64,000 nt of DNA, taken from positions 900,023 through 964,022 of the forward strand of contig JBMORU010000001.1 of NCBI GenBank assembly GCA_049322215.1. Reading direction: 5' to 3'. The notes under the pieces are model-generated. The model did not search any database. It saw nothing but the letters and a program-made list of their open reading frames with translations, and had not been told where the DNA came from. The DNA comes from Patescibacteria group bacterium. Its GTDB lineage: Bacteria > Patescibacteriota > WWE3 > UBA101185 > UBA10185. This document shows, piece after piece, positions 1 to 64,000 of this stretch; within the stretch, counting starts at the first letter, position 1; every line of letters starts with the position of its first letter. The position numbers and the translations under genes are program-made.

Positions 1-82
1 AGTTTTTGATTTTTGGGCAGGGAAAAAATTTTCAAAAACTTCTTATAAAATCTTTTTAAGTATTACAATTGCTTTATCTGCC

Positions 83-1057
83 ATGGTTGCAGCCACAATG
101 CACTTTGTTGCCCCAAGCCTTGCATTAATAGTAGCGGTATTAATAATTTGGGGTGTTTATTTTGAAACTGCAGCTTTTGCAAACTTTAATTTTATTCACA
201 AATTTATGAACATAAAACAACACAACCATGCATGGGGAGTGGTTTTTTCAGCCAAATCTTTAGCCTACTTAGCAGGACCACTAATTACGGTAGCATTAGT
301 AACTTCTGGCACAGGAAGCCCCATGCTTACAGCATTAGGCCTTATCATAGCAAGCTTTTTAGTATTTGTTCTTTTTAAGAAAAAATTTGATAAGCACAAA
401 AAAATAAACACCTATGTTCCAGAAGAGCAAAAAAGCTTTGCGCAAGAACTTAAAGTATGGAGAGTTCTTGGAAAACATGTATGGCCATTGTGGATTTTCA
501 ACTTTTTCTTAATACTTGTGGATTCTTCTTTTTGGACAGTAGGAATTATATTTGCTGAAAGATTAAGAGTAATTGAACCAGTAGGGGGGCTGTTTTTAAC
601 AGCCTACATGATTCCACAAGTGGTTGTAGGTGTTTTTCTTGTTAGAGTACTTCCTCCTGAAGGAAAGAAAAAAACAGCTTTCACGGCAGCAATTGTGGCC
701 GGAGTTCTTTTACATTTAATGGCTTACATGACAAGCGTTACAATTATACTTTTTACCGTTTTGGGAGCATCTATATTTTATGCTATTGCTATAGCCGAAC
801 TGCTAGCGGTATACGAAGACTATGTAGCAAGGCTAGGAATACATGGGAACGATTTAATTGGCTTGCAAAGAACATCAGAAAGTTTAGCCTACATTTTAGG
901 CCCCATAGCATTAGGATACACAGTATCTGTTATTGGATTTAGTGATACTTTTTCTGCTGTGGGCACACTGCTTGGAATTGTCGCAGTTGTCGCAATGGTG
1001 GTTGTTCCTAAAAAACTTAGAATGCCTCAAAAAGAGCTACTTGAATTAAACAAATAG
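83..1057 (+). CDS. Polytopic membrane protein (about 10 predicted TM helices; possibly transporter-like)
   Basis: Full ORF from the track. Hydrophobic helices run throughout. No diagnostic motif recognised. Confidence 0.3.
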   Translation: MVAATMHFVAPSLALIVAVLIIWGVYFETAAFANFNFIHKFMNIKQHNHAWGVVFSAKSLAYLAGPLITVALVTSGTGSPMLTALGLIIASFLVFVLFKKKFDKHKKINTYVPEEQKSFAQELKVWRVLGKHVWPLWIFNFFLILVDSSFWTVGIIFAERLRVIEPVGGLFLTAYMIPQVVVGVFLVRVLPPEGKKKTAFTAAIVAGVLLHLMAYMTSVTIILFTVLGASIFYAIAIAELLAVYEDYVARLGIHGNDLIGLQRTSESLAYILGPIALGYTVSVIGFSDTFSAVGTLLGIVAVVAMVVVPKKLRMPQKELLELNK

Positions 1058-1141
1058 GGGATTACTTCACAATAACGAATTTATTGAGTAAAATACAAGA
1101 GCTTTGGATGCATAAAGCGTTTAAGCACGGTAAATAAGTCT

Positions 1142-1217
1142 GCACCCGTAGCTCAGTGGATAGAGCAGTGCCCTTCTAAGGCAAAGGTCGGAGGTTCAAA
1201 TCCTCCCGGGTGCACCA
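1142..1217 (+). tRNA. tRNA-Arg (anticodon TCT)
   Basis: The acceptor stem GCACCCG/CGGGTGC closes with ACCA. The D-arm reads TAGCTCAGTGGATAGAGC and the T-arm GGTTCAAATCC. The anticodon loop CTTCTAA has U33 and A37. Confidence 0.8.
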
Positions 1218-1294
1218 TAAAGAAGGCTTACAAAGTAAACTTTTTGAAAACGCATTTGTGTGTTACAACACACAAAGTTGAAAAACTATTATAT

Positions 1295-1382
1295 GGGCGA
1301 GTGGCGGAATTGGCATACGCGACAGACTTAAAATCTGTTGAGATCTAATCTCGTGGGGGTTCGAGTCCCCCCTCGCCCACCA
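1295..1382 (+). tRNA. tRNA-Leu (anticodon TAA), long variable arm
   Basis: The acceptor stem GGGCGAG/CTCGCCC closes with ACCA. The anticodon stem ACAGA/TCTGT encloses the loop CTTAAAA. A long extra arm precedes the T-arm GGTTCGAGTCC. Confidence 0.8.
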
Positions 1383-1470
1383 CAACTTTATTATAACTTT
1401 TCGCAAAACTTTAACTCATAAAAAAAGGTGTCCAGTACGTTTTTAAAACACACTAAACACCAAAAAAAAA

Positions 1471-2031
1471 TTATTCTTGCTCTTCGTACAACACAACGGC
1501 CTCAGTAAATGGGGGAGAATATACAGTTATTTGTGGAGACTTGCGTAACACGTTTCCGTCTTCGTCCTTTATAACCAGTTGAATTATGTGGTTAGTGCCC
1601 TCATCATAAACTGGTATATCTATCCAGTTTCCTACATGGCTGCGCTCGACAACCCTGCCATGATCTGTGTGCACCAAATAAGCAATTTCATCAGGGTTGC
1701 GGATATACGAAGTACTAACGTGATACCAATTGTACAAGTAACCCTCTTCGTTAACTATGTATGTGGAACCATCTACAACAATAAGAGGATTTCCTGCATC
1801 AATAGCACGTGTTAAAACATCTTCGGGTAAAGACTCAGAAATGACAATTTCAAATTTATCCGCAGACAAATATGTTAAGTGTTTATCAATGCGGTGTATA
1901 ACCTGAAAATCTCTGTTTAAAAACAAGGTTAATACTATTCCCAAAAACAAACCGAGCACCATCACCATACCCAACTGCAACTCAGAGTACTTGCGATCTC
2001 CACCAAACAACTTTCTCCAACTTATGTTCAT
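1471..2031 (-). CDS. Hypothetical membrane-anchored protein
   Basis: ORF track. One N-terminal TM helix. No recognised motif. Confidence 0.35.
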   Translation of the reverse strand: MNISWRKLFGGDRKYSELQLGMVMVLGLFLGIVLTLFLNRDFQVIHRIDKHLTYLSADKFEIVISESLPEDVLTRAIDAGNPLIVVDGSTYIVNEEGYLYNWYHVSTSYIRNPDEIAYLVHTDHGRVVERSHVGNWIDIPVYDEGTNHIIQLVIKDEDGNVLRKSPQITVYSPPFTEAVVLYEEQE

Positions 2032-2136
2032 GTCTTTTTGCTCTCCTTATGTGATGAACAGTTATAATTATCAGCATTATAGCAGGGTATATTGTATACT
2101 TTAAACTAATACTAACAAAATTGTATAATTTCTAAA

Positions 2137-2739
2137 ATGTACTCATATTCAAAGGAATTTAAAGAATTAATAAAAACCAAAGAAAATGTGGTAAGGCTTC
2201 TTAAAGGTAGCGGGGTTGATGCAGAAGATTTGAAGTATTGGGAAGAGGGAAGAGGATTTATAGCAAAAACTATTGATTATGAAGGAAGCGTTTTAGATGT
2301 CGGTTGTGGTAACGGATTTTTATTAAAATCCCTGCAAGAATGGACTGAGCACACACTTACTCCTTACGGAATTGATAACAAAATACACTTAATAGAAGAG
2401 TGTAAAAAACTTTTTCCAAAGTTTTCCGAAAATTTTAAACCTCTTAATTTATATAAAAAAGAATTCGTGTTTAGATGGCTGTACGGCTTACCTAAAAACT
2501 ACGACTTTATTTACTGGAATGTATGGGACAATTTTCACTTTAGAGAAAGAGGAACAAAAGAAATGAATCATTTGCTAAATAGCCTTAATAATAATGGAAA
2601 ATTAATTTTGGGATTTTACGATATTTCAGATGAAGCAAAAAAAAGTAAAATAGATTACCTAGAAAACGAGGGGTACAAAGTAAAAACAGTTAAAAATCCA
2701 TTTGGCCACGAATGGCTTGGAATAGTAAAACGAAATTAA
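2137..2739 (+). CDS. Class I SAM-dependent methyltransferase-like protein
   Basis: A glycine-rich SAM-binding motif I, VLDVGCGNGFL, is present. Confidence 0.5.
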   Translation: MYSYSKEFKELIKTKENVVRLLKGSGVDAEDLKYWEEGRGFIAKTIDYEGSVLDVGCGNGFLLKSLQEWTEHTLTPYGIDNKIHLIEECKKLFPKFSENFKPLNLYKKEFVFRWLYGLPKNYDFIYWNVWDNFHFRERGTKEMNHLLNSLNNNGKLILGFYDISDEAKKSKIDYLENEGYKVKTVKNPFGHEWLGIVKRN

Positions 2740-3434
2740 ACTGCTGGTTTTAAAAACTTAGTATGCTCTGCAATGTGTTTACTTACATCTATAAAGGTTT
2801 TTACACCAACTAAAACAAGCAAAGGAATAATACTTTGTGCGGTCGAAACACCACTGTTTTGAATAAACGCACCACCTAAAATTATAGTTAAATGTAGTAT
2901 TATTATGCGTTTATATGGCTGTAACATTTGAGAATCGGGTGTAGCTTTAAGATACTCCCCACTGCCAATATAATTTACTCTATACGAAATCCAGTGACTC
3001 ACGAATAAAGAACAAAATCCCCAAAACAATTCAGTAAAGCCTAGTGAATAATTTTGTGCAAAATATGTAAATACAAAAACACCATGACCCGCGGTAAAAA
3101 TTCCATAATGTAGTGCAAAAAATGAAGCCAAACTAATAGAGTAATTAGGACTTCTTGGATTAACAGGCTTTCCATTTACACGTAAAGTTGCTGGACTACC
3201 TGGTTTAGGAACACCTTTGGCTCTTAATATTTTAAGAATATTTAAAATCCCAATTACTAAGTTTTCAGACCAATACAAAACCAAGATTTGTCCTAAATTC
3301 CAACCTAAAAACAAAACTCCAAATACAGGAATTAAATTAACTAAAACTAAAGAAGTTATAGAAGTAGACTTCATACTAAAATAATACACAAAAAAAGGGG
3401 ATGCTACTAAGTTTAAAACCAAATAACATCCCAC
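2736..3434 (-). CDS. Hypothetical polytopic membrane protein
   Basis: ORF with multiple TM helices. It overlaps the upstream gene by 4 nt. Confidence 0.35.
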   Translation of the reverse strand: MGCYLVLNLVASPFFVYYFSMKSTSITSLVLVNLIPVFGVLFLGWNLGQILVLYWSENLVIGILNILKILRAKGVPKPGSPATLRVNGKPVNPRSPNYSISLASFFALHYGIFTAGHGVFVFTYFAQNYSLGFTELFWGFCSLFVSHWISYRVNYIGSGEYLKATPDSQMLQPYKRIIILHLTIILGGAFIQNSGVSTAQSIIPLLVLVGVKTFIDVSKHIAEHTKFLKPAV

Positions 3435-3448
3435 AGGGCACCAAATGT

Positions 3449-3763
3449 TCAGTCAGGTAGTGGGGAATCAGGGAAGGTAAAGCATTCAACTAATTTCATG
3501 CCATCTCGATATTGGGGGCAAACGGGACGGCTGTTTTCTGCACTAACTCTCCAATTAGTAATTGAGGTTACACCTGTGCCTTCATTTACAAAAGTTCTTT
3601 CGTAAAGTCCTTCAAAAGAGTAACCTGAATCTTCTATAGCTTCACCTGCGGTTGCCGTGCTTACTATGTTTCCATTTGCTACATTTATTACAAGTAAACC
3701 CACAACAAGCATTATTACTAAAGCTATTGGATGCCACCACTCTAGACCAAGTTTCTTAGCCAT
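3449..3763 (-). CDS. Small membrane-anchored or secreted hypothetical protein
   Basis: ORF with an N-terminal TM or signal segment. A GGAG-like sequence lies upstream. Confidence 0.3.
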   Translation of the reverse strand: MAKKLGLEWWHPIALVIMLVVGLLVINVANGNIVSTATAGEAIEDSGYSFEGLYERTFVNEGTGVTSITNWRVSAENSRPVCPQYRDGMKLVECFTFPDSPLPD

Positions 3764-3830
3764 GATAAGCCTCCATATTTGTGATTTAAATAATTTTAGC
3801 AGTAAAAATTACGGAAGTAAATTTTATAGG

Positions 3831-5081
3831 TTATAGCGTAAAATGACCGTTTTCGTAAATTACTAATTCAGAACCATTAAGTAGAGTGGCAACCACTTTT
3901 CTATTTTCGGTAGAAACTATGTCTGTATGAACAGCAGAATTATTAAAACCCATTAGTTCCCATTCTTCATCACTAACTTTTTTAGAATCACCTTTGTAAG
4001 TTTCTTTAAATGAAGAACCTAAAGCAATATGAGTGTTTCCATATTTTCCACCAACATTTTCATCAAAAAGAGTATGCCCCATAAATTTTGTAATACGCGA
4101 TAAGCTTGAATCAGTGAGCGAAAATTCGCCAATTTTATTTGCGTGTTCAACTTTTAGCATTTCATGTAAAAACTTTTCACCTTTAGTTGCCTTAGCATTT
4201 TGAACAATACCGTTTTCAAATTCTAAATAAACATTCTCTACTAAGTTTCCGTAAATATACAAAGGCTCGGTAAATGTTATATGACCTTGCGTACCGCGCC
4301 AATCGGGAGAAGTAAAAATTTCAAAGCTCGGAATGTTGCGACCACCACCACTTAACCACTGTCTATCAGAACCCAACGCTACAATTAAATCGGTGTTTTC
4401 ACTAAGTATATGCAAATGTTCTATTTCGAGTTTGTTTAGTTTGTTTTTGATTTTGCTAATTTTATTAGAAATTTCGACCCATGTAGTCTTAGGGTCATCC
4501 TCATCTAAATAGCATGCGTTAATTATTTCGTTCCAATACTCTTCTAAAGACATTTTGGCTTCTTTAGCCATGGCTGGGGTTCCGTATAAGGCTAAAACCC
4601 AGGTAAACTTTCCTTCAATCTCTTTTTGAATTCGCCAATCTTTATAAGGTTTAAAAGCTCTACTAGTACGCATAATTTTTGCGGGGTCAATACCTTCTAG
4701 CTCGTGTGGATCTTCTTCAGCCAAAATAAGTAAATTGTGATCTGCCTCATCAACTTTACCTTTTAAGTACTTAGCCGGAAAAAAGTCTAATTGAGCAGGG
4801 GAGGCAAGCTCAAAAAATTCTCTAGTCATGCTGTCTGGCAAATATTGAATAATTGGATGACCACCTGCTTTTAAAACAGCATTTCGTAATGGAACTAAAA
4901 TAGGGCGTGCACACTCAGGAACTTGCAAAAAAACGACATCACCCTTTTTTATGCCTTTTTCACTTCCTAAAGCAAAATTAATTAACACATCGGCATATTT
5001 ATTTAAAACTTCTTCAGATGGAATATAAGACATTAAGACGATAGTAGCACAAAATGATAAAATGAAGCATATGCAAGACAA
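3831..5081 (-). CDS. Putative aminopeptidase (M29/AmpS-like)
   Basis: 416 aa. The C-terminal region contains GNTHIALG, which resembles the conserved metal-binding segment of M29 aminopeptidases. Family assignment is from memory. Confidence 0.4.
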   Translation of the reverse strand: MSCICFILSFCATIVLMSYIPSEEVLNKYADVLINFALGSEKGIKKGDVVFLQVPECARPILVPLRNAVLKAGGHPIIQYLPDSMTREFFELASPAQLDFFPAKYLKGKVDEADHNLLILAEEDPHELEGIDPAKIMRTSRAFKPYKDWRIQKEIEGKFTWVLALYGTPAMAKEAKMSLEEYWNEIINACYLDEDDPKTTWVEISNKISKIKNKLNKLEIEHLHILSENTDLIVALGSDRQWLSGGGRNIPSFEIFTSPDWRGTQGHITFTEPLYIYGNLVENVYLEFENGIVQNAKATKGEKFLHEMLKVEHANKIGEFSLTDSSLSRITKFMGHTLFDENVGGKYGNTHIALGSSFKETYKGDSKKVSDEEWELMGFNNSAVHTDIVSTENRKVVATLLNGSELVIYENGHFTL

Positions 5082-5769
5082 AAAAAATTTAGTAGCAATA
5101 GCACTAGTATTTTTATTTTCAATAGCAGTAGCATTTTCTAATTTGGCAGAACAAAAAGCAGTTGATGAATCAAAAATTCCTGAAAAAGTAGAAGAAAGCA
5201 GGGGATTTCAGCGTTGGATAACAAATATGAAAAACAAAGATTTAGAAGTGGAAGCCGACGAATTTGAGCTAGTAGAACAAAACGAAATTTACAACACAAA
5301 ATGGATAAAAATATACTCTTCTGACGATGACACACAAAAAGCTGAGTATGATAGACAAATTGCAGAACATAAGGATTTAGAAGATGTAGAATTTTCGCCA
5401 AGCGAAAGAGCATTTGTAGACTGGCGCCAACTAGAAAGGTACGACTACAAACCAAACGAAGTACGCTACTACGGCTTAAGAGATGACAAAATATTTGACG
5501 CACGAATAGTAGACTGCTCGGTAAGAGCAAACTGCTACTTTGACAGAGCTTACTTTTTAGACTCAAGCAACGACTTATTTGTAATTTCAGAATTTTCTAT
5601 GGACATACCGGATGAAGACTCAGAAGAAACGTTTGTACCTTGTTCAATAGATACAGAATGCACATACACAATAAAAGTGCACGTAGTAGACATGATAAAC
5701 AACAAACGCTCAATATATAAATCGGAAGAAAAACAACTTGTTTTAAGTGAAGTAATACCAGAACTTTAA
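5062..5769 (+). CDS. Hypothetical secreted protein
   Basis: N-terminal signal or TM segment. The body is acidic. Cys residues are present. Confidence 0.35.
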   Translation: MKHMQDKKNLVAIALVFLFSIAVAFSNLAEQKAVDESKIPEKVEESRGFQRWITNMKNKDLEVEADEFELVEQNEIYNTKWIKIYSSDDDTQKAEYDRQIAEHKDLEDVEFSPSERAFVDWRQLERYDYKPNEVRYYGLRDDKIFDARIVDCSVRANCYFDRAYFLDSSNDLFVISEFSMDIPDEDSEETFVPCSIDTECTYTIKVHVVDMINNKRSIYKSEEKQLVLSEVIPEL

Positions 5770-5801
5770 GTGAAATTTGTGTTAAAATGCTGTTTGTAAT
5801 G

Positions 5802-5896
5802 GGGAATAAGAACCTGCTTTGCAGAACCTTCTATCCCTCAGTAAACTTCCGGGTATAAGAACCCGCTACGCGGAATCTTCTATCCCTCAAATATTT
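5802..5896 (+). repeat. Tandem duplication (2 x about 48 bp) immediately 5' of tRNA-Pro, each copy containing a small covarying hairpin
   Basis: Copy 1 reads ...ATAAGAACCTGCTTTGCAGAACCTTCTATCCCTCAGTAAACTTCC. Copy 2 reads ...ATAAGAACCCGCTACGCGGAATCTTCTATCCCTCAAATATTTC. The hairpin CTGC-ttt-GCAG in copy 1 becomes CCGC-tac-GCGG in copy 2, with compensatory changes in both arms. Confidence 0.5.
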
Positions 5897-5973
5897 CGGG
5901 GTATAGCTCAGTTGGCTAGAGTGCGCGCTTTGGGAGCGTGAGGTCGCAGGTTCGAGTCCTGCTACCCCGACCA
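5897..5973 (+). tRNA. tRNA-Pro (anticodon TGG)
   Basis: The acceptor stem CGGGGTA/TACCCCG closes with ACCA. The anticodon stem-loop reads CGCGC-TTTGGGA-GCGTG. The T-arm reads GGTTCGAGTCC. Confidence 0.8.
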
Positions 5974-5983
5974 TATAATTAAC

Positions 5984-6008
5984 AAATCACCTTCATGGTG
6001 ATTTTTTA
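5984..6008 (+). terminator. Rho-independent terminator after tRNA-Pro
   Basis: The stem AAATCACC / GGTGATTT encloses a 5-nt loop and is followed by TTTTTT. Confidence 0.5.
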
Positions 6009-6197
6009 ATTGTATAGTTGTTGTTTGAGGATTTGCTTCGAGGACTGCATAATTCCGAATGAAATGAGGAATGGGTGAGCGAAGTGAAGCCACCCCGACC
6101 AGAAAAGTGTTCAGATCCATTTATGGATATGGGAAGTTGACCGCGTCCTGCATTATTTTCACAAAGCAGAGACATTCCTATCAAACTTCTACCCTCA

Positions 6198-6713
6198 CTA
6201 CAACCTCTCCAGCACAAACCCCGTACCTAAACCTATCAACACAAACCTAAAAAACTTCCCAACAAACAAAGGAACAGCATACTTCTTAAAAGATAAGTCT
6301 AAATAACCAACAATCAATCCAATAAAATCATAGGGAATAGGAAGCACAGCAATAACAAACAAAGCTAAATAACCATACTTATTTACCCATTTTTCAACTA
6401 CTAAAACTTTTTTACTTTTTTGAATAAAAGCATCGGCATTTCTTCCTACTATATAGGCTAAAGTATCATTAATAACTACACCAAAAGAAGCAATAGCAGA
6501 TAAAACATAAAGGTTATAATGCTGAGACATTGTTGGAATAATAATAGTAACAGGACCTAACATTCCATATAAAAAAACACCCCAATATCCTGTTTTTAAA
6601 AACGGTTCGGGGTTTACCGATATTAATATACTCCCAATAGCCAAAATACTGCCTATTATTACAGTTGCTTTTTTAAAACCATTCGAGTTAATTAAATTCA
6701 CAAGTTTATCCAC
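6198..6713 (-). CDS. Small polytopic membrane protein (DedA/VTT-like, tentative)
   Basis: 171 aa with 4-5 TM helices. The segment YVLSAIASFGVVINDTLAYIVGR resembles the VTT/DedA core. The match is weak. Confidence 0.3.
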   Translation of the reverse strand: MDKLVNLINSNGFKKATVIIGSILAIGSILISVNPEPFLKTGYWGVFLYGMLGPVTIIIPTMSQHYNLYVLSAIASFGVVINDTLAYIVGRNADAFIQKSKKVLVVEKWVNKYGYLALFVIAVLPIPYDFIGLIVGYLDLSFKKYAVPLFVGKFFRFVLIGLGTGFVLERL

Positions 6714-6806
6714 AAAATAATTATAGCTTACGTAAAATTGGTGGAAAAAAAAAGGACGCCACTCAATACTTTTAATATAGAATGACGCCCAACAAGCTAA
6801 AACAGT

Positions 6807-6932
6807 TTAAAAAATAACACTACCTTTATTACCACAACGAGTGCATGGCAAAATTTGCTTGCAACTTTCGTTCGAAACTACCAGCCATCGTCCTTTTTCA
6901 TGCCATCCAATTAAACACCTAATAGGTTTCAT
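6807..6932 (-). CDS. Unannotated small Cys-rich ORF (41 aa), zinc-ribbon-like
   Basis: It translates to MKPIRCLIGWHEKGRWLVVSNESCKQILPCTRCGNKGSVIF. A strong RBS, AAAGGAGCAAACTG, precedes the ATG. The cysteine spacing is C..C...CxxC. Confidence 0.3.
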   Translation of the reverse strand: MKPIRCLIGWHEKGRWLVVSNESCKQILPCTRCGNKGSVIF

Positions 6933-7060
6933 CAGTTTGCTCCTTTACATTGATATAGATTGGGCCTGTTAAAAGTTTTCTTGGCAGTATTCTATCTGAA
7001 AGATAGTACGACATCAATTTTGGTTATTGCGATTACGTTTTAAAGTTAAGGAAAGAAAAG

Positions 7061-7118
7061 AAAAAGCCACCCGAAGGTGGCTTTTTCAAGTACTCAAATG
7101 AAATAAATTTCATTTGAG
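7061..7118. terminator. Two adjacent perfect hairpins downstream of the 7194..8720 gene (likely bidirectional terminator)
   Basis: The first hairpin is AAAAAGCCACC-cgaa-GGTGGCTTTTT. The second is CTCAAATGAAAT-aa-ATTTCATTTGAG, with 12-bp perfect arms. Confidence 0.45.
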
Positions 7119-7193
7119 TTTTAGTAATATATAGTAAAGTTACTTAAGTGTCAACACCTAAGTTTTAAAAAAGTTGGCATAAGTCAAATATAA

Positions 7194-8720
7194 CTAAAAA
7201 TCACACCAACTAGCCACATATGCTTTTTTCCCAAGAGGGTAGTAAATGAAACTTAAATAGCTTTCATTATTTAAAAATCTATCCTTGTTCTTCTTTGCTC
7301 GAGGCAATTCCTTTTTATTATATGAAAATGGCTTAGGATTAGACAGCCCTAAGGCGTCTTGCAAATTTTCTATATAATCAGAAAACTTAGAATCCTCAGT
7401 ATAACTCTGTACATAGCACGATTTATTGTAAGACCTTAATTCTTGTAAACCTGTATAATCCTCTTTTTTTTCAGCCAGTATGTGATGAGTGTAGGTACCG
7501 TTAAGAGAAATTTCAGAATATATATTAAACCTTTCCCCAATTTCAGCCGCCTGTTTCCATTCTAATTTAGTTCTTTGTGAAAATTCCCACTGCAAAAAAA
7601 TTGAAATAATAAACAACATAGCCATACCAATATAAGACAGCTTCCGTAACTTTATAGAATCTTTATAGAAATGGATGAACAAAATAAAAAAAGTAATAAA
7701 TGATGGAATTAGATAGCGATCATAAAGATCTGAAGATACAAAAAGAATAAGAAAGTTAAATAAACCAAGCAAAAAAAGAAAAATTGTTTGCACGTTAGTT
7801 TTAGCTAAAACTTTATTACGAGAAAAATAATAACTTGTAGAAATTCCAAGCAACCCCGCGAATACTAATTTAAAAAAAGCGTTATCAAATAAGCTTAAAT
7901 TAGTTCTAAAGTTAGATTTCACATGCAAATTTTCTAAATATAAAACGTTTCCTACCGGGAAAAAGTCAAATTTATAAAAAATAACAGCCGCTAGCATAAG
8001 TAGGGAAAAGAAAAATAAGGTATTTTTTGGTTTTGGCAACGCTAAAAAAAGAGGCATCATAAAAATTACAAAGTATAAAGGCGACAACATGAGTAACTTA
8101 ATGCGTTTTAAAACAATTGGAGCGTCGAAGGCTAAAAATGGAGAACTTGTGCCATACCTTGGATACAAAAACACAATCAAAGTTCCAGCAAAAGTAAATA
8201 AAAGGGGAATTAATGCAGATTTTCTTTTTAAAATTAAAACAATAACGTAAACAACTCCTGTAAAAATACCTATTTGACGAACTAAAATAGATAAAAGAAT
8301 AAACATTGACCCTAAAATAAGGTCGCGCTCATTGTTTGAATCTAAGAATTTCAGAAAAAAGTAAATACTAAAAATAGTAGAAGTTAAAAAATAATTATCG
8401 GTCATAAATGAAAAAGCTGCTGAAAAAATCAACGGGTTGAAAAATAAAAGAAAACAAGAGAAATAAGTTATTTTTGAAGGAACTTTTAGGTGCTTTAAAA
8501 TAAGAAAAACACCATAAATCCCAACAAGAGTAACTAAGAGAGTAAGCACTTGCAAAGAAATAAAACTTGTTCCAAAAAGTTTTGACCAAATTAACCCAAT
8601 AAATCCCTGGGCAATAAAAGAAGGGTCTATTTGAGCATTAATGGACCATAAGCCCTTATTAAAAGCTTCTACTTGCCTAACAAATAGCCAATCGTCGTTT
8701 ACTGCATAGTTTCCAAACAT
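7194..8720 (-). CDS. Large polytopic membrane protein, putative GT-C-type glycosyltransferase (ArnT/PMT-like)
   Basis: 508 aa. More than 10 TM helices are followed by a soluble C-terminal domain. This architecture is typical of GT-C lipid-linked sugar transferases. No motif-level confirmation. Confidence 0.3.
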   Translation of the reverse strand: MFGNYAVNDDWLFVRQVEAFNKGLWSINAQIDPSFIAQGFIGLIWSKLFGTSFISLQVLTLLVTLVGIYGVFLILKHLKVPSKITYFSCFLLFFNPLIFSAAFSFMTDNYFLTSTIFSIYFFLKFLDSNNERDLILGSMFILLSILVRQIGIFTGVVYVIVLILKRKSALIPLLFTFAGTLIVFLYPRYGTSSPFLAFDAPIVLKRIKLLMLSPLYFVIFMMPLFLALPKPKNTLFFFSLLMLAAVIFYKFDFFPVGNVLYLENLHVKSNFRTNLSLFDNAFFKLVFAGLLGISTSYYFSRNKVLAKTNVQTIFLFLLGLFNFLILFVSSDLYDRYLIPSFITFFILFIHFYKDSIKLRKLSYIGMAMLFIISIFLQWEFSQRTKLEWKQAAEIGERFNIYSEISLNGTYTHHILAEKKEDYTGLQELRSYNKSCYVQSYTEDSKFSDYIENLQDALGLSNPKPFSYNKKELPRAKKNKDRFLNNESYLSFIYYPLGKKAYVASWCDF

Positions 8721-8817
8721 TAGTAAAAGTATATCAACGACAAAAGAAGAGGCAACTATGCATTAGGTACAAAAAAAAGGTTACTGAAAGACAAGCAATC
8801 AATAACCTTAAATGTTT

Positions 8818-9240
8818 TTACACTGCAGGATGAAAAGTGTAAGTAGCGCCAACACCACCATTGTATTCTGGCTTGTAATCGTAATAAACACGCCACCCAC
8901 ATTTAATGTAAAGATCAGAAAAACGCCACCAACCTTTAGCAAAAAAATCCTCAGGCGCATGTCCAAGTTTTACAAGCTCCGCAACAATATCCTTATACCC
9001 AATAACAGCCTTATCACCATCCCAACATGAAAAAATCAAAGTATTGACGATTATAATCACCGCTTTGGGAATAACAATAGCCTCTGGAGCTGCATTTTTA
9101 GTACTTGCAGAACTTGCCTTAACCAAACGGGTAACACCTTTGTGCCTTTTTGCGAGCAAAGCATGTGGACTAATAGGGTGCGTTTTTTTATTCCAACGAC
9201 TCCAAACACCTTTCAACCATATAGTTACTTTAGCAGTCAT
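8818..9240 (-). CDS. Hypothetical protein (140 aa)
   Basis: The start is reassigned to the internal Met of MTAKVTIW. It is preceded by a strong RBS, AAAGGAGGATACTA. The longer track ORF 8818..9396 has no RBS. Confidence 0.4.
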   Translation of the reverse strand: MTAKVTIWLKGVWSRWNKKTHPISPHALLAKRHKGVTRLVKASSASTKNAAPEAIVIPKAVIIIVNTLIFSCWDGDKAVIGYKDIVAELVKLGHAPEDFFAKGWWRFSDLYIKCGWRVYYDYKPEYNGGVGATYTFHPAV

Positions 9241-9336
9241 TAGTATCCTCCTTTGATATTTTAGGCGTAATTTACCGTAGATTTTTAAAACATTCAAGCA
9301 TGCTAAAACTTTTTTTCTCAATGCTAAAATTTCAAT

Positions 9337-10239
9337 ATGGAAATACCACCCAACCTTAAAACACTTTATAAACACTGGAATAAGCACACAGCCCAAACAT
9401 TACCTAAAACCAACCTTAAACTACCCACAGAACTAACATGGTTTATGGCAGAACGCATGAAAATTTGGGCTAAAAAAAACGCGGGCTTAAACCCACCTTA
9501 TACAGCTGACAAAACTCTACAAACATATAAATTTTGCAATATATACAGAGAACTAGACAGACAAACAATAGAAATACATAGCCATTTAAAAAATTTGCAA
9601 AGTGATTTTTCCCTTTGGTTGCTAAATATCGCATTTCACAGATTTGTGTGCAACCCAAATACAGTTAAAAACGTAGGTCTTTTGAATTATGACTCGCAAA
9701 ATAATAGGGAAGTATATGAAAAGTTACTTAACTTACCTAAACCTAAATATGGTGTTCCTTATGTTTTTCCTATAAGCGTAATTCAAAAATCAAGCTATGA
9801 AACACGCGAAAAGTTTTTTTGCCACTATTTACCTAAGAGAATTCCCACAGTAGCTAAAACAGTACAAAACTTTAATAACACAACTGTTAACAGTGCATTA
9901 GCGCAAATATTGCCTGCGTTTGGTTTCAACTTTAAATTCCACTGGACTGAAATATTAATCGATATCGCTTATCAGTTTCCTAATTTGATTAACTTATATG
10001 AAGATTTTTATATAGGCCCAGGAGCGATTCCTACAGCTAAATTAATTAACCCAAATCAAAATCCAAAAATACTTATAAATATCTGTATAGGAACTAAACC
10101 GGAGAATTTTCCATATTTAACTTTTAACAGCAACCCGGTTTTACTATCTGCAGAAAACTGGGAAGGAATATTTTGCGAATATAGAAAATATACAAACCTA
10201 AAAAAAGGGCAGGGAAGAGTTAGAAGATTTAATCCCTAA
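9337..10239 (+). CDS. Hypothetical protein (300 aa)
   Basis: ORF track. No recognised motif. Confidence 0.35.
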   Translation: MEIPPNLKTLYKHWNKHTAQTLPKTNLKLPTELTWFMAERMKIWAKKNAGLNPPYTADKTLQTYKFCNIYRELDRQTIEIHSHLKNLQSDFSLWLLNIAFHRFVCNPNTVKNVGLLNYDSQNNREVYEKLLNLPKPKYGVPYVFPISVIQKSSYETREKFFCHYLPKRIPTVAKTVQNFNNTTVNSALAQILPAFGFNFKFHWTEILIDIAYQFPNLINLYEDFYIGPGAIPTAKLINPNQNPKILINICIGTKPENFPYLTFNSNPVLLSAENWEGIFCEYRKYTNLKKGQGRVRRFNP

Positions 10240-10257
10240 ACCCATACTCAAAAGGCT

Positions 10258-12531
10258 TTATAACTTAGTAGACTTTAACCTTAATGCATTCATAACAACC
10301 GATATGCTTGAAAATGCCATGGCACCACTAGCTAACATTGGGTTTAATAATATGCCTAAAATAGGGTATAAAGCCCCCATAGCAACAGGAATTAAAATAA
10401 TATTGTACCCAAACGCCCAACCTAGATTTTGTTTTATATTCCTCATAGTTGCTTTAGAAAGTTTAATAGCTTTTGGTACCAAAGAAATATCTCCTCGCAA
10501 TAGTGTTATGCCCGCCGATTCTATTGCTACATCAGTACCACTTCCCATGGCAACGCCTATGTCTGCAGTAGCCAAGGCAGGGGCATCGTTAATGCCATCG
10601 CCAACCATAGCAACCACACTTTTTGTATTTCGTGTTTGCAATTCTTTAACCTTTGCAGCCTTATCTTCAGGGAAAACCTCTGCGAATACTTCATCAATAC
10701 CTAACTCTTTAGCTATTGCTTCTGCTGTTACTTTATTATCTCCAGTTATCATTACTGACGTAATTCCCATATCTTTAAGCACTTGAATTGTTTCCTTGGA
10801 AGATTTTTTAATTGAATCTGAAATACCAAGAAGCGCTACATTTTTTTTATCTACACTTACAAAAGAAACTGTTTGTGCTTTCTTACGAAGGCCTTCTGAT
10901 AAATTTGTTAAATCAGCACACTTCATTACCCCCTGTTGATCCATTAGTTTTTGTGTGCCTATTAGTACTTCATGACCATTTACATAAGCTTTTACACCAA
11001 GGCCAGACATGTCTTCAAAGCGTTCCGCCTCATAAACTTTATTGTTCTTTAAGTGGTTTACAACAGCTTCTGCTAAAGGATGATGTGATTTCTTTTCAAT
11101 TGAAAGAATTAACGAAGATATGTAAGCTTTTATATCAATCTCTTCAGGAATTTCCCAATTCAAACTACTTACAACCTCCTCAAGATTATTCATAAACGCA
11201 AATGTCTGCACCTCGGGTTCACCTTTTGTTAAAGTTCCTGTTTTATCGAAAACTACATAATTCACTTTATTTGCTACTTCCAAGCTCTCAGCATTTTTTA
11301 TCAATATACCGTTTTGAGCACCCTTACCAGTACCCACCATAATAGAGGTAGGGGTAGCAAGTCCTAAAGCGCAGGGACACGCAATAATTAATACGGCAAT
11401 AAGGTTAACCAAAGCTAAAATAAACGAAGGTTGAGGTCCAAAATTAAACCATATTAAGAACGTAACAATTGCAAGCATTAAAACTACAGGAACAAAATAA
11501 GAAGATACTGTATCTGCCAACTTTTGTATTGGTGCGCGAGATCCTTGCGCCTGTTTTACCATTTCGATTATTTGAGATAGCATTGTTTCGCTCCCAACTT
11601 TTGTTGCTTTCATTTCAAAAGAGCCACTTTTATTTATAGTCGCACCTATAACTGTATTTTCTACTACTTTTCTAACCGGCATACTTTCGCCAGTAACCAT
11701 GCTTTCATCTACAGCGGATTCTCCTTTAGTTATTACACCATCTACAGGAATTTTTTCTCCAGGTTTAACAATTAATATATCTCCAACAACGATTTGGTCT
11801 ACGGGAATTTCTAGCTCTTCCCCATCTCTTAATACTCGTGCTGTTTTAGCCTGCAAGCCAAGTAGTTTTTTAATTGCTTCCGAGGTTTGCCCTTTTGCCC
11901 TCATTTCCAAAAACTTACCAAGCAAAATCAAGGTAATAATAGTTGCGGAAGTTTCAAAATATACATGTGGTTCTATTCCAAAGTTTAAAAGTTGTGTCTC
12001 AAACAAAACCACAATTACAGAATAAAAATAGGCGACAGAAGTACCAATTGCAATCAAGGTATCCATGTTTGCTGTACGATTTTTAAGACCAGACCATGTA
12101 CTTTTGTAATACTGAGCTCCTACCCAAAATTGCACGGGTGTAGATAAAATCCACATTATCCAATAGTTTTTTAATATAGCAGGAGCAAATGGAATCATTG
12201 CACCAAAAAGCAAGAAGAATGTAAAAAAGCTACTCCAAACAAGTTTTGTTTTTACCTCCTTTACTTCTTTTGCCTTTTCTTTTTCGACTAAATCTTCTTG
12301 AGATTCGTTTTCCTGTCCAATTACTGCTTTGTAGCCCACATCCTCAACTGCTTTTGCAAAATCTTCTGTTTTGCAACTATCCTCATGCTCTACAGTTGCT
12401 TGTTCATTTGCATAATTCACGTGGGCAGATTTAACTCCGGGCAAATTTTCTAGACTCCTGCCAACATTTATTGCACAACTTGCACAATGCATACCTGAAA
12501 CATGAAATGTTGTTTTTTTAATATTACTCAT
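10258..12531 (-). CDS. copA: Copper-translocating P1B-type ATPase
   Basis: An N-terminal HMA domain carries GMHCASCA. The TM metal site CPC ([10 protein letters not shown]) is present. The phosphorylation motif DKTGTLT and the hinge GDGINDAP are present. The start is set at MSNIKK, which has an AGGAG RBS and an ATGA overlap with the upstream gene. Confidence 0.9.
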
Positions 12532-12899
12532 AAATCTGCTCCTGACTCTACAACCTTTATTTTTCCGTGAAACATGTTCATTCCACATGAAATTTCATAT
12601 TCTCCAACTTCTGCAGGGTTAATTACGATATTAGTAGTTTTGTTTAGTCCCAAGTGCTCTCTAATATTAAAATCTGGAATTACAACTTCGTCTAAACAAG
12701 AACTTGCATCTTTTCTATAAAATTTTAAGGTTACTGGCTTACCTTTTTTGACTTTGATTACATTTGGTTTATAGCCACCTTCTACAGTAATAGTTATCTC
12801 GTTTGTAACTTCTACGGCTTTGCTTTCTTTTTTCATAAAAAAGAACCAGTAAGTAAAAATTATTAATAGTATTCCTAATAAATTAATTAGTATTGTCAT
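12528..12899 (-). CDS. Cupredoxin-like small copper-binding protein (membrane-anchored)
   Basis: 123 aa with an N-terminal TM. The C-terminal motif [16 protein letters not shown] carries Cys/His/Met ligands, as in cupredoxin-fold domains. Its stop overlaps the copA start. Confidence 0.5.
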
Positions 12900-13034
12900 G
12901 TTTTATTTCCTTAATAACTTTCTTTAAGAGGACACACTCCTAATATTGCAAAATTGTTATAGTTCATATTAAGTTTAGCTTTTATAATCGGTTTTGTCGT
13001 TTTTGAAATACTGTAGTTATTCATAAATTTCAAC

Positions 13035-13472
13035 TTATAGTGCCCACTCGAATTTAAGAACTTCACCTTCTATTTCAGTTATAGTGAGAAAAATTGTCGT
13101 TGCTTGTGGATTCATTGTAGAAAATTGAAGTTCTCCACTTAAGTGATGTCCTCCGCGATCACCACTCCAAGACACCGGTTGATATTCATTTCCCTCATTG
13201 TCCGTTAAAGTAATTATTTTCTTCAGGTCAAAATCTAATTCTACAGAATGAGTATTGAGAGTAATCTCAAAATTGGAAGTACTTAGTGGGGTAACTTGAA
13301 CGTTTACAGCACCCATTGTTCCACTTTTAGAATCAAGAGGGTTTGTGTCAGATACGGATGTTGTAGGTTTTTCTGCTTTTGGGTTTGAAATAAATACCCA
13401 ACCTAAAAACACTAATAGTAATATTGTTATTGGAATAATAAACTTTTCAAATTTTTTCATAATTAGCTCCAT
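13035..13472 (-). CDS. Secreted hypothetical protein in the copper operon
   Basis: 145 aa with an N-terminal TM or signal. Predicted beta-rich. A GGHH motif is present. Confidence 0.35.
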   Translation of the reverse strand: MELIMKKFEKFIIPITILLLVFLGWVFISNPKAEKPTTSVSDTNPLDSKSGTMGAVNVQVTPLSTSNFEITLNTHSVELDFDLKKIITLTDNEGNEYQPVSWSGDRGGHHLSGELQFSTMNPQATTIFLTITEIEGEVLKFEWAL

Positions 13473-13944
13473 ATAAGTGTTTGAGCATAAAACCTATCCC
13501 AAACAAATTAAAAACTATACCCACAGCAAAAAGTTCTTTTGTGTAAGCTCCTAAAAAAGATGCGAGCGCAGAGGCACCTAAGATAGGTAAAACATCTACT
13601 GCATGATGCGCACAACAAGCAACCATTGTTGCAGTACTGGTGGCACCGGTAACTTTAGATACTTTATTAGTTTGCATTGTTTCCATGTGTTTAATTTGCA
13701 ATAACTTAGATAATGCAAGCTGCATTCCGAAACCTAAAGAAAGTGCCAATATCCAAGGACGGTAATAATTAAACTGAGAAATTGCAGTTTCCATACTACC
13801 TGTAGTGATTCGCATTAAAATGAGATATATGGCAAGTAAAAAGGTAGTTCCAAATACAAAATATGTAATTAGTTTAAAGAGCTTATTAGTGTTTTCCACA
13901 ACAATCTCCATTTTCTTCTTTGTTTTCCAACTCTTTAGTTTCAA
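13447..13944 (-). CDS. Small polytopic membrane protein with a CC..HH motif
   Basis: The segment TATMVACCAHHAVDV lies in a TM or loop region. The gene overlaps both neighbours. Confidence 0.35.
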   Translation of the reverse strand: MKLKSWKTKKKMEIVVENTNKLFKLITYFVFGTTFLLAIYLILMRITTGSMETAISQFNYYRPWILALSLGFGMQLALSKLLQIKHMETMQTNKVSKVTGATSTATMVACCAHHAVDVLPILGASALASFLGAYTKELFAVGIVFNLFGIGFMLKHLYGANYEKI

Positions 13945-14812
13945 CCTCTACTGTAGTATTTGTATCTCTTGTAGATAGAGCATGTTTAATAATTACAGTC
14001 AAAAATAAAACAATAGCCACAAGAAATATTGCATTAGCACCGGGAACAGAATTTAGCTTTAGTGCTAAACTATTTATATTCTCAGAAAAGCCCTGCGCCA
14101 TTTCTGCCATCGAAAAATCGGTTGCAAGGGCTAAATACACAATTACAAATCCCATTATTGTAAAAATGAAAAACGATATTACATTTCCCATTATTATTGG
14201 ATAGGTTTTAGAAAGTATTTTTATTTCACTCAATTTTCTCTTAAAAAACTTCATACCTAAAACTTTTTTCGTATCTAAAAAGTATGCGCCTATATACAGG
14301 GGAGTAACCATTCCCAAAACATACACAAAACCTATAAGCAATGCTTGCCACAAACTAGGGGACATAATGCTAAGGGTCAAAACTCCAACCAGTACAGGGG
14401 CACAACATGCGCTAGTTATACCTGAGAAAACACCTAAAGTGAAAATAGAAACAACATCCGTACCTTGTTTGCCCGACTGGTTAATATGTGGCATTGGAAG
14501 TTTAAGTCCTAATAAAGAGGCCAATCCAACCAGAATCATAAAAGTACCACCAAGCAAATAAATTTGTTCATGATACCTAAAAACTGCAAGAGAAATTAGT
14601 TTTGAGCCCAAAACTGCAGGAATCATTACAACAAATATGCCTAAGGAATAAACTAGCGTCATGAGTAAAACTCTTTTTCGCTCCTTAAAGACTGAGCCTA
14701 AATATGCAGGAAGCAAATACGACACACAGCATGGGGCAAATAAGGCTACCATTCCTGCCAAAAACGCTGCAATTATTGACGTTTGAAAAAGTATTGCTTC
14801 ATTCATAATCAA
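13886..14812 (-). CDS. CcdA/DsbD-like transmembrane thiol-disulfide or metal transfer protein
   Basis: Polytopic. Paired cysteines sit in TM segments at FAPCCVSYLLPAYLG and TSACCAPVLVG, reminiscent of the DsbD/CcdA SPCxxP core. The C-terminus ends in the tail GDCCGKH. Confidence 0.4.
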   Translation of the reverse strand: MIMNEAILFQTSIIAAFLAGMVALFAPCCVSYLLPAYLGSVFKERKRVLLMTLVYSLGIFVVMIPAVLGSKLISLAVFRYHEQIYLLGGTFMILVGLASLLGLKLPMPHINQSGKQGTDVVSIFTLGVFSGITSACCAPVLVGVLTLSIMSPSLWQALLIGFVYVLGMVTPLYIGAYFLDTKKVLGMKFFKRKLSEIKILSKTYPIIMGNVISFFIFTIMGFVIVYLALATDFSMAEMAQGFSENINSLALKLNSVPGANAIFLVAIVLFLTVIIKHALSTRDTNTTVEVETKELENKEENGDCCGKH

Positions 14813-15828
14813 ACTCCGCAGCCGCCACCACCACCTGAACCTTGTACTGGTTTAACCTTTGCAAGCACTGATCTATATCCTGAACCGCTAGAAAACTCTG
14901 CACCTAAAACTTCTTTAGCTACTACAGCAGCCCATTCAAGGTTTCTTTCATCTTCCATATACTTTGCAATTGTTAAGTACGTATCGGGAAACCAAATAGA
15001 ATTTACCGCAAGAGCACTGTTGTAAATTTCATCTTCGGAGTACCCTTTAGCAACCATCATTTCTATTAGACCAAGCATAGCCATACCATGATTACAGTCT
15101 GCAAATGCCGTATGATTATTACAACAAGGTCTATATATGTTTGATGCTATTTGCTTAATCAAAACTTGTTGTTCGGGAGATAAATTAAACAAATTATGTT
15201 TACCATAGTGATCCATTGCACTACCTTGAGCTAAATTCCAACCTCCTGTAGCTGCAAGATTTTCCACTTGAGGATATTCTGAACGCATATCTTCTAGAAC
15301 TAAACTTTGTTGAGCCAAACCCAATGCCCATAGAGCATTTAACACAAATCTTGAATTCTCCCTAGTTAAAACAATGGCTTCATCGTAATTAGTTGTCAAA
15401 ATCTTAGTGTAGTCCGCATTTGCTTTGCTTAAAGGGCCACCTCTAAATAAACTTAAAAATTTTTGCTGGTCTATTACGCCTACGCTAACTAGCTTTGTAC
15501 CAACATCACCCCACTTAACAGGTAACACCACACCCCCCTCGGGAAGTACTGCAACCTCTAGCCTTTGTGCTTGTTTTTCTGGTGTATTTTCTAACTCCTC
15601 ATTTAATTTTTCCTTATAGGCAATAAGCGCATTTACTTGAGATCTATAAAAGTAATATTGAATAATCGCAACACCTAGTGTGGAGTTAAATGTTATTAAT
15701 AAAACAAGAGACATGGGGACACTCTTTTTCAAAAAGCTTTTCATTGAGGTGTTAAAACGTCTAGGCTTTGAAAAGTCACCGGAGTTCGAAGTTTCTAGTA
15801 CTTTTTCTTTCATAAAACTATCTTTCAA
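14809..15828 (-). CDS. Membrane-anchored Cys-containing hypothetical protein with a Gly-Cys C-terminal tail
   Basis: 339 aa. It contains RPCCNNHTAFADCNHG. The C-terminus reads GSGGGGGCGV. An ATGA overlap joins it to the downstream gene. Confidence 0.35.
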   Translation of the reverse strand: MKDSFMKEKVLETSNSGDFSKPRRFNTSMKSFLKKSVPMSLVLLITFNSTLGVAIIQYYFYRSQVNALIAYKEKLNEELENTPEKQAQRLEVAVLPEGGVVLPVKWGDVGTKLVSVGVIDQQKFLSLFRGGPLSKANADYTKILTTNYDEAIVLTRENSRFVLNALWALGLAQQSLVLEDMRSEYPQVENLAATGGWNLAQGSAMDHYGKHNLFNLSPEQQVLIKQIASNIYRPCCNNHTAFADCNHGMAMLGLIEMMVAKGYSEDEIYNSALAVNSIWFPDTYLTIAKYMEDERNLEWAAVVAKEVLGAEFSSGSGYRSVLAKVKPVQGSGGGGGCGV

Positions 15829-15829
15829 A

Positions 15830-16342
15830 TTAATCTACTTCTTTGCTAACTACGTTTCCTGTGAGCCTAAACTCAACCGTACGATTACTTGGATCATTGG
15901 TATCAAATGAAACTAAACGAGTAATTGGCCCGGTGCCTTGAGGTCCATGAAACAGGGGATCAAATACAACCTTTACTTCGGCAGTGGAATCTGGCGCTAA
16001 TGTGCCTTTCCAACTAGATGTAGCATGCATACCAAAAGCAGGACTTTGTACTCCAGCAATAGTTACTTGAGCTTCTGTACACATACAAGAGGTCTTGAAA
16101 TTCGATATATCAAGGTTTGAAGTACCAGCATTCTTAATTAGAAAAGTCTTTTCTACATTGCCGCCCTCAATGTCTATTTCACCCCAATCGTGCAACTTGG
16201 CACCTAACACCTCAACTTTTGCGTCCCCACTGCTTTCTAAAACCGGAGGCTGTGTTTTAGTTGCAAAAATAGTGCCTAAAATTAATATAAAAACTGTAGA
16301 AATACCTATTAAGCTTATTAAGATTTTGTTTTCCTTAGTCAT
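15830..16342 (-). CDS. DUF1573-like secreted or membrane-anchored protein (paralog A)
   Basis: HDWGEI...KTFLIKNAGTSNLDISNFKTSCMCTEAQV fits the DUF1573 pattern of a beta-sandwich with a CxC motif. A second conserved block reads FDPLFHGPQGTG. Confidence 0.5.
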   Translation of the reverse strand: MTKENKILISLIGISTVFILILGTIFATKTQPPVLESSGDAKVEVLGAKLHDWGEIDIEGGNVEKTFLIKNAGTSNLDISNFKTSCMCTEAQVTIAGVQSPAFGMHATSSWKGTLAPDSTAEVKVVFDPLFHGPQGTGPITRLVSFDTNDPSNRTVEFRLTGNVVSKEVD

Positions 16343-16359
16343 TTAGCAAACCTTTCTAC

Positions 16360-16848
16360 TCAATCTAAAATTTTTACATAAATATCAAATTGCATTTCTG
16401 GTGAATTAGCATCATTAGTTTTCACAAATACCGAACGTGTTAGCTCACCTTGAGGTTCTTCATGAAAGTTTGGATCAAAATAAACTGTTAGTTGAGCCTT
16501 TTCATTAAACCCGAGTATTGTTTTATCTACTTCTGCAGACGTACACCCACAAGATGTAGAAATATCACCAATCTCTAGTTGTTCTTTACCGTGGTTTTCA
16601 ATTTCAAAAGTGGTACTAACAACACCGTCATTTCTAGATATAGAACCAAAATCATGCGTATTATTATGTGTTTCTGCTAAGGGTTTATTGTAATTAATTT
16701 CACTGTGATGAACTCCCATCATTCCTACACCCATATAGTTATTAAACCTGTTTATGCCTAGTAAATAAGATAGAGTGGCAACATTCATTAAAACTAGAAT
16801 TGCAATTACTCCATAAAGTACTTTTTTCTCCGTCATATCCGTTTGCAT
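16360..16848 (-). CDS. DUF1573-like secreted or membrane-anchored protein (paralog B)
   Basis: HDFGSISRNDGVVSTTFEIENHGKEQLEIGDISTSCGCTSAEV, with a second block YFDPNFHEEPQGE. It is clearly paralogous to 15830..16342. Confidence 0.5.
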   Translation of the reverse strand: MQTDMTEKKVLYGVIAILVLMNVATLSYLLGINRFNNYMGVGMMGVHHSEINYNKPLAETHNNTHDFGSISRNDGVVSTTFEIENHGKEQLEIGDISTSCGCTSAEVDKTILGFNEKAQLTVYFDPNFHEEPQGELTRSVFVKTNDANSPEMQFDIYVKILD

Positions 16849-17115
16849 TTAATTCTTTCTATAAAGAGAATAAATTTTCACTAATTCATCTATAGCTTTA
16901 TCTTCTTCACCATTTTTCATTTGTTCGACCACACAACCGTTTATATGCTCTTCTAAAATTTGTTTGTCTATCTTTTGTAATGATTTTTGAATGGATAAAG
17001 ACTGGGTAAGTACATCTACACAGTATTTACCTTCTTCTATCATTTTTGAGAGACCCTCAATTTGACCAGCAATGATTTTTAATTTGTGTGAAGTTGATTT
17101 TCTATCGTATTCCAT
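16849..17115 (-). CDS. csoR: CsoR/RcnR-family metal-sensing transcriptional repressor
   Basis: 88 aa. IAGQIEGLSKMIEEGKYCVDVLTQ...EEHINGCVV carries the conserved Cys-His-Cys metal ligands of the CsoR family. It is the first gene of the operon. Confidence 0.8.
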   Translation of the reverse strand: MEYDRKSTSHKLKIIAGQIEGLSKMIEEGKYCVDVLTQSLSIQKSLQKIDKQILEEHINGCVVEQMKNGEEDKAIDELVKIYSLYRKN

Positions 17116-17121
17116 GTGATG

Positions 17122-17146
17122 AATACTACTCCCCCCTATTGGTATT
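17122..17146. promoter_or_regulatory. Candidate CsoR operator in the divergent promoter region
   Basis: AATACTACTCCCCCCTATTGGTATT has ATAC/GTAT arms flanking a C6 tract. It resembles B. subtilis CsoR operators of the form TACCC..GGGGGTA. It lies between csoR and the divergent HMA gene. Confidence 0.4.
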
Positions 17147-17228
17147 AGTCAAGTTCCTTAACAAAACAACGTTATCAAAATGCGAATTGAACTATATAAT
17201 TATTAAACTAACAAGTTAAAATTTAAAA

Positions 17229-18602
17229 ATGCAAAAAAAGGATAAAAAGAGCAATAAAACAAAAAAAAGATATTTTGTACAAGGCATGCACTGCAGTACC
17301 TGTGAAATACTTATTAAACAAGATATTGCAAATCTTCAGGGTATAAATAAAGCCACTGTTTCTTTAAGTAAGTCACATGTAGTTATTCATGCTAATGAAA
17401 CAACTAACATTCCTTCAAGAAACACTTTAAATAAGTTATTTAAAGAATTAGGTTACACTTTTCACGAACAAAAGCCCAAAGAACAAAAACTTAGTAGGGA
17501 AGAGTCTTTAAAAATTATAGGAATAGCACTACTATTTATCATCGCTTTTTACACACTAGAAAAATCCGGAATATTTATGAAATATTCTATAACTGCTCAA
17601 TCATCCTTAGGAGCATACTTTGTTTTTGGATTAGCTGCCGGAATTTCAAGCTGCGCAGCACTTGTTGGGGGGATTTTACTGTCACTTTCGAAAAACTGGA
17701 ATAATATGTATGCAAACAATAAAAGAAAGAGTGTTCTACCTTTTATTTACTTTAACTCATCAAGAATACTAACCTTTGCGCTACTTGGAGGAATATTAGG
17801 GTACCTTGGAAGCTTTTTACAATTATCTATAACATTAACCTCAATTTTAACTTTACTTATTGCATTACTAATGCTGGCATTAGGATTTCAAATGATTGGG
17901 ATTAAGTGGTTTAATAAGTTTAGTTTTAACTTTGTTGGAAACAATAAATACCTAAACAAAAACTCAGAACTAAACGGCAAATACATACCCTTAATAGTAG
18001 GCGCCTTAACTTTTTTTGTTCCATGTGGATTTACCTTAATTGCTCAAACTAACACATTAAATGCAGGTAGCTTTTACAAGGGTATGCTTCAATTAACTGC
18101 GTTTGCACTAGGAACCCTACCAATATTGGCATTGATTAGTTTTTCGAGTGTTAAATTTTACTCAAACCCGAAGTTTGCAAAAAAATTTAGTTTGTTCTCA
18201 GGCGTAATCATAGTGTTTTTTGCACTTTACACAATAAACTCACAGCTAAATGTATTAGGTTTAACAAGCCTTAACGATATTTCTTTTTCAAAAAGCGTAA
18301 CTAGCAAAAGCGACATACAAATAAATAATGCTAATTACCAGGTAATACAACTTGAAGCTATTGGGTTTGAATATTATCCAAAAGAAGTAACAATTCAGTC
18401 GGGAGTGAAAACGCAGTGGTCGATATACGATAATGGGTCAGTGGGTTGTGCTAAAGCAGTATATGCTAGGGGACTATACCCAGATGTCATTTACTTAAAA
18501 CCTGGCATGAACACTGTTGAATTTGTTGCGCCCAAACCAGGTACATATAAAATTTCTTGTTCAATGGGAATGGTACCTCCAGTAACTGTTAGGGTTATAT
18601 AG
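17229..18602 (+). CDS. HMA-domain / polytopic membrane / C-terminal cupredoxin-like fusion protein
   Basis: The N-terminal region reads GMHCSTCEILIK, a CxxC HMA domain. The middle has about 8 TM helices with TM cysteines at SSC and VPCGF. The C-terminus reads YKISCSMGMVPPVTV, homologous to the C-terminus of 12528..12899. Confidence 0.55.
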   Translation: MQKKDKKSNKTKKRYFVQGMHCSTCEILIKQDIANLQGINKATVSLSKSHVVIHANETTNIPSRNTLNKLFKELGYTFHEQKPKEQKLSREESLKIIGIALLFIIAFYTLEKSGIFMKYSITAQSSLGAYFVFGLAAGISSCAALVGGILLSLSKNWNNMYANNKRKSVLPFIYFNSSRILTFALLGGILGYLGSFLQLSITLTSILTLLIALLMLALGFQMIGIKWFNKFSFNFVGNNKYLNKNSELNGKYIPLIVGALTFFVPCGFTLIAQTNTLNAGSFYKGMLQLTAFALGTLPILALISFSSVKFYSNPKFAKKFSLFSGVIIVFFALYTINSQLNVLGLTSLNDISFSKSVTSKSDIQINNANYQVIQLEAIGFEYYPKEVTIQSGVKTQWSIYDNGSVGCAKAVYARGLYPDVIYLKPGMNTVEFVAPKPGTYKISCSMGMVPPVTVRVI

Positions 18603-18653
18603 TTAACGCCACGTACCCTCATAATAGTATGTGGTGTAATTAACTGCTAAAAT

Positions 18654-20504
18654 TTGAGCATGGAAGAATTTGAAAGCACACCTTTAGAGCAAAATTCTAC
18701 ACAAAACACTAAAACACCAATACCTGAAACAAAACATGCGTATATAGATAAAATAATATTGATAGCTATATTTGTTATTTTGGTATTTACTACCTACTTT
18801 GCACTTTTTGTTAAACAACCAAAGAGGCAAATACCAGTAAACCAAAGTATTTCGCCAGTAATAGAAAAACCTAGCCAAGAAATAAACAAACCTGAAGAAA
18901 TAATTGTAATTTCGGCAGAAGCGTTAGCTTTTCACAAACCCCAATTAATTAAGCAATTTGAAGACGACGAAGCCACATACGAATTTTATAAAGTAGGCAA
19001 TGTACTTGAAGGTGACTACAAGGGTTATGAAATAGTTAAAGGAAAGTTTCAAACAACGGCAGGACCTTGCAAAGGTCCCGGATGTGGAAAGCCTTTTTTT
19101 ATTCGTTATTTAAAAAAAGATAGAGACTTAATACATTTAGCATTAAACTCTGAGTTAACCGAAATTAAACGATGGGGAATAGATCCTACTAAAATAGCCG
19201 ATTGGAACTTTACACTTAACAACGAACTTACTTTAGAACCTTTTAATCTTCCAAAGGAAACTAATTATAATGGGGGCACAATAAAATATGTTAAAACAGA
19301 AGAAGGTCTACCAAACAATAACACTTATATCGTATACACTGATCCAATTTTAGGCCAAGTATACACAACAAAAGAAAGTGTTAGCCCCCAAGAGCCATTT
19401 TACAGTGGAGAAGAAACAGCTTACGAAACTACAGGAAAATGGGGAGATGGGGTAGATAGCTGCTATAACGAGGAATGCTTTTTTTCAAATGGACTTTTTG
19501 TATTTCACCCTGACGAAACATTTTCAATTTACACATATAAACCTGTAGAATTTTCATACAAAATATTGGCTAGTGAAAAAACTTACAATATAACAGACTA
19601 CGAAGGGGAGTATTACTTTAAAACTAGAAATGGATGTAGTGGAAATGACGCTGATTATATAAGTATTGCAAATCCCTCAAACGTATCAATAAGCGATTTA
19701 AAAGAAGTTGGTAGTTTTAGTCAAGGCGATAAGAGACTTTTATTTTTTAACAATACCGAGCACCCATACCTAACTCATTTTTACGAAAAATACAAACTAT
19801 ATTTCCCTGAACTTGAGCAAATGCGCATAGGAGAAGAAAAAAACCTTACGTTTAAAACTTTTGAAGATTTTTCAGCCGCTTATCCTGTTTTATTCTTTGA
19901 AGACGACTTCGGTAGGTTAGTAAGACTTACGCACAAAGAATTTGTAATACCTTACGCATGTGAACCAATAATTTACTTATACCCTGAACAAGAAACAGAA
20001 ATTAGCATAAAACTTGATACAAATTTGGTTGAATTGGTTGGTTCTAAACCTGAATACAATACGGGCTGGGCTGTTACAGCATTTCCATCAGGAAAAGTTA
20101 TTGATCAAAACAGTAATACTTACCCCTATATTTTTTGGGAAGGAACTTTAAAATATTTACCTGAGAAAAATGATGGGTTTGTGGTTAAAAAAGAAAACGT
20201 GGAAATAAGCTTTAAAAAAACTCTTCCAAAACTGGGTTTAAATGAGCAAGAAACAATAGACTTTATTAAGGCTTGGACACCAAAGCTTAAAATAGCGCCT
20301 TACTACTTTATAACTTTTCATAATACAAAAACAGTTAATACCTATGCTCCGCTAAATGTACAACCAACGCCTACTACAGTGATTAGGATTTTAATGGAAT
20401 ATAAGCCTCTAAATGAATATACAGAGGTGGCACCCTTTAAATACGACAAAACACCCCAAAGAAACGGCTTTACACTTGTAGAGTGGGGCGGTATAGAGCG
20501 CTAA
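18654..20504 (+). CDS. Large membrane-anchored extracytoplasmic hypothetical protein
   Basis: 616 aa. One N-terminal TM is followed by a large soluble domain. Confidence 0.4.
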   Translation: MSMEEFESTPLEQNSTQNTKTPIPETKHAYIDKIILIAIFVILVFTTYFALFVKQPKRQIPVNQSISPVIEKPSQEINKPEEIIVISAEALAFHKPQLIKQFEDDEATYEFYKVGNVLEGDYKGYEIVKGKFQTTAGPCKGPGCGKPFFIRYLKKDRDLIHLALNSELTEIKRWGIDPTKIADWNFTLNNELTLEPFNLPKETNYNGGTIKYVKTEEGLPNNNTYIVYTDPILGQVYTTKESVSPQEPFYSGEETAYETTGKWGDGVDSCYNEECFFSNGLFVFHPDETFSIYTYKPVEFSYKILASEKTYNITDYEGEYYFKTRNGCSGNDADYISIANPSNVSISDLKEVGSFSQGDKRLLFFNNTEHPYLTHFYEKYKLYFPELEQMRIGEEKNLTFKTFEDFSAAYPVLFFEDDFGRLVRLTHKEFVIPYACEPIIYLYPEQETEISIKLDTNLVELVGSKPEYNTGWAVTAFPSGKVIDQNSNTYPYIFWEGTLKYLPEKNDGFVVKKENVEISFKKTLPKLGLNEQETIDFIKAWTPKLKIAPYYFITFHNTKTVNTYAPLNVQPTPTTVIRILMEYKPLNEYTEVAPFKYDKTPQRNGFTLVEWGGIER

Positions 20505-20521
20505 AAAGAACTTTTTTAAGC

Positions 20522-20953
20522 TTAGCTTTCTGATTCTACGTATTTTTTGAAATTGTTTAATATAGCTTGCCAGCCTTCACGTTGCATATCAAGAGAATTG
20601 GTGCTTTCAGGATCAAAGGTAACAATTACCTTAGTTTCGGCATTTTCCGAACCTTCAGAATCAGAAATAAAATCAACGCTTACTTGTCTTCCATCGTCCA
20701 TGGTATATGCAAGCTGAGCATAAGTTTCTACCGCATCGTAAGTACCTTCAAAATCAAAGCCGGCGCTTCCATCTTTTGCTTCCATTCTAGATAAAAACCT
20801 ACCACCAACTCTTAAATCATTTTCTGCATGTGGTGTATGCCAATCTTCAGAGGCATTATTCCATTTAACTATGTGTTCGGGTTGAGTGTAAAATTCCCAA
20901 ACTTTTTCTATTGCGGAGTCAATATTTACTTGAATAGTAATTGGTTCTTGCAT
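20522..20953 (-). CDS. SRPBCC / AHSA1-like (START-fold) protein
   Basis: The N-terminal region ITIQVNIDSAIEKVWEFYTQPEHIVKWN...DLRVGG is typical of the AHSA1/SRPBCC family. Confidence 0.55.
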   Translation of the reverse strand: MQEPITIQVNIDSAIEKVWEFYTQPEHIVKWNNASEDWHTPHAENDLRVGGRFLSRMEAKDGSAGFDFEGTYDAVETYAQLAYTMDDGRQVSVDFISDSEGSENAETKVIVTFDPESTNSLDMQREGWQAILNNFKKYVESES

Positions 20954-21360
20954 TATTGTGTTTCCTCTACCATAACTTTAAAACCACCGTAAGCCATTTT
21001 TTCCATATCAAATGGCATAGGTTTATCTTTCCATTCCTCTTTGTTCATTTCGGGGTCTTGCATTACGTTAGCATTTACTTCATCACGGTGTTCTTTTGAT
21101 TCAAAAATAATAAAAGAAAACCAAACTTCTTCATCTTCTTTTGAGTTGGTCATTTCAGGAAAAGTGCGTAATTTCATATCGCCCATTTCACTCATATCAC
21201 CCATATCTGGTGTTAAATCGTCACCTACACATTCAAAGTAAGCTAACGCTCCATGCTTTTTCCATATTTTTCCTGCTTCAGTAGCAATTTGCTTATATGC
21301 TTCTCTTTCACCTTTAGGAACTACAAGTACGAATCCATCTACATATTTCATTTTTTGCAC
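20953..21360 (-). CDS. DUF1428-family protein
   Basis: MKYVDGFVLVVPKGEREAYKQIATEAGKIWKKHGALAYFECVGDDL matches the DUF1428 N-terminal consensus as I remember it. Confidence 0.5.
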   Translation of the reverse strand: MQKMKYVDGFVLVVPKGEREAYKQIATEAGKIWKKHGALAYFECVGDDLTPDMGDMSEMGDMKLRTFPEMTNSKEDEEVWFSFIIFESKEHRDEVNANVMQDPEMNKEEWKDKPMPFDMEKMAYGGFKVMVEETQ

Positions 21361-21494
21361 TTTCTTTAAATAAATAGATATTTTTTATGTATATATACAT
21401 TATCATCTATATGTAGAAGTGTAAAACAAAGTAAGTAATGTTGCGCACACCCCATAGTATTGACTAAAAGATGCATTTGTGATATATATCCCAC

Positions 21495-22355
21495 ATGAAT
21501 AAAATAACCTATAAAACAAAAACTGTGGCTACAATTGTTACAATAATGGCGACTTTATTATTTTCAGCTAAAACAGTGGCGGCAGCCTTTATAGTTCCAC
21601 AACTTCCTAGCGACAACTTAATTAACAACCCATGGTTTAGAAACAGCTTAAACAAACCAAGTTTAGAAGGGTGGACAGATGCAACAGGCCCTTTGGGATC
21701 TTGGGGAGCAACAGATAAAGATGGAAATCCAACACCAAACAATGTAATTGGCACTGCTGCACGTGTGTCTGCTGGAATGGGTGGATCTAACTCAAACTTA
21801 CCACCACATTACGATGCCTACTTATACCAAGTTGTTGCTGCGGATCCTACGCAAACAACACTAAACTTTGATACTTACTGGGTAGCGCATACTATAAAAC
21901 CTGCAGAAGTTACCATATATGGATCAAACACTCCTAACGGAAGTTGGACACCGGTTTGGAAGCCATTCAATCAAAATATAACAACTACTTTATTTTCTCC
22001 TCCTGGAGAAAACCATAACTACTGGCTTTGGAACTATTACTCAAATACTACGGATAAAGTGAGTACAACTATTGCAATGGGATATCCATATTATAAAGTA
22101 GAAATACATGTTAATTTTCCAGATGCAGATGGCGGCTTTAAAATAACGGGAGTTTACTTTAGTACAAGTCATACTAACGGGAACCCAAACCCTACACCAA
22201 ATCCTGAGCCTGTACCTACTCCAACGCCAGAGCCTACACCTAGTCCTGAACCCACACCAAACCCTGAGCCTAGTCCAGAACCAAATCCTAGACACAGAAG
22301 CAGAAGAAACAACAGTATCTCAATAAGTAAAATTCGAGATAATCTAGGTATATAA
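21495..22355 (+). CDS. Secreted protein with a Pro/Thr/Glu-rich C-terminal linker
   Basis: It has a signal peptide. The (P-T/E-P)n tract near the C-terminus ends abruptly in a basic tail, so a 3' truncation is possible. Confidence 0.4.
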   Translation: MNKITYKTKTVATIVTIMATLLFSAKTVAAAFIVPQLPSDNLINNPWFRNSLNKPSLEGWTDATGPLGSWGATDKDGNPTPNNVIGTAARVSAGMGGSNSNLPPHYDAYLYQVVAADPTQTTLNFDTYWVAHTIKPAEVTIYGSNTPNGSWTPVWKPFNQNITTTLFSPPGENHNYWLWNYYSNTTDKVSTTIAMGYPYYKVEIHVNFPDADGGFKITGVYFSTSHTNGNPNPTPNPEPVPTPTPEPTPSPEPTPNPEPSPEPNPRHRSRRNNSISISKIRDNLGI

Positions 22356-22513
22356 AAGTTTGTACTTGTGCCTTATTGTTTGCCTTGCATTGTATTTTTG
22401 CGCAGGCGTTTTAACAAACTTTAATAAAAAGGTGCATACAAACCTATAGTTGAAAACCGTTGTAATTATAGTAAAATCATACAAACAATAATCAATAAAA
22501 AAGGAGAGTACCT

Positions 22514-22957
22514 ATGACTACAGCGTTAGCTGTATTAGCAAGCTACGTTTTAATGCGAATTGTAGTAAGGGATAAACTGTTTACTATTTACCACAATGCG
22601 CTTGATTGTGTCCAAGAAATGGACAACCTTGTTAAAACGCATGGAAGCACTGTTGGTGACTTAATAAGTGCAGGTGTTAAAGACAGGTATGATGAGCTGT
22701 GGGACGAAGGGGGTAAATTGTACCGCCGTGCTGTGCCTTTAGCAGCTTTTTTGATGTATTGGCCTGTTGGACCCTTATTCCTTAAAAACAAACTTCTCGC
22801 TGCATACGATGAAGTGGGCTTGTTTTCAGGAAGAATGGGATCCTATAATACCTGGGAAGACTTACGACGCGGGTATGCACGCAATACTAAATACTACCCG
22901 CATGCACACTTATTGGGTAATTTAAACACCATTAAGTTTGCTTTTAAGCTATCGTAA
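22514..22957 (+). CDS. Hypothetical protein
   Basis: ORF with the RBS AAAGGAGAG upstream. Confidence 0.35.
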   Translation: MTTALAVLASYVLMRIVVRDKLFTIYHNALDCVQEMDNLVKTHGSTVGDLISAGVKDRYDELWDEGGKLYRRAVPLAAFLMYWPVGPLFLKNKLLAAYDEVGLFSGRMGSYNTWEDLRRGYARNTKYYPHAHLLGNLNTIKFAFKLS

Positions 22958-23027
22958 CTTACTGCACAATATGAGCAACCCTATATGATAAACATTTCAT
23001 TTAGGGTTGTTCTAACACTTTCACTTT

Positions 23028-23657
23028 ATGAAAACTATTCAAAACAACTTTTTTTCCAGAAAAACAGAAACTGTCGCAAAAGAATTAATAGGAAAGGTTA
23101 TATTTAGCAAATACAAAAATATTTGGCTTAAAGCTCAAATTATAGAAACAGAAGCCTACATGAAAACAGAAAAGGGGAGTCATGCCTCACTAGGTTTTAC
23201 TGAAAAAAAGAAAGCTTTATTTATGCCCCCCGGCACAATTTATATGTACTACGCACGCGGAAAAGATTCATTTAATATTAGTACCGATAGTCCTGGAGAT
23301 GCTGTGCTTATAAAGTCAGGAGTTCCATATTTAGGTGATAAGGAAAAAGATAAAAAGATGCTACAAATAATGAAAAAACTAAACCCTATAAATTCAAAAG
23401 AAAGAGAAACAATGAAACTCTGCTCAGGACAAACTTTAATCGCAAAATCTTTAAACATTAAACTAGCTGATTGGAATCAAAAAAACTTTGATGAAAATAA
23501 ACTCTTTATAGCAGATATTGGCTATAAACCTAAAAAAACTATACAAACACAAAGGCTTGGAATTCCTAAAGGTAGAGATGAACACCTCCCCTTACGCTAT
23601 ATAGATGAAATGTATGTAAAGTATTGCACCAAAAAACCTATTTTATTCTCCTCTTAA
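23028..23657 (+). CDS. mpg: DNA-3-methyladenine glycosylase (Mpg/AAG family)
   Basis: VAKELIGKVIF...IIETEAYMKTEKGSHASLG...MPPGTIYMYYARG matches the conserved Mpg core LGK.L / ETEAY / ASHA / G..YVY. Confidence 0.7.
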   Translation: MKTIQNNFFSRKTETVAKELIGKVIFSKYKNIWLKAQIIETEAYMKTEKGSHASLGFTEKKKALFMPPGTIYMYYARGKDSFNISTDSPGDAVLIKSGVPYLGDKEKDKKMLQIMKKLNPINSKERETMKLCSGQTLIAKSLNIKLADWNQKNFDENKLFIADIGYKPKKTIQTQRLGIPKGRDEHLPLRYIDEMYVKYCTKKPILFSS

Positions 23658-24317
23658 ATACTGTGAATAATACTTGTCATCAGAAATAAACTTAGCTAAA
23701 GCCTCTTTAATAAGTTTAGTTCTACTTTTTCCCTTATTAAATTGTGCCCAATCTAAATATTGACGTTCATCTCCGGTCAAAACTAAATGAAATCTATTTG
23801 TCTCATTTACACGCTCAAATTTGTTAATAAATGAAACAATAATGTTACTAAGTTCATCCCGCTTATACTCAGTAACTTGTAATATTTTAGAATCAATGCC
23901 GTGTATAAACATTTGCTCAAACTTTCGGTGTTTTCTTCCTTGCCATAAAACTAATGTAGGCTTTTTTTGCTGAATAGATAAAGTAATTTGATGCCCCGTA
24001 CTAAAGTTGGAGACAGTGTCTTCAACTATTACTAAATCCGCTTCTTTTATTGCACGTATATTGTCCTGATAAATTTCTTTAATATCATTGATAGACTTCA
24101 CTCCGCTTTTTATGCGTTTGTTTGTGTGAGGTAACCAATCGCGTGTAAGTAAGTGACCTTGCTTTATTAAAAGTTCTCTAATATAAAAATAATCTTTTTT
24201 GTACTTTTCAAAGTCAGCGGTAGAACATGTAAAGTGTATTTTCATAAGATCAAAATACCAAACACACATTTTGTGTGCAATATGTGCATATACAGAACAC
24301 AGTAGGTTCTGTAGCAT
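23643..24317 (-). CDS. Hypothetical protein with a ribbon-helix-helix-like C-terminus
   Basis: The C-terminal region HLVLTGDERQYLDWAQFNKGKSRTKLIKEALAKFI looks CopG/RHH-like. The N-terminal domain is unassigned. Confidence 0.3.
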   Translation of the reverse strand: MLQNLLCSVYAHIAHKMCVWYFDLMKIHFTCSTADFEKYKKDYFYIRELLIKQGHLLTRDWLPHTNKRIKSGVKSINDIKEIYQDNIRAIKEADLVIVEDTVSNFSTGHQITLSIQQKKPTLVLWQGRKHRKFEQMFIHGIDSKILQVTEYKRDELSNIIVSFINKFERVNETNRFHLVLTGDERQYLDWAQFNKGKSRTKLIKEALAKFISDDKYYSQYLRGE

Positions 24318-24352
24318 AAACTAAATTTGCAATTGTTTAAAAGGAGAAAATA

Positions 24353-24865
24353 ATGAAACAGCTTGAGCATGCTTTAAAACAAAATTTAACATTTGTCCCA
24401 GCAGTAGTAGGGTTTCCAATTAAAGGAAACAAAGTACTGTTAATGCATAGAATAAAAACATCAAGTGGTCTAGGACAAGACTTAGTGTCAGGAATTGGGG
24501 GTAAAGTGGGGGATGAAGAAATGTTTAAAGGCGAGTCCCACGAAGAAGCGCTTGTAAGAGAAACAAAAGAAGAAGTAGGTATTGTTCCTATAGAATTTAA
24601 AGAATCGGGTAATGTAACCTTTATTTGGACAACAAAACCCGAGTGGAATATGAAAGTAAAAATTTATACCATTAATTCTTGGGAAGGGGTGCCAAAACAA
24701 ACCGAAGTTGCACTACCTGTTTGGCACAACAAAAATAACTTACCAAAAGAAAATATGTGGGAAGATAATATACATTGGGTACCCAAGGTTTTAGCCGGCG
24801 AAATTGTAGATGCAGTGTTTTTATATGACGAAAGCAAACGGCTTTCAGAGTACCTTTTTAAGTAA
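24353..24865 (+). CDS. NUDIX hydrolase
   Basis: The Nudix box GGKVGDEEMFKGESHEEALVRETKEEVGI fits Gx5Ex7REUxEExGU. Confidence 0.7.
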   Translation: MKQLEHALKQNLTFVPAVVGFPIKGNKVLLMHRIKTSSGLGQDLVSGIGGKVGDEEMFKGESHEEALVRETKEEVGIVPIEFKESGNVTFIWTTKPEWNMKVKIYTINSWEGVPKQTEVALPVWHNKNNLPKENMWEDNIHWVPKVLAGEIVDAVFLYDESKRLSEYLFK

Positions 24866-24935
24866 GCTAAAGTTGTAATGAAAGCCTTATGTTTGTATTA
24901 GCTTAAGGCTTTATTTATGTGATAGCATTTAGTTA

Positions 24936-26027
24936 ATGAAAAAGAAGTATTTTCTACTTTTAGTATTATCATTTGGCACCTTAGCAATTGTAATACTTTT
25001 AATTCCACAGTTTGTTAAACAAAAAAACTATATAGAACGTGCTCAAAAAAAATACGAGGAAATCGAGCAAACACCTTTACAAAACCCAACAGTAGATACA
25101 ATACCCTTAAACAAAAAAGTCTACCTATTAATATATAATCCAAAAATAAACGACCAGTACACAAATGAGTATTTTGGTTGGAATGACCCAGAAGAAATTA
25201 CGAATGAAGTTATCGCCTTTTTCAAAAATGTTTCTGAAGGCTATTTAAATTACGAAATAGTTCAAAAAAAGGTTGTAGAGGAATTTCCTGCAAAAGAAGA
25301 CGGCTTTGTATATACATTTGAAAACTATATTGAATGTGTAAATAGCAATGGGGAAAAATGCCATGATCCCGATATAGCCGACTACGTAAAAATATTAGAT
25401 GCGAACAACATTTGTGAAATGTTAAATAACGATGAGATTGACGAACTATGGCTTTGGGGAGGCCCTTGGTTTGGATACTGGGAATCAAATTTAGCAGGAA
25501 GATATTCGTTTTGGTATAACTCTAACCCTACACACTTTAACACCTGTAAAACACCTTTACCAATTATGGGTTTCAACTACGAAAGAACAAAAAACGAAGC
25601 TATACACAATTTTGGTCATAGAGCAGAGAGTACTTTAAAAAGAGTTTTTCAGTCGTGGGATGCAGAAAACACGCATGGATGGAATAGATTTGCACTACTT
25701 TCAAGGAATAATAATGGCCAAGGGGGTTGTGGAAACACACATATTACAGTAAATGGTACCGAAGATTACATTTACACAAATAAAGATAATGTAATGTCTA
25801 ATTGTGAAGAGTTTAAAGATTATCCCAATATAGAAAATACTTACAAAATGGTTAATTGCAATGACTGGGGCTGTGATGAGTTTGAATACTATACTTACTG
25901 GTGGAACAATATTCCAAGAAACACAGGAATAAATAAAGATGCTTTTACAGGCCAAGAAGTACTAAATAACTGGTGGAAATACATTTTTGATTTGAGCTGG
26001 ACATACAATAAAACAACTACTTATTAA
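24936..26027 (+). CDS. Secreted Cys-containing hypothetical protein
   Basis: N-terminal TM or signal. Multiple Cys residues. W/Y/N-rich. Confidence 0.4.
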   Translation: MKKKYFLLLVLSFGTLAIVILLIPQFVKQKNYIERAQKKYEEIEQTPLQNPTVDTIPLNKKVYLLIYNPKINDQYTNEYFGWNDPEEITNEVIAFFKNVSEGYLNYEIVQKKVVEEFPAKEDGFVYTFENYIECVNSNGEKCHDPDIADYVKILDANNICEMLNNDEIDELWLWGGPWFGYWESNLAGRYSFWYNSNPTHFNTCKTPLPIMGFNYERTKNEAIHNFGHRAESTLKRVFQSWDAENTHGWNRFALLSRNNNGQGGCGNTHITVNGTEDYIYTNKDNVMSNCEEFKDYPNIENTYKMVNCNDWGCDEFEYYTYWWNNIPRNTGINKDAFTGQEVLNNWWKYIFDLSWTYNKTTTY

Positions 26028-26090
26028 GCCCATAGTATGATATAATTTCGCAAATAAAACTTAACAAACACCTTATATAAGGAGAGACAA

Positions 26091-27608
26091 ATGAACGTAG
26101 TTTATTGGCAAATGGGAGCTTTGGTAGTAGTTATTTCTGCTGTCATAGGTCTTATTGCGAAATACGCATTGGATAAGTCAGAATCTGACTTGGAAATTAC
26201 CTGGACAGAGTATGCTATTGCTGTTGTGCTAATTTCTGTGGCTTTAGGCCCCTTTGCTGTTTGGCGAGGATCTGAAATTGCACGAAACAACCTTAAGTCG
26301 TTTAACGAAAACATCAACGCGGTAGTGACAGGTGTCAGCATTTCTCAAAAAACCTGCGAAAGAGATGGGGACTGTGTACACACCTATGACTGTGACCGCT
26401 ACAGATGTTCTTACTCATGCGATAGTGACAATGATGGGGACAGCGATGACACTTGCTATAAGTGGTGTTATCACAGTTGCCCATACTGTAGCGTGGAGTA
26501 TCAGCTGTTAATTCACACAAACACCGATGGTTGGTCTGGACGAAATCCGGTTATTGCTTCAAATATCATTCCTCCGGACGCGGATCAAAATTACCGCTGG
26601 CGTCAAAGTGAAGCCATTCCCCAAGGAATTCAAGATGCGTATGGGCGTTACCCGCAACAGTTTTTAGACGCCTTTTACAACCTGCAAAATGGCACCGAAG
26701 CACTACCATTTGTGTACCGGCGACAGTACAACAGTTACACGCTGGCTGCAAATGTTGATTCACCTGAAGAGTGGCAAGATGAAATTACATTGTTGCAACA
26801 GCACAAGCCCAATTTGATGCCAACACTGCAAACAACGGTAACAGGCAGCAACCAGGCGCACCGGGTTTACTTTGTAGGATTTACGCCAACGCCTGCGCAA
26901 GCGCAAGAATGGACAACCACCTTAAGCTATATCAACAGCCCGTTTGGTAACGACAGACAAGGCGACTTGCATGTAGTCATTATTAACAAGCAGGGTGTTG
27001 ATATGAGTTTGACAGATGCCCTAACCGCCATAAAGTACGACTGGCAAAACAGTGCAAAGTACGGCGATGACACCATGGCCAAAAATGCAGTATTGGTTGG
27101 TTTGGAAACTGACGACGGAGCAACAGTATTTCGTGCTGCAATGGTAACCGGCATGCCAGAAGAATTGTTTGATTTGCAGTATAACGATGATTTGCGTGCT
27201 GCAATAGCAAACGACTTAACAAATAAAGGGTTACCTCTTGACCCACAAGTTTTGTTTGGCCGTGCCACAATGCCTTTTACACCACAAACTGAGGAATGCA
27301 CAATTTTTAGCTGCTTTCGTGGTGTGGGGCCAGCGCAGCTTAGTGGGGGTGTTTTGACTGAGCGCTTGTTTGGTGTAACCAACCCGGAGTTGGCATTTCA
27401 GCGAATTAGCATGTCTGCCAAAGATCCAGAAGACGTAGGTCCCGGTTTTGTGGCACTTGATGAGCTAATTATTCCAACACCAAAACAGCAAACCTGGATC
27501 GTGATTTTATCAACGGTGTTTGCTTGCCTGGCTTGGGTTGCTACCGCACTGATAGGACAAAGGTATCGACCGTTTTACAACAGATATAGTAGATTTGGTA
27601 GGTACTAA
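26091..27608 (+). CDS. Membrane protein with an extracytoplasmic Cys-cluster (GC-elevated gene)
   Basis: Two N-terminal TM helices are followed by the Cys cluster CERDGDCVHTYDCDRYRCSYSCDSDNDGDSDDTCYKWCYHSCPYCSV, a large ectodomain and a C-terminal TM. GC is about 45-50% against about 33% background. Confidence 0.4.
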   Translation: MNVVYWQMGALVVVISAVIGLIAKYALDKSESDLEITWTEYAIAVVLISVALGPFAVWRGSEIARNNLKSFNENINAVVTGVSISQKTCERDGDCVHTYDCDRYRCSYSCDSDNDGDSDDTCYKWCYHSCPYCSVEYQLLIHTNTDGWSGRNPVIASNIIPPDADQNYRWRQSEAIPQGIQDAYGRYPQQFLDAFYNLQNGTEALPFVYRRQYNSYTLAANVDSPEEWQDEITLLQQHKPNLMPTLQTTVTGSNQAHRVYFVGFTPTPAQAQEWTTTLSYINSPFGNDRQGDLHVVIINKQGVDMSLTDALTAIKYDWQNSAKYGDDTMAKNAVLVGLETDDGATVFRAAMVTGMPEELFDLQYNDDLRAAIANDLTNKGLPLDPQVLFGRATMPFTPQTEECTIFSCFRGVGPAQLSGGVLTERLFGVTNPELAFQRISMSAKDPEDVGPGFVALDELIIPTPKQQTWIVILSTVFACLAWVATALIGQRYRPFYNRYSRFGRY

Positions 27609-27660
27609 ACCTAATGAGTCATTTCTTGAAGCAACAAACTTTAAGAAGTGACTCTTTTTT

Positions 27661-28749
27661 TTATTCATCTACACAAAGCAGTAAATCGTAGAATACAGAC
27701 TCGTTCGTGGGAGTTTGATTTGCATAAGTTGCTTTTACACTGATTTCATAAACTTTATTTGCGTTATATACGCGTGTCGTTTCCCAAGGAGCATTGGGTA
27801 TCAAAAACCAACCTTCTCCAGGGTTTAAACCACTATCAGGGTATATTCCTAATGTTTCATCAGCAGCCTCTTCAGTGGGACCCTCCATAATTACTGTAAA
27901 GCTTTCATGCTGTTGCGGAGGAACACCGCAGCTACCACCATCTGGGCATTGGTAACAAAGTGGGCCATCGGGACATTGTTCAGGATGCCCCTCGCCTGCG
28001 TAGCCTACAATATAAAGTCTGGAAGGTTCATCAAAAACTATTTCATAGGTATCGGTTGCAACCCCTTTAGTCACTACTAAGTCAGTTAAGCGTGTTAGTT
28101 CTTTTGTTCCAGAAGGACATGCAAGCACAGGGGGATCCCAAGCTTCACATAAACCACAATCACTAGAACACGAACTACAAGACTCACTTGCAGAACAATC
28201 TCCATCTCCACACACTGGGGCACAAGTACCACAATCTGCAGAACAGGTAGAGCAACTTTCACTACCATTGCAGTCTCCATCACCACAAATTGGAAGTGAT
28301 GTGCTTCCTCCCGAACATGAGTTTTCTATAGCAGCACAGCTTTCTTCATGCTCGAAAACTTCATTATCAATTGAACAAAAGCTTAAGCATCCCACGTCGA
28401 AACGAGTTGCATCGATAGCGTAACCATCTGGGGATCCAGCAACATAGCGATATGAATATAGGGCGCCTTCTGGGGTTCCATTTGGCCAATTAGATATTTG
28501 TGTGGCAACACCAGCTTCATCCATAATATTATCGTCACTATTTGTATCTTTCGGGTAATAACCCTCAATAATTCTAAAGTTATGTAAACCTTCTTCGAGT
28601 TTTTTTAAATTAGTTCTAACTACTGAATTTTTTGTGGCATCAACCTGACCCCGTCTGTTTATTACATTTACAACAACACCAGAAAGCGCAGCAATCATTG
28701 CCACTACAATTAAAACTTCAATTAAAGTAAATCCTTTTTTGTTAGTCAT
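27661..28749 (-). CDS. Type IV pilin-like protein with 2 tandem Cys-rich 24-aa modules
   Basis: The N-terminus MTNKKG|FTLIEVLIVVAMIAALSGVV is a class III prepilin signal with Glu+5. The middle carries 2x CGDGDCxxSESCSxCSxDCGxC. The C-terminal domain is shared with the next gene. Confidence 0.65.
   Translation of the reverse strand: MTNKKGFTLIEVLIVVAMIAALSGVVVNVINRRGQVDATKNSVVRTNLKKLEEGLHNFRIIEGYYPKDTNSDDNIMDEAGVATQISNWPNGTPEGALYSYRYVAGSPDGYAIDATRFDVGCLSFCSIDNEVFEHEESCAAIENSCSGGSTSLPICGDGDCNGSESCSTCSADCGTCAPVCGDGDCSASESCSSCSSDCGLCEAWDPPVLACPSGTKELTRLTDLVVTKGVATDTYEIVFDEPSRLYIVGYAGEGHPEQCPDGPLCYQCPDGGSCGVPPQQHESFTVIMEGPTEEAADETLGIYPDSGLNPGEGWFLIPNAPWETTRVYNANKVYEISVKATYANQTPTNESVFYDLLLCVDE
28144..28287 (-). 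repeat. Two in-frame 72-bp tandem repeats encoding Cys-rich modules
   Basis: Same module as 29213..29572, here in two copies. Confidence 0.65.
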
Positions 28750-30058
28750 CTATACAAAATAATAAAGTATATCGCACCGATTCGTTAATAGCCGTGGCAT
28801 CTGCATATGTAGCACGAACTCTAACTTCATAGGCTTGCCCAACAGCGTAAGTACTAGAAGTAACCCACGGTAATCCTGCTAACATGTACCAACCATCGTC
28901 AGGGTTTAAACCACTATCGGGGTAAATACCCAATTGTTCAGGCAGTGGTGGGCCAACGGTACGTGCTACTTCAACAATAAAACTCTCATGTTCTTGTGCT
29001 TGGCCACATAATGGCCCACTAGGACAATCTTCTGGGTGGCCTTCTCCAGCATAACCATACATATAAATTTTAGAAGGTTTGTCTAGGTTAATTAAGTATG
29101 TATCCATTGTTGCACCACTGCTACTCCAAGTAACTACGGAGTCATTCATATAAGCTATATCATGCTGACCAGCAGGACATGCAAGACTTGGGGGTGTTAT
29201 TATTCCGCAGCTTGAACAATCTGCTGAACAAGTGTTGCACCATTCATTGGCAGAACAAATCCCATCACCACAAGAGGGCGCACATACACCACAGTCCGAA
29301 GAACAACTAGAACAGGACTCACCAACATTACAGATACCATCGCCACATGTGGGACCACAAGCACCACAATCAAGTGAGCATGAGGCACAAGTTTCACCAT
29401 CGCTGCAAATACCGTTTCCACAAGTTGGTGGACAGGCACCACAGTCTATTGAACAACTACTACAAGTTTCACCCCCATTACAGCTTCCATCACCACAAGA
29501 TGCTGCACACGCACCACAATCGGTTGCACAAGTTGAACAGCTCTCACCACCGTTACAGCTTCCATCACCGCAGGTAGGTGGTGGGGGAGGGGGAGGACCT
29601 GATGTAGCACCTGTACATGAGTTAACAATAGATGAGCAATCAACTTCATTTTCAAAAATTGAATTGTCTATAGAACAATAACTCAAGCAGCCGGTATCAA
29701 ACCGGGTTGCATCTAATACATAACCTTCTTGGGGAGAGTCTATATATGTGTAGGTATAAGTAGCACCTTCTGGAGTTTCATCGGGCCAATTTAAAATGTA
29801 AGTGCCCACACCAGATTCATCCATTATGCTGTTATTACTATTTGCATCTTGTGGATAATATCCTTCGGAGATTTTAAAATTTCCAATTCCATCAACAAGT
29901 TTTTCTAAATTTACTCTAACAACAGAATTTTTTGCAGTATTAATGTTTCTTTCGCGATTAATTGTAACTATTGCTACACCAGTAACCACACCCAAAAGGG
30001 CAATAACGATAAGGAGTTCAATAAGTGTAAAACCAAAATTTCTGTACACTTTTCTCAT
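28742..30058 (-). CDS. Type IV pilin-like protein with 5 tandem Cys-rich 24-aa modules (paralog)
   Basis: The start is reassigned to MRKVYRNFG|FTLIELLIVIALLGVV. A poly-Pro (P7) tract precedes 5x CGDGxCxxxExCxxCxxDCGxC. Its N- and C-terminal domains are about 55-60% identical to those of 27661..28749. It overlaps the downstream pilin gene by 8 nt. Confidence 0.65.
   Translation of the reverse strand: MRKVYRNFGFTLIELLIVIALLGVVTGVAIVTINRERNINTAKNSVVRVNLEKLVDGIGNFKISEGYYPQDANSNNSIMDESGVGTYILNWPDETPEGATYTYTYIDSPQEGYVLDATRFDTGCLSYCSIDNSIFENEVDCSSIVNSCTGATSGPPPPPPPTCGDGSCNGGESCSTCATDCGACAASCGDGSCNGGETCSSCSIDCGACPPTCGNGICSDGETCASCSLDCGACGPTCGDGICNVGESCSSCSSDCGVCAPSCGDGICSANEWCNTCSADCSSCGIITPPSLACPAGQHDIAYMNDSVVTWSSSGATMDTYLINLDKPSKIYMYGYAGEGHPEDCPSGPLCGQAQEHESFIVEVARTVGPPLPEQLGIYPDSGLNPDDGWYMLAGLPWVTSSTYAVGQAYEVRVRATYADATAINESVRYTLLFCIDD
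29213..29572 (-). repeat. Five in-frame 72-bp tandem repeats encoding the Cys-rich modules
   Basis: The periodic TGC/TGT pattern is visible on the DNA. It generates long shadow ORFs in several frames (track ORFs 29200..29681). A G-rich tract GGTGGGGGAGGGGGAGG lies just 5' in the coding sense. Confidence 0.7.
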
Positions 30059-30126
30059 ATATATATAGGATACATAAAGAAAAGCGCTAGGAAAAGCATT
30101 ATTTTTACAGCATAATATATACAGTA

Positions 30127-31344
30127 ATGGATAAGTACTATTCAAAGATATCTCGAATACTTTTAATTATTATTATACTTGGATTAGCTTATACTCTTGG
30201 AAAATGGGCGATTCAAATAAAAACAAATTCAAACACTATAAGAAAACAAGACAAAATTAAAGCACCTGTATCAGTAAAAAATGAACAACCAGAAAAAAAA
30301 CCTTCCTTTAATGACACAATTGAAGTTTACAGAAAACAAAAAGAACAAGAAATAGCTCTTGTTGAATCTAGTGTTTACAGTTTGCCAAACATAATAAGGT
30401 GGAATGACTATTTAATTTACGAAAATAAAGACAAAAACGTAATACTTGAAAATACAAATAATTTCGAAGAAAAAGTACTAATAGCAAAGGACTTTCTTGA
30501 AAATATAGATACAAATGGTAAGGGTATAAATCTTGCAGTATCGGCATATATTAGTGATTTTAAAATTATAGATGATGTACTGTACGTTTCTTATGGAGGA
30601 TATCTTATTGAAGGTGCCATATTTTGGATAGATTTATATAATATAAAAGAGCCACAAATCCTTAGAAGAGGTCCCAACCCACACATAGTGAAATTTGGTA
30701 AAGACTATTGGGTTAGAGAAGGTGAAGGTGACGCGTGTTGGGGATTTGCGCGATTTACACCCGTGAATTTAAATGAAAAAAGTTTAGGTTCAACACTAGA
30801 AGTTACCAGTGGTTGCACAGAAGGGGAATACTTACTGGGCTGGGATACAAAAACAGAGGCATTTATAACCACAAACTACACACGAGAAGATCCTTACTTT
30901 GGGTCAACTACGTATTTAGCATTAAACAAACTTGAATCTGATGGCACAAGAACAACCTTAATAAACATAGACTCCAACTTAGGGGCAAAAATAAAAGACG
31001 TTATTTTATCAAAAACTGAGAGTAAGGTTTACTTGTCCGATGCACAGTCATTGTATATGTACAACATTCCAACTAGTCAATTAAGTAAAATAGGTGATTA
31101 CGAAGACAAAGCTAAAGAACTGCAATTTATAAAAGTGTTAGAAGAAGGCGGTATATGTGTAAGAACAAATGATACAGCTCCTAATAAGCTTATAGATCAC
31201 ACAACGGCAAAATTTATACCGGATACAACTAAAAGATGCAACGACGGTGAAAATCTTTACGGCAAAGACAGATACGTTAAAGAAAATGTAGACTTTCTGC
31301 AAATATTAAGTGATTTGGAAAATTATAATTACAGAATAAAATAA
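30127..31344 (+). CDS. Membrane-anchored extracytoplasmic hypothetical protein
   Basis: 405 aa with an N-terminal TM. It is divergent from the pilin pair. Confidence 0.4.
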   Translation: MDKYYSKISRILLIIIILGLAYTLGKWAIQIKTNSNTIRKQDKIKAPVSVKNEQPEKKPSFNDTIEVYRKQKEQEIALVESSVYSLPNIIRWNDYLIYENKDKNVILENTNNFEEKVLIAKDFLENIDTNGKGINLAVSAYISDFKIIDDVLYVSYGGYLIEGAIFWIDLYNIKEPQILRRGPNPHIVKFGKDYWVREGEGDACWGFARFTPVNLNEKSLGSTLEVTSGCTEGEYLLGWDTKTEAFITTNYTREDPYFGSTTYLALNKLESDGTRTTLINIDSNLGAKIKDVILSKTESKVYLSDAQSLYMYNIPTSQLSKIGDYEDKAKELQFIKVLEEGGICVRTNDTAPNKLIDHTTAKFIPDTTKRCNDGENLYGKDRYVKENVDFLQILSDLENYNYRIK

Positions 31345-31350
31345 TCATTT

Positions 31351-31782
31351 ATGAACATCAAATTTAAACGTTTTGACAAAAGCTTAAATATACCCGAGCA
31401 AAAAACTAACGGTGCGGCATGTTTAGATTTAACGGCACGTGTAAACACAACGATTCCTGCAAACTCATTTGGCTACATACCCTTAAACATTGCAATTGAA
31501 ATTCCTGAGGGATACTGGGGACTTTTGGCAGCAAGAAGCTCTACCCACAAATTAGGTTTACTTTGCGGGAACGGCATAGGAATAATTGATTCAGACTTTC
31601 GAGGCAATAATGACGAACTTAACTTTATTGTTTATAACGTAACCAACAAAGAGGTGATTGTAGAAAAGGGGACAAGAATTGCACAAATAAGCTTAGTAAA
31701 AAATGTTGAACTAAATCTAACAGAGGTAGATTACTTAAGTAATAAAGATCGCGGTGGTATTGGTTCTACGGGGCATAAGTGA
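31351..31782 (+). CDS. dut: dUTP diphosphatase (dUTPase)
   Basis: Conserved dUTPase motifs are present: AACLDL, LLAARSS and GIIDSDFRGN. Confidence 0.75.
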   Translation: MNIKFKRFDKSLNIPEQKTNGAACLDLTARVNTTIPANSFGYIPLNIAIEIPEGYWGLLAARSSTHKLGLLCGNGIGIIDSDFRGNNDELNFIVYNVTNKEVIVEKGTRIAQISLVKNVELNLTEVDYLSNKDRGGIGSTGHK

Positions 31783-32285
31783 AATTTTTTCAAAATCTAT
31801 CACAAAAGAGTAACTCAAAATTTATTTTATATCTAACTTTAATAGCATTTTTAGGAAAGCTTCCGGTTTTAATAGTATCTGACACTTTATTTCATTTGGT
31901 AGGATTAGGCGCCCTCGTAGAGCTGTTAGAGTATGCGCAAGTACCTGAAATTACATCTACAGATTTTGTTCTAGGAGTTTTAGTAGCACCATTTATAGAA
32001 ACAATAATAGGGCAATGGATACCTATAAACTTAATTGGAATATTCTTTAAGCAGGATAAATTAAAAATTATAGGGTCTGCTTTAGTATTTATGCTCATAC
32101 ATTTTCCTGCAGTAACTTTTTTTCCGGCTGCTTTTTTTGTAGGGCTGCTTTTTTCATGGGCATGGTTACAAAAAAGAAAGGTATCTTTGAGTAAAGCCTT
32201 TTGGACAGTAACATTTATACATGCACTACATAACTTATTAGCTTTTGGTGTTACTTTCGTCGCAGACTCCTACAACATATTTTAA
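31779..32285 (+). CDS. Small polytopic membrane protein, possibly CPBP/CAAX-protease-like
   Basis: Weak motif resemblance at FIETIIGQW and FIHALHNL. It overlaps dut by 4 nt. Confidence 0.3.
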   Translation: MKFFQNLSQKSNSKFILYLTLIAFLGKLPVLIVSDTLFHLVGLGALVELLEYAQVPEITSTDFVLGVLVAPFIETIIGQWIPINLIGIFFKQDKLKIIGSALVFMLIHFPAVTFFPAAFFVGLLFSWAWLQKRKVSLSKAFWTVTFIHALHNLLAFGVTFVADSYNIF

Positions 32286-33463
32286 GGGTGCCAAATGTGA
32301 AAACCTTCATTCCATTGCGCTAAATACCAATAGTAAAATCCCCAAAAAGTTAGCAACACCATATAAAACATTACTTGCTTATGTTTTGCATATTTTTGAA
32401 AAAGCTGAGCTTCGAAGAAAACATGATATAAACCTAAAAGCAATATAGGTATAAACCATAACATATAAGTTCTATTTAAAACCGGTGTAAATACATAAAA
32501 ACTAGCAAATGATAGTAAGCTTAAAAAATACTTATTTCTGCTTAATTTAGTTGCGTAGAAAAGTAAAATTAAAAGCCAACCAAAAAATGTAGACAAATAG
32601 GTATAAGTTTCAAAAGAAATGATTCTAAATAACTCCACTTTGTAATAGTAGCTTATGTAATATAAAAGAGGCCGACCTTGAACAAAGCGATGCCCATGAA
32701 CTAACAACGACCCCTGAATGTAGGTCCAAAAATTATCAAAGCTAGTCATAAACGGAATACTCATTACCAAAGCAATTATGAACCCAGCAGTAAGAAACTT
32801 AACTTTACTTTTGGATTTAAGCAAAAAAAGTGGAAACAGCAACACAGGAAAACTTTTGAATGCAATGGCTAAAGCATAACTAGCTCCTGAAATAACATCA
32901 TCCTTTTTTAAGTAAAATAAAGCAAGCATCATAAAAAACATGGGTATAGGATCACTTGTTATATAATCGCGTTTTAAGTAAATAAATGGATTTATGTACC
33001 AAAAAAGCAAAGAAAATATAAGGGCTAAATAGTTTTTTTTGTACAGCTCCTTAACCAATAAAATACCAATGCCCAAATCAGCTAATAAAACAGGGATTTT
33101 CCAAAAGTAATTTAAGGGCACACAACCATTTACTCCCAAATGCAGCGTTTGATCACAAGGGAAAGCTGCCTTGTTTACATATAAAAAAAGTGACATTAAA
33201 AAGCTGTTTAAATAAAGTAATCCTGGTAAATAAGCAAAACCTTTGTTTCCAGGATCAGAATCTAAATTATTAAAAGATGCAACAGTATTTTTGTATGGAT
33301 TTTCACCCTCAATAAAGTCAGTCACAGCATTTATATAAGTATTACTGTCACCACCTATTTGATAAAAAAGTTGAACTCTTTGTATGCTGGCGATAATAAG
33401 TATTAATAACACTATAATAATCTTTGGATTCTTTATTGCTGAGAATAAGTTATTTTTCGTCAC
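32282..33463 (-). CDS. Polytopic membrane protein, DUF2029/GT87-like putative glycosyltransferase
   Basis: 393 aa with more than 10 TM helices. The N-terminal loop reads GGDSNTYINAVTDFIEGENPYK, resembling the DUF2029 family. Confidence 0.35.
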   Translation of the reverse strand: MTKNNLFSAIKNPKIIIVLLILIIASIQRVQLFYQIGGDSNTYINAVTDFIEGENPYKNTVASFNNLDSDPGNKGFAYLPGLLYLNSFLMSLFLYVNKAAFPCDQTLHLGVNGCVPLNYFWKIPVLLADLGIGILLVKELYKKNYLALIFSLLFWYINPFIYLKRDYITSDPIPMFFMMLALFYLKKDDVISGASYALAIAFKSFPVLLFPLFLLKSKSKVKFLTAGFIIALVMSIPFMTSFDNFWTYIQGSLLVHGHRFVQGRPLLYYISYYYKVELFRIISFETYTYLSTFFGWLLILLFYATKLSRNKYFLSLLSFASFYVFTPVLNRTYMLWFIPILLLGLYHVFFEAQLFQKYAKHKQVMFYMVLLTFWGFYYWYLAQWNEGFHIWHP

Positions 33464-33505
33464 AAGTAGATTATAAACAAAATATCTTTTTGGTAGAATG
33501 TTTAC

Positions 33506-33769
33506 ATGAAAAAGAATAATTACTGGTTTAAAGCAAAAGATTACGGCTACGGATGGACTCCAAAAACCTGGGAAGGTTGGGTGGTGACTATTGCCGGAAT
33601 TGCAGCTATTTTAATATCTGTTACGGCACTTGAAGCACAACCTGAATGGGCCTTAGCAACAGTTTTAATAGAAGTTTTCATGCTTATTATTGTTTGTATA
33701 GTAAAAGGTGAAAAACCTGAGTGGCGTTGGGGTGGTAAAAAAATAAAATGGCCAAAAATAAAAAAATAG
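33506..33769 (+). CDS. Small membrane protein
   Basis: 87 aa with two TM helices and a basic C-terminus. Confidence 0.3.
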   Translation: MKKNNYWFKAKDYGYGWTPKTWEGWVVTIAGIAAILISVTALEAQPEWALATVLIEVFMLIIVCIVKGEKPEWRWGGKKIKWPKIKK

Positions 33770-33770
33770 T

Positions 33771-34856
33771 CTAAAGCCAACCCCCATAGGCTGCCAAAAC
33801 ATATATACAATATAAAAATATAAGTACTAAACCAAACCTTCTACCAATTTTAAACTTTTGCACGGCCAATAACGATAAAACACTAATTAAAGTTGCAAAT
33901 AAAAGTAAAATTGAGCTCTTTATATTTTCACCGCCTATATCGGTAATTGTGCCATTAAAGGCTGTGTATATTAAAATGGGTAATCCTAGACTCATAAGAA
34001 TATCAAAAACGTTACTTCCAATAGCATTGCTTATAGCCATGTCACCACGACCTTGCTTTGCAACAATAGCGGAAGATATAAGTTCAGGCACAGAAGTACC
34101 TCCGGCAAGTATTGTTAAGGCAATAATGGCGGGAGGAACACCCATGTACAAAGCTATACTTTCTGCCGAAACTACAGAAAAATAACTCGCACCTGCAATA
34201 AGCACTAATGAAAGAATAAATACAAAAAAGGTATATTTTTTCTTTTTTTCACAATCAGGAATTAAGCTTAAAACAAAGTCTATTGGATATGTTAGTACAG
34301 AAAAATAGCGAAAAATAAATTTATAACGATTCTCTGGTGGTGCTACCTTTTGGGTGGCAAGTTTTATGGGATCTGGTTCTGATTCTTCAGGAACATACCT
34401 AGACCACAAAAATAAAACAAGCAAGTAAATTAAATAAGTTCCAACAAGGATTGAAGCTTCTATAAAAGTTAGCTGATTATCTTGAACAAAAGTAATTAAC
34501 AGAATAATTGTAATTGAGTAAAAAGCACCATCACGTATAACAGGTTTCCAGTTTAAATAAGTAGTTTTAACTAAAGATGCAAAACCAATTACAACAAGTA
34601 TTTGAAAAATTGCGGATCCTACAACAGTACCTAAACCAGTCGCAGGATTAGAATTAGGTAAAAACAAAGCAAATAAAGAAGTACTAATTTCAGGAGCGCT
34701 TGTTCCTAATGCTAAAAGCGTGGCGCCCGCAACACTGGGAGTTAACTTTAGCAAGGCAGCTATGTTATCAAGGCTTTTAATAAAATGGTTATCAACCACT
34801 TTAGCCATAACATAAAAACTTAATAAAATTGTTAACAAATTTAGTAGCAGCTGCAT
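33771..34856 (-). CDS. Ca2+/Na+ antiporter (CaCA family, YrbG-like)
   Basis: Two alpha-repeat signatures are present: GTSAPEISTS and GGTSVPELISS...AISNAIGSNVFDI. Confidence 0.8.
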   Translation of the reverse strand: MQLLLNLLTILLSFYVMAKVVDNHFIKSLDNIAALLKLTPSVAGATLLALGTSAPEISTSLFALFLPNSNPATGLGTVVGSAIFQILVVIGFASLVKTTYLNWKPVIRDGAFYSITIILLITFVQDNQLTFIEASILVGTYLIYLLVLFLWSRYVPEESEPDPIKLATQKVAPPENRYKFIFRYFSVLTYPIDFVLSLIPDCEKKKKYTFFVFILSLVLIAGASYFSVVSAESIALYMGVPPAIIALTILAGGTSVPELISSAIVAKQGRGDMAISNAIGSNVFDILMSLGLPILIYTAFNGTITDIGGENIKSSILLLFATLISVLSLLAVQKFKIGRRFGLVLIFLYCIYVLAAYGGWL

Positions 34857-34919
34857 ACGAACCCTATTGTAACAAATACAAAACTTTACGCATAAAATTT
34901 ACATGGTATATTTTTAAAG

Positions 34920-35225
34920 ATGGATGAAATTGAATTAAAAAACAGAATTTTACAAAAGTTTCCGGGTAAATACAGCACAAGAGGCATAGATCACGCGGTA
35001 GCTAAAATTCAGGAAATGGACGATGATTTTAGAAATTTACTTGAGACTTTTTTAAGAACAGGGCAAGTGCAAGAAATTACAATGGGAGATTACACAATAA
35101 ATAAACTGCGAATTCAGTACGGCATGAATGAAATAGCTGCATATTTGACTATGGACTGGATAAAAAAACATCCCGAAGAGGCTGTCGTTTCTATTGATGA
35201 TGGCATTACTTATAGTGCCGTTTAA
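34920..35225 (+). CDS. Hypothetical protein
   Basis: ORF of 101 aa. Confidence 0.3.
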   Translation: MDEIELKNRILQKFPGKYSTRGIDHAVAKIQEMDDDFRNLLETFLRTGQVQEITMGDYTINKLRIQYGMNEIAAYLTMDWIKKHPEEAVVSIDDGITYSAV

Positions 35226-35274
35226 CTCTGTTTGTGACACTATTTAAACAATCACGATTTATAAAGCACATAGT

Positions 35275-37056
35275 ATGTGCGGTGTATTTGCATTTACATC
35301 TTCAAATAAACAGAATCCAACCTTAGTGCTAGAAGGTCTTAAGCGACTTGAATACAGAGGATACGATTCATGGGGTATAGCAGTTTTAAGTGATAATACC
35401 CTTGAAATGAAAAAAAACACGGGGCCTCTAAACTTACAAACAGTATCACACCAAATAAAAAACCTACCTGAATCTAATCTGGGTCTTGGACACATACGCT
35501 GGGCAACTCACGGTAAAGTAAATGTAACTAATGCACACCCACATACATCTTTAAATAATGACATGGCTCTTGTGCACAATGGAATAGTAGAGAACTATGA
35601 AGAATTAAAAAAAGTTGTAAAAAAACAGAATCTTTCAATAAAAACTGAAACTGACTCCGAAATAATAATGCGCTTAATCGAAATTGAACTGAAAAAAACT
35701 AACACTTTAGCAAAAGCTTTAGCAAATGCTTTTAAACACTTAAAAGGTAGAAACACAATAATATTAATTACTAACAAAGGAGAACTGGTTGGTATAAAAA
35801 ATGGATCTCCTTTGGTTATAGGAATAAACGATGATGGATACTATTTTGGTTCAGACACACTATCTTTCGGACAAAAAACAAAAAAAGCTTTAATACTCGA
35901 TAATTTTGAAATGGCTTACTTTAACAACAAGAATCTTGAAATATATAATATAAATAGTCTGGTAAATGTAAAAAAATCACCCATATTACTAAATCAAACA
36001 TATAACTACTCAGAAAAGAGTGGCTACAAACATTACATGCTAAAAGAAATTTACGAGCAAAGCAAAGCTATTGTAGAAGCAACTTCATATTCTAAAAAAG
36101 AATTAACCTCTTTTACAGAGCAAATTAAAGAGAGTGAAAACATATATACAATAGGCGCAGGAACAGCAAGCTATGCTGCAGGGCAAATTGCATTTTACCT
36201 TAGAGAATACGCAGGAATAAAAGCTATTGAACTTAAAGCTTACGAAATAGAAAGCTACAAAAAAATATTTACCAAAAAAGATTTAGTAATAGCTGCGAGT
36301 CAAAGTGGTGAAAGCGCGGACACCATAGAAGCATTAGAAATAGCCAAAAACAATAAGGCAAAAATTGCGAGCATAGTTAATATGCAAGGCTCAACTATAT
36401 CTAGAATGTCAGACTTTCCTTTTTACTTAAAAGCAGGTCCTGAAATTTGCGTATTATCTACCAAATCTTACACCTCAAAATTAAGCTGGGGATATATTGT
36501 TGCAAAACATATTTCAAAACAGTATGAACAAGCTCAAAAAAATATAGTAGAAGTAGCAGAAAGTATTGAAAAATACTTAAGTGATAAAAACAACCTTACC
36601 CAAATAAAAAATCTAGCCAAAAAACTTATAAAGGTAGAGCACGCCTTTGTTTTAGGTAGAGGACAAAACTTTTATACAGCGTTGGAAACTGCATTAAAAG
36701 TTAAAGAAGTCTCATATAAACATTTTGAGGCATTTTCAGCCGGAGAGCTTAAGCATGGAGTAATTGCACTAGTAGAAAATAACACACCTGTGATTTGCCA
36801 TGTTTCAGAGGATGATGAAAAAGCAAATATGCTCAGCGCTGCACAAGAAGTAAAGGCTAGAGGGGCAGTTACCATTCAAGTAGGTAATATTAAAAGTGAT
36901 ATCTTTGACTATAGCCTTAGTGTGCCTGAATCAAGGGAACTTGCTGGAATTGCTAATATAATTCCTATTCAATTACTTAGCTACTATATGGCAGCACTAC
37001 AAAATCTTGATCCAGATAAACCAAGAAATTTGGCAAAAAGCGTAACAGTAAAGTAA
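35275..37056 (+). CDS. glmS: Glutamine--fructose-6-phosphate aminotransferase (isomerizing)
   Basis: The N-terminal MCGVFAF is an Ntn Cys1 amidotransferase start. Two SIS domains follow. Total length is 593 aa. Confidence 0.85.
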   Translation: MCGVFAFTSSNKQNPTLVLEGLKRLEYRGYDSWGIAVLSDNTLEMKKNTGPLNLQTVSHQIKNLPESNLGLGHIRWATHGKVNVTNAHPHTSLNNDMALVHNGIVENYEELKKVVKKQNLSIKTETDSEIIMRLIEIELKKTNTLAKALANAFKHLKGRNTIILITNKGELVGIKNGSPLVIGINDDGYYFGSDTLSFGQKTKKALILDNFEMAYFNNKNLEIYNINSLVNVKKSPILLNQTYNYSEKSGYKHYMLKEIYEQSKAIVEATSYSKKELTSFTEQIKESENIYTIGAGTASYAAGQIAFYLREYAGIKAIELKAYEIESYKKIFTKKDLVIAASQSGESADTIEALEIAKNNKAKIASIVNMQGSTISRMSDFPFYLKAGPEICVLSTKSYTSKLSWGYIVAKHISKQYEQAQKNIVEVAESIEKYLSDKNNLTQIKNLAKKLIKVEHAFVLGRGQNFYTALETALKVKEVSYKHFEAFSAGELKHGVIALVENNTPVICHVSEDDEKANMLSAAQEVKARGAVTIQVGNIKSDIFDYSLSVPESRELAGIANIIPIQLLSYYMAALQNLDPDKPRNLAKSVTVK

Positions 37057-37066
37057 TATACAGTTT

Positions 37067-37672
37067 ATGCACTACCCTGTAGATGAAACAATTAAAGTCA
37101 TTCAAGAATACGGATTAACTGAATATGCTAAGCAGCATAAAGAATTTTATAAAGCATTTGGAGGTATACATTCAGGTGTCGACTTTGATACACCTGTAGA
37201 TTCAAATGTATTTAGCGCACTTGAGGGAATAGTCACAAGGCGGGAATGGCATAAAGGTATGGGTTTTATATTGGGAGTAAGAACAGGAAATATTTTAGTT
37301 TTGTATGCACATTTAAATAAATTTTTAGTAGATTTAGGTGAAACTGTAACACCAGGACAAAAAATGGCATTGTCAGGAGATTCAGGATGTGCCTGTACAA
37401 AACCCCATGTACATGTAGAGTTTAGAGACTTAATACAACCAACACTCAAATCTAAAATTTTTAAGCCAGATTTTACTTTAGAATTACCTAAACAACACAC
37501 TAATGTATTTGAGTACTTAATTAAAGATGAAAAGACTATTCAAGACATTTCTGTAAAATTTTTTGGTAATTTAAATCATGTAGAAAAGCTTGTTCAAAAA
37601 AACAAAATCTTGCAAAGCTTTAAGCCAAATGAAGAATTACCAATAGGCACTATTATTAAAATTTATGCATAA
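37067..37672 (+). CDS. M23 family metallopeptidase
   Basis: HSGVDFD fits the HxxxD motif. A second His motif, KPHVHVEF, is also present. A LysM-like C-terminus is possible. Confidence 0.6.
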   Translation: MHYPVDETIKVIQEYGLTEYAKQHKEFYKAFGGIHSGVDFDTPVDSNVFSALEGIVTRREWHKGMGFILGVRTGNILVLYAHLNKFLVDLGETVTPGQKMALSGDSGCACTKPHVHVEFRDLIQPTLKSKIFKPDFTLELPKQHTNVFEYLIKDEKTIQDISVKFFGNLNHVEKLVQKNKILQSFKPNEELPIGTIIKIYA

Positions 37673-39062
37673 AAAAATTATTGTAATACTACCAATACTT
37701 ATAGTTGTAGTTCTTTTAAGCTACGGTGTATACGTAAAAAACAATACATCGCTCTTAACTATAAAACCAAATGTTGAACAAATAAAAAATAACAACCAAA
37801 ACCTAACGCCAAAAGAAAATGCACAAAACTATACTCAGCTAGTAACTTCTACACTTGAGGTTTCAGAAAAGTACAAAAAAGGAGTATTCGCAAGTCCAAA
37901 AGAACTTAACTTACCAAACGGGTTTAAAATTTCGGTATTTGCGGCAGGTTTGGTTAAACCAAGAGCAATAACTTTTGACGAAAACGGTACAATTTACATT
38001 ACCGACACAAACTTTAATGTGTCAAAAAGTAATGGGGGAGAGGTTTTTGCAATTATTGACACCAACGCTGACGGAGTAGCTGATGAAATAAATACTGTGG
38101 ATTCAAACTTAATACATCCGCACGGAATTGACTTATACAACGGAGATTTGTATGTGGGCGAAGAACATCAAATTATTGTTTACAGAAATATAAAGCCAAA
38201 TGGAGAATTTGATGAAAAAGAAACTTTAATACCAAATCTACCAAACGGAGTATCTTTTACTACAGGAAGTGGGCATGTTACTCGAACAGTAAAAGTAAAC
38301 AATGACAAAATTTACGTATCAGTTGGATCTTCATGTAATGTGTGTGAAGAGAAAGATCCAAAAAGAGCTGCAATTTTAAAATATTCAATAAATGGGGAAT
38401 TTGAAGAATACTTAGGAACTGGCCTTAGAAACTCTGTAGACTTTATTTTTGTGAATACATCTGAATTTACGCAAGAAATCTGGGCAGTAAATAATGGGCG
38501 AGACAGAATTGGAGACGATATTCCACCAGAAGAATTAAATGTTATAAGATTAGATGGTAACCAAACAACTAATCACTATGGATGGCCTTATTGTTACGGA
38601 CAAGGAATAAGTAATCCTGAATTCTCAAATAAAACAGCATTTTGCCAAAATGAAACGCACTACCCATTATACGAAATGCAGGCGCACTCAGCCCCCTTAG
38701 GTTTAAGTTTTCACGCTTACCGAAAATACGGAGACAGCGCTAAAACCTTTCCAGATGAAATAATATCTGATTTATTCATTGCCTATCATGGCTCATGGAA
38801 TAGAACAGTTCCAACAGGATACAAAATAGTAAGGTTAGATACGTCAGAATACTTTAAAAATCCCGAATACCACAAACAAAATTCTGACATTACAAAAACT
38901 ACCTTAAGTACACAACCTGTTAACTTCATAACAGGTTGGTTACAAGAAGATGGAAATGCCTGGGGAAGACCAGTAGATATAGACTTTGATTCTAAAGGCA
39001 TTATGTATATAACAGATGATAAAGCTGGCGCAATTTATAGAGTCGAATATGCAACAGAATAA
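37665..39062 (+). CDS. Soluble glucose/sorbosone dehydrogenase-like beta-propeller protein
   Basis: N-terminal TM. The motif HYGWPYCYG and repeated propeller blades such as TIYITD and IMYITDD are present. Confidence 0.5.
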   Translation: MHKKIIVILPILIVVVLLSYGVYVKNNTSLLTIKPNVEQIKNNNQNLTPKENAQNYTQLVTSTLEVSEKYKKGVFASPKELNLPNGFKISVFAAGLVKPRAITFDENGTIYITDTNFNVSKSNGGEVFAIIDTNADGVADEINTVDSNLIHPHGIDLYNGDLYVGEEHQIIVYRNIKPNGEFDEKETLIPNLPNGVSFTTGSGHVTRTVKVNNDKIYVSVGSSCNVCEEKDPKRAAILKYSINGEFEEYLGTGLRNSVDFIFVNTSEFTQEIWAVNNGRDRIGDDIPPEELNVIRLDGNQTTNHYGWPYCYGQGISNPEFSNKTAFCQNETHYPLYEMQAHSAPLGLSFHAYRKYGDSAKTFPDEIISDLFIAYHGSWNRTVPTGYKIVRLDTSEYFKNPEYHKQNSDITKTTLSTQPVNFITGWLQEDGNAWGRPVDIDFDSKGIMYITDDKAGAIYRVEYATE

Positions 39063-40411
39063 CCTGATTTTACAAGAAGTTGCCTAAAATTATCATCGTC
39101 AGACATTTTTTCCTTGATTATGTTAACTCTTTGAATTCTTGCTAAAGCTAGCGAGTTATCAATAGATTCCAACTCGTCATCTACTTCGTAAGCAGAACTA
39201 GTTCCATCTAAACTTTCCTGGCTCTCTAAAAGTGTTTGCTTTCGTGTTAATAACTCGGCAATTTGATGCGTACAGTCTACACAACCATACGTCGATTCAG
39301 CAGCTACATAGCGTTTATGCGCCTCTTCTATATTTGTTGAAAAATTTCTAGCGTTAAAGTGCTCATGTAACGCTGCATTTACCTCTGTATATTCGGGGTT
39401 TTCCGCAGGAAAAAGTTCATTTATTACTTTTTCGCTTTCATTGCGTTGCGCCGCAATAAACGAATCGGCAACACTCATCCAATCTAAAATTGCTGAAGCA
39501 ATTTCTTCTCTTCGATCTGGAGAAATGTTTTCTATTCCACTTTCAACATCATGACCTATTGAAATTCTTAACTCTCTAAATTCCGCCAAACTAGCTCTTT
39601 CATACTCATCATAATCTGTACTATTTCCAATATTCTCGCGTAAATCTACCATAGCTAGTAAAAAGGCTTCAAGTGAGGAAGAAGCTTCCAAATAGGGCTG
39701 TTCTGCAACTAGTGATTTTCTAAATTCACCTTTAAATTGTTTAAAGTACACATGTGGAAAAGTTGCTGCAATATCTTCTTGTACAGTTTCTAAGGTTAAA
39801 TTATTAAAAATCTTTTCACCGTCAGTAGTTACATAACGTTGTAAATGACTATAAATGTACTCTGCGCTAAGTTGCTCATTTCCTTTAGCAACATTTAAGT
39901 TTTGTAAAACCTGATTTTCTTGTATATCTGATTCAAAAGCTCCTCTATGTCTTGTTCTGAAACCTGAAACCTCATTATAATCAAAGTTTTGCTCTATATC
40001 ATGACCAAAACCATAGGCATACATTAAAACCAAGCGATAGTTTTCTACATCAGTTTGACTTGCAGAGTCCAAAAATTCCTGAGGCATACCATGCCTAGCC
40101 AACTGTGGAAACTGCTCAAACAAGTTAAGCATTAAACTTACTGATTTTTCAGCTACATAGCGAGAGTGCTCAACACCATGAAAAGGTAAATGTTGTTCAG
40201 TATATGGAATGTGGCCATCTTCAGCGACTTCTGCAGAGCCAAAGCGTTCTTGTAATTCATGTTCGAATATAGCAGAAACAAACTGGGGTACAGTTTCTAT
40301 TGAGTCTACTACTATTTCAGATTCAGGATTTTGCAACGCCTCTTCGATTAAAGTTAAATTTCTTGCAGGTTCTGAATCAATTAGGCTGTTAATTTCATCG
40401 GCTTCTGACAT
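39035..40411 (-). CDS. Acidic hypothetical protein (458 aa)
   Basis: ORF track. No motif recognised. Confidence 0.35.
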   Translation of the reverse strand: MSEADEINSLIDSEPARNLTLIEEALQNPESEIVVDSIETVPQFVSAIFEHELQERFGSAEVAEDGHIPYTEQHLPFHGVEHSRYVAEKSVSLMLNLFEQFPQLARHGMPQEFLDSASQTDVENYRLVLMYAYGFGHDIEQNFDYNEVSGFRTRHRGAFESDIQENQVLQNLNVAKGNEQLSAEYIYSHLQRYVTTDGEKIFNNLTLETVQEDIAATFPHVYFKQFKGEFRKSLVAEQPYLEASSSLEAFLLAMVDLRENIGNSTDYDEYERASLAEFRELRISIGHDVESGIENISPDRREEIASAILDWMSVADSFIAAQRNESEKVINELFPAENPEYTEVNAALHEHFNARNFSTNIEEAHKRYVAAESTYGCVDCTHQIAELLTRKQTLLESQESLDGTSSAYEVDDELESIDNSLALARIQRVNIIKEKMSDDDNFRQLLVKSGYSVAYSTL

Positions 40412-40451
40412 AAATAGTGAAACAATACTAATTTCTGTGTATTATTTTAGC

Positions 40452-40931
40452 ATGAAGAGCATAAAGCCAAGTTATCTTAGAAACGTTATATTTGGGGCAG
40501 AAGATAGCTTAGTTTCTACAGTAGGAGTATTGTTTGGAGTTTCAACAGCATTGCCTAACTATGAAACCATAGTTTTGACCGGCTTTGTAGTAATTGCCGT
40601 TGAAGCCTTATCTATGGGTGCCGGTGCATACTTATCTGAAATAGAAACTGAAGAGACCTTAAAAACAAAAAATGATACACCGGTTATAGATGGCTTACTA
40701 ATGTTTGTATCTTACTTTTTTGCAGGCTTTATCCCGTTGGCACCTTACGTGTTTTTTGAAATTGGCTATGCCCGTTTACTGTCTGTTGCACTTACAATAT
40801 TTTCTCTATTTATACTTGGCTATATACCTCAAAAAAGTTTAAAGGCAGCAATAAGAATGGCTGTGGTGGCAAGTTTAGCTGTGTTAATTGGGTTTTTAAT
40901 TGGAAATATATCTCCAGTTAATGCAATTTGA
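40452..40931 (+). CDS. VIT1/CCC1-family (DUF125-like) membrane protein, short form
   Basis: The start is set at MKSIKP to avoid a 200-nt overlap with the convergent gene. The segment GAEDSLVSTVGVLFGVSTA resembles the VIT-family signature. Confidence 0.5.
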   Translation: MKSIKPSYLRNVIFGAEDSLVSTVGVLFGVSTALPNYETIVLTGFVVIAVEALSMGAGAYLSEIETEETLKTKNDTPVIDGLLMFVSYFFAGFIPLAPYVFFEIGYARLLSVALTIFSLFILGYIPQKSLKAAIRMAVVASLAVLIGFLIGNISPVNAI

Positions 40932-40947
40932 AGTTGCAGTGTAGTTT

Positions 40948-41598
40948 ATGCTAAGCTTACATAGAACTCCTATGAGTATTAAAGCTGTCCATAAAAAGAA
41001 GTCAGTTAAGCTAGTTGCTCCAATAGCGTGGTTTGGAGCTATAAACGCAATAACTCTAGTAGGAGTTGTTTTTTTGATAATAACTTCGTTTTCCAAAGTT
41101 CCAGTTACAAATTTTAAATATTCAATATTTTCGGCTAAACCGTTAGTTTTGGGCGCTACTTCAAGTAGACTTGAAGGCGGAGATGCCCGAGCTGCAGCAA
41201 TTGACCAGTATTTTGATAGCTACAATTGTCCAATGGAAGATTTGGGAGAGGTATTTGTTAGAGAGGCTGATAAAAACAATATCCCTTATTGGTTAGTTGC
41301 AGCAGTATCTTTTCAAGAATCTAATTGTGGAAAAAAGACACCTGAGCCCGGCGGTGTAGAATCGTACAATGCCTGGGGTTGGGGAGTGTATGGCGATAAT
41401 GTTAAAATGTTTGACGACTGGGAACATGGCATTTCTGTAGTTTCCAAATATTTCAATGAAAAGTTTTATTCAAAGGGAATCACCGAACCTTGTGACATAA
41501 TGAAAATATATACGCCTCCATCTAAGGGTTCTTGGTGTGCTGGAATAGAATACTTTAGAGATGGCATTACACAGTACAGATCCCCAAATTCTGAATAA
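40948..41598 (+). CDS. Secreted putative cell-wall hydrolase (glucosaminidase-like), paralog 1
   Basis: N-terminal TM. VAAVSFQESNCGKK...NAWGWGVYGDN resembles the FlgJ/glucosaminidase-domain pattern. Confidence 0.35.
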   Translation: MLSLHRTPMSIKAVHKKKSVKLVAPIAWFGAINAITLVGVVFLIITSFSKVPVTNFKYSIFSAKPLVLGATSSRLEGGDARAAAIDQYFDSYNCPMEDLGEVFVREADKNNIPYWLVAAVSFQESNCGKKTPEPGGVESYNAWGWGVYGDNVKMFDDWEHGISVVSKYFNEKFYSKGITEPCDIMKIYTPPSKGSWCAGIEYFRDGITQYRSPNSE

Positions 41599-41706
41599 CC
41601 TATAGTTTGCTAAGTGTGTTAAAAATGTTATAATATATTGAAGTAAAGCATACTTTTAATTTCCCTAAACAATAAGTAAATAGATAAAGACACGTTTAGA
41701 CGTTAT

Positions 41707-42270
41707 TTGTGTGCTTATAAATATATGCTTAACATAAGTAATGCAATACAATCTATACTGTTACCTCCAGCCATCGTTACAATGATGGCATTTGGTAATG
41801 TAAGTACTTCCACAGAAGTGGAAGTGAAAAATATGGAATTTAACATAGAAGCCTCTAAGGTTGATAGAGTAGAGGTATTAAAAAATTTCTTTGCAAAATA
41901 TGATTCCCCATTAGTTGATCATAGCGACACTTTTGTGCAAGTAGCCGATTTATACGGAATAGACTATAAACTTTTACCCGCAATTTCATGTATGGAATCT
42001 ACATGTGGAAAATTTATGCCCTACAACTCTAACAATGCTTTTGGATGGGGAGTTTATGGTGGAAATTATATTTCATTTGAAACACATGACGAGGCTATAC
42101 AAACGGTAGGTGAAGGCTTAAACAAAAACTACTTTTCTAAAGGTTTAGACACAATTGAAGAGATTGCACCAGTTTACACACCTCCAAACTCACATAACTG
42201 GGCAAATGGTGTTAGATTTTTTACATCTCAAATGGATGAAATTGAACAAACACATAAGCCACAATCATAA
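41707..42270 (+). CDS. Secreted putative cell-wall hydrolase (glucosaminidase-like), paralog 2
   Basis: ISCMESTCGKF...NAFGWGVYGGN...YTPP, paralogous to 40948..41598. Confidence 0.35.
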   Translation: MCAYKYMLNISNAIQSILLPPAIVTMMAFGNVSTSTEVEVKNMEFNIEASKVDRVEVLKNFFAKYDSPLVDHSDTFVQVADLYGIDYKLLPAISCMESTCGKFMPYNSNNAFGWGVYGGNYISFETHDEAIQTVGEGLNKNYFSKGLDTIEEIAPVYTPPNSHNWANGVRFFTSQMDEIEQTHKPQS

Positions 42271-42314
42271 GGGCATGCTACCTAGTATTAACTAAAGCAA
42301 CATACCCAAATAAA

Positions 42315-42887
42315 CTAAGCTTCATTTTCATCCCTAAGTTCCTTTTTAAAGGCATTATCATCTGCTGTTTGCGACATAAAGGTCAAAGCTGCAGGATCGT
42401 TGCTATTAACAAGCTCTAAAAACCTAGGAATAAAAAGCTTTTTAAACGTAAAAACGTTAAACTTAGATGGTACAAAATCAACACCCAATAAGTCGTAAAA
42501 ATCTTCACGACCATCTTTTGGAATCAACATAGGCCATATTCCCATTAAAATCAAACTTTGCATTAACGGGTTTATCGACATTTTATGTCCCTCAATACCA
42601 AATTTGTGCTCAATAAAATCCGTTAATTTTTGTAACTCATTGTTGGAATAGTACTCAGCAACTTTAACTAGCTCAAGTGCAGATAAAGAGTTTAGTATTC
42701 TTAAACTCATTGCTTCGGGGTCGTTTTGCTCAGTTTCTGTTCGGTTTGGAAATAGTAAAACTTCCAACGGGCCTAATGTTCCACCTAAAGCAACATAAAG
42801 ACGTAAAACAACCCAAATCAGTAACAGAAACAAAATTCCAAAAAGGCACAATACACCAGTAATGAAATATGCCACTAGCTCACTCAT
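42315..42887 (-). CDS. Membrane-anchored hypothetical protein
   Basis: ORF with an N-terminal TM. Confidence 0.35.
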   Translation of the reverse strand: MSELVAYFITGVLCLFGILFLLLIWVVLRLYVALGGTLGPLEVLLFPNRTETEQNDPEAMSLRILNSLSALELVKVAEYYSNNELQKLTDFIEHKFGIEGHKMSINPLMQSLILMGIWPMLIPKDGREDFYDLLGVDFVPSKFNVFTFKKLFIPRFLELVNSNDPAALTFMSQTADDNAFKKELRDENEA

Positions 42888-43006
42888 AATTTGTCTCCTT
42901 TATTTGTTGATATGGCAAAGATTTGTATAGCAATTTTACTATATTTTGCCAAAAAACGTTATAGATGTAGCCTTAGCTAGCTAAGTAGTATATAATCTCT
43001 CTGCTT

Positions 43007-43091
43007 GGGCAAGTGGCGGAATTGGTATACGCGCATGTCTTAGGAACATGTGCCTCACGGCGTGTGGGTTCGAGTCCCACCTTGCCCACCA
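43007..43091 (+). tRNA. tRNA-Leu (anticodon TAG), long variable arm
   Basis: The acceptor stem GGGCAAG/CTTGCCC closes with ACCA. The anticodon stem-loop reads CATGT-CTTAGGA-ACATG. The T-arm reads GGTTCGAGTCC. Confidence 0.8.
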
Positions 43092-43142
43092 CAGCAACAA
43101 TTAACTTAACCTTAACATCCTCAATAATGCTATAGTTATGAT

Positions 43143-43643
43143 ATGAAAACAAAAAAGGTAATATTAGGTATTCTTGTTGGGATAGTTTTAGGTTTTACTG
43201 TCGCATCATTTGTCCTTTCACCAAAAACACAAACAAAAATAGAAACCTCTAAAAATCCTGATATAGAAAAATGGTATGAAGTAGCAGAAAACTCAAAGTA
43301 TAAAATATTTACCGGAAGTGCACGCTATGCTTCAACAAGTACTACCATAGTATTAGACTTGGAAAAAAACTTGCTTTTAGTACCTAATAAATCGTGCGAA
43401 GTAAAAATTCCAACTGAACTAAAACAAAAAGAAACAAGCTATTTTTATAACGATAGTGTGGGAATAATAAAACTTGGACCCTACAAATCTATTTTTGCTT
43501 CACAAGACGGCGAAGAATTTGTGCAAAAAGTGCAAAATGCGGGATGTCTGGCTGAAGAAGGAAGAATTACTTTGAGTACTGATGAAACTAAAGGTGCAGT
43601 CGACTGTACAATAGCCATAGAGTATAAACACTTGGGATGCTAG
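43143..43643 (+). CDS. Secreted hypothetical protein
   Basis: ORF with a signal or TM segment. Cysteines are present. Confidence 0.35.
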   Translation: MKTKKVILGILVGIVLGFTVASFVLSPKTQTKIETSKNPDIEKWYEVAENSKYKIFTGSARYASTSTTIVLDLEKNLLLVPNKSCEVKIPTELKQKETSYFYNDSVGIIKLGPYKSIFASQDGEEFVQKVQNAGCLAEEGRITLSTDETKGAVDCTIAIEYKHLGC

Positions 43644-43703
43644 ATAAAGAAATGAATGAAGTGAGAGCTTTGTGAATAAAACTCCCACTACATTCACTAT
43701 TTT

Positions 43704-44519
43704 TCACCAACCAACTCTTCTAATTACAAGGTCATAACCAACAAGCTTAACTGCTTCATGGGCAACCTTATATGCATCTGACTGAGTAAACCCAACAGCA
43801 TACAGCATATCTTTTGAGTCAAAGCTGATATTACCGTTTAAACGAGGTGGGCGACTTGCATATAAAAGAACCCCGGGCTTGGCCAAAGCAACCATTATCC
43901 AGTCCTTATGCTTCACCAAATGTACTTCTTTCCAACGTACATTATTTGCTATTGACACTGCATTTAAAAATAACTGGGTAAAAAAGCTCAATAGCAAATT
44001 GCCGCTAATAGCATAAACCAATACAAAGAGAAATCCTGCAAAAGTGTGATCTAAAAATTCCTCTAAAAAAGAATCCCCCTTTTTGTATTTTTTAGCATTT
44101 GCAATAAACGTAAGCCAAATTCCAAATGCTAAAGAAACTACCAACAAAGCGTTAAAGTTAACTAAATATTCAAGTGCAAGCGAATATAAAGTACCTCGAA
44201 ACGCTAGCGTTTCAAGAATAACCCCTGGAATAACAATGCTCCAAAAGTTCTTCATTCTCAAAACCTCAGTAATGCTCCTATAGTCATTGCGATGAGATAT
44301 ATAACCTTTGCCTCTGGTAAAGACTTTATAGTACATAAAGCTTTTGAGTTCAGGCCCAATAGCTATAAAGACTACCGACAAAATCGTAATACTGTTAAGC
44401 TCGGGTAACTTTACCAAGTGCACACTTGGTAAAGCCAGAAAAACTAGCAACCCATACATTAGCAGCTTCGCAAGCCTGCTTGGCAAACCTTTTCTAACCA
44501 AAAATGTGTATAAAGTCAT
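43704..44519 (-). CDS. Polytopic membrane hypothetical protein
   Basis: ORF of 271 aa with multiple TM helices. Confidence 0.35.
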   Translation of the reverse strand: MTLYTFLVRKGLPSRLAKLLMYGLLVFLALPSVHLVKLPELNSITILSVVFIAIGPELKSFMYYKVFTRGKGYISHRNDYRSITEVLRMKNFWSIVIPGVILETLAFRGTLYSLALEYLVNFNALLVVSLAFGIWLTFIANAKKYKKGDSFLEEFLDHTFAGFLFVLVYAISGNLLLSFFTQLFLNAVSIANNVRWKEVHLVKHKDWIMVALAKPGVLLYASRPPRLNGNISFDSKDMLYAVGFTQSDAYKVAHEAVKLVGYDLVIRRVGW

Positions 44520-44665
44520 TTTGTCTCCTTAATCTGCTTTAATCACCTTTACTTGTATTGTTAGTTTTGCTTATTTATATGGTAGAATACCACAGTTAGA
44601 CGGCATATTGCAGAGCCGAAAAATAAAAAATCAATCAAATTCTGCATAAAATTTAAAAAAACTAT

Positions 44666-45571
44666 ATGGAAATAAAAGTAGAAAAAAACCCAAAATCAAC
44701 ACTAAAACTTACAATAACTGTAGAAAAAGAAAAAGTATCTGATGCATACAATTCAGTTGTAACAAAGTTTGTGGAAGAAGCTGAACTCCCAGGGTTTAGA
44801 AAAGGCAAAGCGCCAAAAGATACTGTAATGAAAAATACAGATATTTCTAAAATTCATGGTGAAGTTATAAACGAACTGCTACAAACATATTATGTTCAAG
44901 CAGTAAGAGAAAAACACGTTTCTGCTATTTCTAGCCCAAAAATAGAAATAAACGAATTTGAGCTTGAAAAAGATTTTACTTTCACAGCTACAGTAGCAGT
45001 TAAACCTGAAATCAAGATTGGTGCGTATAAAAACACGTTAAAGAAGCTTCAAAAAGAGAAAACTGAACAAGCAGAAAAAGAAGTTAAAAAAACCAATGAA
45101 GAAAGGCTTAAAAAGGGCGAAAAACTCGAAGAGGCACATGTTCATTTAACTGTAGATGAAATAATTGGTGCTATTTTAGACGTAACAGAAATTGAAGTTG
45201 CAGACGTATTAATAGAGGAAGAAACCGACCGAATGATTGCCCGCTTAATTGATCAGGCTCAAACAATTGGAATGTCGCTGGAGCAATACTTACACGCTCA
45301 AAACAAGTCAGGTGAAGAATTAAGAAAAGAATACGCAAAAATTGCAGAAAGAAACATAAAAGCTGAATTTGCTCTTAACCAATTAATTGAAGATGAAAAG
45401 GTTGAAATACCTGAAACCGAAATTGATGCAGCAATAAGCGCAGCGGGAGATCCTGAAACAGTTCAAAAACTCCAGGAACCCGGTCAGAGATGGTATATTA
45501 AAACTATTCTTGCTAAAAACAAGTTGCTTCAAAAGTTAATTGAAGAAGCAGAAGGAGAAAAACATGCATAA
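44666..45571 (+). CDS. tig: Trigger factor, short form lacking the PPIase domain
   Basis: The N-terminal ribosome-binding signature GFRKGKAP is present. A C-terminal chaperone-like domain is present. At 301 aa there is no room for an FKBP domain. The gene lies immediately upstream of clpP, which it overlaps. Confidence 0.75.
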   Translation: MEIKVEKNPKSTLKLTITVEKEKVSDAYNSVVTKFVEEAELPGFRKGKAPKDTVMKNTDISKIHGEVINELLQTYYVQAVREKHVSAISSPKIEINEFELEKDFTFTATVAVKPEIKIGAYKNTLKKLQKEKTEQAEKEVKKTNEERLKKGEKLEEAHVHLTVDEIIGAILDVTEIEVADVLIEEETDRMIARLIDQAQTIGMSLEQYLHAQNKSGEELRKEYAKIAERNIKAEFALNQLIEDEKVEIPETEIDAAISAAGDPETVQKLQEPGQRWYIKTILAKNKLLQKLIEEAEGEKHA

Positions 45572-46172
45572 CAATAACGTTTTAGTTCCAGTTGTAGTTG
45601 AAAAAGACCCTAACGGTTTTGAAAGATCTTACGATATATATTCAAGGCTTTTAAAAGACTTTATTATTTTTGTTACTGGGCCTATTGATATGGCTACCGC
45701 AAACACATTTATTGCACAAATGCTGTTTTTACAAAGTAATGATCCCGATAGAGATATAAATATATATATTAACTCCGGGGGAGGCGTAACATACGCGGGT
45801 AAAGCAATGTATGACACTATAAAACATGTAAAAAACGATGTTTCTACAATAAATGTAGGGCTTGCAGCATCAGCAGCAGCTTTAATTTTGTGCGCAGGAA
45901 CAAAAGGCAAACGATATGCACTGCCACACTCTAAAGCTATGATCCATCAAACCAGAATAATGGGTGGCGGTATTGAAGGTACTGCAACAGATATTGAAAT
46001 TGAAGCACGCGAGATGATAAAAAGCAAAGAAACATATGCTAAATTAATTTCAGAAAACACCGGACAAAAATACGACAAGGTTATTAAAGATATTGAACGT
46101 GATTTATGGATGGACGGAGATGAAGCTTTAAAGTACGGGTTAATTGATAAAATTCATACTCCTGAAAAATAA
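45564..46172 (+). CDS. clpP: ATP-dependent Clp protease proteolytic subunit
   Basis: ERSYDIYSRLLKDRIIF...INSGGGVTYAG...MIHQ matches the ClpP core around the catalytic Ser/His/Asp. A GAAGGAG RBS precedes the ATG. Confidence 0.9.
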   Translation: MHNNNVLVPVVVEKDPNGFERSYDIYSRLLKDFIIFVTGPIDMATANTFIAQMLFLQSNDPDRDINIYINSGGGVTYAGKAMYDTIKHVKNDVSTINVGLAASAAALILCAGTKGKRYALPHSKAMIHQTRIMGGGIEGTATDIEIEAREMIKSKETYAKLISENTGQKYDKVIKDIERDLWMDGDEALKYGLIDKIHTPEK

Positions 46173-46188
46173 GGTTTGCTATTAGTTG

Positions 46189-46264
46189 GGTCGGTTAGCT
46201 CAGCTGGTAGAGCGCTTCAGTGACATTGAAGAGGCCGCAGGTTCAAGTCCTGCACCGACCACCA
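46189..46264 (+). tRNA. tRNA-Val (anticodon GAC)
   Basis: The acceptor stem GGTCGGT/ACCGACC closes with ACCA. U8 and A9 are present. The anticodon stem-loop reads CTTCA-GTGACAT-TGAAG. The T-arm reads GGTTCAAGTCC. Confidence 0.8.
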
Positions 46265-46285
46265 ACATAGTGATATACTTTTGTC

Positions 46286-47527
46286 ATGAATGCTGAGGTA
46301 ACAGAACAAAATACGCAAAACCCTAACACCCTGTCTACAGAAAACTCAGAACAGCAAAACGTTAAAAAGCACGCTAAAAAAATACTTTTTATACTCGCGC
46401 TAATCATTTTACTGGGAAGTGGTTTATTAGGGGTCATCGCATACTTTAGCCAGGCACAAAAAAATCTAAGCACAAAAAGATCTACAGAGGAAAACAAAAA
46501 TTTAGTAAACTCAACCCCTCAAACAACCGAAACCACGCAAAGTGAAAATCCCACCAATGAGACTTTTAATACAGTTACAAGTAAACAAGCAGCCTATACA
46601 GACGAAATTTTAGGTATAAAACTAAATTACGACGCGACAATTTTTGATGAGTTAATAACAGGGGAAATTAAAACGGTAGAAAGTACGTCAGCTACATTTG
46701 TTGTTCAACAAAACTCACAAGCAAACTTTCAAGCATTTCACGTGTTTATAGGAAAAAACCCCAATAATGAAACTTTTACTCAATGGCTGCTAGACTCAAA
46801 CACAATTCAACCATCAACAGCAGGTCAAGCAATAAATATAAAGGAGTTGGCAAAAACTACAACTTTTAGCTTGGACAATAAACCAAAATTTGCAAAAGAT
46901 ACGTACCAATTAGTAACAAACCCAAATATAAAACTTGTTGGGGTAATTAACAAAGGAAGCAACTTTATTTTACTAGGGACTGAAAACGTAAATGCAAACG
47001 ATGCCTTTATATCTACTACGTTTAACAGTTTGAGACCCATAAATAACGACGACTCTTTAAATAGCACTGCATCTTTTTCTTTAGAACTGCCGTTGCTACC
47101 AAACGAGTTTAGCTGGACGTCAGACCAAACCAAAAACATAGTATCAATTGCAAGAACCGCATTCCAAACAGGACAAACTACTAAAGAAATAGAGGGTATT
47201 ACCTGGAGTACAGCAGCAAAAGCAAACACAAACGAAGACGCTCTGGAAATAGTGCAAGCATTTAGAAAATATTATGAATACAGCACCTGGGATAATGGTT
47301 GGACAAGTAGAAAAGAAACTGAAGGTTACACTTTAACAAAGGGTAAGTCAGAAAGCCCAATTTCGTATAGTGCAGGTAAAATTGGCACAATTGGATCAAA
47401 TGCTAGAGTAATAGAATACAAATATAAAGTTAACGATGCCCAGACAGAAGATTTGAATATACAGTGCCCTTGTGAAGTAGCATTATCGGTATTTGTAAGT
47501 AATATTATTGATTTAAATACTTTATAA
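46286..47527 (+). CDS. Membrane-anchored extracytoplasmic hypothetical protein
   Basis: 413 aa with an N-terminal TM. It is T/N/Q-rich. Confidence 0.4.
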   Translation: MNAEVTEQNTQNPNTLSTENSEQQNVKKHAKKILFILALIILLGSGLLGVIAYFSQAQKNLSTKRSTEENKNLVNSTPQTTETTQSENPTNETFNTVTSKQAAYTDEILGIKLNYDATIFDELITGEIKTVESTSATFVVQQNSQANFQAFHVFIGKNPNNETFTQWLLDSNTIQPSTAGQAINIKELAKTTTFSLDNKPKFAKDTYQLVTNPNIKLVGVINKGSNFILLGTENVNANDAFISTTFNSLRPINNDDSLNSTASFSLELPLLPNEFSWTSDQTKNIVSIARTAFQTGQTTKEIEGITWSTAAKANTNEDALEIVQAFRKYYEYSTWDNGWTSRKETEGYTLTKGKSESPISYSAGKIGTIGSNARVIEYKYKVNDAQTEDLNIQCPCEVALSVFVSNIIDLNTL

Positions 47528-47572
47528 CCTAATACGTCTTGCTACGAGTATTTCCTCTGTTATAATTCAACA

Positions 47573-48493
47573 ATGGCAAAGAAAAAACGAAAAAACAATA
47601 AAAACCAGGATACCAAAGACTTAAACAAACAGGTGCATGAAGAGCTGCCTGAGGACGAAGAATCGGTATCAGAAGATATAGATTTAGATGAAGAACTAGA
47701 AGATGGTGATGAAGAAACAGAAGAAGAAATAGACGAATACGATGAGTCATTTGAAATAGAAGATGAAGAAGAAAATGAGGATGATGATGACGATGACGAC
47801 CCTGAAGAAGAGGATGAACTTGAGGACGAAGATTACGATACAGACGATGATGAAGAAAACGAAGATGATGATGATGAGTACGACATGAGCTACGAAATTG
47901 AAGAAACTAAAAAAGCCTCTGGTACAAAAAAAGCTATACTAGCATTACTAGTAATTTTAACTCTTACAGGATTAGCCTTTATTTACAAAAGCGAATTGGT
48001 AGTAGCAACAGTAAATGGTAAACCCATTACAAGAACCCAGCTCATCGCAGAGCTAGAAAAACAAGGTGGAAGCCAAACACTAGATTCACTTATTACGCAA
48101 GAATTAATAAAACAAGAAGCTAAAAATAGGAACATAGTAATATCGGATGAAGATCTTCAAAAAGAAATAGATGAAATAGCCACTACAGTAGCTGCACAAG
48201 GAATGACACTTGAGCAAGCATTAGAGCTACAAGGTAGTTCTATGGAAAGATTCAGAGAACAAGTAAGATTACAGCTCGTAGTAGATAAAATAGTAGTAGA
48301 AAATGTTGAAATTAGCGATGAAGAAGTTACTTCTGCAATGCAACCTTTATTGGATAATGGGCAAGAAGATTCTCAAGAGCTAAGAGATCAAGTAAAAGCG
48401 CAGTTGGCACAAACAAAAATAGCGCAAGCAACTCAAGAATTTATTCTTGGTCTACGTGAAAACGCTAATATAAACATTCTTAAAGAATATTAA
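47573..48493 (+). CDS. Membrane-anchored protein with a hyper-acidic N-terminus and a SurA-N/PrsA-like chaperone domain
   Basis: About 100 aa of D/E tract are followed by a TM. The segment ATVNGKPITRTQL...QELIKQEAK resembles the SurA N-terminal domain. Confidence 0.4.
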   Translation: MAKKKRKNNKNQDTKDLNKQVHEELPEDEESVSEDIDLDEELEDGDEETEEEIDEYDESFEIEDEEENEDDDDDDDPEEEDELEDEDYDTDDDEENEDDDDEYDMSYEIEETKKASGTKKAILALLVILTLTGLAFIYKSELVVATVNGKPITRTQLIAELEKQGGSQTLDSLITQELIKQEAKNRNIVISDEDLQKEIDEIATTVAAQGMTLEQALELQGSSMERFREQVRLQLVVDKIVVENVEISDEEVTSAMQPLLDNGQEDSQELRDQVKAQLAQTKIAQATQEFILGLRENANINILKEY

Positions 48494-48510
48494 TAAACAA
48501 AGAATAGTTT

Positions 48511-49398
48511 ATGAGTAAATATCAAATAATTCTGTACTATAACTATACTAAAGTTAAAAATCCAGAAGAGTTTAAAACCCAGCAAAAACAACTGTGTGAA
48601 AAGTTAAATTTAACAGGCAGAATAATAATTGCTGAAGAGGGAATAAACGGAACACTTGAGGGCACAGTAAATAATATAAAAGAATACATAAACGACTTAC
48701 TAACAAGAAAAAACTTTTCTGACACACATATTAAATATAGTGAAGGAACAGGAAATGCGTTTCCCAAACTGTCGGTTAAGGTGCGCCCTGAAATTGTTAC
48801 AGCAAAACTCGGGGATGCTGACATTAATCCAAAGAAAATTACTGGAAAATATATATCTGCGGAAGAATTACACGAATTATTTGAGTCAGGAGAAGAATTT
48901 TATATAGTAGATATGCGCAATAACTACGAACACGCAGTAGGGCACTTCGAAAATTCTGTATTACCACAGTTTAAAAACTTTAGAGACCTAGCAAAAGTAA
49001 TTAACGACTTAGAACACCTAAGAGACAAGAAGATTGTTACTGTTTGTACAGGGGGAGTACGCTGTGAAAAGGCGTCGGGGTATTTGCTATCTAAGGGGTT
49101 TAGCGATGTTTCTCAACTTTACGGAGGTATAGTAACCTACATGGAGAAATACCCAAATCAAAACTTTTTGGGAGAATTATATGTATTTGATGGAAGAGTG
49201 ATAATGGGATTTAACCTAAACTCGAAAGAACATAAACTAATAGGTAAATGCGAACTTTGTGATACCCCGAGCAACAACTACATAAACTGCGCAGATGATG
49301 CATGCCATAGACACTTTATATGCTGCAAAGAGTGTTTAAACACACAAGGTGACGTTATACTATGCAGTAAACAGCATTCTAAAATATCCTCAAAATAA
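48511..49398 (+). CDS. trhO: tRNA uridine(34) hydroxylase / rhodanese-domain protein (YceA/TrhO family)
   Basis: The UPF0176 N-terminal region is followed by a rhodanese active-site loop, CTGGVRCEKA. The C-terminus is Cys-rich. Confidence 0.75.
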   Translation: MSKYQIILYYNYTKVKNPEEFKTQQKQLCEKLNLTGRIIIAEEGINGTLEGTVNNIKEYINDLLTRKNFSDTHIKYSEGTGNAFPKLSVKVRPEIVTAKLGDADINPKKITGKYISAEELHELFESGEEFYIVDMRNNYEHAVGHFENSVLPQFKNFRDLAKVINDLEHLRDKKIVTVCTGGVRCEKASGYLLSKGFSDVSQLYGGIVTYMEKYPNQNFLGELYVFDGRVIMGFNLNSKEHKLIGKCELCDTPSNNYINCADDACHRHFICCKECLNTQGDVILCSKQHSKISSK

Positions 49399-49422
49399 TG
49401 CTTTATAATATACAAGCATTTT

Positions 49423-50607
49423 ATGATTAAAACCTTATCTGAAGACCAGAAAAAAGCTATAAAAACTTTGTACTTATGGTATAAAGCTGCTAATAAACCT
49501 CCATACATTACACTTGGAGGATATGCGGGAACCGGAAAAACTACAACTATTTCCATATTTAGAAAAGCAATATATAAAGACAACAAAGAAGTAAAAGTTG
49601 CTTTCTGCAGTTTTACAGGTAAAGGAGCAGTAGTTTTAAAAAATAAGCTAAAAGAAGCAGGAACAATATATTCAAAAGATTTTGTTGGAACAATTCATTC
49701 TTTAATTTACTCGCCAATTATCAGCAAAGGTGGCGAAATTATGGGTTGGGAAACAAAAGATGAGCTCAAGTATGACTTAATTGTTATTGATGAAGCCTCA
49801 ATGGTAGATTCACAGATTTGGAATGATCTGCTTTACTACAAAATTCCAATTATTGCTGTAGGAGACCATGGGCAATTACCTCCTATAAACGGTAATTTTA
49901 ATTTAATGGAAAAACCACAGTTGAAACTAGAAACTATACACAGACAAGCAGAAGAAAACCCAATAATTAAATTGTCTGTTTTAGCTCGTAATGAAGGGTT
50001 AATACCACTGGGAGAATATGGAAAAAATGTAAAGAAACTGACTAATGCTCAGTTTGAAGGCAGAGAACTGGTCGATGAGTTATTAAGAGGCTACAACAAA
50101 GATATGTTGATTTTGTGCGGTTACAATTCTACCAGAATAAAAATTAATAACTATATAAGAGGAGCTTTGGAGTACGAAACAAGCGAGCCCCAATTTAACG
50201 ACAGAGTAATTTGTTTAAAAAATAACCGAAAACAGAATATTTATAATGGAATGCTTGGAAATATTGTTCAAATATATAAAGAAGACCCTGACTGGTACTA
50301 TGCAGAAATAGAACTAGACGAGGAAGGACAATATTACAAGGGATTAATAAGTGTAGATCAATTCGGTGCAAGTGAAACACTAAACTTTAAAGAAGACAGA
50401 AAAAAATCAAGAAAGGGCGATTTATTTGATTTTGGATATGCATTAACAGTACACAAAGCACAAGGAAGTGAAGCAAATAGGGTAGTAGTATTTGAAGAGC
50501 GCTTTGCAAAAATGGATGATGATACTTGGCGAAAATGGTTATACACGGCGGTTACACGTGCCGCAAAAGAATTATATGTAGTTGGAAATGAAGTAATAGA
50601 AGAGTAG
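49423..50607 (+). CDS. RecD-like (AAA_30 / UvrD_C_2) DNA helicase, short form
   Basis: The Walker A motif is GGYAGTGKTT. DEASMV is the Walker B region. The C-terminal VHKAQGSEANRVVV is typical of RecD/TraA-type helicases. Confidence 0.65.
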   Translation: MIKTLSEDQKKAIKTLYLWYKAANKPPYITLGGYAGTGKTTTISIFRKAIYKDNKEVKVAFCSFTGKGAVVLKNKLKEAGTIYSKDFVGTIHSLIYSPIISKGGEIMGWETKDELKYDLIVIDEASMVDSQIWNDLLYYKIPIIAVGDHGQLPPINGNFNLMEKPQLKLETIHRQAEENPIIKLSVLARNEGLIPLGEYGKNVKKLTNAQFEGRELVDELLRGYNKDMLILCGYNSTRIKINNYIRGALEYETSEPQFNDRVICLKNNRKQNIYNGMLGNIVQIYKEDPDWYYAEIELDEEGQYYKGLISVDQFGASETLNFKEDRKKSRKGDLFDFGYALTVHKAQGSEANRVVVFEERFAKMDDDTWRKWLYTAVTRAAKELYVVGNEVIEE

Positions 50608-50656
50608 CGGGATGAAGAAACTGAAGTAAACAAATCAATTCCTTCATCCGGTTAAA

Positions 50657-50932
50657 TTAGGTAGTCACGATATAAACAGGCACATTGTTCAAGCTCATAT
50701 CATCACCACCAGGGCCTCCAGGCGTACGTCCAGACCAATTTGAAGTCGCCGGCAGTTGTCGAACAACTCTCACAGTTTTACCGCGCACCGCCGAATTCCC
50801 TTTAAGCAGTTTACTGTCATTGGGTAAGCGAACGGACTTGCCTGGTTGAGGTTGTTTTGAAAGCTCTGCAACAGCCAAAACACTTTCGTCTTCTCCCGTC
50901 TTAAAACATGCTAAAAATCTACGTGTTCCCAT
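50657..50932 (-). CDS. Small hypothetical protein (GC-elevated)
   Basis: ORF of 91 aa. Basic and Gly/Pro-rich. Codon usage is unlike the neighbouring genes. Confidence 0.3.
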   Translation of the reverse strand: MGTRRFLACFKTGEDESVLAVAELSKQPQPGKSVRLPNDSKLLKGNSAVRGKTVRVVRQLPATSNWSGRTPGGPGGDDMSLNNVPVYIVTT

Positions 50933-51109
50933 TTCAATTTACTCCTTTTCTTATAGTGTATTGGGATTTTTCGATTGTATCGTAATTTATTATGGCTGTA
51001 AACTTAATATATTTAAAGAATGTATACTGGCGCACCGGTAAAGAACAAAAAAAAGAGGTACAAAATTGTTTAGTTTAATAAACAACTTTATACCTCTAAA
51101 GAAACTGGT

Positions 51110-51511
51110 TTAGTGAAGTTCGTGAAAGCGCACCCAGAGATCAGGCAAATTGTAGCCTTCAATGTAACCACCTTCGCAGTCGGTGTTTACATACACCTGA
51201 TTGGTACGCTCCGAAATGTTCGTTACAACGCCACGTCCACGTACCAACTTGTAGGGAAGTAACCATTTCAGTGCGCCGGTATTTTCAACCGAAGTGGTGA
51301 AATCAAAGTTACCTCCAACATTAGGTCTGTAATAGGCATCACCATCGATAATCGATGACGTTGGAACAGTGATATGACGTAATACTGGATGTGTTACTAC
51401 AAGATCCACATCACTGCTACGTTCTCTCATGACGGTTCCTTTAAGGACAGTTGAAAACAACCCTCCCCAAAACCGTACCTTCACACGGTAGATATAAAAA
51501 ATGTTACGCAC
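51110..51511 (-). CDS. Small hypothetical protein (GC-elevated)
   Basis: ORF of 133 aa. Confidence 0.3.
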   Translation of the reverse strand: MRNIFYIYRVKVRFWGGLFSTVLKGTVMRERSSDVDLVVTHPVLRHITVPTSSIIDGDAYYRPNVGGNFDFTTSVENTGALKWLLPYKLVRGRGVVTNISERTNQVYVNTDCEGGYIEGYNLPDLWVRFHELH

Positions 51512-51662
51512 ATTTAACCTCGCTTAGTTAGATATTTAGTTAACAAAATTTGTAGAGATATTATAGCACACTATAGGTTATTGCGTATATAAAAATTTTA
51601 AAAATTTCAGGATAGCAAAGTTAAAAAAACTTTAATTCTTAACTCTGCTATCCTGTAGGTAT

Positions 51663-51956
51663 TCAATTCTCAAGAATTTGAATACGATAAATTGGGGCAG
51701 AATTTGCCTCAATTCCCTTAACGCTAAATTTGGCAAGCCCAGTATGCGCCAAAAGTCTCACCTTAACACCAGATTTAAAAACAGGTAATCTGAATTTGCC
51801 CTGTTTAGAAACCATTTGCAATACTTGCCCTAAACAAATTTCCATACCTGCATGTGGCCGATCATCAAGCTCTAATCCAACAACTCTATAACCACCGTGC
51901 TGCTCATCTTTAAGCCCTACATAGTAAAACCCGGGTTGTTTAATTTTTGCTGACAT
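51663..51956 (-). CDS. Small hypothetical protein (GC-elevated)
   Basis: ORF of 97 aa. A hairpin at 51609-51657 lies downstream. Confidence 0.3.
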   Translation of the reverse strand: MSAKIKQPGFYYVGLKDEQHGGYRVVGLELDDRPHAGMEICLGQVLQMVSKQGKFRLPVFKSGVKVRLLAHTGLAKFSVKGIEANSAPIYRIQILEN

Positions 51957-52063
51957 AAGTCACACTCCTTTTATTTTTTTTTTTGCATGGACAATATACC
52001 CCGTAACCAAAATACAGGCAACATATTCGGGTTTAATTCGTTTTCATATGATAAAATTTCATT

Positions 52064-53191
52064 ATGCAACCATTAGCAGACAAAATAAGGCCAAAAAGTA
52101 TAAATGAATTCATTGGCCAAGCTCACTTAGTAGGAGAAAAAAAGCCACTAAGATTAGCAATTAAAAATAAGCACTTATTCAGCTTTATTTTATGGGGACC
52201 CCCGGGAGTAGGAAAAACTACTCTAGCAAGAATTTACGCCAACGAATTAGATGCTAATTTTGAAGAATTGTCTGCAGTTTCCGCCAAAAAAGACGATATT
52301 AGAAATATTATTGCCAAATATTCCTTTTCAGATAAACCCTTAGTAATTTTGCTCGATGAAATTCACAGGTTTAACAAAGCACAACAGGACTATTTGCTCC
52401 CAGTTGTAGAAAAAGGTGAATTAACCCTAATTGGGGCAACTACTGAAAACCCAAGTTTCGAAGTAAATTCTGCACTTTTATCAAGATGCAGGGTATTCAC
52501 ATTAAAAGATCATACTCAAGAAGACATGCTAAAAATAATAGAAAGAACAGGCTTTAAAATGAACAACGAGGCTAAGGAGTGGCTTACAAACATGGCTAAT
52601 GGGGATGCACGCCAAGCAATTACAATGCTTGAGGCTACGAATAAGATATACAATGAAATTACAGTAGAAAATTTAAAAGAGACACTGCAAAACAAGTTTT
52701 TACGATACGATAAAAAAGGGGAAGAGCATTACAATACTATTAGCGCCTTTATAAAAAGCATGCGAGCCAGCAAAGCAGATGCTGCACTATATTACTTAGC
52801 AAGAATGCTTGAAAGCGGAGAAGATCCCAAATTTATAGCTAGAAGAATGGTGATTTTTGCTAGTGAAGATATTGGAACAGCAAACAACAGTGCACTAGTA
52901 ATTGCGAATGAAGTTTTTAAAGCGGTAGAAACAATTGGCTTACCTGAAGCAGCAATAAACTTAGCGCACGGAGTGGTGGTTTTAGCACAATCAAAAAAAG
53001 ACAGACGCGCCTACGAGGCATTAAAAAAAGCACAAGCAGATGTTAAAAGGCTTGGCAATTTACCTATTCCACTAAAGTTGCGAAATGCCGTTACAAAACT
53101 AATGAAAGAAGAGGGTTATGGTGAAGGGTACGAAATGTATGATGAAAGCGAATATCTGCCTGATGAAATAAAAAATAGGAAATACTTTTAA
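52064..53191 (+). CDS. rarA: Replication-associated recombination protein A (AAA+ ATPase)
   Basis: The Walker A motif is [11 protein letters not shown]. The Walker B motif is ILLDEIH. The MgsA C-terminal region reads [23 protein letters not shown]. Confidence 0.8.
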
Positions 53192-53344
53192 TAAGTCTAT
53201 GTTTTTATGAAGATATACCTTTAGAAGATTTAGTAAACGGAATGTTAGCTGAGTCAAATCAATTTTGCCCTATAGTATTGATATCGGATTAAAAATCACG
53301 TAGAATAATCCCACAAATAAAACATATGATAAAGGAGTCTTGAC

Positions 53345-53962
53345 ATGAAACGTTGGCATTTAGCTGTGCTTATTGCTTTGGTGTTGTTGCTCAGCGTAGG
53401 TATGTGGTTTTTAATTCCATCAGATTATGCAATTAAAACACGCATTGCTGAAACAGCAAACTTCATCATACACTACGGATCAATTGTGGTGATTTGGCTT
53501 GCTAGAGCGGCAATAACACTAATTATTGGAGGCTGGATACTACTTGGTGCAGGCCTAATTGGTGTAGTATTTCGCGGTATTTTTATGACCTATGTGGACT
53601 ACCGCTGGACCGTACCCAACACGCCAATTTCAAAAGGTATGCACCTAATTATTGCCTTTACCACATCGATTGTTGTCTGGTTTATCTGGCTACTAACAAT
53701 TGCGCCGTTACTGGAACAACCTTGGAGCTTTATTTCTGGTTGGCACGACCATGAATATAACTGGGGGCCGATTTTGTGGGGTTTGTACGCGGTAGGTGCC
53801 TACTGGATTGGATACAATATTGGTAAATACGATGAAGACATGGACAATCTAGCAAACTTTTTGTTTAAGGGACCCTTTTCGTTTATGCGAAAAAAATTCC
53901 CATTTAAAGAAGAACGTATGAGACTTCGAGGCTCAGAACCAAGACGACTAACTAATTGGTAA
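53345..53962 (+). CDS. Polytopic membrane hypothetical protein (GC-elevated)
   Basis: ORF of 205 aa. Trp-rich TM helices. Confidence 0.35.
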   Translation: MKRWHLAVLIALVLLLSVGMWFLIPSDYAIKTRIAETANFIIHYGSIVVIWLARAAITLIIGGWILLGAGLIGVVFRGIFMTYVDYRWTVPNTPISKGMHLIIAFTTSIVVWFIWLLTIAPLLEQPWSFISGWHDHEYNWGPILWGLYAVGAYWIGYNIGKYDEDMDNLANFLFKGPFSFMRKKFPFKEERMRLRGSEPRRLTNW

Positions 53963-54075
53963 CATCAAACAGGAGCAAATGTAACCCACCATAGTTACAT
54001 TTGTTCCTTATTTTTTTTCAACTAAAACTGTAAACACTTGCAACCTATACTAACTTACTTATAAAATAAGAACAG

Positions 54076-54672
54076 ATGTACGATAGTGATGAAACACAAC
54101 AAAAATTAATTTGGATATTTGTTGTTTTAGTATTTGTTGCTGGAGTATTTGGTTACTTTTACACAAAAGACTTTAATCCCGTTGATTTAGACAGAGCTTT
54201 TAACGGTCCTCAGCCCACAGAATATTCTTTTGGAAACTCTGAATATATTACGTCTTGTTCTATGACCCCAAAGGTTGGTTCAAGATTTGCACCAGCAGGT
54301 AAAACAACTATGTATATTGGTAACAACGAATACTTAGCAATTAGAGACGTTAACCCATACGGTTTTTCCGGAGAATTTACATCTTTATTGAGAAATAACG
54401 TTTTATATGTTTGGAATGCAAATGGGTCATTAGCATCTAAAACAAAAATGACGCCAGGAAATGTTGAAGACTATGTAGCTTTTGCAACACAGTTAAGTAA
54501 TCCAAACAGCCAGCTATTTTTAGAAGGACTTGTCGACGTTGAGTGTGAACAATTACCCTACAACGCAACTATGTTTAATTTACCATCAAATATACAATTT
54601 ACTGAAAATTCAGTAGAAGCACCGTCTAATCCAAACCCATACTTAGAAATCTCTTCAAAACCCACTGAATAA
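54076..54672 (+). CDS. Membrane-anchored secreted hypothetical protein
   Basis: ORF with an N-terminal TM. Confidence 0.35.
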   Translation: MYDSDETQQKLIWIFVVLVFVAGVFGYFYTKDFNPVDLDRAFNGPQPTEYSFGNSEYITSCSMTPKVGSRFAPAGKTTMYIGNNEYLAIRDVNPYGFSGEFTSLLRNNVLYVWNANGSLASKTKMTPGNVEDYVAFATQLSNPNSQLFLEGLVDVECEQLPYNATMFNLPSNIQFTENSVEAPSNPNPYLEISSKPTE

Positions 54673-54996
54673 CTTTTTATACCTTAAATTTTTGTGATAA
54701 ATTTAATTAGCAAATACTAAAACATGCAGTAGGAGAGAAAACAATGACTGTCATTATATACAGAAATGGTAGCTACGAAGGAAACGGAAAGCTTGATTAC
54801 GGATTAAAATACTTGTTAAGTTCAGACATAACATTTGACCAGTCAGATGATATTTTACTACGTACAGCTAGCCATCAACTGTTTGGTAAATTCAAACTTA
54901 AAGGCAACAATTTAAGTGGTATTGTGGAGCTTGCACGTGTTTCCTAAAATAAAAGCCAATCTTTGCGTTATAAATAAACAAAGATTGGCTTTAAAG

Positions 54997-55311
54997 TTAT
55001 GTAGTAGCAAGGAGTGCCTCTAAAAACTCTTTTGTAGCAATTAGCGACTTATCCGTTTGCAAAACTAAGTGCCCATCCTCTGTTTGTTGATCAGTAATAA
55101 TAAAATTTGCTGCTAACAAATTTGTTTTTACTTTTTTCGCTATCTCTTCAGTTAAAACTACATAAGTTTTGCCTGCGAAAGTGGTTAACGCAACTTTTGT
55201 AGCTTCGAACAAACGGTCAATAGGGGACTTACACAACGACAAGTCAGCAAATCGTAAAAACTCTACAAAAGAATACTCTCCTGCCAATATAGCGAATATT
55301 GTTTTTTTCAT
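54997..55311 (-). CDS. Hypothetical protein
   Basis: ORF of 104 aa. Confidence 0.3.
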   Translation of the reverse strand: MKKTIFAILAGEYSFVEFLRFADLSLCKSPIDRLFEATKVALTTFAGKTYVVLTEEIAKKVKTNLLAANFIITDQQTEDGHLVLQTDKSLIATKEFLEALLATT

Positions 55312-55457
55312 GCGCAGTTTCTCCTAATATATTTAAAATATTATAACCCATAATAGTGCTGATTGATAGATAAACACCTTTTATTGAGAAAGTAAGGCAA
55401 AAAAAAGGAAGGTGATTTTGATTGCGGTGAAGCTTTCAAAACAACCTTCCGTATGAG

Positions 55458-55895
55458 TTAGTTGGTTTCGGGCTCGGTGTTGATGTAGTCGAGCAAAGCG
55501 TGAATCAATTGTTTAACTCGATTCCACTTGCCTGAAACCGGCGGAAGAATAGCTGCGACTTTTTCGGGGAGCGTTTTTGGTACGCGTACAACAGGAATGT
55601 ACTTTTCTTCAATTATGTTGTATAAAGCGCGTACGTCTTCCAGTGACCCCACAATTTGGATTGTAATAAAACTGTCCTTTGGCGCAAATCGCAGGTCTGC
55701 GCGAGCGGTGCCGTAATACAAAACCTCGTCCCAGGCTTGTTTGAAACGACGGTCATCTGATGTAGGTGAGTAATAAATTAAATCCTGCACCGATACCCGC
55801 GTCCAATTTCCTTCTAAAACCTTAGGAAAACAGTTAAATTTACCGCTTCTGAAATTTTCATCAGTCATCGTAATAAGAGAGAAATTAATTGACAT
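55458..55895 (-). CDS. Hypothetical protein (GC-elevated)
   Basis: The start is set at MSINF, after the sequence AAAAAGGAAAAAAAAATG. The longer track ORF probably over-extends the N-terminus. Confidence 0.3.
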   Translation of the reverse strand: MSINFSLITMTDENFRSGKFNCFPKVLEGNWTRVSVQDLIYYSPTSDDRRFKQAWDEVLYYGTARADLRFAPKDSFITIQIVGSLEDVRALYNIIEEKYIPVVRVPKTLPEKVAAILPPVSGKWNRVKQLIHALLDYINTEPETN

Positions 55896-56059
55896 TTTTT
55901 TTTCCTTTTTTTGATTCTTTTGTCTGCCGTTAAATTTGTAACGTACAGCGTAGTGTGATTTTAACCTGCAGATATTATACTTAAAAAAGCCTCTTTTGAC
56001 AATACTATAGGGTACAGGCATGCAACTAAACATTGACATTCAACTCAACATTGTATTAA

Positions 56060-57109
56060 ATGATTAGACCTAAACTTTCTAAGTCTTGCCATATGTTAGC
56101 TAAAATAAAAGACATTCTAGGCAAATCAAATAATTTGCTGGTTCTTACGCACGCCAGCCCCGACCACGATGCAATCTGTAGTATATTGCTATTTAAAAGT
56201 TTTTTACAAAACCACTATTCCCATATTAATGTTGATTTAGTAACTAACGAAGTGAAGTGGCCACAATACGAAAGCTGGGGGTTATTAGGTCTAAACACTA
56301 TAAAAAACCTTATTGACCAGCAAACAGTAAATTTAAACCTGTATGATTATGTATTTTTTCTAGATACAAACAGAGTTCAGGGAAATTTTATTGAAAATAC
56401 AAATGAATTTAAAAAGAAAGCAATTATTATTGATCACCATACATCTAAGCCAGAAATAGATTACTTAATTGAAATAAATGAGCATAGAGCCTCAACTACA
56501 GAACAAGTTTATTTCATTTTTAAAAAATTGCTTGGGAATGATTTAGTTTTAACTAAAGAAGAGGCTTATTTAGCACAAGTAGGTTTAATTGCGGATACAA
56601 ATAGGTTTTTATTTTGCGAACAAATAACCAGCGATTCATACAAACTAATGGAAGAGATGTCAAAAATAAACAAATTAAATATAGAAGGGATATATAACAA
56701 AATGATAAAAAATACAAAAAATTCAGTTTATGTGTTTAAGCATTTACTCCAAAATACAGTCTTTGAAGAAAATATGGCATACACATTTGTGTCACCTAAA
56801 TTTATAGAAAAAAACGAATACACTAAAGAAGACATAAAGTGTGCATGTACACACTTTTTACAATCTTTTGTAAGAACATTAGAAGGCGTAGATTGGGGAT
56901 TTTTAGTAAAACCTAGCGCATCAGAAAAAAATGTTTGGAGAGTATCACTTAGAGCCAATAATGGCACAATAAAAGTGGTAGACATAGCAAAGCAATTAAA
57001 CGGAGGAGGCCATGATTATGCTGCTGCAGGCTCTACAAAGGCTAAATATCCATGGGAGGCCGTAGAAAATGTACTATCCATAGTAGAATCGGCGTCTTTG
57101 GTTTCTTAA
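56060..57109 (+). CDS. DHH/DHHA1 phosphoesterase (NrnA-like oligoribonuclease / pAp phosphatase)
   Basis: The DHH motif is IIDHHTS. An N-terminal D-x-D reads ASPDHDA. The DHHA1 GGGH motif reads NGGGHDYAAAGS. Confidence 0.7.
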   Translation: MIRPKLSKSCHMLAKIKDILGKSNNLLVLTHASPDHDAICSILLFKSFLQNHYSHINVDLVTNEVKWPQYESWGLLGLNTIKNLIDQQTVNLNLYDYVFFLDTNRVQGNFIENTNEFKKKAIIIDHHTSKPEIDYLIEINEHRASTTEQVYFIFKKLLGNDLVLTKEEAYLAQVGLIADTNRFLFCEQITSDSYKLMEEMSKINKLNIEGIYNKMIKNTKNSVYVFKHLLQNTVFEENMAYTFVSPKFIEKNEYTKEDIKCACTHFLQSFVRTLEGVDWGFLVKPSASEKNVWRVSLRANNGTIKVVDIAKQLNGGGHDYAAAGSTKAKYPWEAVENVLSIVESASLVS

Positions 57110-57130
57110 AAATGTATAATACGTTTACAC

Positions 57131-58045
57131 ATGTATAAATACGCACATCCAGGAGCAAAAATTGAAAACAGATTAGTGGAGCTTTTAAAAAAAGACTATT
57201 GGGACATTATTAGAAGAGATAAACTGTTTTTGTACAAAGATGAAGACCCTACTACTATAGTTCCACCGTTTCAAGAAATAATAAAAGGTATCACATTAAA
57301 TGTAGAAAAAACGAAAAGTTTTTGGCAAATTCCTTACAAGTACAAAGACCATGAAGGCACAACTATTGCGCATTTAATGAATGGCTGGAACCCGGCTAAG
57401 CCAAGTTTGATTTTTCATCACGGTCTAAGTTCTACAAACCACTTACATCACTTACGTGTTTTAGCTGATAAAAACTTTTACGATTTGTTTAATATTTTTT
57501 CAATTCAAGCAGCACACCATGAAAATGTTATCGATGTACTTGAAAACGCAGTAAACACATTTACAAACTTAGCAGTAATCTCTGCCACATCAGTTAGAAC
57601 AATGCAGGAGATAGTGCAGTTTCATAGAAAAGAAAGTGATAATAGGGTAGTAATAGCAGGGTTTTCCATGGGAGGCATTTTAACAAGTTGGCATTATTTT
57701 CATTACAACACAGCAGATTTGTACTTTCCTATAATTTCGTATCCTAATTTTGGAGAAATAACACTAGATAAAAATCATGCCAAGCATATAAAAAACTATA
57801 AGGAAATGATAAAAAATGAAAGCTACTTCAAATGTTTTGAAGTTCCTGAAGAACTAATTCACAAAAGATCTAAAAGCAACATATGGCCGGTGATTGGTAC
57901 AGAAGATGAACTCATAAACTACGAAAAAGCATCAGAGTTTTGGAGAGGTTATCACGTTACAGAATTTTTTTCAGGGCATGTTTCTGTAGTTTTTAAAAGA
58001 AACCAAATAAAAGAATTAATACTTGCGAAAACATTAAAAGCCTAG
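57131..58045 (+). CDS. Alpha/beta-hydrolase fold protein
   Basis: A nucleophile elbow, GFSMGG (GxSxG), is present. A downstream His is present. Confidence 0.45.
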   Translation: MYKYAHPGAKIENRLVELLKKDYWDIIRRDKLFLYKDEDPTTIVPPFQEIIKGITLNVEKTKSFWQIPYKYKDHEGTTIAHLMNGWNPAKPSLIFHHGLSSTNHLHHLRVLADKNFYDLFNIFSIQAAHHENVIDVLENAVNTFTNLAVISATSVRTMQEIVQFHRKESDNRVVIAGFSMGGILTSWHYFHYNTADLYFPIISYPNFGEITLDKNHAKHIKNYKEMIKNESYFKCFEVPEELIHKRSKSNIWPVIGTEDELINYEKASEFWRGYHVTEFFSGHVSVVFKRNQIKELILAKTLKA

Positions 58046-58094
58046 CTAAATAAAAATTAAGATATTTTACTAAGCCAGGCTTTATTTTGGGTTT

Positions 58095-58511
58095 TTAAGG
58101 ACACGCAAGTTCGATTTCGTTGTGATGGCGCCTAAAAAGTAAAAACGGAACACCCTCACTATTTTTTAATACAACCAGGCTTTTGCCATAAACCCCAATG
58201 GTATCGATCATAAAACCATTAGGCATTTCTTTTGCTACAATATCAACTTTACCTAGACCAGAAGCATCAATACCAAAGGCAGGTAAAAACCCATAGGTAT
58301 GTGCAACACGTGCGCAGGGTAGGTTTGTATCTGCTTGAAGTATCGTCCACTTTGGGGCAGATATTGCATGGCTAATACGTAGCATCTCTTCAGACTTTAA
58401 AGTCGTTGCCATCCAATTGGATTGACCCCCAGACAAAAGAACTGTGTAAAAAAGATATATGACCAAAAAACCCGCAGAAGCAGCTAGGACGTATCTTTTT
58501 TTAAGTCTCAT
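58095..58511 (-). CDS. Membrane-anchored hypothetical protein
   Basis: ORF of 138 aa with an N-terminal TM. Confidence 0.3.
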   Translation of the reverse strand: MRLKKRYVLAASAGFLVIYLFYTVLLSGGQSNWMATTLKSEEMLRISHAISAPKWTILQADTNLPCARVAHTYGFLPAFGIDASGLGKVDIVAKEMPNGFMIDTIGVYGKSLVVLKNSEGVPFLLFRRHHNEIELACP

Positions 58512-58602
58512 TATTTTCTCCTTTTATTATTTTTGGAAAAGCAAAAAAGAGCTAGATTATTTAAGCATGGTTGACCTAAATAATCTAGCCTTAGGGTTGA
58601 TG

Positions 58603-59139
58603 TCAGTCTACTGGGGTGTAGAAATCATCGTTTGTTGTCACTTCATCAGGCTTGCGTTGCTGAATTTTAGCAGATACCCTAGGCAGTAACACATTCATAA
58701 CGCTAGAAAAACCCGCTAGCAAACGATTACCCGGAATATCGAATTTGATTTTTAACTCAGACTCAACCAAGTTAAACCATTCAAACTGGGACTTTACCTG
58801 TTTTACCGAGCTTGGTAAGTTCAACCCCTCACAGTACATGTAAGAATTTGTGTAATAGGACTGACCAAGGTAATCCCAAGTTACAATTATCCCCAAGGTT
58901 TTAGCTTGAGAGATATACCCAACAAGAATGTTCCGAGGCACCGCGTCCAAATTCACATCATTGGTATTACCAAAAACATGGTTTAGAGCACCTAATACTG
59001 CAGCGTTATTGGGCAACAAGATTGCATTTTCGGTTTCATGTTTCAATGTCCATCGCAAAAAATCTGCCTCTTGAATACCTGAATCAACATAACCAAGGTA
59101 GTGAATACCACCAAGGTTAAAAACGTATTGCTTTCGCAT
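58603..59139 (-). CDS. Hypothetical protein
   Basis: ORF of 178 aa. Confidence 0.3.
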   Translation of the reverse strand: MRKQYVFNLGGIHYLGYVDSGIQEADFLRWTLKHETENAILLPNNAAVLGALNHVFGNTNDVNLDAVPRNILVGYISQAKTLGIIVTWDYLGQSYYTNSYMYCEGLNLPSSVKQVKSQFEWFNLVESELKIKFDIPGNRLLAGFSSVMNVLLPRVSAKIQQRKPDEVTTNDDFYTPVD

Positions 59140-59229
59140 CTTAACTCCTTTATTTTGTCGATTTGTAAGGCCTATAGTATACTATGGCTGTTCCTTGATT
59201 ACAACCACAAACTAAATCATAATTAATAA

Positions 59230-60147
59230 ATGAAAACACATGTCTACTACACAAAAACCACAGTTCTTATGATACTTTTAACAATTGAAGCAGGCACTTT
59301 AACGAGAGTAATATTAAATTTTGTACGTACAGGTGAGTTTTTTAAACCCGAACTAAACTTTGCTCTAAAAGTTATATTAATAATGATAGCGGGTCTTTAT
59401 ACATACACTCTTACAATAGGTGCCTGGAAAAAGTGGGAACAGTATTTAATAGTCCCACTACCGTTTGCAATTGGCATAATAGTAGCTTTATTTGGCCCAA
59501 GCCCTTTATATGCAACAATTATAGGGTTAGTATCAGCACTACTCATTGCAAACGAAATACACATTGCCACACAACTAAAAAACAATTTAATAAAATTTAA
59601 ACCTTACTTAGTTTTAAGACAATCTGCAAAAAGAATTACGGTAGTGTTTTCACTTATAGGCGCTGTTTTAGTGTTGGCCACTCCGTTTCATAAGGAAAAT
59701 TCTACAAAGCTGGTAGATAGAGTACAGCAACTTTTAGTTACAGAGACAAGTGAGTTTGTAGATAAAAACCTAAGTAACCCTGCAGACGTAGCAGTTATAT
59801 TAAATACTGTAGGAATAGAAACAGATCAAACAACATTAAATTTGATTTTAGGAAACGAAGGAAGTCTTGATTTTGGAGCAACTGTAGAAAAGACGCTAAC
59901 AGCTGAATTAGACAAGCTACTAGAGCCCTATCAACAGTTTGTAGCACCACTCATGGCAGTTATTGCATATGGGGTGTTTCAGCTATTAGGATTTGCAAGT
60001 TTAGTAATTTATTACTCAACCCTAGGTATCTTGTTTTGGATGGCTAAAAAAACCGGTTTTATAAAAATTGCAAACTTGCCTGTAGTTAGTGAAGTTCCTA
60101 CCTTTGAGGAACCTGTTGCTTATAATGAAACTGAAGAGTTAAGGTAA
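59230..60147 (+). CDS. Polytopic membrane hypothetical protein
   Basis: ORF of 305 aa with multiple TM helices. Confidence 0.35.
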   Translation: MKTHVYYTKTTVLMILLTIEAGTLTRVILNFVRTGEFFKPELNFALKVILIMIAGLYTYTLTIGAWKKWEQYLIVPLPFAIGIIVALFGPSPLYATIIGLVSALLIANEIHIATQLKNNLIKFKPYLVLRQSAKRITVVFSLIGAVLVLATPFHKENSTKLVDRVQQLLVTETSEFVDKNLSNPADVAVILNTVGIETDQTTLNLILGNEGSLDFGATVEKTLTAELDKLLEPYQQFVAPLMAVIAYGVFQLLGFASLVIYYSTLGILFWMAKKTGFIKIANLPVVSEVPTFEEPVAYNETEELR

Positions 60148-60804
60148 AATAAGTTCTTCAATTTTTTTTGAATCATTCACAGTATAAAAACCAACACGTG
60201 TTCGTATTAAAGAATACAACGTGGCTTCATGCCCTAATCTTTTTCCCATATCATAAGCTAAAGACCTTATATAAGTTCCAGAACCACAAGTAACCTTTAT
60301 TTTAGCTATTGGAAATGATTTATAACAATTTGCTTCAACAGAAATTAAATCAATAGACTTTATAAACACTTTCTTTACTGGAAGATCATCTTTATCAAGC
60401 GTTCCTTTTCGTGCTTGTTTATAAAGTTTTTTACCCTTAACTTTAACTGCAGAAAAAGCAGGAACCTTTTGATAAATTTCTCCTACAAACTCGGGAATAA
60501 TAACTGCAAGTTTAGTTTGTAGCTTAGTAGCATCTATATTTGTATTTAATTCCTCTAAAGGACCTTCCATATCATAAGTAGGGGATTTGATCCCGAACAC
60601 GATTTCAGCGATATATTCTTTTTCCTGGTGCATGAGCTCATTTTGACGTTTTGTATCTTTATCAGTTAAAACAAGAAGAACTCCCTCAGCCAAAGGATCT
60701 AAAGTTCCGGCATGCCCAACCTTTTTAGTTTTTAATATTGAACGAATTTTTGCAACTACGTCAAAACTAGTCCAATGCTTTTCTTTATAAATGTTTAGAA
60801 TCAT
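60139..60804 (-). CDS. truB: tRNA pseudouridine(55) synthase
   Basis: The catalytic motif GHAGTLDPLAEGVL is present. The TruB N-terminal region is present. Confidence 0.85.
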   Translation of the reverse strand: MILNIYKEKHWTSFDVVAKIRSILKTKKVGHAGTLDPLAEGVLLVLTDKDTKRQNELMHQEKEYIAEIVFGIKSPTYDMEGPLEELNTNIDATKLQTKLAVIIPEFVGEIYQKVPAFSAVKVKGKKLYKQARKGTLDKDDLPVKKVFIKSIDLISVEANCYKSFPIAKIKVTCGSGTYIRSLAYDMGKRLGHEATLYSLIRTRVGFYTVNDSKKIEELILP

Positions 60805-60836
60805 ATATTAATTGTAAAAAACTCTGCAAAAAACAA

Positions 60837-60902
60837 AAGAGCCCCTGAATAATCAGTGGCTCTTTAGTACACATTAGATCGGATTGCTCTTCTCTAATGT
60901 GT
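60837..60902. terminator. Two stacked hairpins downstream of the 61108..62385 gene
   Basis: The first is AAAGAGCC-c-CTGA-ataa-TCAG-t-GGCTCTTT, a nested palindrome. The second is ACACATTAG-(16 nt)-CTAATGTGT. Confidence 0.4.
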
Positions 60903-61107
60903 AGAGAGAATATAAAGCAAACTAACATATATGTCAACTATTCTGCATACATCTTTCACACGTCTTTTTAAGCCTTTAAATTTGAATTTTTGCACGAAAT
61001 GTGCGGAGGTAGAAAATAAAAACAAGTGGTAAATAGGAACAATCTCGCAAAACAAGTTTATTTTTGTTTGCTTTGCGAGACTGCATTTTATTTGTTAAAA
61101 GTAGTCG

Positions 61108-62385
61108 CTAATTTTGAGAGTAATCCCAAAGAATAACACTACCGTTAGTGCGATACTGAAGAACAGCTCCCTCTAAAGACCCAATGCCGCCAAAGTCAAT
61201 TGCCCTTACGTGGGGGGGATCTCCAGCATAGTACGATTGTTGCCATGTTGGACACGATCTCGGTTCTAGCCACTGACCATCGGTTAAGATCAGTTTCAGT
61301 TCTGAACAGTCAAAAAACCAACCGGAATCACGTTCTGATACGTCAACTGTAATAGAAAAGTTTAACGTGAATCCGCCACCATCTTCCAAAATGCTATTTG
61401 TAAGCACCACCGATAAGGGAAGATCGGTTGCTAGTGTACTGCGGTCATTTAACTTTTCAGTTTCCAAAGGCAGTTCAAATGATAGGGGAGTACCAGAATC
61501 CCAATAATCCGTATGCGCATTCACAGTAAAATAAACATTGGGACGCTCCCGAGTTAGTTGGGCTGATAAAGATTCTGACGCCTCATATTTAAACCAAAAA
61601 ACACCCGAATATGACATATTTGGGTTTAACTCAACATAGTGGTCCAAATAGATGTCCAAAATGTCATCGGGAACATCATAGTCAGAAGCACGCTCCATGA
61701 TGTACCCGCCATCGAGCACTACATTTAAATCGAAGTACTCAATAACTCTACCAAAAACATTAATGTTAACAGGAATACCTACTAATAGTGTTTCTGAATA
61801 AGCTACCCAGGAAGGTGTCCCTGTTACGGTTAAATCTCCAAGAATAGCTGAAGTGTCTTCCAAAAGGGCTGTTTCACCAGGCTGATATGCTCCAATCAAA
61901 TTGGTAGCAGGCCAGTAAGTTGGTAAGACTTTTACTTGACCATTGTTCAACTCCAGCACGCGCAAAGAAATGTCGCGGGATCGCTTAGACAAATCATCAG
62001 TGTTGGTACCTTCGATTGTTACGCGAAGTATAGATATTCCAGCAACTTCCTCTTGCGCACGAAGTGGCACAGGCAGCTTATCTAACGAGCTTTCCTGTAC
62101 ATCTGCCGAGCAGGGTAGGTAATATTCTATAGTTTCACGAAAACGTTTAGTGGCCTCGTAAAACTCCGCGGCAGTACCTGCATCGGTTACACCGTAGGTT
62201 AGCAGTTGCATTTGGGTTTCGTCACCATCACAAAGAGCGGTTGTCCATTGCTCAGCCACTTCAGAAGCCTGAGTCATAGGTTTATCCGCCTGTACCCATA
62301 AGTAACCACCAAACCCAAGAACAAAAATCAGCACGACTGTGTTTAAAACAAGGCGGCTGTTCCAATTGATGTGTATCTTTTTCAT
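61108..62385 (-). CDS. Membrane-anchored secreted hypothetical protein (GC-elevated)
   Basis: 425 aa with an N-terminal TM. About 48-52% GC. Confidence 0.4.
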   Translation of the reverse strand: MKKIHINWNSRLVLNTVVLIFVLGFGGYLWVQADKPMTQASEVAEQWTTALCDGDETQMQLLTYGVTDAGTAAEFYEATKRFRETIEYYLPCSADVQESSLDKLPVPLRAQEEVAGISILRVTIEGTNTDDLSKRSRDISLRVLELNNGQVKVLPTYWPATNLIGAYQPGETALLEDTSAILGDLTVTGTPSWVAYSETLLVGIPVNINVFGRVIEYFDLNVVLDGGYIMERASDYDVPDDILDIYLDHYVELNPNMSYSGVFWFKYEASESLSAQLTRERPNVYFTVNAHTDYWDSGTPLSFELPLETEKLNDRSTLATDLPLSVVLTNSILEDGGGFTLNFSITVDVSERDSGWFFDCSELKLILTDGQWLEPRSCPTWQQSYYAGDPPHVRAIDFGGIGSLEGAVLQYRTNGSVILWDYSQN

Positions 62386-62419
62386 TTATTACTTCTCCTA
62401 ATTGATTTGTGATCGTTTG

Positions 62420-63565
62420 TTATGGAACGTAGCCAGACCAACTTGGGCCAGTGCTCACCCCTAACACAAACATTGTGATAACTGTTAGTGACGCGTTAAA
62501 AATTAACGCATGTTTATCGTATTTTTGTGGAATCAACTCTGCATAGGCAAAAGGCATCCAAGTTGCCAAAGCAAACCTCCCAATTGCGAAAACATGGGTA
62601 GAAAGTGGCAGCATTATAGATAGAAGGGTGAATAGGAAAAGTTCCCACCGTAACTCCTTTCTATAAACCATAAACGCTAATACAATCAACCCAACACCTA
62701 TTAGCAGCAAGTGATATGTTTCAAACACCTGCCCCCAATTGAATTCGCTTGGATTGTTATACCTTAACCAGTCAAACCACTCATGGGTGCGTGTCCATGG
62801 TAAGCCTTTGTCCCCACGTCTAAAGTAATCCTGTGCCGTAATAGGGCTCAAGCCTACTTCTGTGATTTTTGATACCCACCATGTCCACACAACATACACA
62901 AGAGTCGGAAACCCACATGCCTTAAGCCCTTTCTCTACAACTGCATTAATATTGCCTTGCTCCTGATGTAGAATCGATAAAGCGAAAACAGGCAACAATA
63001 CAATCGATTGGGGACGTGTTAAAACTGCAAGTCCCACAAAAAGACTGGCACCAAAATAATCTTTGTTAAAAAACCTCCGAAACGCATCAGACCAAAATCC
63101 GATGTGAAACGCTTCAGGAAAGCTCATTAAAAAGACAAATCCAGTGCCTAAAAAGCTAAAGGGCATATACCAAATTACCCGATCCGCATACTCCATGTCA
63201 CGCAAATAATCCAAAAGCATCCACAAGGCAAAAAAGCCGTAGAATACTCCAACGGTAGTAACCACAAACATTGCTGTAGTTACTTCCATTCCGGTTAATT
63301 GAATTAAAGCGCGTGTAATCATTGAGAAAAACGGGTACTTTGACGATAAAACACTTTGCGGTTGGTAACCCCATAGAATAACTAAACGCTCTAGTTCTGG
63401 ATCCCAATGAGCTAAGTTTGAAGCCCAATCGGTATCAAACAGTCCAGAGCCCTCCATTACTCCAGGGAGTGTTTGCATTGTGAAACCCCAAACCAAGGCA
63501 ATTGCCCTAAGCAAGAGGGTCATCAGCACAGCAAACTTCAGTGCGTGTTTAACCTTCTCATTCAT
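62420..63565 (-). CDS. Polytopic membrane protein (GC-elevated), possibly GT-C-like glycosyltransferase
   Basis: 381 aa with about 10 TM helices. The architecture loosely recalls the membrane glycosyltransferase at 7194..8720 and the DUF2029-like gene at 32282..33463. Confidence 0.3.
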   Translation of the reverse strand: MNEKVKHALKFAVLMTLLLRAIALVWGFTMQTLPGVMEGSGLFDTDWASNLAHWDPELERLVILWGYQPQSVLSSKYPFFSMITRALIQLTGMEVTTAMFVVTTVGVFYGFFALWMLLDYLRDMEYADRVIWYMPFSFLGTGFVFLMSFPEAFHIGFWSDAFRRFFNKDYFGASLFVGLAVLTRPQSIVLLPVFALSILHQEQGNINAVVEKGLKACGFPTLVYVVWTWWVSKITEVGLSPITAQDYFRRGDKGLPWTRTHEWFDWLRYNNPSEFNWGQVFETYHLLLIGVGLIVLAFMVYRKELRWELFLFTLLSIMLPLSTHVFAIGRFALATWMPFAYAELIPQKYDKHALIFNASLTVITMFVLGVSTGPSWSGYVP

Positions 63566-63819
63566 GTAAACTCCTTATTGTTATTTATTTTTCAAGGTTT
63601 AGTTCAGTACTATCAGGCCATTATTATCCCATAGTAATCAACAATTAACAAGCATTGACAGAAAAAAGCAAAAGCGGTACTTTGGCAGTATGAATTCTTG
63701 CATAATAAGAATCACTTCAATAACTACTACAACCCCTTTGTGGGGTAATTAAAGCTGTTTAACTTAACATTTCCAAACTGTAAAAAAAGATTGAATTAAA
63801 TTAGAATATAAAGGAATTT

Positions 63820-64000
63820 ATGTCTGCAAATCAAAAAGTAATAGAAAAATTAAAAGATGATCCACTAATGCCGTTACGCCACACGGCAGAGCATGTATTG
63901 CATACTGCAATGCAAATTATGTACCCAAATATAAAAAAGGTTATGGGTCCACCAATAGAAAATGGGTTTTACTTTGACTTTGACCCAAACGGCGAGATTA
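63820..64000 (+). CDS. 5' end of a ThrRS/AlaX-type gene (tRNA_SAD/editing-domain signature), truncated by the window edge
   Basis: An AAGGAA RBS precedes the ATG. HTAEHVLHTAM...GPPIENGFYFDFD matches the HxxxH...GFYYD motif of threonyl-tRNA synthetase and AlaX editing domains. Confidence 0.45.
   Translation, partial: MSANQKVIEKLKDDPLMPLRHTAEHVLHTAMQIMYPNIKKVMGPPIENGFYFDFDPNGEI

Follow-up and report, generated by a model that had tools for sequence, protein, structure and literature searches.

In Streptococcus pneumoniae, the copY-cupA-copA operon places a membrane-tethered cupredoxin chaperone directly upstream of a Cu(I) P1B ATPase and couples the two, and a review from 2020 (PMC7558416) confines CupA to a handful of streptococci. 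The csoR-copZ-copA (cso) operons of firmicutes and actinobacteria combine a Cys-His-Cys CsoR with a CopA exporter and carry a G-tract pseudopalindromic operator over the promoter. The Scs proteins, induced by Cu, comprise a DsbD-like reductase and Cu(I)-binding thiol oxidoreductases (PMC10907172). In cytochrome c maturation, a thio-reduction branch runs from CcdA/DsbD to CcmG and then CcmH. Finally, MerT, MerC, and MerF, with MerP, have vicinal Cys in transmembrane (TM) helices, Cys pairs on cytoplasmic tails, and HMA-type partner domains, which are hallmarks of a soft-metal thiolate ligand-exchange relay.

Here, we analyze a gene cluster in a 64,000-nucleotide stretch of DNA (the window) from a Patescibacteria group bacterium of the WWE3 lineage. 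In this cluster, CsoR, CupA, and CopA, which are a sensor, a chaperone, and a pump of known kinds, are combined with six uncharacterized Cys/His membrane and surface proteins. It shares with the pneumococcal operon the tethered chaperone coupled to the ATPase and the Cys/Cys/Met/Met ligands of CupA, but the repressor is CsoR instead of CopY, six extra genes are present, and CopA has a ferredoxin-like HMA N-terminal domain in place of the cupredoxin domain of pneumococcal CopA, with the cupredoxin-type acceptor domain found instead on a divergently encoded DsbD_2 protein. Like the cso operons, it has a Cys-His-Cys CsoR, a CopA exporter, and, in its relatives, the G-tract operator (degenerate in this genome); unlike them, it lacks CopZ and adds two DUF1573 genes, g4, a CcdA-like gene (g5), g6, g7, and cupA. 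As in Salmonella ScsABCD (PMC10907172), a DsbD-superfamily membrane protein occurs in a copper-linked operon with membrane-linked or extracytoplasmic Cys-motif proteins, a likeness that is functional only, with homology limited to the DsbD superfamily. Cu(I) binding is known for the Scs Cys-motif proteins and is here proposed for DUF1573 and g4; moreover, these partners are Ig-like DUF1573 proteins and a novel g4 fold rather than thioredoxin folds, g5 is, unlike ScsB, a minimal CcdA with doubled cysteines, and the host has a single membrane and CsoR regulation. The resemblance to the CcmH branch comprises a CcdA homolog, g5, and the name CcmH/NrfF that JGI pipelines give to some g4 members, but the cluster lacks genes for cytochrome c machinery or substrates. 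The Mer-like features come with no detected sequence homology to Mer proteins and no MerR, MerA, or MerB, in a context of Cu(I) and not Hg(II).

Results

Gene layout and transcription

The nine closely packed minus-strand ORFs described in the initial annotation are all present (Table 1), and each motif quoted there (PCCNNH, GSGGGGGCGV, GDCCGKH, ACCAHH, and GGHH) is found in the translations. To these we add a divergent gene, left out of that annotation, which belongs to the cluster.

Table 1 Features of the cluster in window coordinates
Feature	Coordinates	Strand	Description	Evidence
copA	10258..12531	-	P1B-1 Cu(I)-exporting ATPase, one N-terminal HMA domain, 757 aa	TIGR01511, 640 bits (cutoff 397)
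cupA	12528..12899	-	Membrane-tethered cupredoxin-fold Cu(I) chaperone, 123 aa	PF13473, E 5e-25
g7	13035..13460	-	Membrane-anchored beta-rich ectodomain, 141 aa	Sub-threshold DUF5643
g6	13447..13911	-	4-helix membrane protein, GFGxQ in TM2, MVACCAHHxxDVLP in TM3, 154 aa	
g5	13886..14812	-	CcdA-family membrane protein, likely start ATG 14806 (306 aa)	5VKV profile match
g4	14809..15828	-	N-terminal membrane anchor and ~260-aa ectodomain, likely start ATG 15813 (334 aa)	
DUF1573-B	15830..16342	-	Paralog of DUF1573-A, SCMCT motif, 170 aa	PF07610, E 3.7e-11
DUF1573-A	16360..16848	-	Single-pass membrane-anchored Ig-like protein, SCGCT motif, 162 aa	PF07610, E 3.6e-19
csoR	16849..17115	-	CsoR-family Cu(I)-sensing repressor, 88 aa	PF02583, E 1.5e-23
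Candidate CsoR operator	17123..17152	-	Promoter-like site TTGACT-18-TAGTAT enclosing G-tract element ATACCAATAGGGGGGAGTAGTAT	Promoter scan
Divergent gene	17229..18602	+	Divergent HMA, DsbD_2 membrane domain, and C-terminal cupredoxin-like domain with C...CSMGM, 457 aa	PF00403, PF13386

Starts at the junctions were taken from an independent gene caller on a near-identical contig (L001) and from the DNA itself. The TAA of csoR is directly followed by the ATG of DUF1573-A (0 nt), 17 nt separate the two DUF1573 genes, and DUF1573-B lies 16 nt from g4 with ATG 15813, or 1 nt with TTG 15828. The g4 and g5 genes are 2 nt apart with ATG 14806 or share a TTGA overlap with TTG 14812; g5 overlaps g6 by 26 nt, g6 overlaps g7 by 14 nt, and a gap of 135 nt precedes cupA. 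Two ATGA overlaps had been claimed, and that between cupA and copA is a true one, which sets the CopA start at 12531 and not at the ORF start 12588; the one at g4/g5 does not stand, while the other junctions are as described. A promoter scan revealed no convincing minus-strand promoter or terminator within the cluster. The nine genes probably form the single transcript first proposed, which across the 135-nt gap is a presumption.

CsoR, CupA, and CopA

The protein encoded at the head of the operon is the CsoR-family repressor expected there, with RicR as its top NCBIfam match and the Cu(I) ligand triad Cys32/His57/Cys61. Among 41 relatives, the second-shell residues Tyr31 and Glu77 are conserved in 41 and 40 sequences, respectively, and 25 have His at position 61 in place of Cys. 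Most of 36 relatives carry the canonical palindrome ATACCCC-N2-4-GGGGTAT upstream of csoR, between TTGAC(A/T) and the −10 element. The window's G-tract element, a candidate CsoR operator by its sequence and position, is degenerate: the canonical box is not matched within three mismatches, and there is no palindrome. This degeneracy counts against the explanation that we favor below. Because the −10 element ends ≈7 nt before the csoR ATG, the mRNA would be leaderless or nearly so.

The canonical P1B CopA assigned to the operon tail is borne out by its TIGR01511 match, its HMA, E1-E2_ATPase, and Hydrolase domains, and the motifs GMHCASC, CPC, DKTGT, GYN, and MAFSS. The cupA gene is translationally coupled to copA through the ATGA overlap, and its product, previously listed as an uncharacterized envelope cupredoxin, is instead a homolog of CupA, a known Cu(I) chaperone that replaces CopZ. 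It matches S. pneumoniae CupA (Protein Data Bank (PDB) 2MRY/4F2E; E 8.8e-21) and the N-terminal domain of pneumococcal CopA (4F2F; E 4.6e-13), and the cluster ligands Cys68, Cys105, Met107, and Met109 are invariant (16/16). Since basic residues are found only after the TM helix (KK-x-x-K) and none before it, the CupA domain is expected to be cytoplasmic. With this exception, the middle genes are, as initially stated, devoid of an assigned function.

Membrane and surface proteins

The two DUF1573 proteins are paralogs, as proposed, and share 35% identity (E 1e-15); across related loci, TSCxCT and DPxxHxxPxG are retained in 51 to 52 of 52 members. A selenoprotein form of DUF1573 with a UGC motif is known, which indicates a reactive Cys pair (PMC9312934). 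The g4 protein (339-aa ORF) is marked by the invariant sequence RPCCxN..FxDCNHGMA and by a flexible GGGGCGV tail at the C terminus, and its family, which lacks a Pfam assignment, has so far been found only in Patescibacteria, in at least 587 species genomes. We found no convincing structural relative of this family, and its identity as CcmH was rejected, with no Pfam CcmH match, a profile alignment no better than shuffles, and RPCC...DC in place of LRCxxC. Five g4 homologs carry an MSSCCGNH-like motif at the cytoplasmic N terminus.

The assignment of g5 as a CcdA/DsbD-like protein with paired TM cysteines proves correct, and a protein identical to g5 is labeled "CcdA family" by PGAP. Its family profile aligns with Thermus CcdA (PDB 5VKV; E 2.7e-9), with the catalytic Cys opposite the first Cys of each of two vicinal pairs (PCC 25–27 and CCAP 134–137). 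All four Cys are invariant, and vicinal CC is found at both catalytic sites in 26–28 of 26–28 members. g5 further possesses a seventh TM helix and a ...GDCCGKH tail; among 120 listed relatives, 24 have a CC motif in the tail, frequently as one to three repeats within acidic stretches, and 4 have an HMBD domain (PF19335) there. HMBD is also the leading domain of Cu-ATPases that neighbor g5 relatives.

The invariant residues of g7 are His71, Asp78, Trp98, GGHH 103–106, and Trp139; the family comprises 1397 representatives at 50% identity, and its match to DUF5643 falls below threshold (26.6 bits versus a cutoff of 34). The CC-HH protein g6 and the GGHH protein g7 are a pair, with natural g6::g7 fusions, and other fusions are g7::rhodanese::DUF1573, g7 to a plastocyanin-like (blue-copper) domain (P0452), and, for a g6 relative, a fusion to HMA. 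Topologies were assigned by hand from a positive-inside reading, automated hydropathy being unreliable, and this reading predicts that the DUF1573, g4, and g7 domains lie outside and the CupA domain and g5 tail inside.

In the divergent gene, PF00403 and PF13386 score above threshold and Cupredoxin_1 below it; the C-terminal domain aligns with CupA over the C..CxMxM ligands (E 1e-4). An HMA-DsbD_2 gene occupies the same divergent position in WWE3, and other Patescibacteria have the DsbD_2 and cupredoxin genes as adjacent, separate genes.

Conservation across Patescibacteria

Syntenic linkage to csoR and copA among related genomes, named in the initial annotation as a test of the proposal, is strong. 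The complete ten-gene order, divergent gene included, recurs in WWE3 genomes in which g4 is only 50% identical, and the modules remain clustered, in shuffled order, over many Patescibacteria classes; we therefore reject a chance arrangement. In 36 loci flanked by at least 6 kb on each side, g4 has g5 within 8 kb in 32, copA in 31, DUF1573 in 25, and csoR in 21, with DUF1573-g5-g4 as the commonest order. The DUF1573/CcdA-like module adjoins a Cu-type ATPase, itself beside a CsoR or ArsR-YHS regulator, and rhodanese-DUF1573 fusions adjoin g5 in relatives. A two-component system neighbors the module in one locus (L089) and a g6-g7/DUF1573 locus in another (L088). In the distant g5 loci, this module includes a Pfam-less gene of ≈315 codons between the DUF1573 genes.

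Discussion

Our best explanation, to which we give roughly even chances, is CsoR-controlled CupA→CopA efflux combined with an extracytoplasmic thiol/Cu(I) module, fed by the CcdA-family protein and analogous to Scs. The efflux layer is well supported; the outer-face module is one that we infer. CsoR would occupy the promoter-overlapping operator and be released upon Cu(I) binding, and CupA would gather Cu(I) on the cytoplasmic side of the membrane and hand it to CopA, to be pumped out. g5 would transfer cytoplasmic reducing power through the single membrane to anchored ectoproteins that lack a thioredoxin fold, namely g4 and the two Ig-like DUF1573 proteins with their CxC motifs, with the glycine-rich C-terminal Cys arm of g4 shuttling between the membrane cysteines of g5 and the PCC/DC center of g4. 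Together with g7, which supplies a His site, and g6, its partner in the membrane, the reduced thiols would then capture Cu(I) that is exported or entering, and would hold surface thiols in the reduced state or return them to it. The CcdA substrates known so far are thioredoxin-like. The operon encodes no thioredoxin-fold partner, which counts against electron transfer by g5, and the extra g5 Cys and the CC-repeat or HMBD tails, unneeded for pure electron transfer, point toward metal binding.

An unlikely alternative, which draws on these same features, is that Cu(I), and not electrons, is what g5 moves, perhaps together with g6 and the divergent HMA-DsbD_2-cupredoxin protein. The CC/HMBD tails would load Cu(I) in the cytoplasm, the four membrane cysteines would pass it by alternating access, and the g4 Cys arm and DUF1573 CxC-His sites would take it outside; the carriage of Hg(II) by MerT is a parallel. 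The invariant vicinal Cys of g5, the g4 homologs with the MSSCCGNH-like motif, the g6-HMA fusion, and the placement of a DsbD_2 protein between two cytoplasmic Cu(I)-type domains are all consistent with such a conduit, as is the membership of the DsbD family in the LysE superfamily, some of whose members export heavy metals (PMC4608589). However, g5 retains all that a working CcdA needs and aligns with CcdA, a metal-binding tail could as well be regulatory, and CopA already provides export. To our knowledge, no CcdA or DsbD protein is a metal transporter.

We consider it decidedly improbable that the module acquires copper or loads extracytoplasmic cuproproteins (e.g., NirK-type or blue-copper), as do CopC/CopD, YcnI/YcnJ, Sco, and PCuAC. 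The pairing of membrane protein g6 with the His-rich beta ectodomain of g7 follows the logic of CopD/CopC, and NirK and cupredoxins occur in some CPR genomes (PMC5581439); the plastocyanin-like fusion to g7 fits as well, but the association with CsoR, CupA, and an exporting CopA is an excess-copper arrangement, and no cuproenzyme gene lies near the operon within the window. A multicopper oxidase does adjoin g6-g7 in locus L088, but the combination of such an oxidase with an adjacent ATPase is itself one of detoxification. Least probable of all is that the regulator senses persulfide or thiol-reactive species in a CstR-like manner, or a soft metal (Ag, Hg, or Cd), with the Cys proteins and associated rhodaneses managing sulfane sulfur: the CsoR family is reported to include persulfide sensors and a sulfur-oxidation regulator (PMC8643695, PMC10318464), and the rhodanese fusions and the frequent His61 in relatives would fit, but the window's CsoR has the full Cu(I) triad with Tyr31 and Glu77, the motifs of CopA are of the Cu(I) type and its score exceeds the Cu-ATPase cutoff, the chaperone CupA serves Cu(I), and domain and family profile searches detected no sulfur-oxidation or mer genes.

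The "complete envelope copper-handling relay" of the initial annotation is a reasonable hypothesis, in which either electrons or Cu(I) might be carried, in either direction. Were g5 to conduct Cu(I), the cell would possess a second, ATP-independent path for export or sequestration. The cluster itself is a real copper-defense gene set, kept across the ultra-small Patescibacteria.

Organization of the operon

All nine minus-strand ORFs described by the initial annotation are present in the order csoR, DUF1573-A, DUF1573-B, g4, g5, g6, g7, cupA and copA, and every motif quoted for them is seen in the translations. We read the junctions from the DNA and adopted the starts that a separate gene caller had set on a public contig of almost identical sequence (L001). 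Two ATGA overlaps had been claimed: that between the cupredoxin gene (cupA) and copA is real and fixes the CopA start, and the one between g4 and g5 is a 2-nt spacing or a TTGA overlap. The single 135-bp gap reported earlier corresponds to the g7/cupredoxin spacing and is not kept in WWE3, where the same spacing is 3 nt. A consensus scan found no internal minus-strand promoter or convincing terminator in the operon, the GC content of which (0.32–0.38) is the same as that of its flanks; the whole operon is likely a single transcript. The placement of csoR at the start and of a canonical P1B CopA at the end is borne out by PF02583 and TIGR01511 matches above their cutoffs. The label of uncharacterized Cys/His/Met proteins holds for g4, g6, g7, the two DUF1573 proteins and g5, the last of which is a CcdA relative, and falls away for the "cupredoxin-like" product, which is CupA. 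The annotation had also missed the divergent DsbD_2 gene.

Features of the copper operon and other loci in the window, with the junction to the next gene and the occurrence of each gene near g4
Feature	Position	Strand	Description	Junction to next gene	Loci near g4
csoR promoter-like site	17152–17123	−	TTGACT-18-TAGTAT
Operon	10258–17146	−	nine ORFs
csoR		−	CsoR-family repressor	0 nt (TAA then ATG)	21/36
DUF1573-A		−	DUF1573 paralog	17 nt	25/36 (DUF1573)
DUF1573-B		−	DUF1573 paralog	16 nt; 1 nt with TTG at 15828 as start
g4	14809–15828	−	PCCNNH/GSGGGGGCGV protein	2 nt; TTGA overlap with TTG at 14812 as start
g5	13886–14812	−	CcdA-like membrane protein	26-nt overlap	32/36
g6	13447–13911	−	CC-HH membrane protein	14-nt overlap	12/36
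g7	13035–13460	−	GGHH ectodomain protein	135-nt gap (12900–13034)	12/36
cupA		−	cupredoxin (CupA)	ATGA overlap	6/36
copA	start 12531	−	P1B Cu-ATPase		31/36
DsbD_2 gene	17229–18602	+	divergent; 457 aa; HMA, DsbD_2 membrane and C-terminal cupredoxin-like domains		8/36
PF18723 gene	9337–10239	+	300-aa protein, convergent with copA 3′ end
Prepilin-like genes	27661–30145	−	two large proteins with PF07963

Elsewhere in the window, the 300-aa protein encoded beyond the copA 3′ end matches PF18723 (E 5.5e-20), the 5-hmdU DNA kinase helical domain, of a family from phage thymidine-hypermodification systems; given that phage origin, it is strange to find a single isolated copy on the chromosome of one of the Patescibacteria. 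Two large proteins with a prepilin N-methylation motif lie in the sole GC-rich stretch of the window (0.42–0.44 versus 0.32–0.38 elsewhere), a possible locus for a structure resembling type IV pili, or else a possible horizontal acquisition.

CopA, CupA and the divergent DsbD_2 gene

CopA scores 640.3 bits against the TIGR01511 Cu-translocating P-type ATPase model (cutoff 397), and GMHCASC, CPC, DKTGT, GYN and MAFSS are all found in its translation. It carries the features that define a P1B-1 Cu(I) ATPase, namely CPC in the metal-binding TM helix, YN and MxxSS in the final two TM helices, and DKTGT, together with an N-terminal CxxC HMA domain (E 1.8e-16). CupA is a characterized membrane-anchored Cu(I) chaperone that feeds CopA. 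The "cupredoxin-like" protein of the operon matches the soluble domain of Streptococcus pneumoniae CupA (2MRY/4F2E; E 8.8e-21, residues 33–115) and the cupredoxin domain at the N terminus of pneumococcal CopA (4F2F; E 4.6e-13), and the CupA binuclear-cluster ligands Cys68, Cys105, Met107 and Met109 are invariant (16/16). Its hydrophobic N terminus is followed by KKESK, with no basic residues ahead of the anchor and KK-x-x-K behind it, an arrangement consistent with a domain that faces the cytoplasm. Taken together, the CupA identity and this reading of the anchor refute the earlier view of the gene as an uncharacterized envelope component, as it would be neither. The cognate CopA lacks a cupredoxin N-terminal metal-binding domain and has an HMA domain there. 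CupA was described as confined to a few streptococci in a 2020 review (PMC7558416), and its pairing with an HMA-type CopA in Patescibacteria is by itself a modest novelty.

A CupA-like domain is also found at the C terminus of the divergent DsbD_2 protein, where C...CSMGM aligns with the CupA ligands. The divergent position of this gene is kept in WWE3, and other Patescibacteria have an adjacent DsbD_2 gene and cupredoxin gene instead of the fused protein. Both the HMA and the cupredoxin-like domains of the DsbD_2 protein should be cytoplasmic, where CupA may pair with the latter and the HMA domain of CopA with the former. Separately, putative cupredoxins of CPR bacteria were proposed in 2017 to be electron donors to NirK (PMC5581439); given the presence of CupA-type Cu(I) chaperones of the Cupredoxin_1 family in Patescibacteria, some of those assignments may need re-examination.

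CsoR and its promoter

CsoR matches PF02583 (Trns_repr_metal) with 83.4 bits (cutoff 22.8, E 1.5e-23) and harbors the Cu(I) fingerprint Cys32, His57 and Cys61; among relatives, the second-shell residues Tyr31 and Glu77 are found in 41/41 and 40/41 sequences, respectively. At position 61, the third metal ligand, CsoR homologs linked to the module in loci L004–L086 have His in 25/41 cases and Cys in 16/41, including the window, so that many Patescibacteria CsoRs carry a Cys-His-His set.

Most of 36 related loci have an ATACCCC-N2-4-GGGGTAT box between TTGAC(A/T) and the −10 element, a few bases before the csoR ATG. The spacer of the promoter-like site in the window carries ATACCAATAGGGGGGAGTAGTAT, a degenerate G-tract element in the same position as the CsoR box of the relatives. 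This element is not palindromic, a search around the csoR promoter found no inverted repeat, and no match to the canonical box was obtained there at ≤3 mismatches; in this genome, the candidate operator is therefore assigned by its position and by comparison with the relatives. Predicted autoregulation by CsoR is thus well supported at the level of the family, and we infer that it would extend to the genome studied here.

The g4 family

The product of g4 (339 or 334 aa, by the start used) has no match in Pfam, NCBIfam or PDB sequence searches, with either the single sequence or a 44-member profile. The family comprises more than 3381 clusters and is found in at least 587 species-level genomes, almost all of which belong to named lineages of Patescibacteria, the few others being unclassified or evidently mislabeled MAG contigs. 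Four contigs with g4 and copper neighbors (L026, L060, L071 and L075) come from automated MAG sets, where they bear the label "uncultured Gammaproteobacteria" or "Brocadiaceae"; mis-binning of Patescibacteria contigs is a more probable explanation than true occurrence outside the group. Invariant features are an N-terminal anchor, an RPCCxNxxxFxDCNHGMA motif and a Gly-rich C terminus ending in GGCGV, and 120 of 120 members have a Cys among the last six residues. An AF2 model is confident (pLDDT 87), and a Foldseek search with it against the PDB returned noise only, with no solved structural relative.

We considered whether g4 is a CcmH/NrfF thiol reductase and found no sequence-profile match in favor of this assignment. 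In an hhalign comparison of g4 with CcmH, the aligned part is the Cys-motif region and the score of 13.8 was equaled by 46 of 200 shuffles; 0/44 family members match PF03918 at E up to 1, and a PDB profile search gave no match. We treat the CcmH likeness as unproven.

Five g4 homologs (P0034, P0043, P0059, P0092 and P0106) have a cytoplasmic N-terminal M[SP]SCC[GD][NQ]H motif, which resembles the DCCGKH tail of g5; apparently, either of the two proteins can carry this short Cys motif. These sequences hint at a possible g4–g5 complex.

g5, a CcdA relative with doubled cysteines

By its family profile, which matches Thermus thermophilus CcdA (5VKV) with E 2.7e-9, g5 is a genuine CcdA relative. 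The window sequence alone has no Pfam match and weak NCBIfam DsbD/TsoB matches, and PF02683 is present in some relatives. Cys26 and Cys134 align with the two catalytic cysteines of CcdA in TM1 and TM4, and each is directly followed by a second invariant Cys (PCC and CCAP). In our manual positive-inside readings, which were used for all topologies, g5 consists of the six helices of the CcdA core and a seventh, which brings the tail back to the cytoplasmic side, as strongly basic loops follow TM1 and TM5. The window tail ends in ...GDCCGKH. Among 120 relatives listed, 24 have a CC motif in the tail, frequently in one to three copies within low-complexity acidic stretches, and four have an HMBD domain (PF19335), which is also found at the head of neighboring Cu-ATPases.

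g6, g7 and the DUF1573 proteins

The four-helix membrane protein g6 has invariant GFGxQ and MVACCAHHxxDVLP motifs, belongs to no Pfam family and gives generic structural matches only; one relative is fused to an HMA domain. In its neighbor g7, His71, Asp78, Trp98, GGHH and Trp139 are invariant; clustered at 50% identity, the g7 family has ≈1400 representatives. A PDB search with g7 found no relatives, and its match to DUF5643, at 26.6 bits, is below the cutoff of 34, a threshold below which its relatives fall as well. Natural fusions join g6 to g7 (P0369, P0398, P0407, P0410 and P0413), g7 to rhodanese and DUF1573 domains (P0408), and g7 to a plastocyanin-type blue-copper domain (P0452).

DUF1573-A and DUF1573-B are paralogs (35% identical) that match PF07610 with 69.0 and 43.3 bits, respectively (cutoff 26.1); a PDB search with the former found no relatives. 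TSCxCT is found in 51/52 family members, and DPxxHxxPxG is also invariant. A selenoprotein form of DUF1573 has UGC (PMC9312934), which marks the Cys pair as chemically active.

Conservation of the gene neighborhood

Synteny with csoR and copA, the lack of which would by the initial annotation have been a refutation, is found in related genomes: the full ten-gene layout, including the divergent gene, recurs in WWE3 at 50% g4 identity, and g4 occurs with csoR, copA, DUF1573 and CcdA-type genes in other orders in Kaiserbacteria, Taylorbacteria and Magasanikbacteria. Partners were counted with iterated profiles at ≤8 kb from g4 in 36 species loci having ≥6 kb on either side of g4, and DUF1573-g5-g4 is the commonest gene order. 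At distant g5 loci, DUF1573, an ~315-aa protein, a rhodanese–DUF1573 protein and g5 adjoin an HMBD-ATPase, beside a regulator that is either CsoR or an ArsR-YHS protein. Beyond Patescibacteria, a Chloroflexi MAG (L087) has g6-g7 next to a two-component system and a DUF1573 protein; in a further MAG (L088), the pair adjoins DUF1573 proteins, a multicopper oxidase and an ATPase. The shuffled order, the changing regulators and the Rosetta-stone fusions point to functional coupling to copper and not to inherited synteny alone.

Two further observations concern the neighbors. In L088, L089 and L090, the gene immediately upstream of the g5 homolog encodes a rhodanese–DUF1573 fusion, and small SHOCT-domain proteins (PF09851), absent from the window operon, adjoin csoR, copA or g4 in L004, L005 and L087.

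Discussion

The analysis establishes, computationally, a predicted Cu(I) sensing, chaperoning and efflux axis consisting of CsoR, CupA and CopA. Around it, the DUF1573, g4 and g7 domains would be tethered to the outer face of a single membrane, which g5 would cross with its reactive cysteines in the bilayer, and the glycine-rich Cys arm of g4 appears fit to reach into a CcdA-type cavity. The "complete envelope relay" of the initial annotation is hypothetical.

The reading that we favor, with about even confidence, is a functional analogue of Scs in which g5 feeds the reduction of Cu(I)-binding, thiol-protecting Cys proteins. g5 would export reducing equivalents to Cys proteins other than thioredoxins, and these recipients would act both as Cu(I) ligands and in the protection or repair of thiols at the surface. 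In the copper-induced Scs system of Salmonella, the thiol oxidoreductases that bind Cu(I) are served by a DsbD-like protein (PMC10907172). The likeness is functional only, as the DsbD-superfamily membrane component alone has a counterpart here; ScsC and ScsD have thioredoxin folds, whereas Pfam and NCBIfam domain searches found no thioredoxin-fold gene in the operon. A few relatives have DsbA-, TlpA- or Redoxin-like neighbors.

The main rival reading, to which we give a low probability, is that Cu(I) itself is carried by g5, and perhaps by g6 and the DsbD_2 protein, via thiolate exchange. The doubled cysteines and metal-binding tails of g5 speak for such a carrier, as does the lack of a thioredoxin-fold partner in the operon, and kinship of the DsbD family to LysE-superfamily metal exporters makes it plausible (PMC4608589). 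We likewise give low probability to a CcdA fold that has turned from electron carrier into Cu(I) conduit and that acts with a relay of g4 and CxC Ig-like proteins, ATP-independent, ancestral and near-universal in Patescibacteria. In such a scheme, g5 would load Cu(I) through cytoplasmic tails of interchangeable type, CC-repeat or HMBD, and its four membrane cysteines, all invariant, would line the conduit. The recipients would be the CxC Ig-like proteins and g4, the fold of which is so far seen in Patescibacteria only and the C-terminal Cys arm of which would swing, and copper would be exported and sequestered without ATP. Cuproprotein maturation and a non-copper trigger (persulfide or another soft metal) are lesser alternatives.

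Our literature searches turned up no account of such a cluster. The kind of system, a copper-stress operon with an envelope thiol component, is already known and three of its nine genes are standard; most parts are new, namely the lineage-restricted g4 fold, the doubled-cysteine CcdA with metal tails, the CC-HH membrane protein with its His-site partner, and CupA far outside streptococci.

Patescibacteria, whose genomes are tiny, account for a large part of bacterial diversity. Hundreds of their species nevertheless retain this copper-linked multigene module, which probably has an important role in groundwater that contains metals and where the cells live on or close to their hosts. The cluster provides a first functional handle on g4, on the g6/g7 pair and on copper-linked DUF1573 proteins, and it shows that the CupA chaperone paradigm reaches well outside the streptococci. 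It also poses a sharp question, whether Cu(I) rather than electrons passes through the doubled-cysteine CcdA scaffold; if the module does no more than shield thiols with supplied reductant, it would correspond to a Scs system of Gram-positive type that works without thioredoxins.

What the first reader, a model, noticed from the sequence alone, without database searches (positions are those of the whole stretch)
15830..16848. Tandem DUF1573-like paralogs (CxC motif) embedded in a copper operon
The two adjacent proteins share GxVxxxFxIxNxGxxxLxIxxxxTSC(G/M)CTxAxV and FDPxFHxxPQG blocks. The CGC/CMC motif and a conserved His could form a metal site. I know of no reported link between DUF1573 and copper. 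The placement between csoR and a CcdA-like gene suggests a periplasmic copper-binding or chaperone role for a domain of unknown function.
Basis: partly seen in the sequence, partly recalled or inferred. Interest (0 to 1): 0.6.

Follow-up and report, generated by a model that had tools for sequence, protein, structure and literature searches.

The report
Copper-operon DUF1573 Cys-x-Cys protein pair
Two neighbouring membrane-anchored proteins of an uncharacterised family (DUF1573) sit inside a copper-controlled operon of a tiny 'candidate phyla' bacterium, and the same pairing recurs across many bacterial and archaeal lineages, which points to an undescribed cell-surface copper-handling module.

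Summary
Window 16360-16848(-) and 15830-16342(-) encode two DUF1573 paralogs (Pfam E 3.6e-19 and 3.7e-11; 35% identical to each other). Each has an N-terminal membrane anchor, an Ig-like domain, an S-C-(G/M)-C-T turn and an FDPxFH loop. They are genes 2 and 3 of a nine-gene minus-strand operon. It starts with a CsoR carrying the full Cu(I) fingerprint and an operator-like box in its promoter, and it ends with a CupA-like cupredoxin and a Cu(I)-type CopA.

The link to copper is not local chance. The A/B pair recurs beside CsoR or ArsR-YHS regulators, P1B ATPases, CusBA, CcdA-like proteins and rhodanese in Patescibacteria, DPANN archaea, Desulfobacterota, Chloroflexota and a gammaproteobacterium. 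Copper markers occur in 22/46 loci of the 'CxC + D-x3-H' subtype and in 0/15 loci of DUF1573 lacking the His (p = 4e-4).

Invariant Cys, Cys, His (plus Met in type B) and Met/His-rich linkers favour an extracytoplasmic Cu(I) site. A DsbD-alpha/ScsB-like thiol relay is the main rival.

I found no published DUF1573-copper link in the library searched. I rate it a new variant of a known kind, interest about 0.6.

The parts
17123..17152 (-). Promoter of the operon with a CsoR-operator-like box (TTGACT-AATACCAATAGGGGGGAG-TAGTAT). The -10 element lies 7 nt before the csoR ATG, so the transcript is probably leaderless.
   Evidence: The promoter scan finds the -35 TTGACT and -10 TAGTAT with an 18-nt spacer; the sequence was read. 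Canonical ATACCCC-N3/4-GGGGTAT palindromes lie upstream of csoR in the related loci L007, L010, L011, L020, L021 and L026. That this palindrome type is the CsoR operator rests on my own knowledge of B. subtilis and Streptomyces CsoR sites; it was not tested here.
16849..17115 (-). csoR, a Cu(I)-sensing repressor of the CsoR/RcnR family
   Evidence: PF02583 E 1.5e-23. Y31, C32, H57, C61 and E77 match the spacing of M. tuberculosis CsoR Y35/C36/H61/C65/E81 (fingerprint from PMC4235346).
16360..16848 (-). DUF1573-A. It has an N-terminal TM anchor (residues 4-35), a Met/His-rich linker (NYMGVGMMGVHH), and an Ig-like domain (64-161) with S99-C100-G-C102-T103 and F124-D-P-N-F-H129.
   Evidence: Pfam. 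AF2 model pLDDT 90, with the TM helix, a disordered linker and a 7-strand sandwich. The PapD/ASH-like fold has as its top PDB hit 2qsv, a P. gingivalis protein of unknown function. Invariant residues are N85, G87, S99, C100, C102, D125 and R138; H129 is conserved in at least 90%.
15830..16342 (-). DUF1573-B. It has an N-terminal TM anchor and an Ig-like domain with S85-C86-M-C88-T89. A type-specific insertion carries P-x-F-G-M105-H, followed by F127-D-P-L-F-H132-G-P.
   Evidence: Pfam. Across 29 homologs C86, C88, F103, M105, D128, P129, H132 and R142 are invariant. The middle residue of CxC is M, H, G, L or A.
14809..15828 (-). p339, a membrane-anchored, mostly helical protein. It has invariant R-P-C-C-x-N...F-x-D-C-N-H-G and a C-terminal GGGGCGV tail. 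It is the most constant neighbour of the DUF1573 pair in Patescibacteria.
   Evidence: No Pfam or NCBIfam hit. At least 3381 homologs, all unnamed or labelled 'hypothetical'. Invariant residues. AF2 pLDDT 87.5. No PDB fold match, best E 0.47. Adjacent to the pair in many loci.
13886..14812 (-). CcdA/DsbD-superfamily membrane protein with vicinal Cys pairs (A-P-C28-C29 and S-A-C136-C137-A-P) at the positions of the canonical redox cysteines. This copy also has a C-terminal D-C-C-G-K-H.
   Evidence: Weak NCBIfam DsbD/TsoB hits. In an alignment with a canonical CcdA (L002:3482-4237), C28 and C136 fall on the canonical Cys positions, and the CC pairs are conserved from Patescibacteria to gammaproteobacterial L069.
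13447..13944 (-). p165, a small membrane protein with C110-C111-A-H-H in a hydrophobic segment
   Evidence: Homologs occur in 10 related loci. No family hit.
13035..13472 (-). p145, an anchored beta-rich protein (weak DUF5643 match) with N-T-H...G-H-H motifs. It is fused to a B-type DUF1573 in a Woesearchaeota homolog.
   Evidence: Pfam E 6.3e-06, below cutoff. The fusion is in L022:919-1788.
12528..12899 (-). CupA-like membrane-anchored cupredoxin with C68...C105-G-M-N-M
   Evidence: PF13473 Cupredoxin_1 E 5e-25. Cys and Met positions. The resemblance to the S. pneumoniae CupA CxMxM site rests on my own knowledge.
10258..12588 (-). CopA, a P1B-1 Cu(I)/Ag(I) exporting ATPase. The true start is probably M20, near 12531.
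   Evidence: locates the motifs HMA GMHCASC, TM CPC, GYN, MAFSS and DKTGT. Their assignment to Cu(I) specificity is established P1B-ATPase knowledge.
17229..18602 (+). Divergently transcribed three-domain protein: HMA (MHCSTC), a DsbD_2 membrane domain (single Cys in two TM segments) and a cupredoxin_1 domain (C407...C444-S-M-G-M)
   Evidence: Pfam. Seven hydrophobic segments. The arrangement is conserved opposite csoR in L004 and present in L025 and L069.

Best explanation
The two genes encode a matched pair (type A and type B) of membrane-anchored, outward-facing Ig-like proteins. They belong to a distinct DUF1573 subfamily, defined by S-C-x-C-T in the C-C' turn plus D-x3-H in the E-F loop. 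Type B adds an inserted loop with an invariant Met.

The pair is transcribed from a CsoR-repressed promoter together with CopA, a CupA-like chaperone and several Cys-rich membrane proteins, so it should be made when cytoplasmic Cu(I) rises.

The most likely function is to bind Cu(I) (and probably Ag(I)) on the outer face of the membrane, through the two thiolates plus His (and Met in B). The Met/His-rich linker of type A would act as a capture arm. The proteins would then hold or pass on copper expelled by CopA, or by CusBA in diderms. The CcdA-like protein, and rhodanese or DsbA-like partners in other genomes, would keep the thiols reduced or exchange with them.

Shown: family membership, paralogy, operon structure, the regulator fingerprint, conserved synteny and fusions, the invariant residues and the fold.

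Inferred: outward topology, clustering of the ligands, copper binding and its direction of transfer.
For: (1) The operon is compact: csoR-A 0 nt, A-B 17 nt, B-p339 1 nt, and p339-CcdA overlap by 4 nt. No strong internal terminator was found.

(2) The CsoR has the Cu(I) fingerprint and sits behind an operator-like box.

(3) Synteny is conserved.
- Saccharibacteria L002/L008 and WWE3 L004 repeat the whole operon.
- In Chisholmbacteria L005 the regulator is replaced by an ArsR-YHS protein, yet the pair stays with a P1B ATPase.
- Desulfopila L027 places the pair directly after a CusB(HMBD+CusF)-CusA pump.
- Gammaproteobacterial L069 has the order B-like, CC-type CcdA, two-component system, HMA-DsbD_2, CupA-like, CopA.
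- Nanoarchaeota and Woesearchaeota loci carry CopA.

(4) Neighbour tallies within 2.5 kb. In 22 Patescibacteria loci: CsoR 10, P-type ATPase 5, DsbA-like 4. In 28 other loci: P-type ATPase 6, YHS 4, DsbD 4, HMA 3, cupredoxin_1 3. In 13 loci of DUF1573 without the His, none of these families appears among the 25 commonest neighbour families listed. Copper markers are in 22/46 against 0/15 loci, Fisher p = 4e-4.

(5) The ligand-like residues are invariant: C, C and D with H at 90% or more in A; C, C, M and H in B. The middle residue of CxC in B is often Met or His. L069 replaces the His with Met.

(6) Type-A linkers are 12.4% Met+His against 3.7% in the domain, with MMG...HMEEEH repeats.

(7) CxC is not needed for the fold: giant Ig-repeat relatives have none. 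In the model it lies in an exposed 4-residue turn between strands 91-98 and 103-107.

(8) Signal peptides or strongly positive N-tails in homologs indicate export.

(9) Single polypeptides joining B and A (P0081, L015, L020) show that the two types act together.
Against: - No metal-binding data exist, and no coordinates were available, so the Cys-Cys-His(-Met) geometry is untested.
- For type B no model was made, and the Met-bearing insertion might lie at the opposite pole from CxC.
- The fold (PapD/ASH-like) has no known metal-binding member among the PDB hits.
- The recurrent partners rhodanese, DsbA-like thioredoxins and CcdA/DsbD, and the DUF1573-CcdA fusion (L030), are typical of thiol-redox relays rather than metallochaperones.
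- A selenocysteine form (UGC) of DUF1573 is known (PMC9312934). This fits redox catalysis at least as well as metal binding.
- About half of the His-type loci show no copper gene in the DNA retrieved, although many of those contigs are short.
- Why a monoderm cell would retain exported copper at its surface is unclear.
Confidence: 0.5

Rival explanations
1. Thiol-disulfide relay without direct copper binding. The CxC Ig-like domains would work like DsbD-alpha or the tandem Ig-like ScsB-alpha domains. They would take reducing equivalents from the CcdA-like membrane protein and pass them to envelope proteins whose cysteines have been mis-oxidised by copper. This would be an Scs-like copper-stress repair pathway.
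For: - Peribacteria L030 encodes one polypeptide with a signal peptide, a DUF1573 domain (CGC, FDPNTH), a CxxC segment and a CcdA-like TM domain (NPC, FPC). This is the DsbD/ScsB domain order.
- CcdA/DsbD genes lie next to the pair in L002, L004, L005, L007, L042, L043 and L069.
- DsbA-like thioredoxins are neighbours, and a minimal CsoR-DUF1573A-DsbA-like operon exists.
- Rhodanese fusions are frequent.
- Sec replaces the first Cys in known DUF1573 selenoproteins (PMC9312934, PMC13188914).
- DsbD-alpha is a single Ig-like fold, and ScsB-alpha is two in tandem with a CX3C site, in a system linking copper and envelope redox homeostasis (PMC10907172).
Against: - The invariant His, the invariant Met of type B, Met or His as the middle residue of CxC, and the Met/His-rich linkers have no obvious role in a pure electron relay.
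- The CcdA-like partner is present in only about 6 distinct loci. CopA (18 loci) and p339 (about 17) are commoner.
- The operon's own CcdA-like protein has vicinal CC pairs, a feature I associate with soft-metal carriers such as MerT rather than electron carriers (MerT comparison from memory).
- CxC differs from the CX5C and CX3C sites of DsbD-alpha and ScsB-alpha.
Confidence: 0.27
2. Sulfane-sulfur handling. Together with rhodanese, the CxC domains would carry persulfide sulfur outside the membrane. The purpose would be either to trap copper as a sulfide or to serve a CstR-like sulfide-stress response rather than a copper response.
For: Rhodanese with an intact CRSGxR loop is fused to type A, or encoded next to it, in Patescibacteria, DPANN archaea, Desulfobacterota and Omnitrophota. 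B-rhodanese-A and A/B-rhodanese triple fusions also exist. The CsoR family includes the persulfide sensor CstR (PMC4235346, PMC5016687).
Against: - The window's operon has no rhodanese at all.
- Its regulator has the His and the Tyr/Glu second shell typical of Cu(I)-CsoR.
- The constant partners are CopA, CupA-like, HMA, YHS and CusBA.
- No sulfide-oxidising genes such as sqr or a persulfide dioxygenase were found in the neighbour tallies.
Confidence: 0.1
3. A passive structural or adhesive Ig-like surface protein that merely travels with the copper genes. In this reading the CxC is a family relic without a copper-related role.
For: DUF1573 is a large family (26,996 cluster representatives at E <= 1e-3). 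Its Bacteroidales, Verrucomicrobia and Planctomycete members keep SCGCT in non-metal contexts. The fold is that of PapD/ASH/HYDIN modules.
Against: The subfamily-specific invariant His and Met, the tight translational coupling inside a CsoR operon, the repeated independent association with different copper regulators and pumps in distant phyla, and the fusions to rhodanese, CcdA and p145 all argue for a functional role.
Confidence: 0.05

Closest known systems
Scs (suppressor of copper sensitivity) system: ScsB (DsbD-like, with tandem Ig-like alpha domains carrying a CX3C site) plus ScsC/ScsD thioredoxin-fold partners
   Same: It is a copper-linked envelope system. It combines a DsbD-superfamily membrane protein with Ig-like Cys-motif modules and DsbA-like proteins. 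There are two Ig-like modules, and in L030 a module is fused to the membrane domain (PMC10907172).
   Different: - No sequence homology to ScsB-alpha was detected.
- The site is CxC plus His/Met, not CX3C.
- The modules are usually separate anchored proteins.
- The membrane partner has vicinal CC pairs.
- The operon is under CsoR together with CopA and occurs in monoderm Patescibacteria and in archaea. Scs is proteobacterial and, from my own recollection, under CpxR control; this was not checked here.
Extracytoplasmic copper chaperones and sequestering proteins with Cys/His/Met sites: Sco1 (CxxxC + His, kept reduced by TlpA and CcdA), PCuAC, CopC, CusF, and S. aureus CopL
   Same: These are small exported or anchored proteins, encoded with copper pumps, that bind Cu(I) through thiolate, imidazole or thioether ligands. 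Several are beta-sandwiches. The Cys2His ligand set and the dependence on envelope reducing power resemble Sco. This comparison rests on my own knowledge of these families.
   Different: The fold family is different (PapD/ASH-like DUF1573). The motif is CxC in a beta-turn. The proteins occur as an obligatory A/B pair. Copper binding is unproven. No hit to any of these families was obtained.
MerP/MerT mercury relay
   Same: An outward-facing thiol protein would hand a thiophilic metal to vicinal Cys-Cys pairs inside membrane helices. CcdA308 has SACCAP and p165 has ACCAHH, compared with MerT SACCLGP (MerT motif from memory).
   Different: There is no MerA or any reductase. The fold is Ig-like, not HMA. 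The direction of transport would make little sense for copper unless it is outward. Only HMA-domain similarity to Mer proteins was found, and that was in the 457-aa protein, not in DUF1573.
OS_HP2 / DUF1573 selenoproteins (NCBIfam NF041425; UGC motif)
   Same: It is the same Pfam family with the same position of the reactive residue: Sec replaces the first Cys of CGC.
   Different: The window proteins score 53.8 and 39.2 bits against a cutoff of 100, and they use Cys. No Sec form of the A-type motif was found in the metagenome scan. No function is known for OS_HP2 either.

Membership tests
Pfam PF07610 DUF1573 | HMM score above the gathering threshold (26.1 bits) | tested here: met
   A scores 69.0 bits (E 3.6e-19) and B scores 43.3 bits (E 3.7e-11).
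Pfam PF07610 DUF1573 | Ig-like (PapD/ASH/HYDIN-type) beta-sandwich with the S-C-G-C-T signature | tested here: met
   The AF2 model has pLDDT 90 and 7 strands. The top PDB hit is 2qsv, followed by PapD/ASH/HYDIN domains. SCGCT or SCMCT is present. That 2qsv is itself a DUF1573 protein is from memory and was not checked.
NCBIfam NF041425 OS_HP2 (seleno)protein | Score of at least 100 bits, with Sec or Cys in the UGC/CGC motif | tested here: not met
   The scores are 53.8 and 39.2 bits, below the cutoff of 100. The proteins are related to this family but are not members.
'CxC + D-x3-H' copper-context subfamily of DUF1573 (defined here) | S-C-x-C-T followed 20-45 residues later by [FY]-D-x3-H. 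Type B also has an inserted P-x-F-G-M loop. The genes occur as an A/B pair or fusion. | tested here: met
   Invariant residues are given. 30 of 46 His-type loci carry at least 2 DUF1573 genes. Distant DUF1573 proteins lack the His.
CsoR-regulated copper efflux operon (csoR, chaperone, copA) | CsoR with the X-Y-Z Cys-His-Cys and A-B Tyr/Glu fingerprint | tested here: met
   Y31, C32, H57, C61 and E77 are present, matching Mtb Y35/C36/H61/C65/E81 (PMC4235346).
CsoR-regulated copper efflux operon (csoR, chaperone, copA) | G/C-tract pseudo-palindromic operator in the promoter | tested here: inconclusive
   The window box ATACCAATAGGGGGGAGTAGTAT is imperfect. Clear ATACCCC-N3-GGGGTAT boxes occur in 6 related loci. 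Binding was not tested.
CsoR-regulated copper efflux operon (csoR, chaperone, copA) | P1B-1 ATPase motifs CPC, YN and MxxSS | tested here: met
DsbD-alpha / ScsB-alpha redox Ig-like domains | Ig-like fold with a redox-active Cys pair (CX5C or CX3C), covalently N-terminal to a DsbD TM domain | tested here: not met
   The fold class is Ig-like, but the motif is CxC. No sequence hit was found. In the window the domain is a separate protein. A fusion is seen only in L030.
DsbD-alpha / ScsB-alpha redox Ig-like domains | Receives electrons from the membrane domain and reduces envelope partners | not testable with these tools
   This needs biochemistry.
Known periplasmic Cu(I) chaperones (CusF, CopC, PCuAC, Sco) | Family HMM or fold, and the characteristic ligand motif | tested here: not met
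   No Pfam, NCBIfam or PDB sequence hit to any of them was found. None appears among the top 50 structural matches.
Known periplasmic Cu(I) chaperones (CusF, CopC, PCuAC, Sco) | Demonstrated Cu(I) binding | not testable with these tools
   This needs ICP-MS or competition titrations.

The most novel reading that the evidence does not exclude
The A/B DUF1573 pair may be the core of a previously unrecognised, phylogenetically very broad extracytoplasmic thiol-based copper/silver-handling machine. It would work together with rhodanese, the p339 protein, the CC-type CcdA-like protein, p165 and p145, and it occurs in Patescibacteria, DPANN archaea, Desulfobacterota, Chloroflexota and some Proteobacteria. 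The machine would form a Cu(I) capture-and-relay or detoxification route on the outer face of the membrane, working alongside CopA or CusBA. This would give a first function to a subfamily of a roughly 27,000-cluster domain family and to several Patescibacteria-wide orphan proteins.
Probability: 0.35. Interest if true: 0.75.

Novelty: new variant of a known kind. Interest (0 to 1): 0.6.

Why it matters
DUF1573 is a large family without any assigned function. Here a well-delimited subfamily is tied, by conserved synteny, gene fusions and invariant Cys/His/Met residues, to copper regulators and copper pumps in many phyla. These include the ultra-small Patescibacteria and DPANN archaea, whose envelope biology is almost unknown.

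If the proteins bind Cu(I), they add a new fold to the small set of extracytoplasmic copper chaperones. They would also show how organisms with minimal genomes invest nine genes in copper defence. If instead they are a redox relay, they would be a DsbD-alpha/ScsB-like module invented on a different Ig scaffold.

Either way the finding gives directly testable hypotheses for at least five orphan proteins of one operon.

Tried and rejected
(1) PDB sequence search with A found nothing (best E 0.72).

(2) The fold search of A returned only generic PapD/ASH/HYDIN Ig domains and one unknown-function DUF1573-like structure, which gave no functional clue.

(3) Model coordinates are not exposed to the scripting sandbox. 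Only topology-based reasoning was possible.

(5) The p339 fold search against PDB found no match, so p339 did not clarify the mechanism.

(6) A metagenome scan for a selenocysteine (TGA) version of the A-type motif returned 12 hits. All lay in frames full of stop codons, so they are chance matches. A search of the fetched loci found none.

(7) I considered that the regulator might be a CstR-type persulfide sensor because of the rhodanese partners. I rejected this for the window because of the His/Tyr/Glu fingerprint and the absence of rhodanese.

(8) I considered mercury resistance because of the vicinal CC pairs and weak MerTP/MerP hits. I rejected it because those hits are to the HMA domain only, no MerA is present, and the pump has Cu(I) motifs.

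(9) Literature searches for DUF1573, PF07610, PCYCGC and Patescibacteria+CsoR+copper found no paper on this association.
Full report
**1. The observation**

On the minus strand, 16360-16848 encodes a 162-aa protein (A) and 15830-16342 a 170-aa protein (B). Both match Pfam DUF1573 well above the gathering score: 69.0 bits (E 3.6e-19) and 43.3 bits (E 3.7e-11), against a cutoff of 26.1. Both also match the overlapping HYDIN/VesB Ig-like model.

A and B are 35% identical over the domain (BLASTP E 1e-15). The second is FDPNFHEEPQG in A and FDPLFHGPQG in B. Codon positions were verified.

**2. Local anatomy**

The two genes are numbers 2 and 3 of a compact nine-gene minus-strand operon:
- csoR (16849-17115)
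- A
- B
- p339, an unannotated 339-aa protein (14809-15828)
- a CcdA/DsbD-superfamily membrane protein (13886-14812)
- p165, a small membrane protein with CCAHH (13447-13944)
- p145, an anchored beta-rich protein (13035-13472)
- a CupA-like cupredoxin with C...CxMxM (12528-12899)
- CopA, with HMA, CPC, YN and MxxSS motifs (10258-12588)

Gaps between the first five genes range from 17 nt to a 4-nt overlap. The scan found no strong terminator inside the operon.

The CsoR carries Y31-C32-H57-C61-E77. This has the same spacing as the Cu(I) ligands Cys36/His61/Cys65 and the second-shell Tyr35/Glu81 of M. tuberculosis CsoR (PMC4235346).

The only sigma-70-like promoter directly upstream of csoR (17123-17152) holds ATACCAATAGGGGGGAGTAGTAT in its spacer. 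Clear ATACCCC-N3/4-GGGGTAT palindromes precede csoR in six related loci.

Divergently transcribed is a protein made of HMA, DsbD_2 and cupredoxin_1 domains (17229-18602).

**3. The proteins**

An AlphaFold2 model of A, built on 40 homologs, has mean pLDDT 90. It shows a TM helix at residues 4-35, a low-confidence linker at 36-57, and a seven-strand sandwich at 64-161.

S99-C100-G-C102 is the four-residue turn between strands 91-98 and 103-107. F124-D-P-N-F-H129 begins the loop between strands 117-124 and 134-144.

In an Ig-type sandwich the C-C' turn and the E-F loop lie at the same pole, and strand C pairs with strand F. Proximity of CxC and His is therefore plausible.

The best PDB matches are 2qsv (a P. 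gingivalis protein of unknown function) and PapD/ASH/HYDIN domains. No metalloprotein is among them.

Invariant residues:
- In A-type homologs N85, G87, S99, C100, C102, D125 and R138 are invariant, and H129 is conserved in at least 90%.
- In 29 B-type homologs C86, C88, F103, M105, D128, P129, H132 and R142 are invariant. The residue between the two Cys is Met, His, Gly, Leu or Ala.

Other features:
- A-type linkers are 12.4% Met+His, against 3.7% in the domain, with repeats such as MMG...HMEEEH.
- N-terminal tails are net positive and the far side of the anchor is neutral.
- Homologs in Desulfopila and Peribacteria have a K-rich N-tail or cleavable signal peptides. This indicates an outward-facing domain.
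- Giant Ig-repeat relatives lack CxC altogether, so the pair of Cys is not a requirement of the fold.

**4. Context elsewhere**

The window matches a 1.1-Mb Patescibacteria contig (P0042, 100% identity).

- The complete operon recurs in Saccharibacteria (L002/L008, with an extra rhodanese) and in WWE3 (L004).
- In Chisholmbacteria the regulator is an ArsR-YHS protein. The order is B, p339, a rhodanese-A fusion, a P1B ATPase and the CC-type CcdA.
- L007 has CsoR, rhodanese-A, B, DsbD_TM, an ATPase and p339.
- A minimal CsoR-A-DsbA-like operon also exists.

A scan of one genome per species with the A-type motif gave 69 loci. tblastn with the window's proteins found the following:
- CopA-type ATPases in 18 loci
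- CsoR in 11 loci
- p339 in about 17 loci
- rhodanese in about 17 loci
- the CC-type CcdA in a few loci

The positive loci include Nanoarchaeota, Woesearchaeota, Caldilineaceae, Trueperaceae, Neomarinimicrobiota and a gammaproteobacterium. In that last locus (L069) the order is B-like, CC-CcdA, response regulator, kinase, HMA-DsbD_2, CupA-like and CopA.

In Desulfopila the pair (B, then rhodanese-A) directly follows a CusB carrying HMBD and CusF domains, and a CusA-type RND pump.

Pfam tallies of neighbours within 2.5 kb:
- 22 Patescibacteria loci: CsoR 10, P-type ATPase 5, DsbA-like 4, DsbD 3+3, HMA 3, rhodanese 3.
- 28 other loci: P-type ATPase 6, YHS 4, DsbD_TM 4, HMA 3, cupredoxin_1 3, PCYCGC 3.
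- 13 loci whose DUF1573 keeps SCGCT but lacks the D-x3-H motif (Bacteroidales, Verrucomicrobia, a Planctomycete): none of these among the 25 commonest families listed. Sugar epimerases, S8 peptidases and BACON domains appear instead.

Copper markers occur in 22/46 His-type loci and 0/15 control loci (Fisher p = 4e-4). The copper link therefore belongs to a subfamily, not to DUF1573 in general.

**5. Fusions**

- B and A occur in one polypeptide (P0081, L015, L020).
- B-rhodanese-A and A/B-rhodanese triple fusions are common.
- A Woesearchaeota protein joins a p145-like domain to B.
- Several B types carry an N-terminal CxCCGxP...CxC[PG]MA domain.
- Peribacteria L030 joins a signal peptide, a DUF1573 domain, a CxxC segment and a CcdA-like TM domain.

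These fusions tie the pair functionally to rhodanese, p145 and the CcdA-type membrane protein.

**6. Mechanism**

The best-supported reading is an outward-facing Cu(I)/Ag(I) site built from two thiolates and His (plus Met in B). It would be expressed under CsoR control together with the pump that delivers copper to that side of the membrane, and it would be serviced by thiol partners.

The main rival is a DsbD-alpha/ScsB-alpha-like electron relay that repairs copper-induced thiol oxidation (PMC10907172). This is supported by the L030 fusion and by the DsbA, CcdA and rhodanese partners.

The two readings are not exclusive. From my own knowledge, Sco-type copper chaperones have a Cys2His site that must be kept reduced by a CcdA-fed pathway.

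A sulfane-sulfur role and a passive structural role are less likely (see the rival explanations).

The vicinal Cys pairs of the CcdA-like protein (A-P-C-C and A-C-C-A-P, conserved as far as a gammaproteobacterium) and of p165 resemble soft-metal carriers such as MerT (from memory). They hint at a metal relay rather than a pure electron relay.

**7. Novelty**

DUF1573 appears in only four papers of the searched library. Two list it as a selenoprotein family with a UGC motif, and none mentions copper.

NCBIfam places the window proteins near, but below the cutoff of, the OS_HP2 (seleno)protein model.

The family is large: 26,996 cluster representatives at E <= 1e-3 and 6,649 at E <= 1e-10.

I classify the finding as a new variant of a known kind, namely extracytoplasmic Cys/His/Met copper-handling or thiol-relay proteins encoded in copper operons. 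It is well supported at the level of association and unproven at the level of chemistry.

**8. Verdict**

- Confidence that the pair functions in copper homeostasis is about 0.85.
- Confidence that it does so by binding Cu(I) directly is about 0.5.
- Interest is 0.6.

Noticed in passing
window 14809-15828 (-): p339 belongs to a very large Patescibacteria family (at least 3381 homologs) with no Pfam domain and no PDB fold match. It has invariant R-P-C-C-x-N..F-x-D-C-N-H-G and a flexible C-terminal GGGGCGV tail. It is the most constant neighbour of the DUF1573 pair. A few JGI records call it CcmH/NrfF, which looks spurious.
   Followed up: partly
window 13886-14812 (-): The CcdA/DsbD-superfamily protein has each canonical redox Cys doubled (APCC and SACCAP). 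This is conserved from Patescibacteria to a gammaproteobacterium (L069). The window copy adds a C-terminal DCCGKH. The motif resembles the vicinal Cys pairs of MerT/MerF, a comparison made from memory.
   Followed up: partly
window 17229-18602 (+): This is a three-domain protein: HMA (MHCSTC), a DsbD_2 membrane domain, and a cupredoxin_1 domain with a CupA-like C...CSMGM. Seven hydrophobic segments would put HMA inside and the cupredoxin outside, which suggests a trans-membrane copper or electron relay. The gene is conserved opposite csoR in L004 and is present in L025 and L069.
   Followed up: partly
window 13035-13472 (-) and 13447-13944 (-): p145 is a weak DUF5643-like protein with NTH...GHH motifs, and p165 is a membrane protein with CCAHH. 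Both are conserved operon members. A p145-like domain is fused to a B-type DUF1573 in Woesearchaeota L022:919-1788.
   Followed up: partly
window 17123-17152 (-): The csoR promoter has the operator-like box inside the -35/-10 spacer, and the -10 lies 7 nt before the ATG. This implies a leaderless csoR transcript.
   Followed up: partly
window 18654-20504 (+): This 616-aa anchored protein has no family hit. A homolog (tblastn E 2e-34) lies about 6 kb from the DUF1573/CcdA/CopA cluster in the gammaproteobacterial locus L069, so it may belong to the same system.
   Followed up: no
L019:8110-8913, L009:1852-2664, L038:9641-10435, P0040: Some B-type DUF1573 proteins carry an about 130-aa N-terminal extension with a conserved F-x-C-x-C-C-G-x-P...C-x-C-[PG]-M-A Cys cluster and no Pfam hit. 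PCYCGC-family (PF13798, OS_HP4 selenoprotein family) genes are also neighbours in 3 non-Patescibacteria loci.
   Followed up: no
L027:4004-11038: Desulfopila sp. IMCC35008 has, in order, a CusB fused to HMBD and CusF domains, a CusA-type pump, a B-type DUF1573, a rhodanese-A-type DUF1573, and a 128-aa exported Gly/Met/His-rich protein (HGNNGNGHMMGYGNSGYGMMGGGMMGG).
   Followed up: partly
L056, L058, L060 (Thermoplasmata): Here His-type DUF1573 genes sit in a different conserved context, with thioredoxin-reductase-like Pyr_redox genes and no copper genes detected. The subfamily may therefore have a second, redox-related setting in these archaea.
   Followed up: no
window 26001-30000: GC content rises to 0.42-0.44 against about 0.33-0.36 elsewhere, but Rfam finds no rRNA there. 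The window's only Rfam hits are five tRNAs (1142-1214, 1295-1379, 5897-5970, 43007-43088, 46189-46261).
   Followed up: no

Follow-up and report, generated by a model that had tools for sequence, protein, structure and literature searches.

Gene organisation of the copper locus

The window is the whole 64,000-nucleotide stretch of Patescibacteria DNA that was analysed. It contains a plus-strand open reading frame of 457 aa with an ATG start (ORF list), which is transcribed divergently from csoR across an intergenic region of 113 bp. This fusion gene and the features around it are as follows.

10258..12531, minus strand: copA, encoding a P1B-type ATPase for Cu(I); N-terminal HMA domain with GMHCASC, CPC motif (ORF and sequence)
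12528..12899, minus strand: 123-aa membrane-anchored CupA homologue, the operon cupredoxin (PDB CupA 2MRY/4F2E, E = 8.8e-21)
16849..17115, minus strand: csoR, 88 aa, Cu(I)-sensing repressor, first gene of the minus-strand operon (PF02583, E = 1.5e-23)
17124..17144, unstranded: candidate CsoR-type operator TACTACTCCCCCCTATTGGTA, the single match in the window, in the csoR–fusion intergenic region
17229..18602, plus strand: fusion gene for an HMA domain, a 7-TM part with a DsbD_2 core and a CupA-type cupredoxin (ORF, domains, 100% identical database entry, AF2 model)

The CsoR protein matched the NCBIfam RicR-type copper repressor (E = 2e-17) and has the ligand pattern C32...H57-x3-C61 (C-H-C). 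copA probably starts with the ATG at 12531, in an ATGA overlap with the TGA stop of the 123-aa cupA gene. The metal-binding domain of this CopA is an HMA domain and not a cupredoxin. A 616-aa ORF downstream of the fusion gene was rejected as a partner, its homologue being found beside none of 80 related loci. Rfam and tRNA scans of the 64-kb window returned five tRNAs only.

The identical protein in the database is named 'MAG: sulfite exporter TauE/SafE family protein [Patescibacteria group bacterium]'. TauE (PF01925) was matched neither by the window protein nor by any of 55 family members at E ≤ 0.1. The family comprises 586 clusters (50% identity, E ≤ 1e-30), mostly from Patescibacteria and DPANN archaea. 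The fusion is a widespread, uncharacterised membrane protein that is mislabelled as a sulfite exporter. Experimental characterisation of any family member was not found in the literature, where the one relevant paper was a 2016 prediction of the CsoR meta-regulon.

Domain architecture of the fusion protein

The earlier note had read the protein as an HMA domain, a membrane core and a cupredoxin joined in one polypeptide, with cysteines embedded in the membrane. This architecture was recovered through Pfam matches and through structural and profile matches to CupA, and the motifs SSC (C142), VPCGF (C266) and C-terminal YKISCSMGM (residues 440-448) were all found. The AF2 model of the protein reached a pLDDT of 81.9 and a pTM of 0.77. 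The parts of the protein, all on the plus strand, are listed below.

17271..17456: HMA domain, residues 15-76, GMHC22xxC25E, predicted cytoplasmic (PF00403, E = 1.4e-10)
17508..17564: TM1, linker helix, residues 94-112, running inside to outside (hydropathy peak, AF2 helix, flank charge)
17607..18257: 6-TM DsbD_2 core, TM2-TM7, residues 127-343 (PF13386, E = 2.6e-26)
17652-17654: codon of C142 in TM2, invariant, at a helix break
18024-18026: codon of C266 in TM5, invariant, at a helix break
18327..18599: CupA-type cupredoxin, residues 367-457, predicted extracytoplasmic (Foldseek and profile matches)
18447-18449: codon of ligand C407, invariant or near-invariant
18558-18572: ligands C444-S-M446-G-M448, invariant or near-invariant

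The HMA domain that the earlier note had named was confirmed by PF00403, which scored 41.8 bits where 24.8 are required, with the motif GMHCSTCE. The corresponding region of the family profile matched HMA structures of CopA, ATP7B, CopZ and MerP with E values down to 6e-36, and the domain matched the HMA of the window's own CopA at E = 1e-9. GMHCxxCE was invariant among the fusion homologues.

For the C-terminal module, a Foldseek comparison of the whole model with the PDB ranked CupA first (4F2E; target TM-score 0.80, rmsd 2.0 Å, E = 4.8e-5), with the metal-binding domain (MBD) of pneumococcal CopA (4F2F) next. The family profile matched these two at E = 1.1e-5 and E = 1e-4, respectively. The Cupredoxin_1 model, which the earlier note had named as a check, was matched by all 55 aligned homologues at E ≤ 0.1 (best 2e-8), whereas the window protein matched it over residues 367-449 at E = 8e-4 with 19.8 bits, which is below the 27-bit cut-off.

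The operon cupredoxin carries the related motif YEISCGMNM and matched Cupredoxin_1 (E = 5e-25) and the CopA MBD 4F2F (E = 4.6e-13). Its proposed homology to the fused module was borne out by pairwise BLASTP, with 27% identity over 71 aa (E = 1e-4) and both Cys and both Met ligands aligned, and S. pneumoniae CupA was matched by both modules. The motif common to the two proteins reflects common descent, with no obvious direct hand-off of metal between them.

The membrane core matched DsbD_2 (PF13386) over residues 130-334 with 93.2 bits against a cut-off of 24.9, covering model positions 2-199 of 199, and the same model was matched by 55/55 aligned homologues. The earlier note had allowed for an unrelated transporter family at this point, which the DsbD_2 match speaks against. 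The DsbD model that it had named, PF02683 (DsbD_TM), was not matched by the window protein at E ≤ 0.1, and 7 of the 55 homologues matched it (best 3.4e-9). PF13386 is presumably also the family called 'UreH-like transmembrane domain', with its link to nickel permeases.

C142 lies in the first core helix (TM2) and C266 in the fourth (TM5), and an invariant R179 is found in TM3. In the AF2 model both cysteine-bearing helices were broken exactly at the cysteine (H127-138/H141-160 and H250-263/H267-279). The symmetry of these breaks is the sole hint of an internal 3+3 repeat; an hhalign comparison of TM2-4 with TM5-7 gave a probability of at most 1.3%, so that such a repeat was undetected at the sequence-profile level.

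Membrane topology

The 8-TM core of the earlier note was incorrect. Seven TM helices were obtained, namely the linker helix and the six helices of the DsbD_2 core. TM1 was the top family-averaged hydropathy peak (2.45) and coincided with AF2 helix H90-113; its flanks carried on average 3.07 K+R preceding the helix compared to 0.64 following it. The N-terminus is K-rich and without a signal peptide. Across the whole protein, the predicted cytoplasmic loops carried 14.4 K+R versus 1.5 in the external loops, and the divergent homologues gave 13.5 versus 1.1.

Eight helices would place both soluble domains on the same side, whereas the odd count of seven puts the HMA domain and the cupredoxin on opposite faces. 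Therefore, the claim that metal-binding domains lie on both sides of the membrane held with a corrected helix count: the predicted topology is N-in/C-out, with the HMA domain inside and the cupredoxin, which follows the inside-to-outside TM7, outside. The arrangement of CupA, a single N-terminal anchor with a cytoplasmic domain, is absent from the fusion.

The operon cupredoxin is predicted to face the other way. In 118/118 of its homologues CxMxM was present and K+R were more numerous behind the N-terminal anchor than ahead of it (2.92 versus 0.54). These positive charges C-terminal to the anchor point to a cytoplasmic domain, whereas the fused cupredoxin is predicted outside.

Conservation and gene neighbourhood of the family

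C22, C25, C142, C266, C407, C444, M446 and M448 were each 100% conserved in 117 homologues. The same eight residues were kept in 103-113 of 113 divergent representatives, down to ~30% identity. M446 was present in 110/113 and M448 in 103/113, with His at position 448 in 3 more. Such conservation in both sets indicates that these residues are not there by chance. C142, C266, P265 and R179 were kept in all 113 divergent representatives, and T261, T269 and Q273 were also invariant across the ~30%-identity homologues.

The gene neighbourhood was compared across 80 related loci. copA adjoined the fusion gene in 65-67 of these, often overlapping or abutting it, and csoR was found in 32; other loci carried BlaI/CopY-type or ArsR-type repressors. 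The closest relatives (70-81% identity) all showed the order csoR>fusion>copA. csoR>fusion>copA with a CsoR-type operator is the usual context, and the divergent layout in the window is derived. Separate small HMA-only genes of CopZ type were found beside copA in 20/80 loci. No thioredoxin or reductase partner recurred among the neighbours in the 80 loci, and a mercury system was rejected, mer genes being absent from the same neighbourhoods.

In 6/80 loci the cupredoxin stood alone as a neighbouring gene, its product bearing a hydrophobic anchor at the N-terminus. These split genes suggest, by Rosetta-stone logic, a functional link between the cupredoxin and the membrane part. The K+R counts around their anchors were ambiguous, so that they do not independently fix the sidedness of the module.

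Regulation

The CsoR-type box was matched once in the 64-kb window, compared to 0.07 matches expected by chance. It sits between a candidate -35 (TTGACT, 17152-17147) and -10 (TAGTAT, 17128-17123) of the minus-strand csoR promoter. On the fusion-gene side, the box ends 28 bp before that gene's best -35 candidate (TTATCA, 17172), whose matching -10 is TATAAT at 17195-17200 on the plus strand.

In related loci, analogous C/G-tract palindromes were found upstream of csoR, and in the csoR>fusion>copA operons of the relatives the boxes were located between the promoter and csoR. These were read by direct inspection upstream of csoR, as a strict regular expression found few of them; the closest relative (L081/L082) had no CsoR box within 130 bp upstream of csoR.

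The earlier note had considered the fusion gene probably CsoR-regulated. This stands at the family level, given csoR in the neighbourhood and the operators of the csoR>fusion>copA operons. In the window, however, the box overlaps the csoR promoter and lies off the candidate promoter of the fusion gene, so that direct CsoR control is plausible here.

Comparison with known systems

The cupredoxin of the fusion resembles S. pneumoniae CupA and the cupredoxin MBD of pneumococcal CopA (4F2E, 2MRY, 4F2F) in its fold, in the Cys...Cys-x-Met-x-Met ligands and in its cop operon context. The binuclear Cu(I) site of CupA consists of an S1 bis-thiolate and a Met-rich S2 site, and residues 367-457 contain the same ligand set. 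However, CupA is small and has its cytoplasmic domain behind an N-terminal anchor, whereas the fused module is C-terminal to seven TM helices and predicted outside, and identity is ~21%. A 2020 review described CupA as confined to a few streptococci.

The DsbD, CcdA and ScsB proteins share a homologous core with the fusion, with cysteines in helices 1 and 4 at helix breaks and with outward core termini, and ScsB is tied to copper tolerance. Unlike these proteins, the fusion has its core flanked by two copper-chaperone-type domains, and no thioredoxin-fold domain was matched by Pfam in the fusion or its 55 homologues. Its first cysteine motif (SSCAA) is without the Pro of the second (PCG), in which it differs from DsbD/CcdA, and its genes are located in cop operons and not in cytochrome c or Dsb contexts.

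The closest mechanistic analogue is the MerT/MerP pair together with MerTP, which combines an HMA domain with a membrane protein that has intramembrane cysteines and takes up a thiophilic metal, mercury, through ligand exchange from one Cys pair to the next. In contrast to the fusion, its membrane domain is non-homologous, its HMA domain lies outside, transport is inward and the context is mer instead of cop. The NCBIfam MerTP model NF033556 scored 28.9 bits on the fusion, where its cut-off is 180, and aligned only its HMA part (model 115-184) with residues 6-77.

COG2836 proteins of gut Firmicutes (PMC4938975) also combine an N-terminal HMA domain with DsbD_2, lie beside copA under predicted CsoR control and are uncharacterised. 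Their third module is a DUF2318 membrane domain instead of a CupA-type cupredoxin, and DUF2318 had no Pfam match in the fusion or its 55 homologues. The independent prediction of these proteins as CsoR-regulon members (PMC4938975) counts for the Cu(I) relay proposed below.

CopA shares with the fusion an N-terminal GMHCxxC HMA domain, intramembrane Cys ligands, the operon and the presumed substrate. However, actuator, phosphorylation and nucleotide-binding domains are all missing from the fusion (Pfam), and models and structures of P1B-type ATPases matched it in the HMA part only (Pfam, NCBIfam and structure profiles). Therefore, it cannot be ATP-driven.

Proposed function and alternative explanations

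Our preferred reading is tentative and rates somewhat below an even chance: the fusion may act under copper stress and move Cu(I) through the cytoplasmic membrane, the ion changing ligands at three successive thiolate stations. The cytoplasmic CopZ/CopA-like HMA domain would capture Cu(I) at C22/C25 and hand it to the half-helix cysteines C142 and C266, mid-membrane in the CcdA/DsbD-type 6-TM core. The core would expose this pair alternately to each face. On a flexible tether of ~22 residues, the external cupredoxin would accept the metal between C407 and C444, its bis-thiolate site, and then shift it to the Met-rich site (C444/M446/M448), to be released or sequestered outside the cell.

Several observations argue for this Cu(I) relay. 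Each soluble domain has homologues among proven Cu(I) chaperones, and the ligands M446 and M448 would be superfluous in a pure dithiol redox module. The opposite-face topology and the invariant mid-helix cysteines at breaks point the same way, as do the synteny with copA and csoR together with the lack of a recurrent thioredoxin or reductase neighbour, and MerTP provides a precedent for joining an HMA domain to a membrane carrier with cysteines. On the other side, the core is homologous to electron transporters (DsbD/CcdA) and not to a proven copper carrier, CopA of the operon already exports Cu(I) with the reason for a second route unexplained, and the CsoR box of the window lies off the fusion's candidate promoter.

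We infer that copper and not electrons is the moving species, and the direction and the energy source have the same standing. No energy-coupling element was visible in the fusion; the energy source would possibly be Cu+/H+ exchange at the thiols. Its place in the CsoR/CopA regulon favours detoxification over uptake, so that its role would be export or external buffering alongside CopA.

A serious but less probable rival is an electron relay of the DsbD/CcdA/ScsB kind. Thiol-disulfide exchange would run from the cytoplasmic CxxC of the HMA domain through C142/C266 to the external C407/C444, so as to keep the external CupA-type site reduced under copper stress or to reduce Cu(II) to Cu(I), with copper bound at the ends only. 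The DsbD_2 match and the DsbD_TM matches in some homologues are consistent with such a relay. So are the cysteines at breaks in the first and fourth helices of a 6-TM core, and three Cys pairs in succession recall the DsbD cascade. However, neither side carries a thioredoxin-fold domain and none recurs nearby in the 80 loci, although a donor may be encoded elsewhere in the genome, and HMA domains are not known as reductases. The Met ligands are invariant, PF02683 was not reached by the window protein, and the internal 3+3 repeat was undetected. Furthermore, the host organisms are mostly anaerobes without a periplasm, in which oxidation of external thiols is a lesser problem. Two literature findings count in favour of the electron relay: DsbD-like ScsB is copper-induced and aids copper tolerance, according to PMC10907172 and PMC3322552, and CupA reduces Cu(II) via its S1 cysteines in vitro (PMC5646241; PMC7558416).

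It seems improbable that the fusion is instead a two-sided accessory of CopA. Its HMA domain would then be a tethered CopZ feeding CopA, and the external cupredoxin would take Cu(I) from the CopA exit in a CusF-like manner, while the membrane domain would mainly anchor the protein or dock it to CopA and nothing would cross through the fusion. The close adjacency of the two genes, the similarity of the two HMA domains and the role of streptococcal CupA-type domains as dedicated CopA partners (PMC7558416) are in line with this explanation. However, a 6-TM core in which C142, P265-C266, R179, T261, T269 and Q273 are invariant is more than a plain anchor would require, and 20 of the 80 loci already have a CopZ-like gene beside copA.

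Copper import, which the earlier note had suggested, would have the cupredoxin capture external Cu(I) and pass it through the Cys pair to the HMA domain, which would supply cuproproteins. The chemistry of the relay is reversible, and MerP–MerT transports inward. An ammonia-oxidising archaeon also upregulated DsbD-family genes when copper was limiting, and Cu+ import was put forward as a speculation (PMC7785015). Import is nevertheless very unlikely, as the fusion gene belongs to CsoR-repressed operons with the exporter CopA that are expressed at copper excess, when uptake would be harmful, and this membership points to detoxification or export.

Implications

The label "sulfite exporter TauE/SafE" is a systematic misannotation across hundreds of CPR and DPANN genomes, which is corrected here. 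Patescibacteria commonly have binuclear copper sites of the CupA type, which occur in anchored proteins predicted to face the cytoplasm and in the fused module predicted to face outward.

Bacterial Cu(I) export over the cytoplasmic membrane is credited almost wholly to P1B ATPases. The fusion family offers a testable candidate for a second, ATPase-free Cu(I) route, or for a copper-specific design of the DsbD electron relay. Somewhat more doubtful than the relay itself is the broader proposal that a DsbD-type scaffold has been repurposed from electrons to metal ions, giving an ATP-independent Cu(I) translocase that would be a standard partner of CopA in hundreds of Patescibacteria and DPANN lineages. 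If this translocase is real, CupA-type copper sites would also work outside the cell.

Domain architecture and known relatives

The fusion gene at 17229..18602 (+) is a genuine ORF of 457 aa with an ATG start, and the database holds the identical protein under the name "sulfite exporter TauE/SafE family protein" (Patescibacteria). The TauE/SafE identity was rejected, with 0/55 family members matching, and the P-type ATPase and MerT identities were rejected by Pfam and NCBIfam. The following Pfam matches were obtained.

Residues 15-76: HMA, E=1.4e-10
Residues 130-334: DsbD_2 (PF13386), E=2.6e-26, full model length
Residues 367-449: Cupredoxin_1, E=8e-4, under the curated cut-off for the window sequence

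The cupredoxin domain was secured by three further results. Cupredoxin_1 was matched by all 55 aligned homologues (best 2e-8), the family profile matched S. pneumoniae CupA (E=1.1e-5) and the cupredoxin MBD of pneumococcal CopA (E=1e-4) in the PDB, and the top PDB fold match of the whole AlphaFold model was Cu(I)-CupA 4F2E (target TM-score 0.80, rmsd 2.0 A), followed by 4F2F. The three-domain architecture proposed in the earlier note is thus borne out, and its motifs were all found: GMHC22STC25E, SSC142, VPC266GF and Y440KISC444SM446GM448. This architecture and motif pattern are real and strongly non-random.

The fusion is a Pfam DsbD_2 member carrying HMA and CupA-type domains, a DsbD-type scaffold with copper-chaperone modules. 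Its nearest described relatives are uncharacterised COG2836 proteins (HMA+DsbD_2+DUF2318), predicted in 2016 in the CsoR regulon of gut Firmicutes (PMC4938975). Binding or passing of Cu+ by DsbD-family proteins was a speculation in one paper (PMC7785015), and our literature search found no experimental work on the HMA/DsbD_2/cupredoxin architecture.

Membrane topology and conserved residues

Family-averaged hydropathy and the AF2 model (pLDDT 81.9, pTM 0.77) gave seven helices: TM1 (residues 94-112) as a linker helix and TM2-TM7 (residues 127-343) as the 6-TM DsbD_2 core. The eight helices counted previously were an error that matters, because eight would place both soluble domains on one side.

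Mean K+R was 3.1 before TM1 and 2.8, 5.6 and 2.9 in loops TM2-3, TM4-5 and TM6-7, against 0.6, 0.4 and 0.5 in loops TM1-2, TM3-4 and TM5-6. The divergent set described below gave the same bias (13.5 vs 1.1), and the positive-inside prediction is unambiguous. Since loop charges alone set the core orientation, the cupredoxin is predicted outside whatever is assumed for TM1; the HMA domain, which lacks a signal peptide and is followed by a strongly hydrophobic helix, is predicted inside. The proposed placement of copper domains on both sides of the membrane therefore holds.

In the AF2 model, TM2 is broken exactly at C142 (H127-138/H141-160) and TM5 exactly at P265-C266 (H250-263/H267-279). TM2 and TM5 are core helices one and four, and cysteines at these positions correspond to the CcdA/DsbD layout. 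No 3+3 repeat was detectable in the core at the sequence level.

All six cysteines of the fusion, M446 and M448 were 100% kept in 117 full-length homologues (41-81% identity). An exhaustive HMMER search over 1.84 billion representatives yielded 586 clusters at E<=1e-30, and conservation was also scored in a divergent set of 113 full-length representatives with identity down to ~29%. C142, C266, C407, P265 and R179 were present in 113/113, C444 in 112, C22 and C25 in 111, M446 in 110, and M448 in 103, with His in 3 more. Counted from the cytoplasmic end of TM3, the invariant R179 (codon 17763..17765) lies, with N/H176, about a third of the way along the helix, where it may modulate the Cys thiolates or contribute to proton coupling.

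Genomic context and CsoR control

A scan with one genome per species found a fusion relative in at least 496 species, and 80 loci were kept for context. Among the matches listed, most were Patescibacteria (WWE3, Saccharibacteria, Microgenomates and Parcubacteria lineages), joined by DPANN archaea and a small number of Chloroflexi. This large family is already catalogued. The gene and CopA co-occur under repressors that respond to copper. In 65-67 of the 80 loci a full CopA is encoded within 4-6 kb, nearly always directly downstream on the same strand, and csoR adjoins the homologue in 32, nearly always directly upstream on the same strand. In some of the remaining loci, a two-component system or a repressor of the BlaI/CopY or ArsR type takes the place of csoR. 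No recurrent thioredoxin or reductase gene was found near the homologues in the 80 loci.

All closest relatives (81, 71 and 70% identity) have a compact csoR>fusion>copA operon. CsoR-type operators such as ACATATCCCCCCATGGGGGACTAT or TATACCTGGGGGGTAGGTAT stand upstream of csoR in these operons, immediately following a TTGACA box, with 10-15 bp left to the csoR ATG. These neighbours and operators support the copper link. A C/G-tract CsoR box precedes csoR in loci L083, L084, L001 and L002; none lies within 130 bp upstream of csoR in L081/L082, the closest relative (81% identity).

In six loci (L027, L037, L038, L041, L066, L076) the coding sequence divides after TM7: one gene encodes HMA and the seven helices, and an adjacent gene encodes the cupredoxin (130-153 aa), which bears an N-terminal hydrophobic anchor itself. 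The break consists of a clean stop codon and a new ATG, so frameshifts do not account for it. In L037, copA is also preceded by a further, CupA-like gene.

The window operon is headed by csoR, 113 bp from the divergent fusion gene.

16849..17115 (-): csoR
13035..16848 (-): six extra genes between csoR and cupA-copA, in order
two DUF1573/OS_HP2-type proteins with CxC motifs (TSCGCTS, TSCMCTE)
339-aa Cys-rich protein ending GGGGGCGV
308-aa DsbD-like membrane protein, vicinal CC pairs in two helices (APCCVSY, SACCAPV)
165-aa membrane protein with ACCAHH
145-aa DUF5643-like protein
12528..12899 (-): cupA-like, 123 aa; its stop overlaps the copA ATG as ATGA, suggesting translational coupling
10258..12531 (-): copA

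The six intervening genes may amount to another copper module of the envelope that relies on Cys residues. Beside the fusion homologues in L015, L050, L053, L066 and L073, homologues of at least two of the DUF1573, 308-aa and 339-aa proteins are encoded.

This divergent layout is derived, all close relatives (L081-L084, L001, L002) being co-directional. Homologues of the window 135-aa and 143-aa proteins (20522..21360) lie upstream of csoR in L002, which points to local inversion or insertion in the window genome.

The Cu(I)-ligand pattern C32/H57/C61 is present in the window CsoR, which also fits the copper-sensing RicR model. One CsoR-like box, TACTACTCCCCCCTATTGGTA, was found in the window at 17124-17144 (0.07 expected by chance). 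It lies between the -35 and -10 candidates for the csoR promoter on the minus strand, and its end is 28 bp upstream of the best candidate promoter on the plus strand (TTATCA-17-TATAAT, 17172-17200). From this position, autoregulation of the minus-strand operon is well supported, and direct repression of the fusion gene is only plausible. The earlier description of the gene as probably CsoR-regulated fits the csoR/CopA link across relatives but was overstated for the window genome.

Other features of the window were as follows.

18654..20504 (+): 616-aa ORF beginning 51 bp beyond the end of the fusion gene and encoding an N-terminal membrane anchor; no Pfam or NCBIfam match, no homologue beside any of the 80 loci, and so probably outside the fusion system
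9337..10239 (+): 300-aa protein directly adjoining copA, matching the helical domain of 5-hydroxymethyl-dU DNA kinase (PF18723, E=5.5e-20), a phage-type DNA hypermodification enzyme family
26000..30200: GC-rich (0.42-0.44 vs ~0.33-0.36 elsewhere), with two large proteins (362 and 467 aa) carrying N-terminal type IV pilin methylation motifs; neighbouring large ORFs had no family matches

The operon cupredoxin

The 123-aa protein carries YEISCGMNM and aligns with the fusion C-terminus (27% identity, E=1e-4), both Cys and both Met in register. Its PDB matches (2MRY/4F2E, E=8.8e-21; 4F2F, E=4.6e-13) identify it, by sequence, as a genuine CupA homologue. A 2020 review confines CupA to a few streptococci; here a clear homologue occurs in a Patescibacterium. 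The search detected 413 relatives, most of them from CPR genomes. In 118/118 relatives K+R was greater after than before the N-terminal anchor (2.92 vs 0.54), and all 118 have CxMxM. The predicted N-out, C-in orientation agrees with the cytoplasmic role of pneumococcal CupA (PMC7558416; PMC5646241). The shared motif therefore reflects homology, as had been claimed, but the two modules are predicted on opposite membrane sides and their relation was overstated; direct copper hand-off between them is unlikely. The partner CopA has an HMA domain and no cupredoxin MBD.

Possible function of the fusion protein

Both soluble ends are related to proven Cu(I) chaperones, and the external end retains a Met-rich site. 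The membrane core keeps a Cys pair at mid-membrane, and relatives of its scaffold expose such a pair alternately to either face. Cu(I) could be exchanged between ligands from HMA to C142/C266, then C407/C444, and finally C444/M446/M448; we infer the moving species, direction and driving force of such a relay.

The homology of the membrane core and the ScsB precedent would also suit a DsbD/ScsB-like electron relay, which would hold the external copper site in reduced form or convert Cu(II) to Cu(I). The invariant Met ligands speak against it, as does the lack of a Trx-fold partner in the protein or among recurrent neighbours in the 80 loci, and we rate this rival as serious but less likely. A two-sided CopA accessory with the membrane part as a passive anchor is less probable still; the core has invariant polar and Cys residues that this model hardly explains. 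The importer raised in the earlier note is contradicted by the CsoR/CopA context and very improbable. The most economical reading, which we favour tentatively, is that the fusion relays Cu(I) by ligand exchange and would serve detoxification, either exporting copper or buffering it externally.
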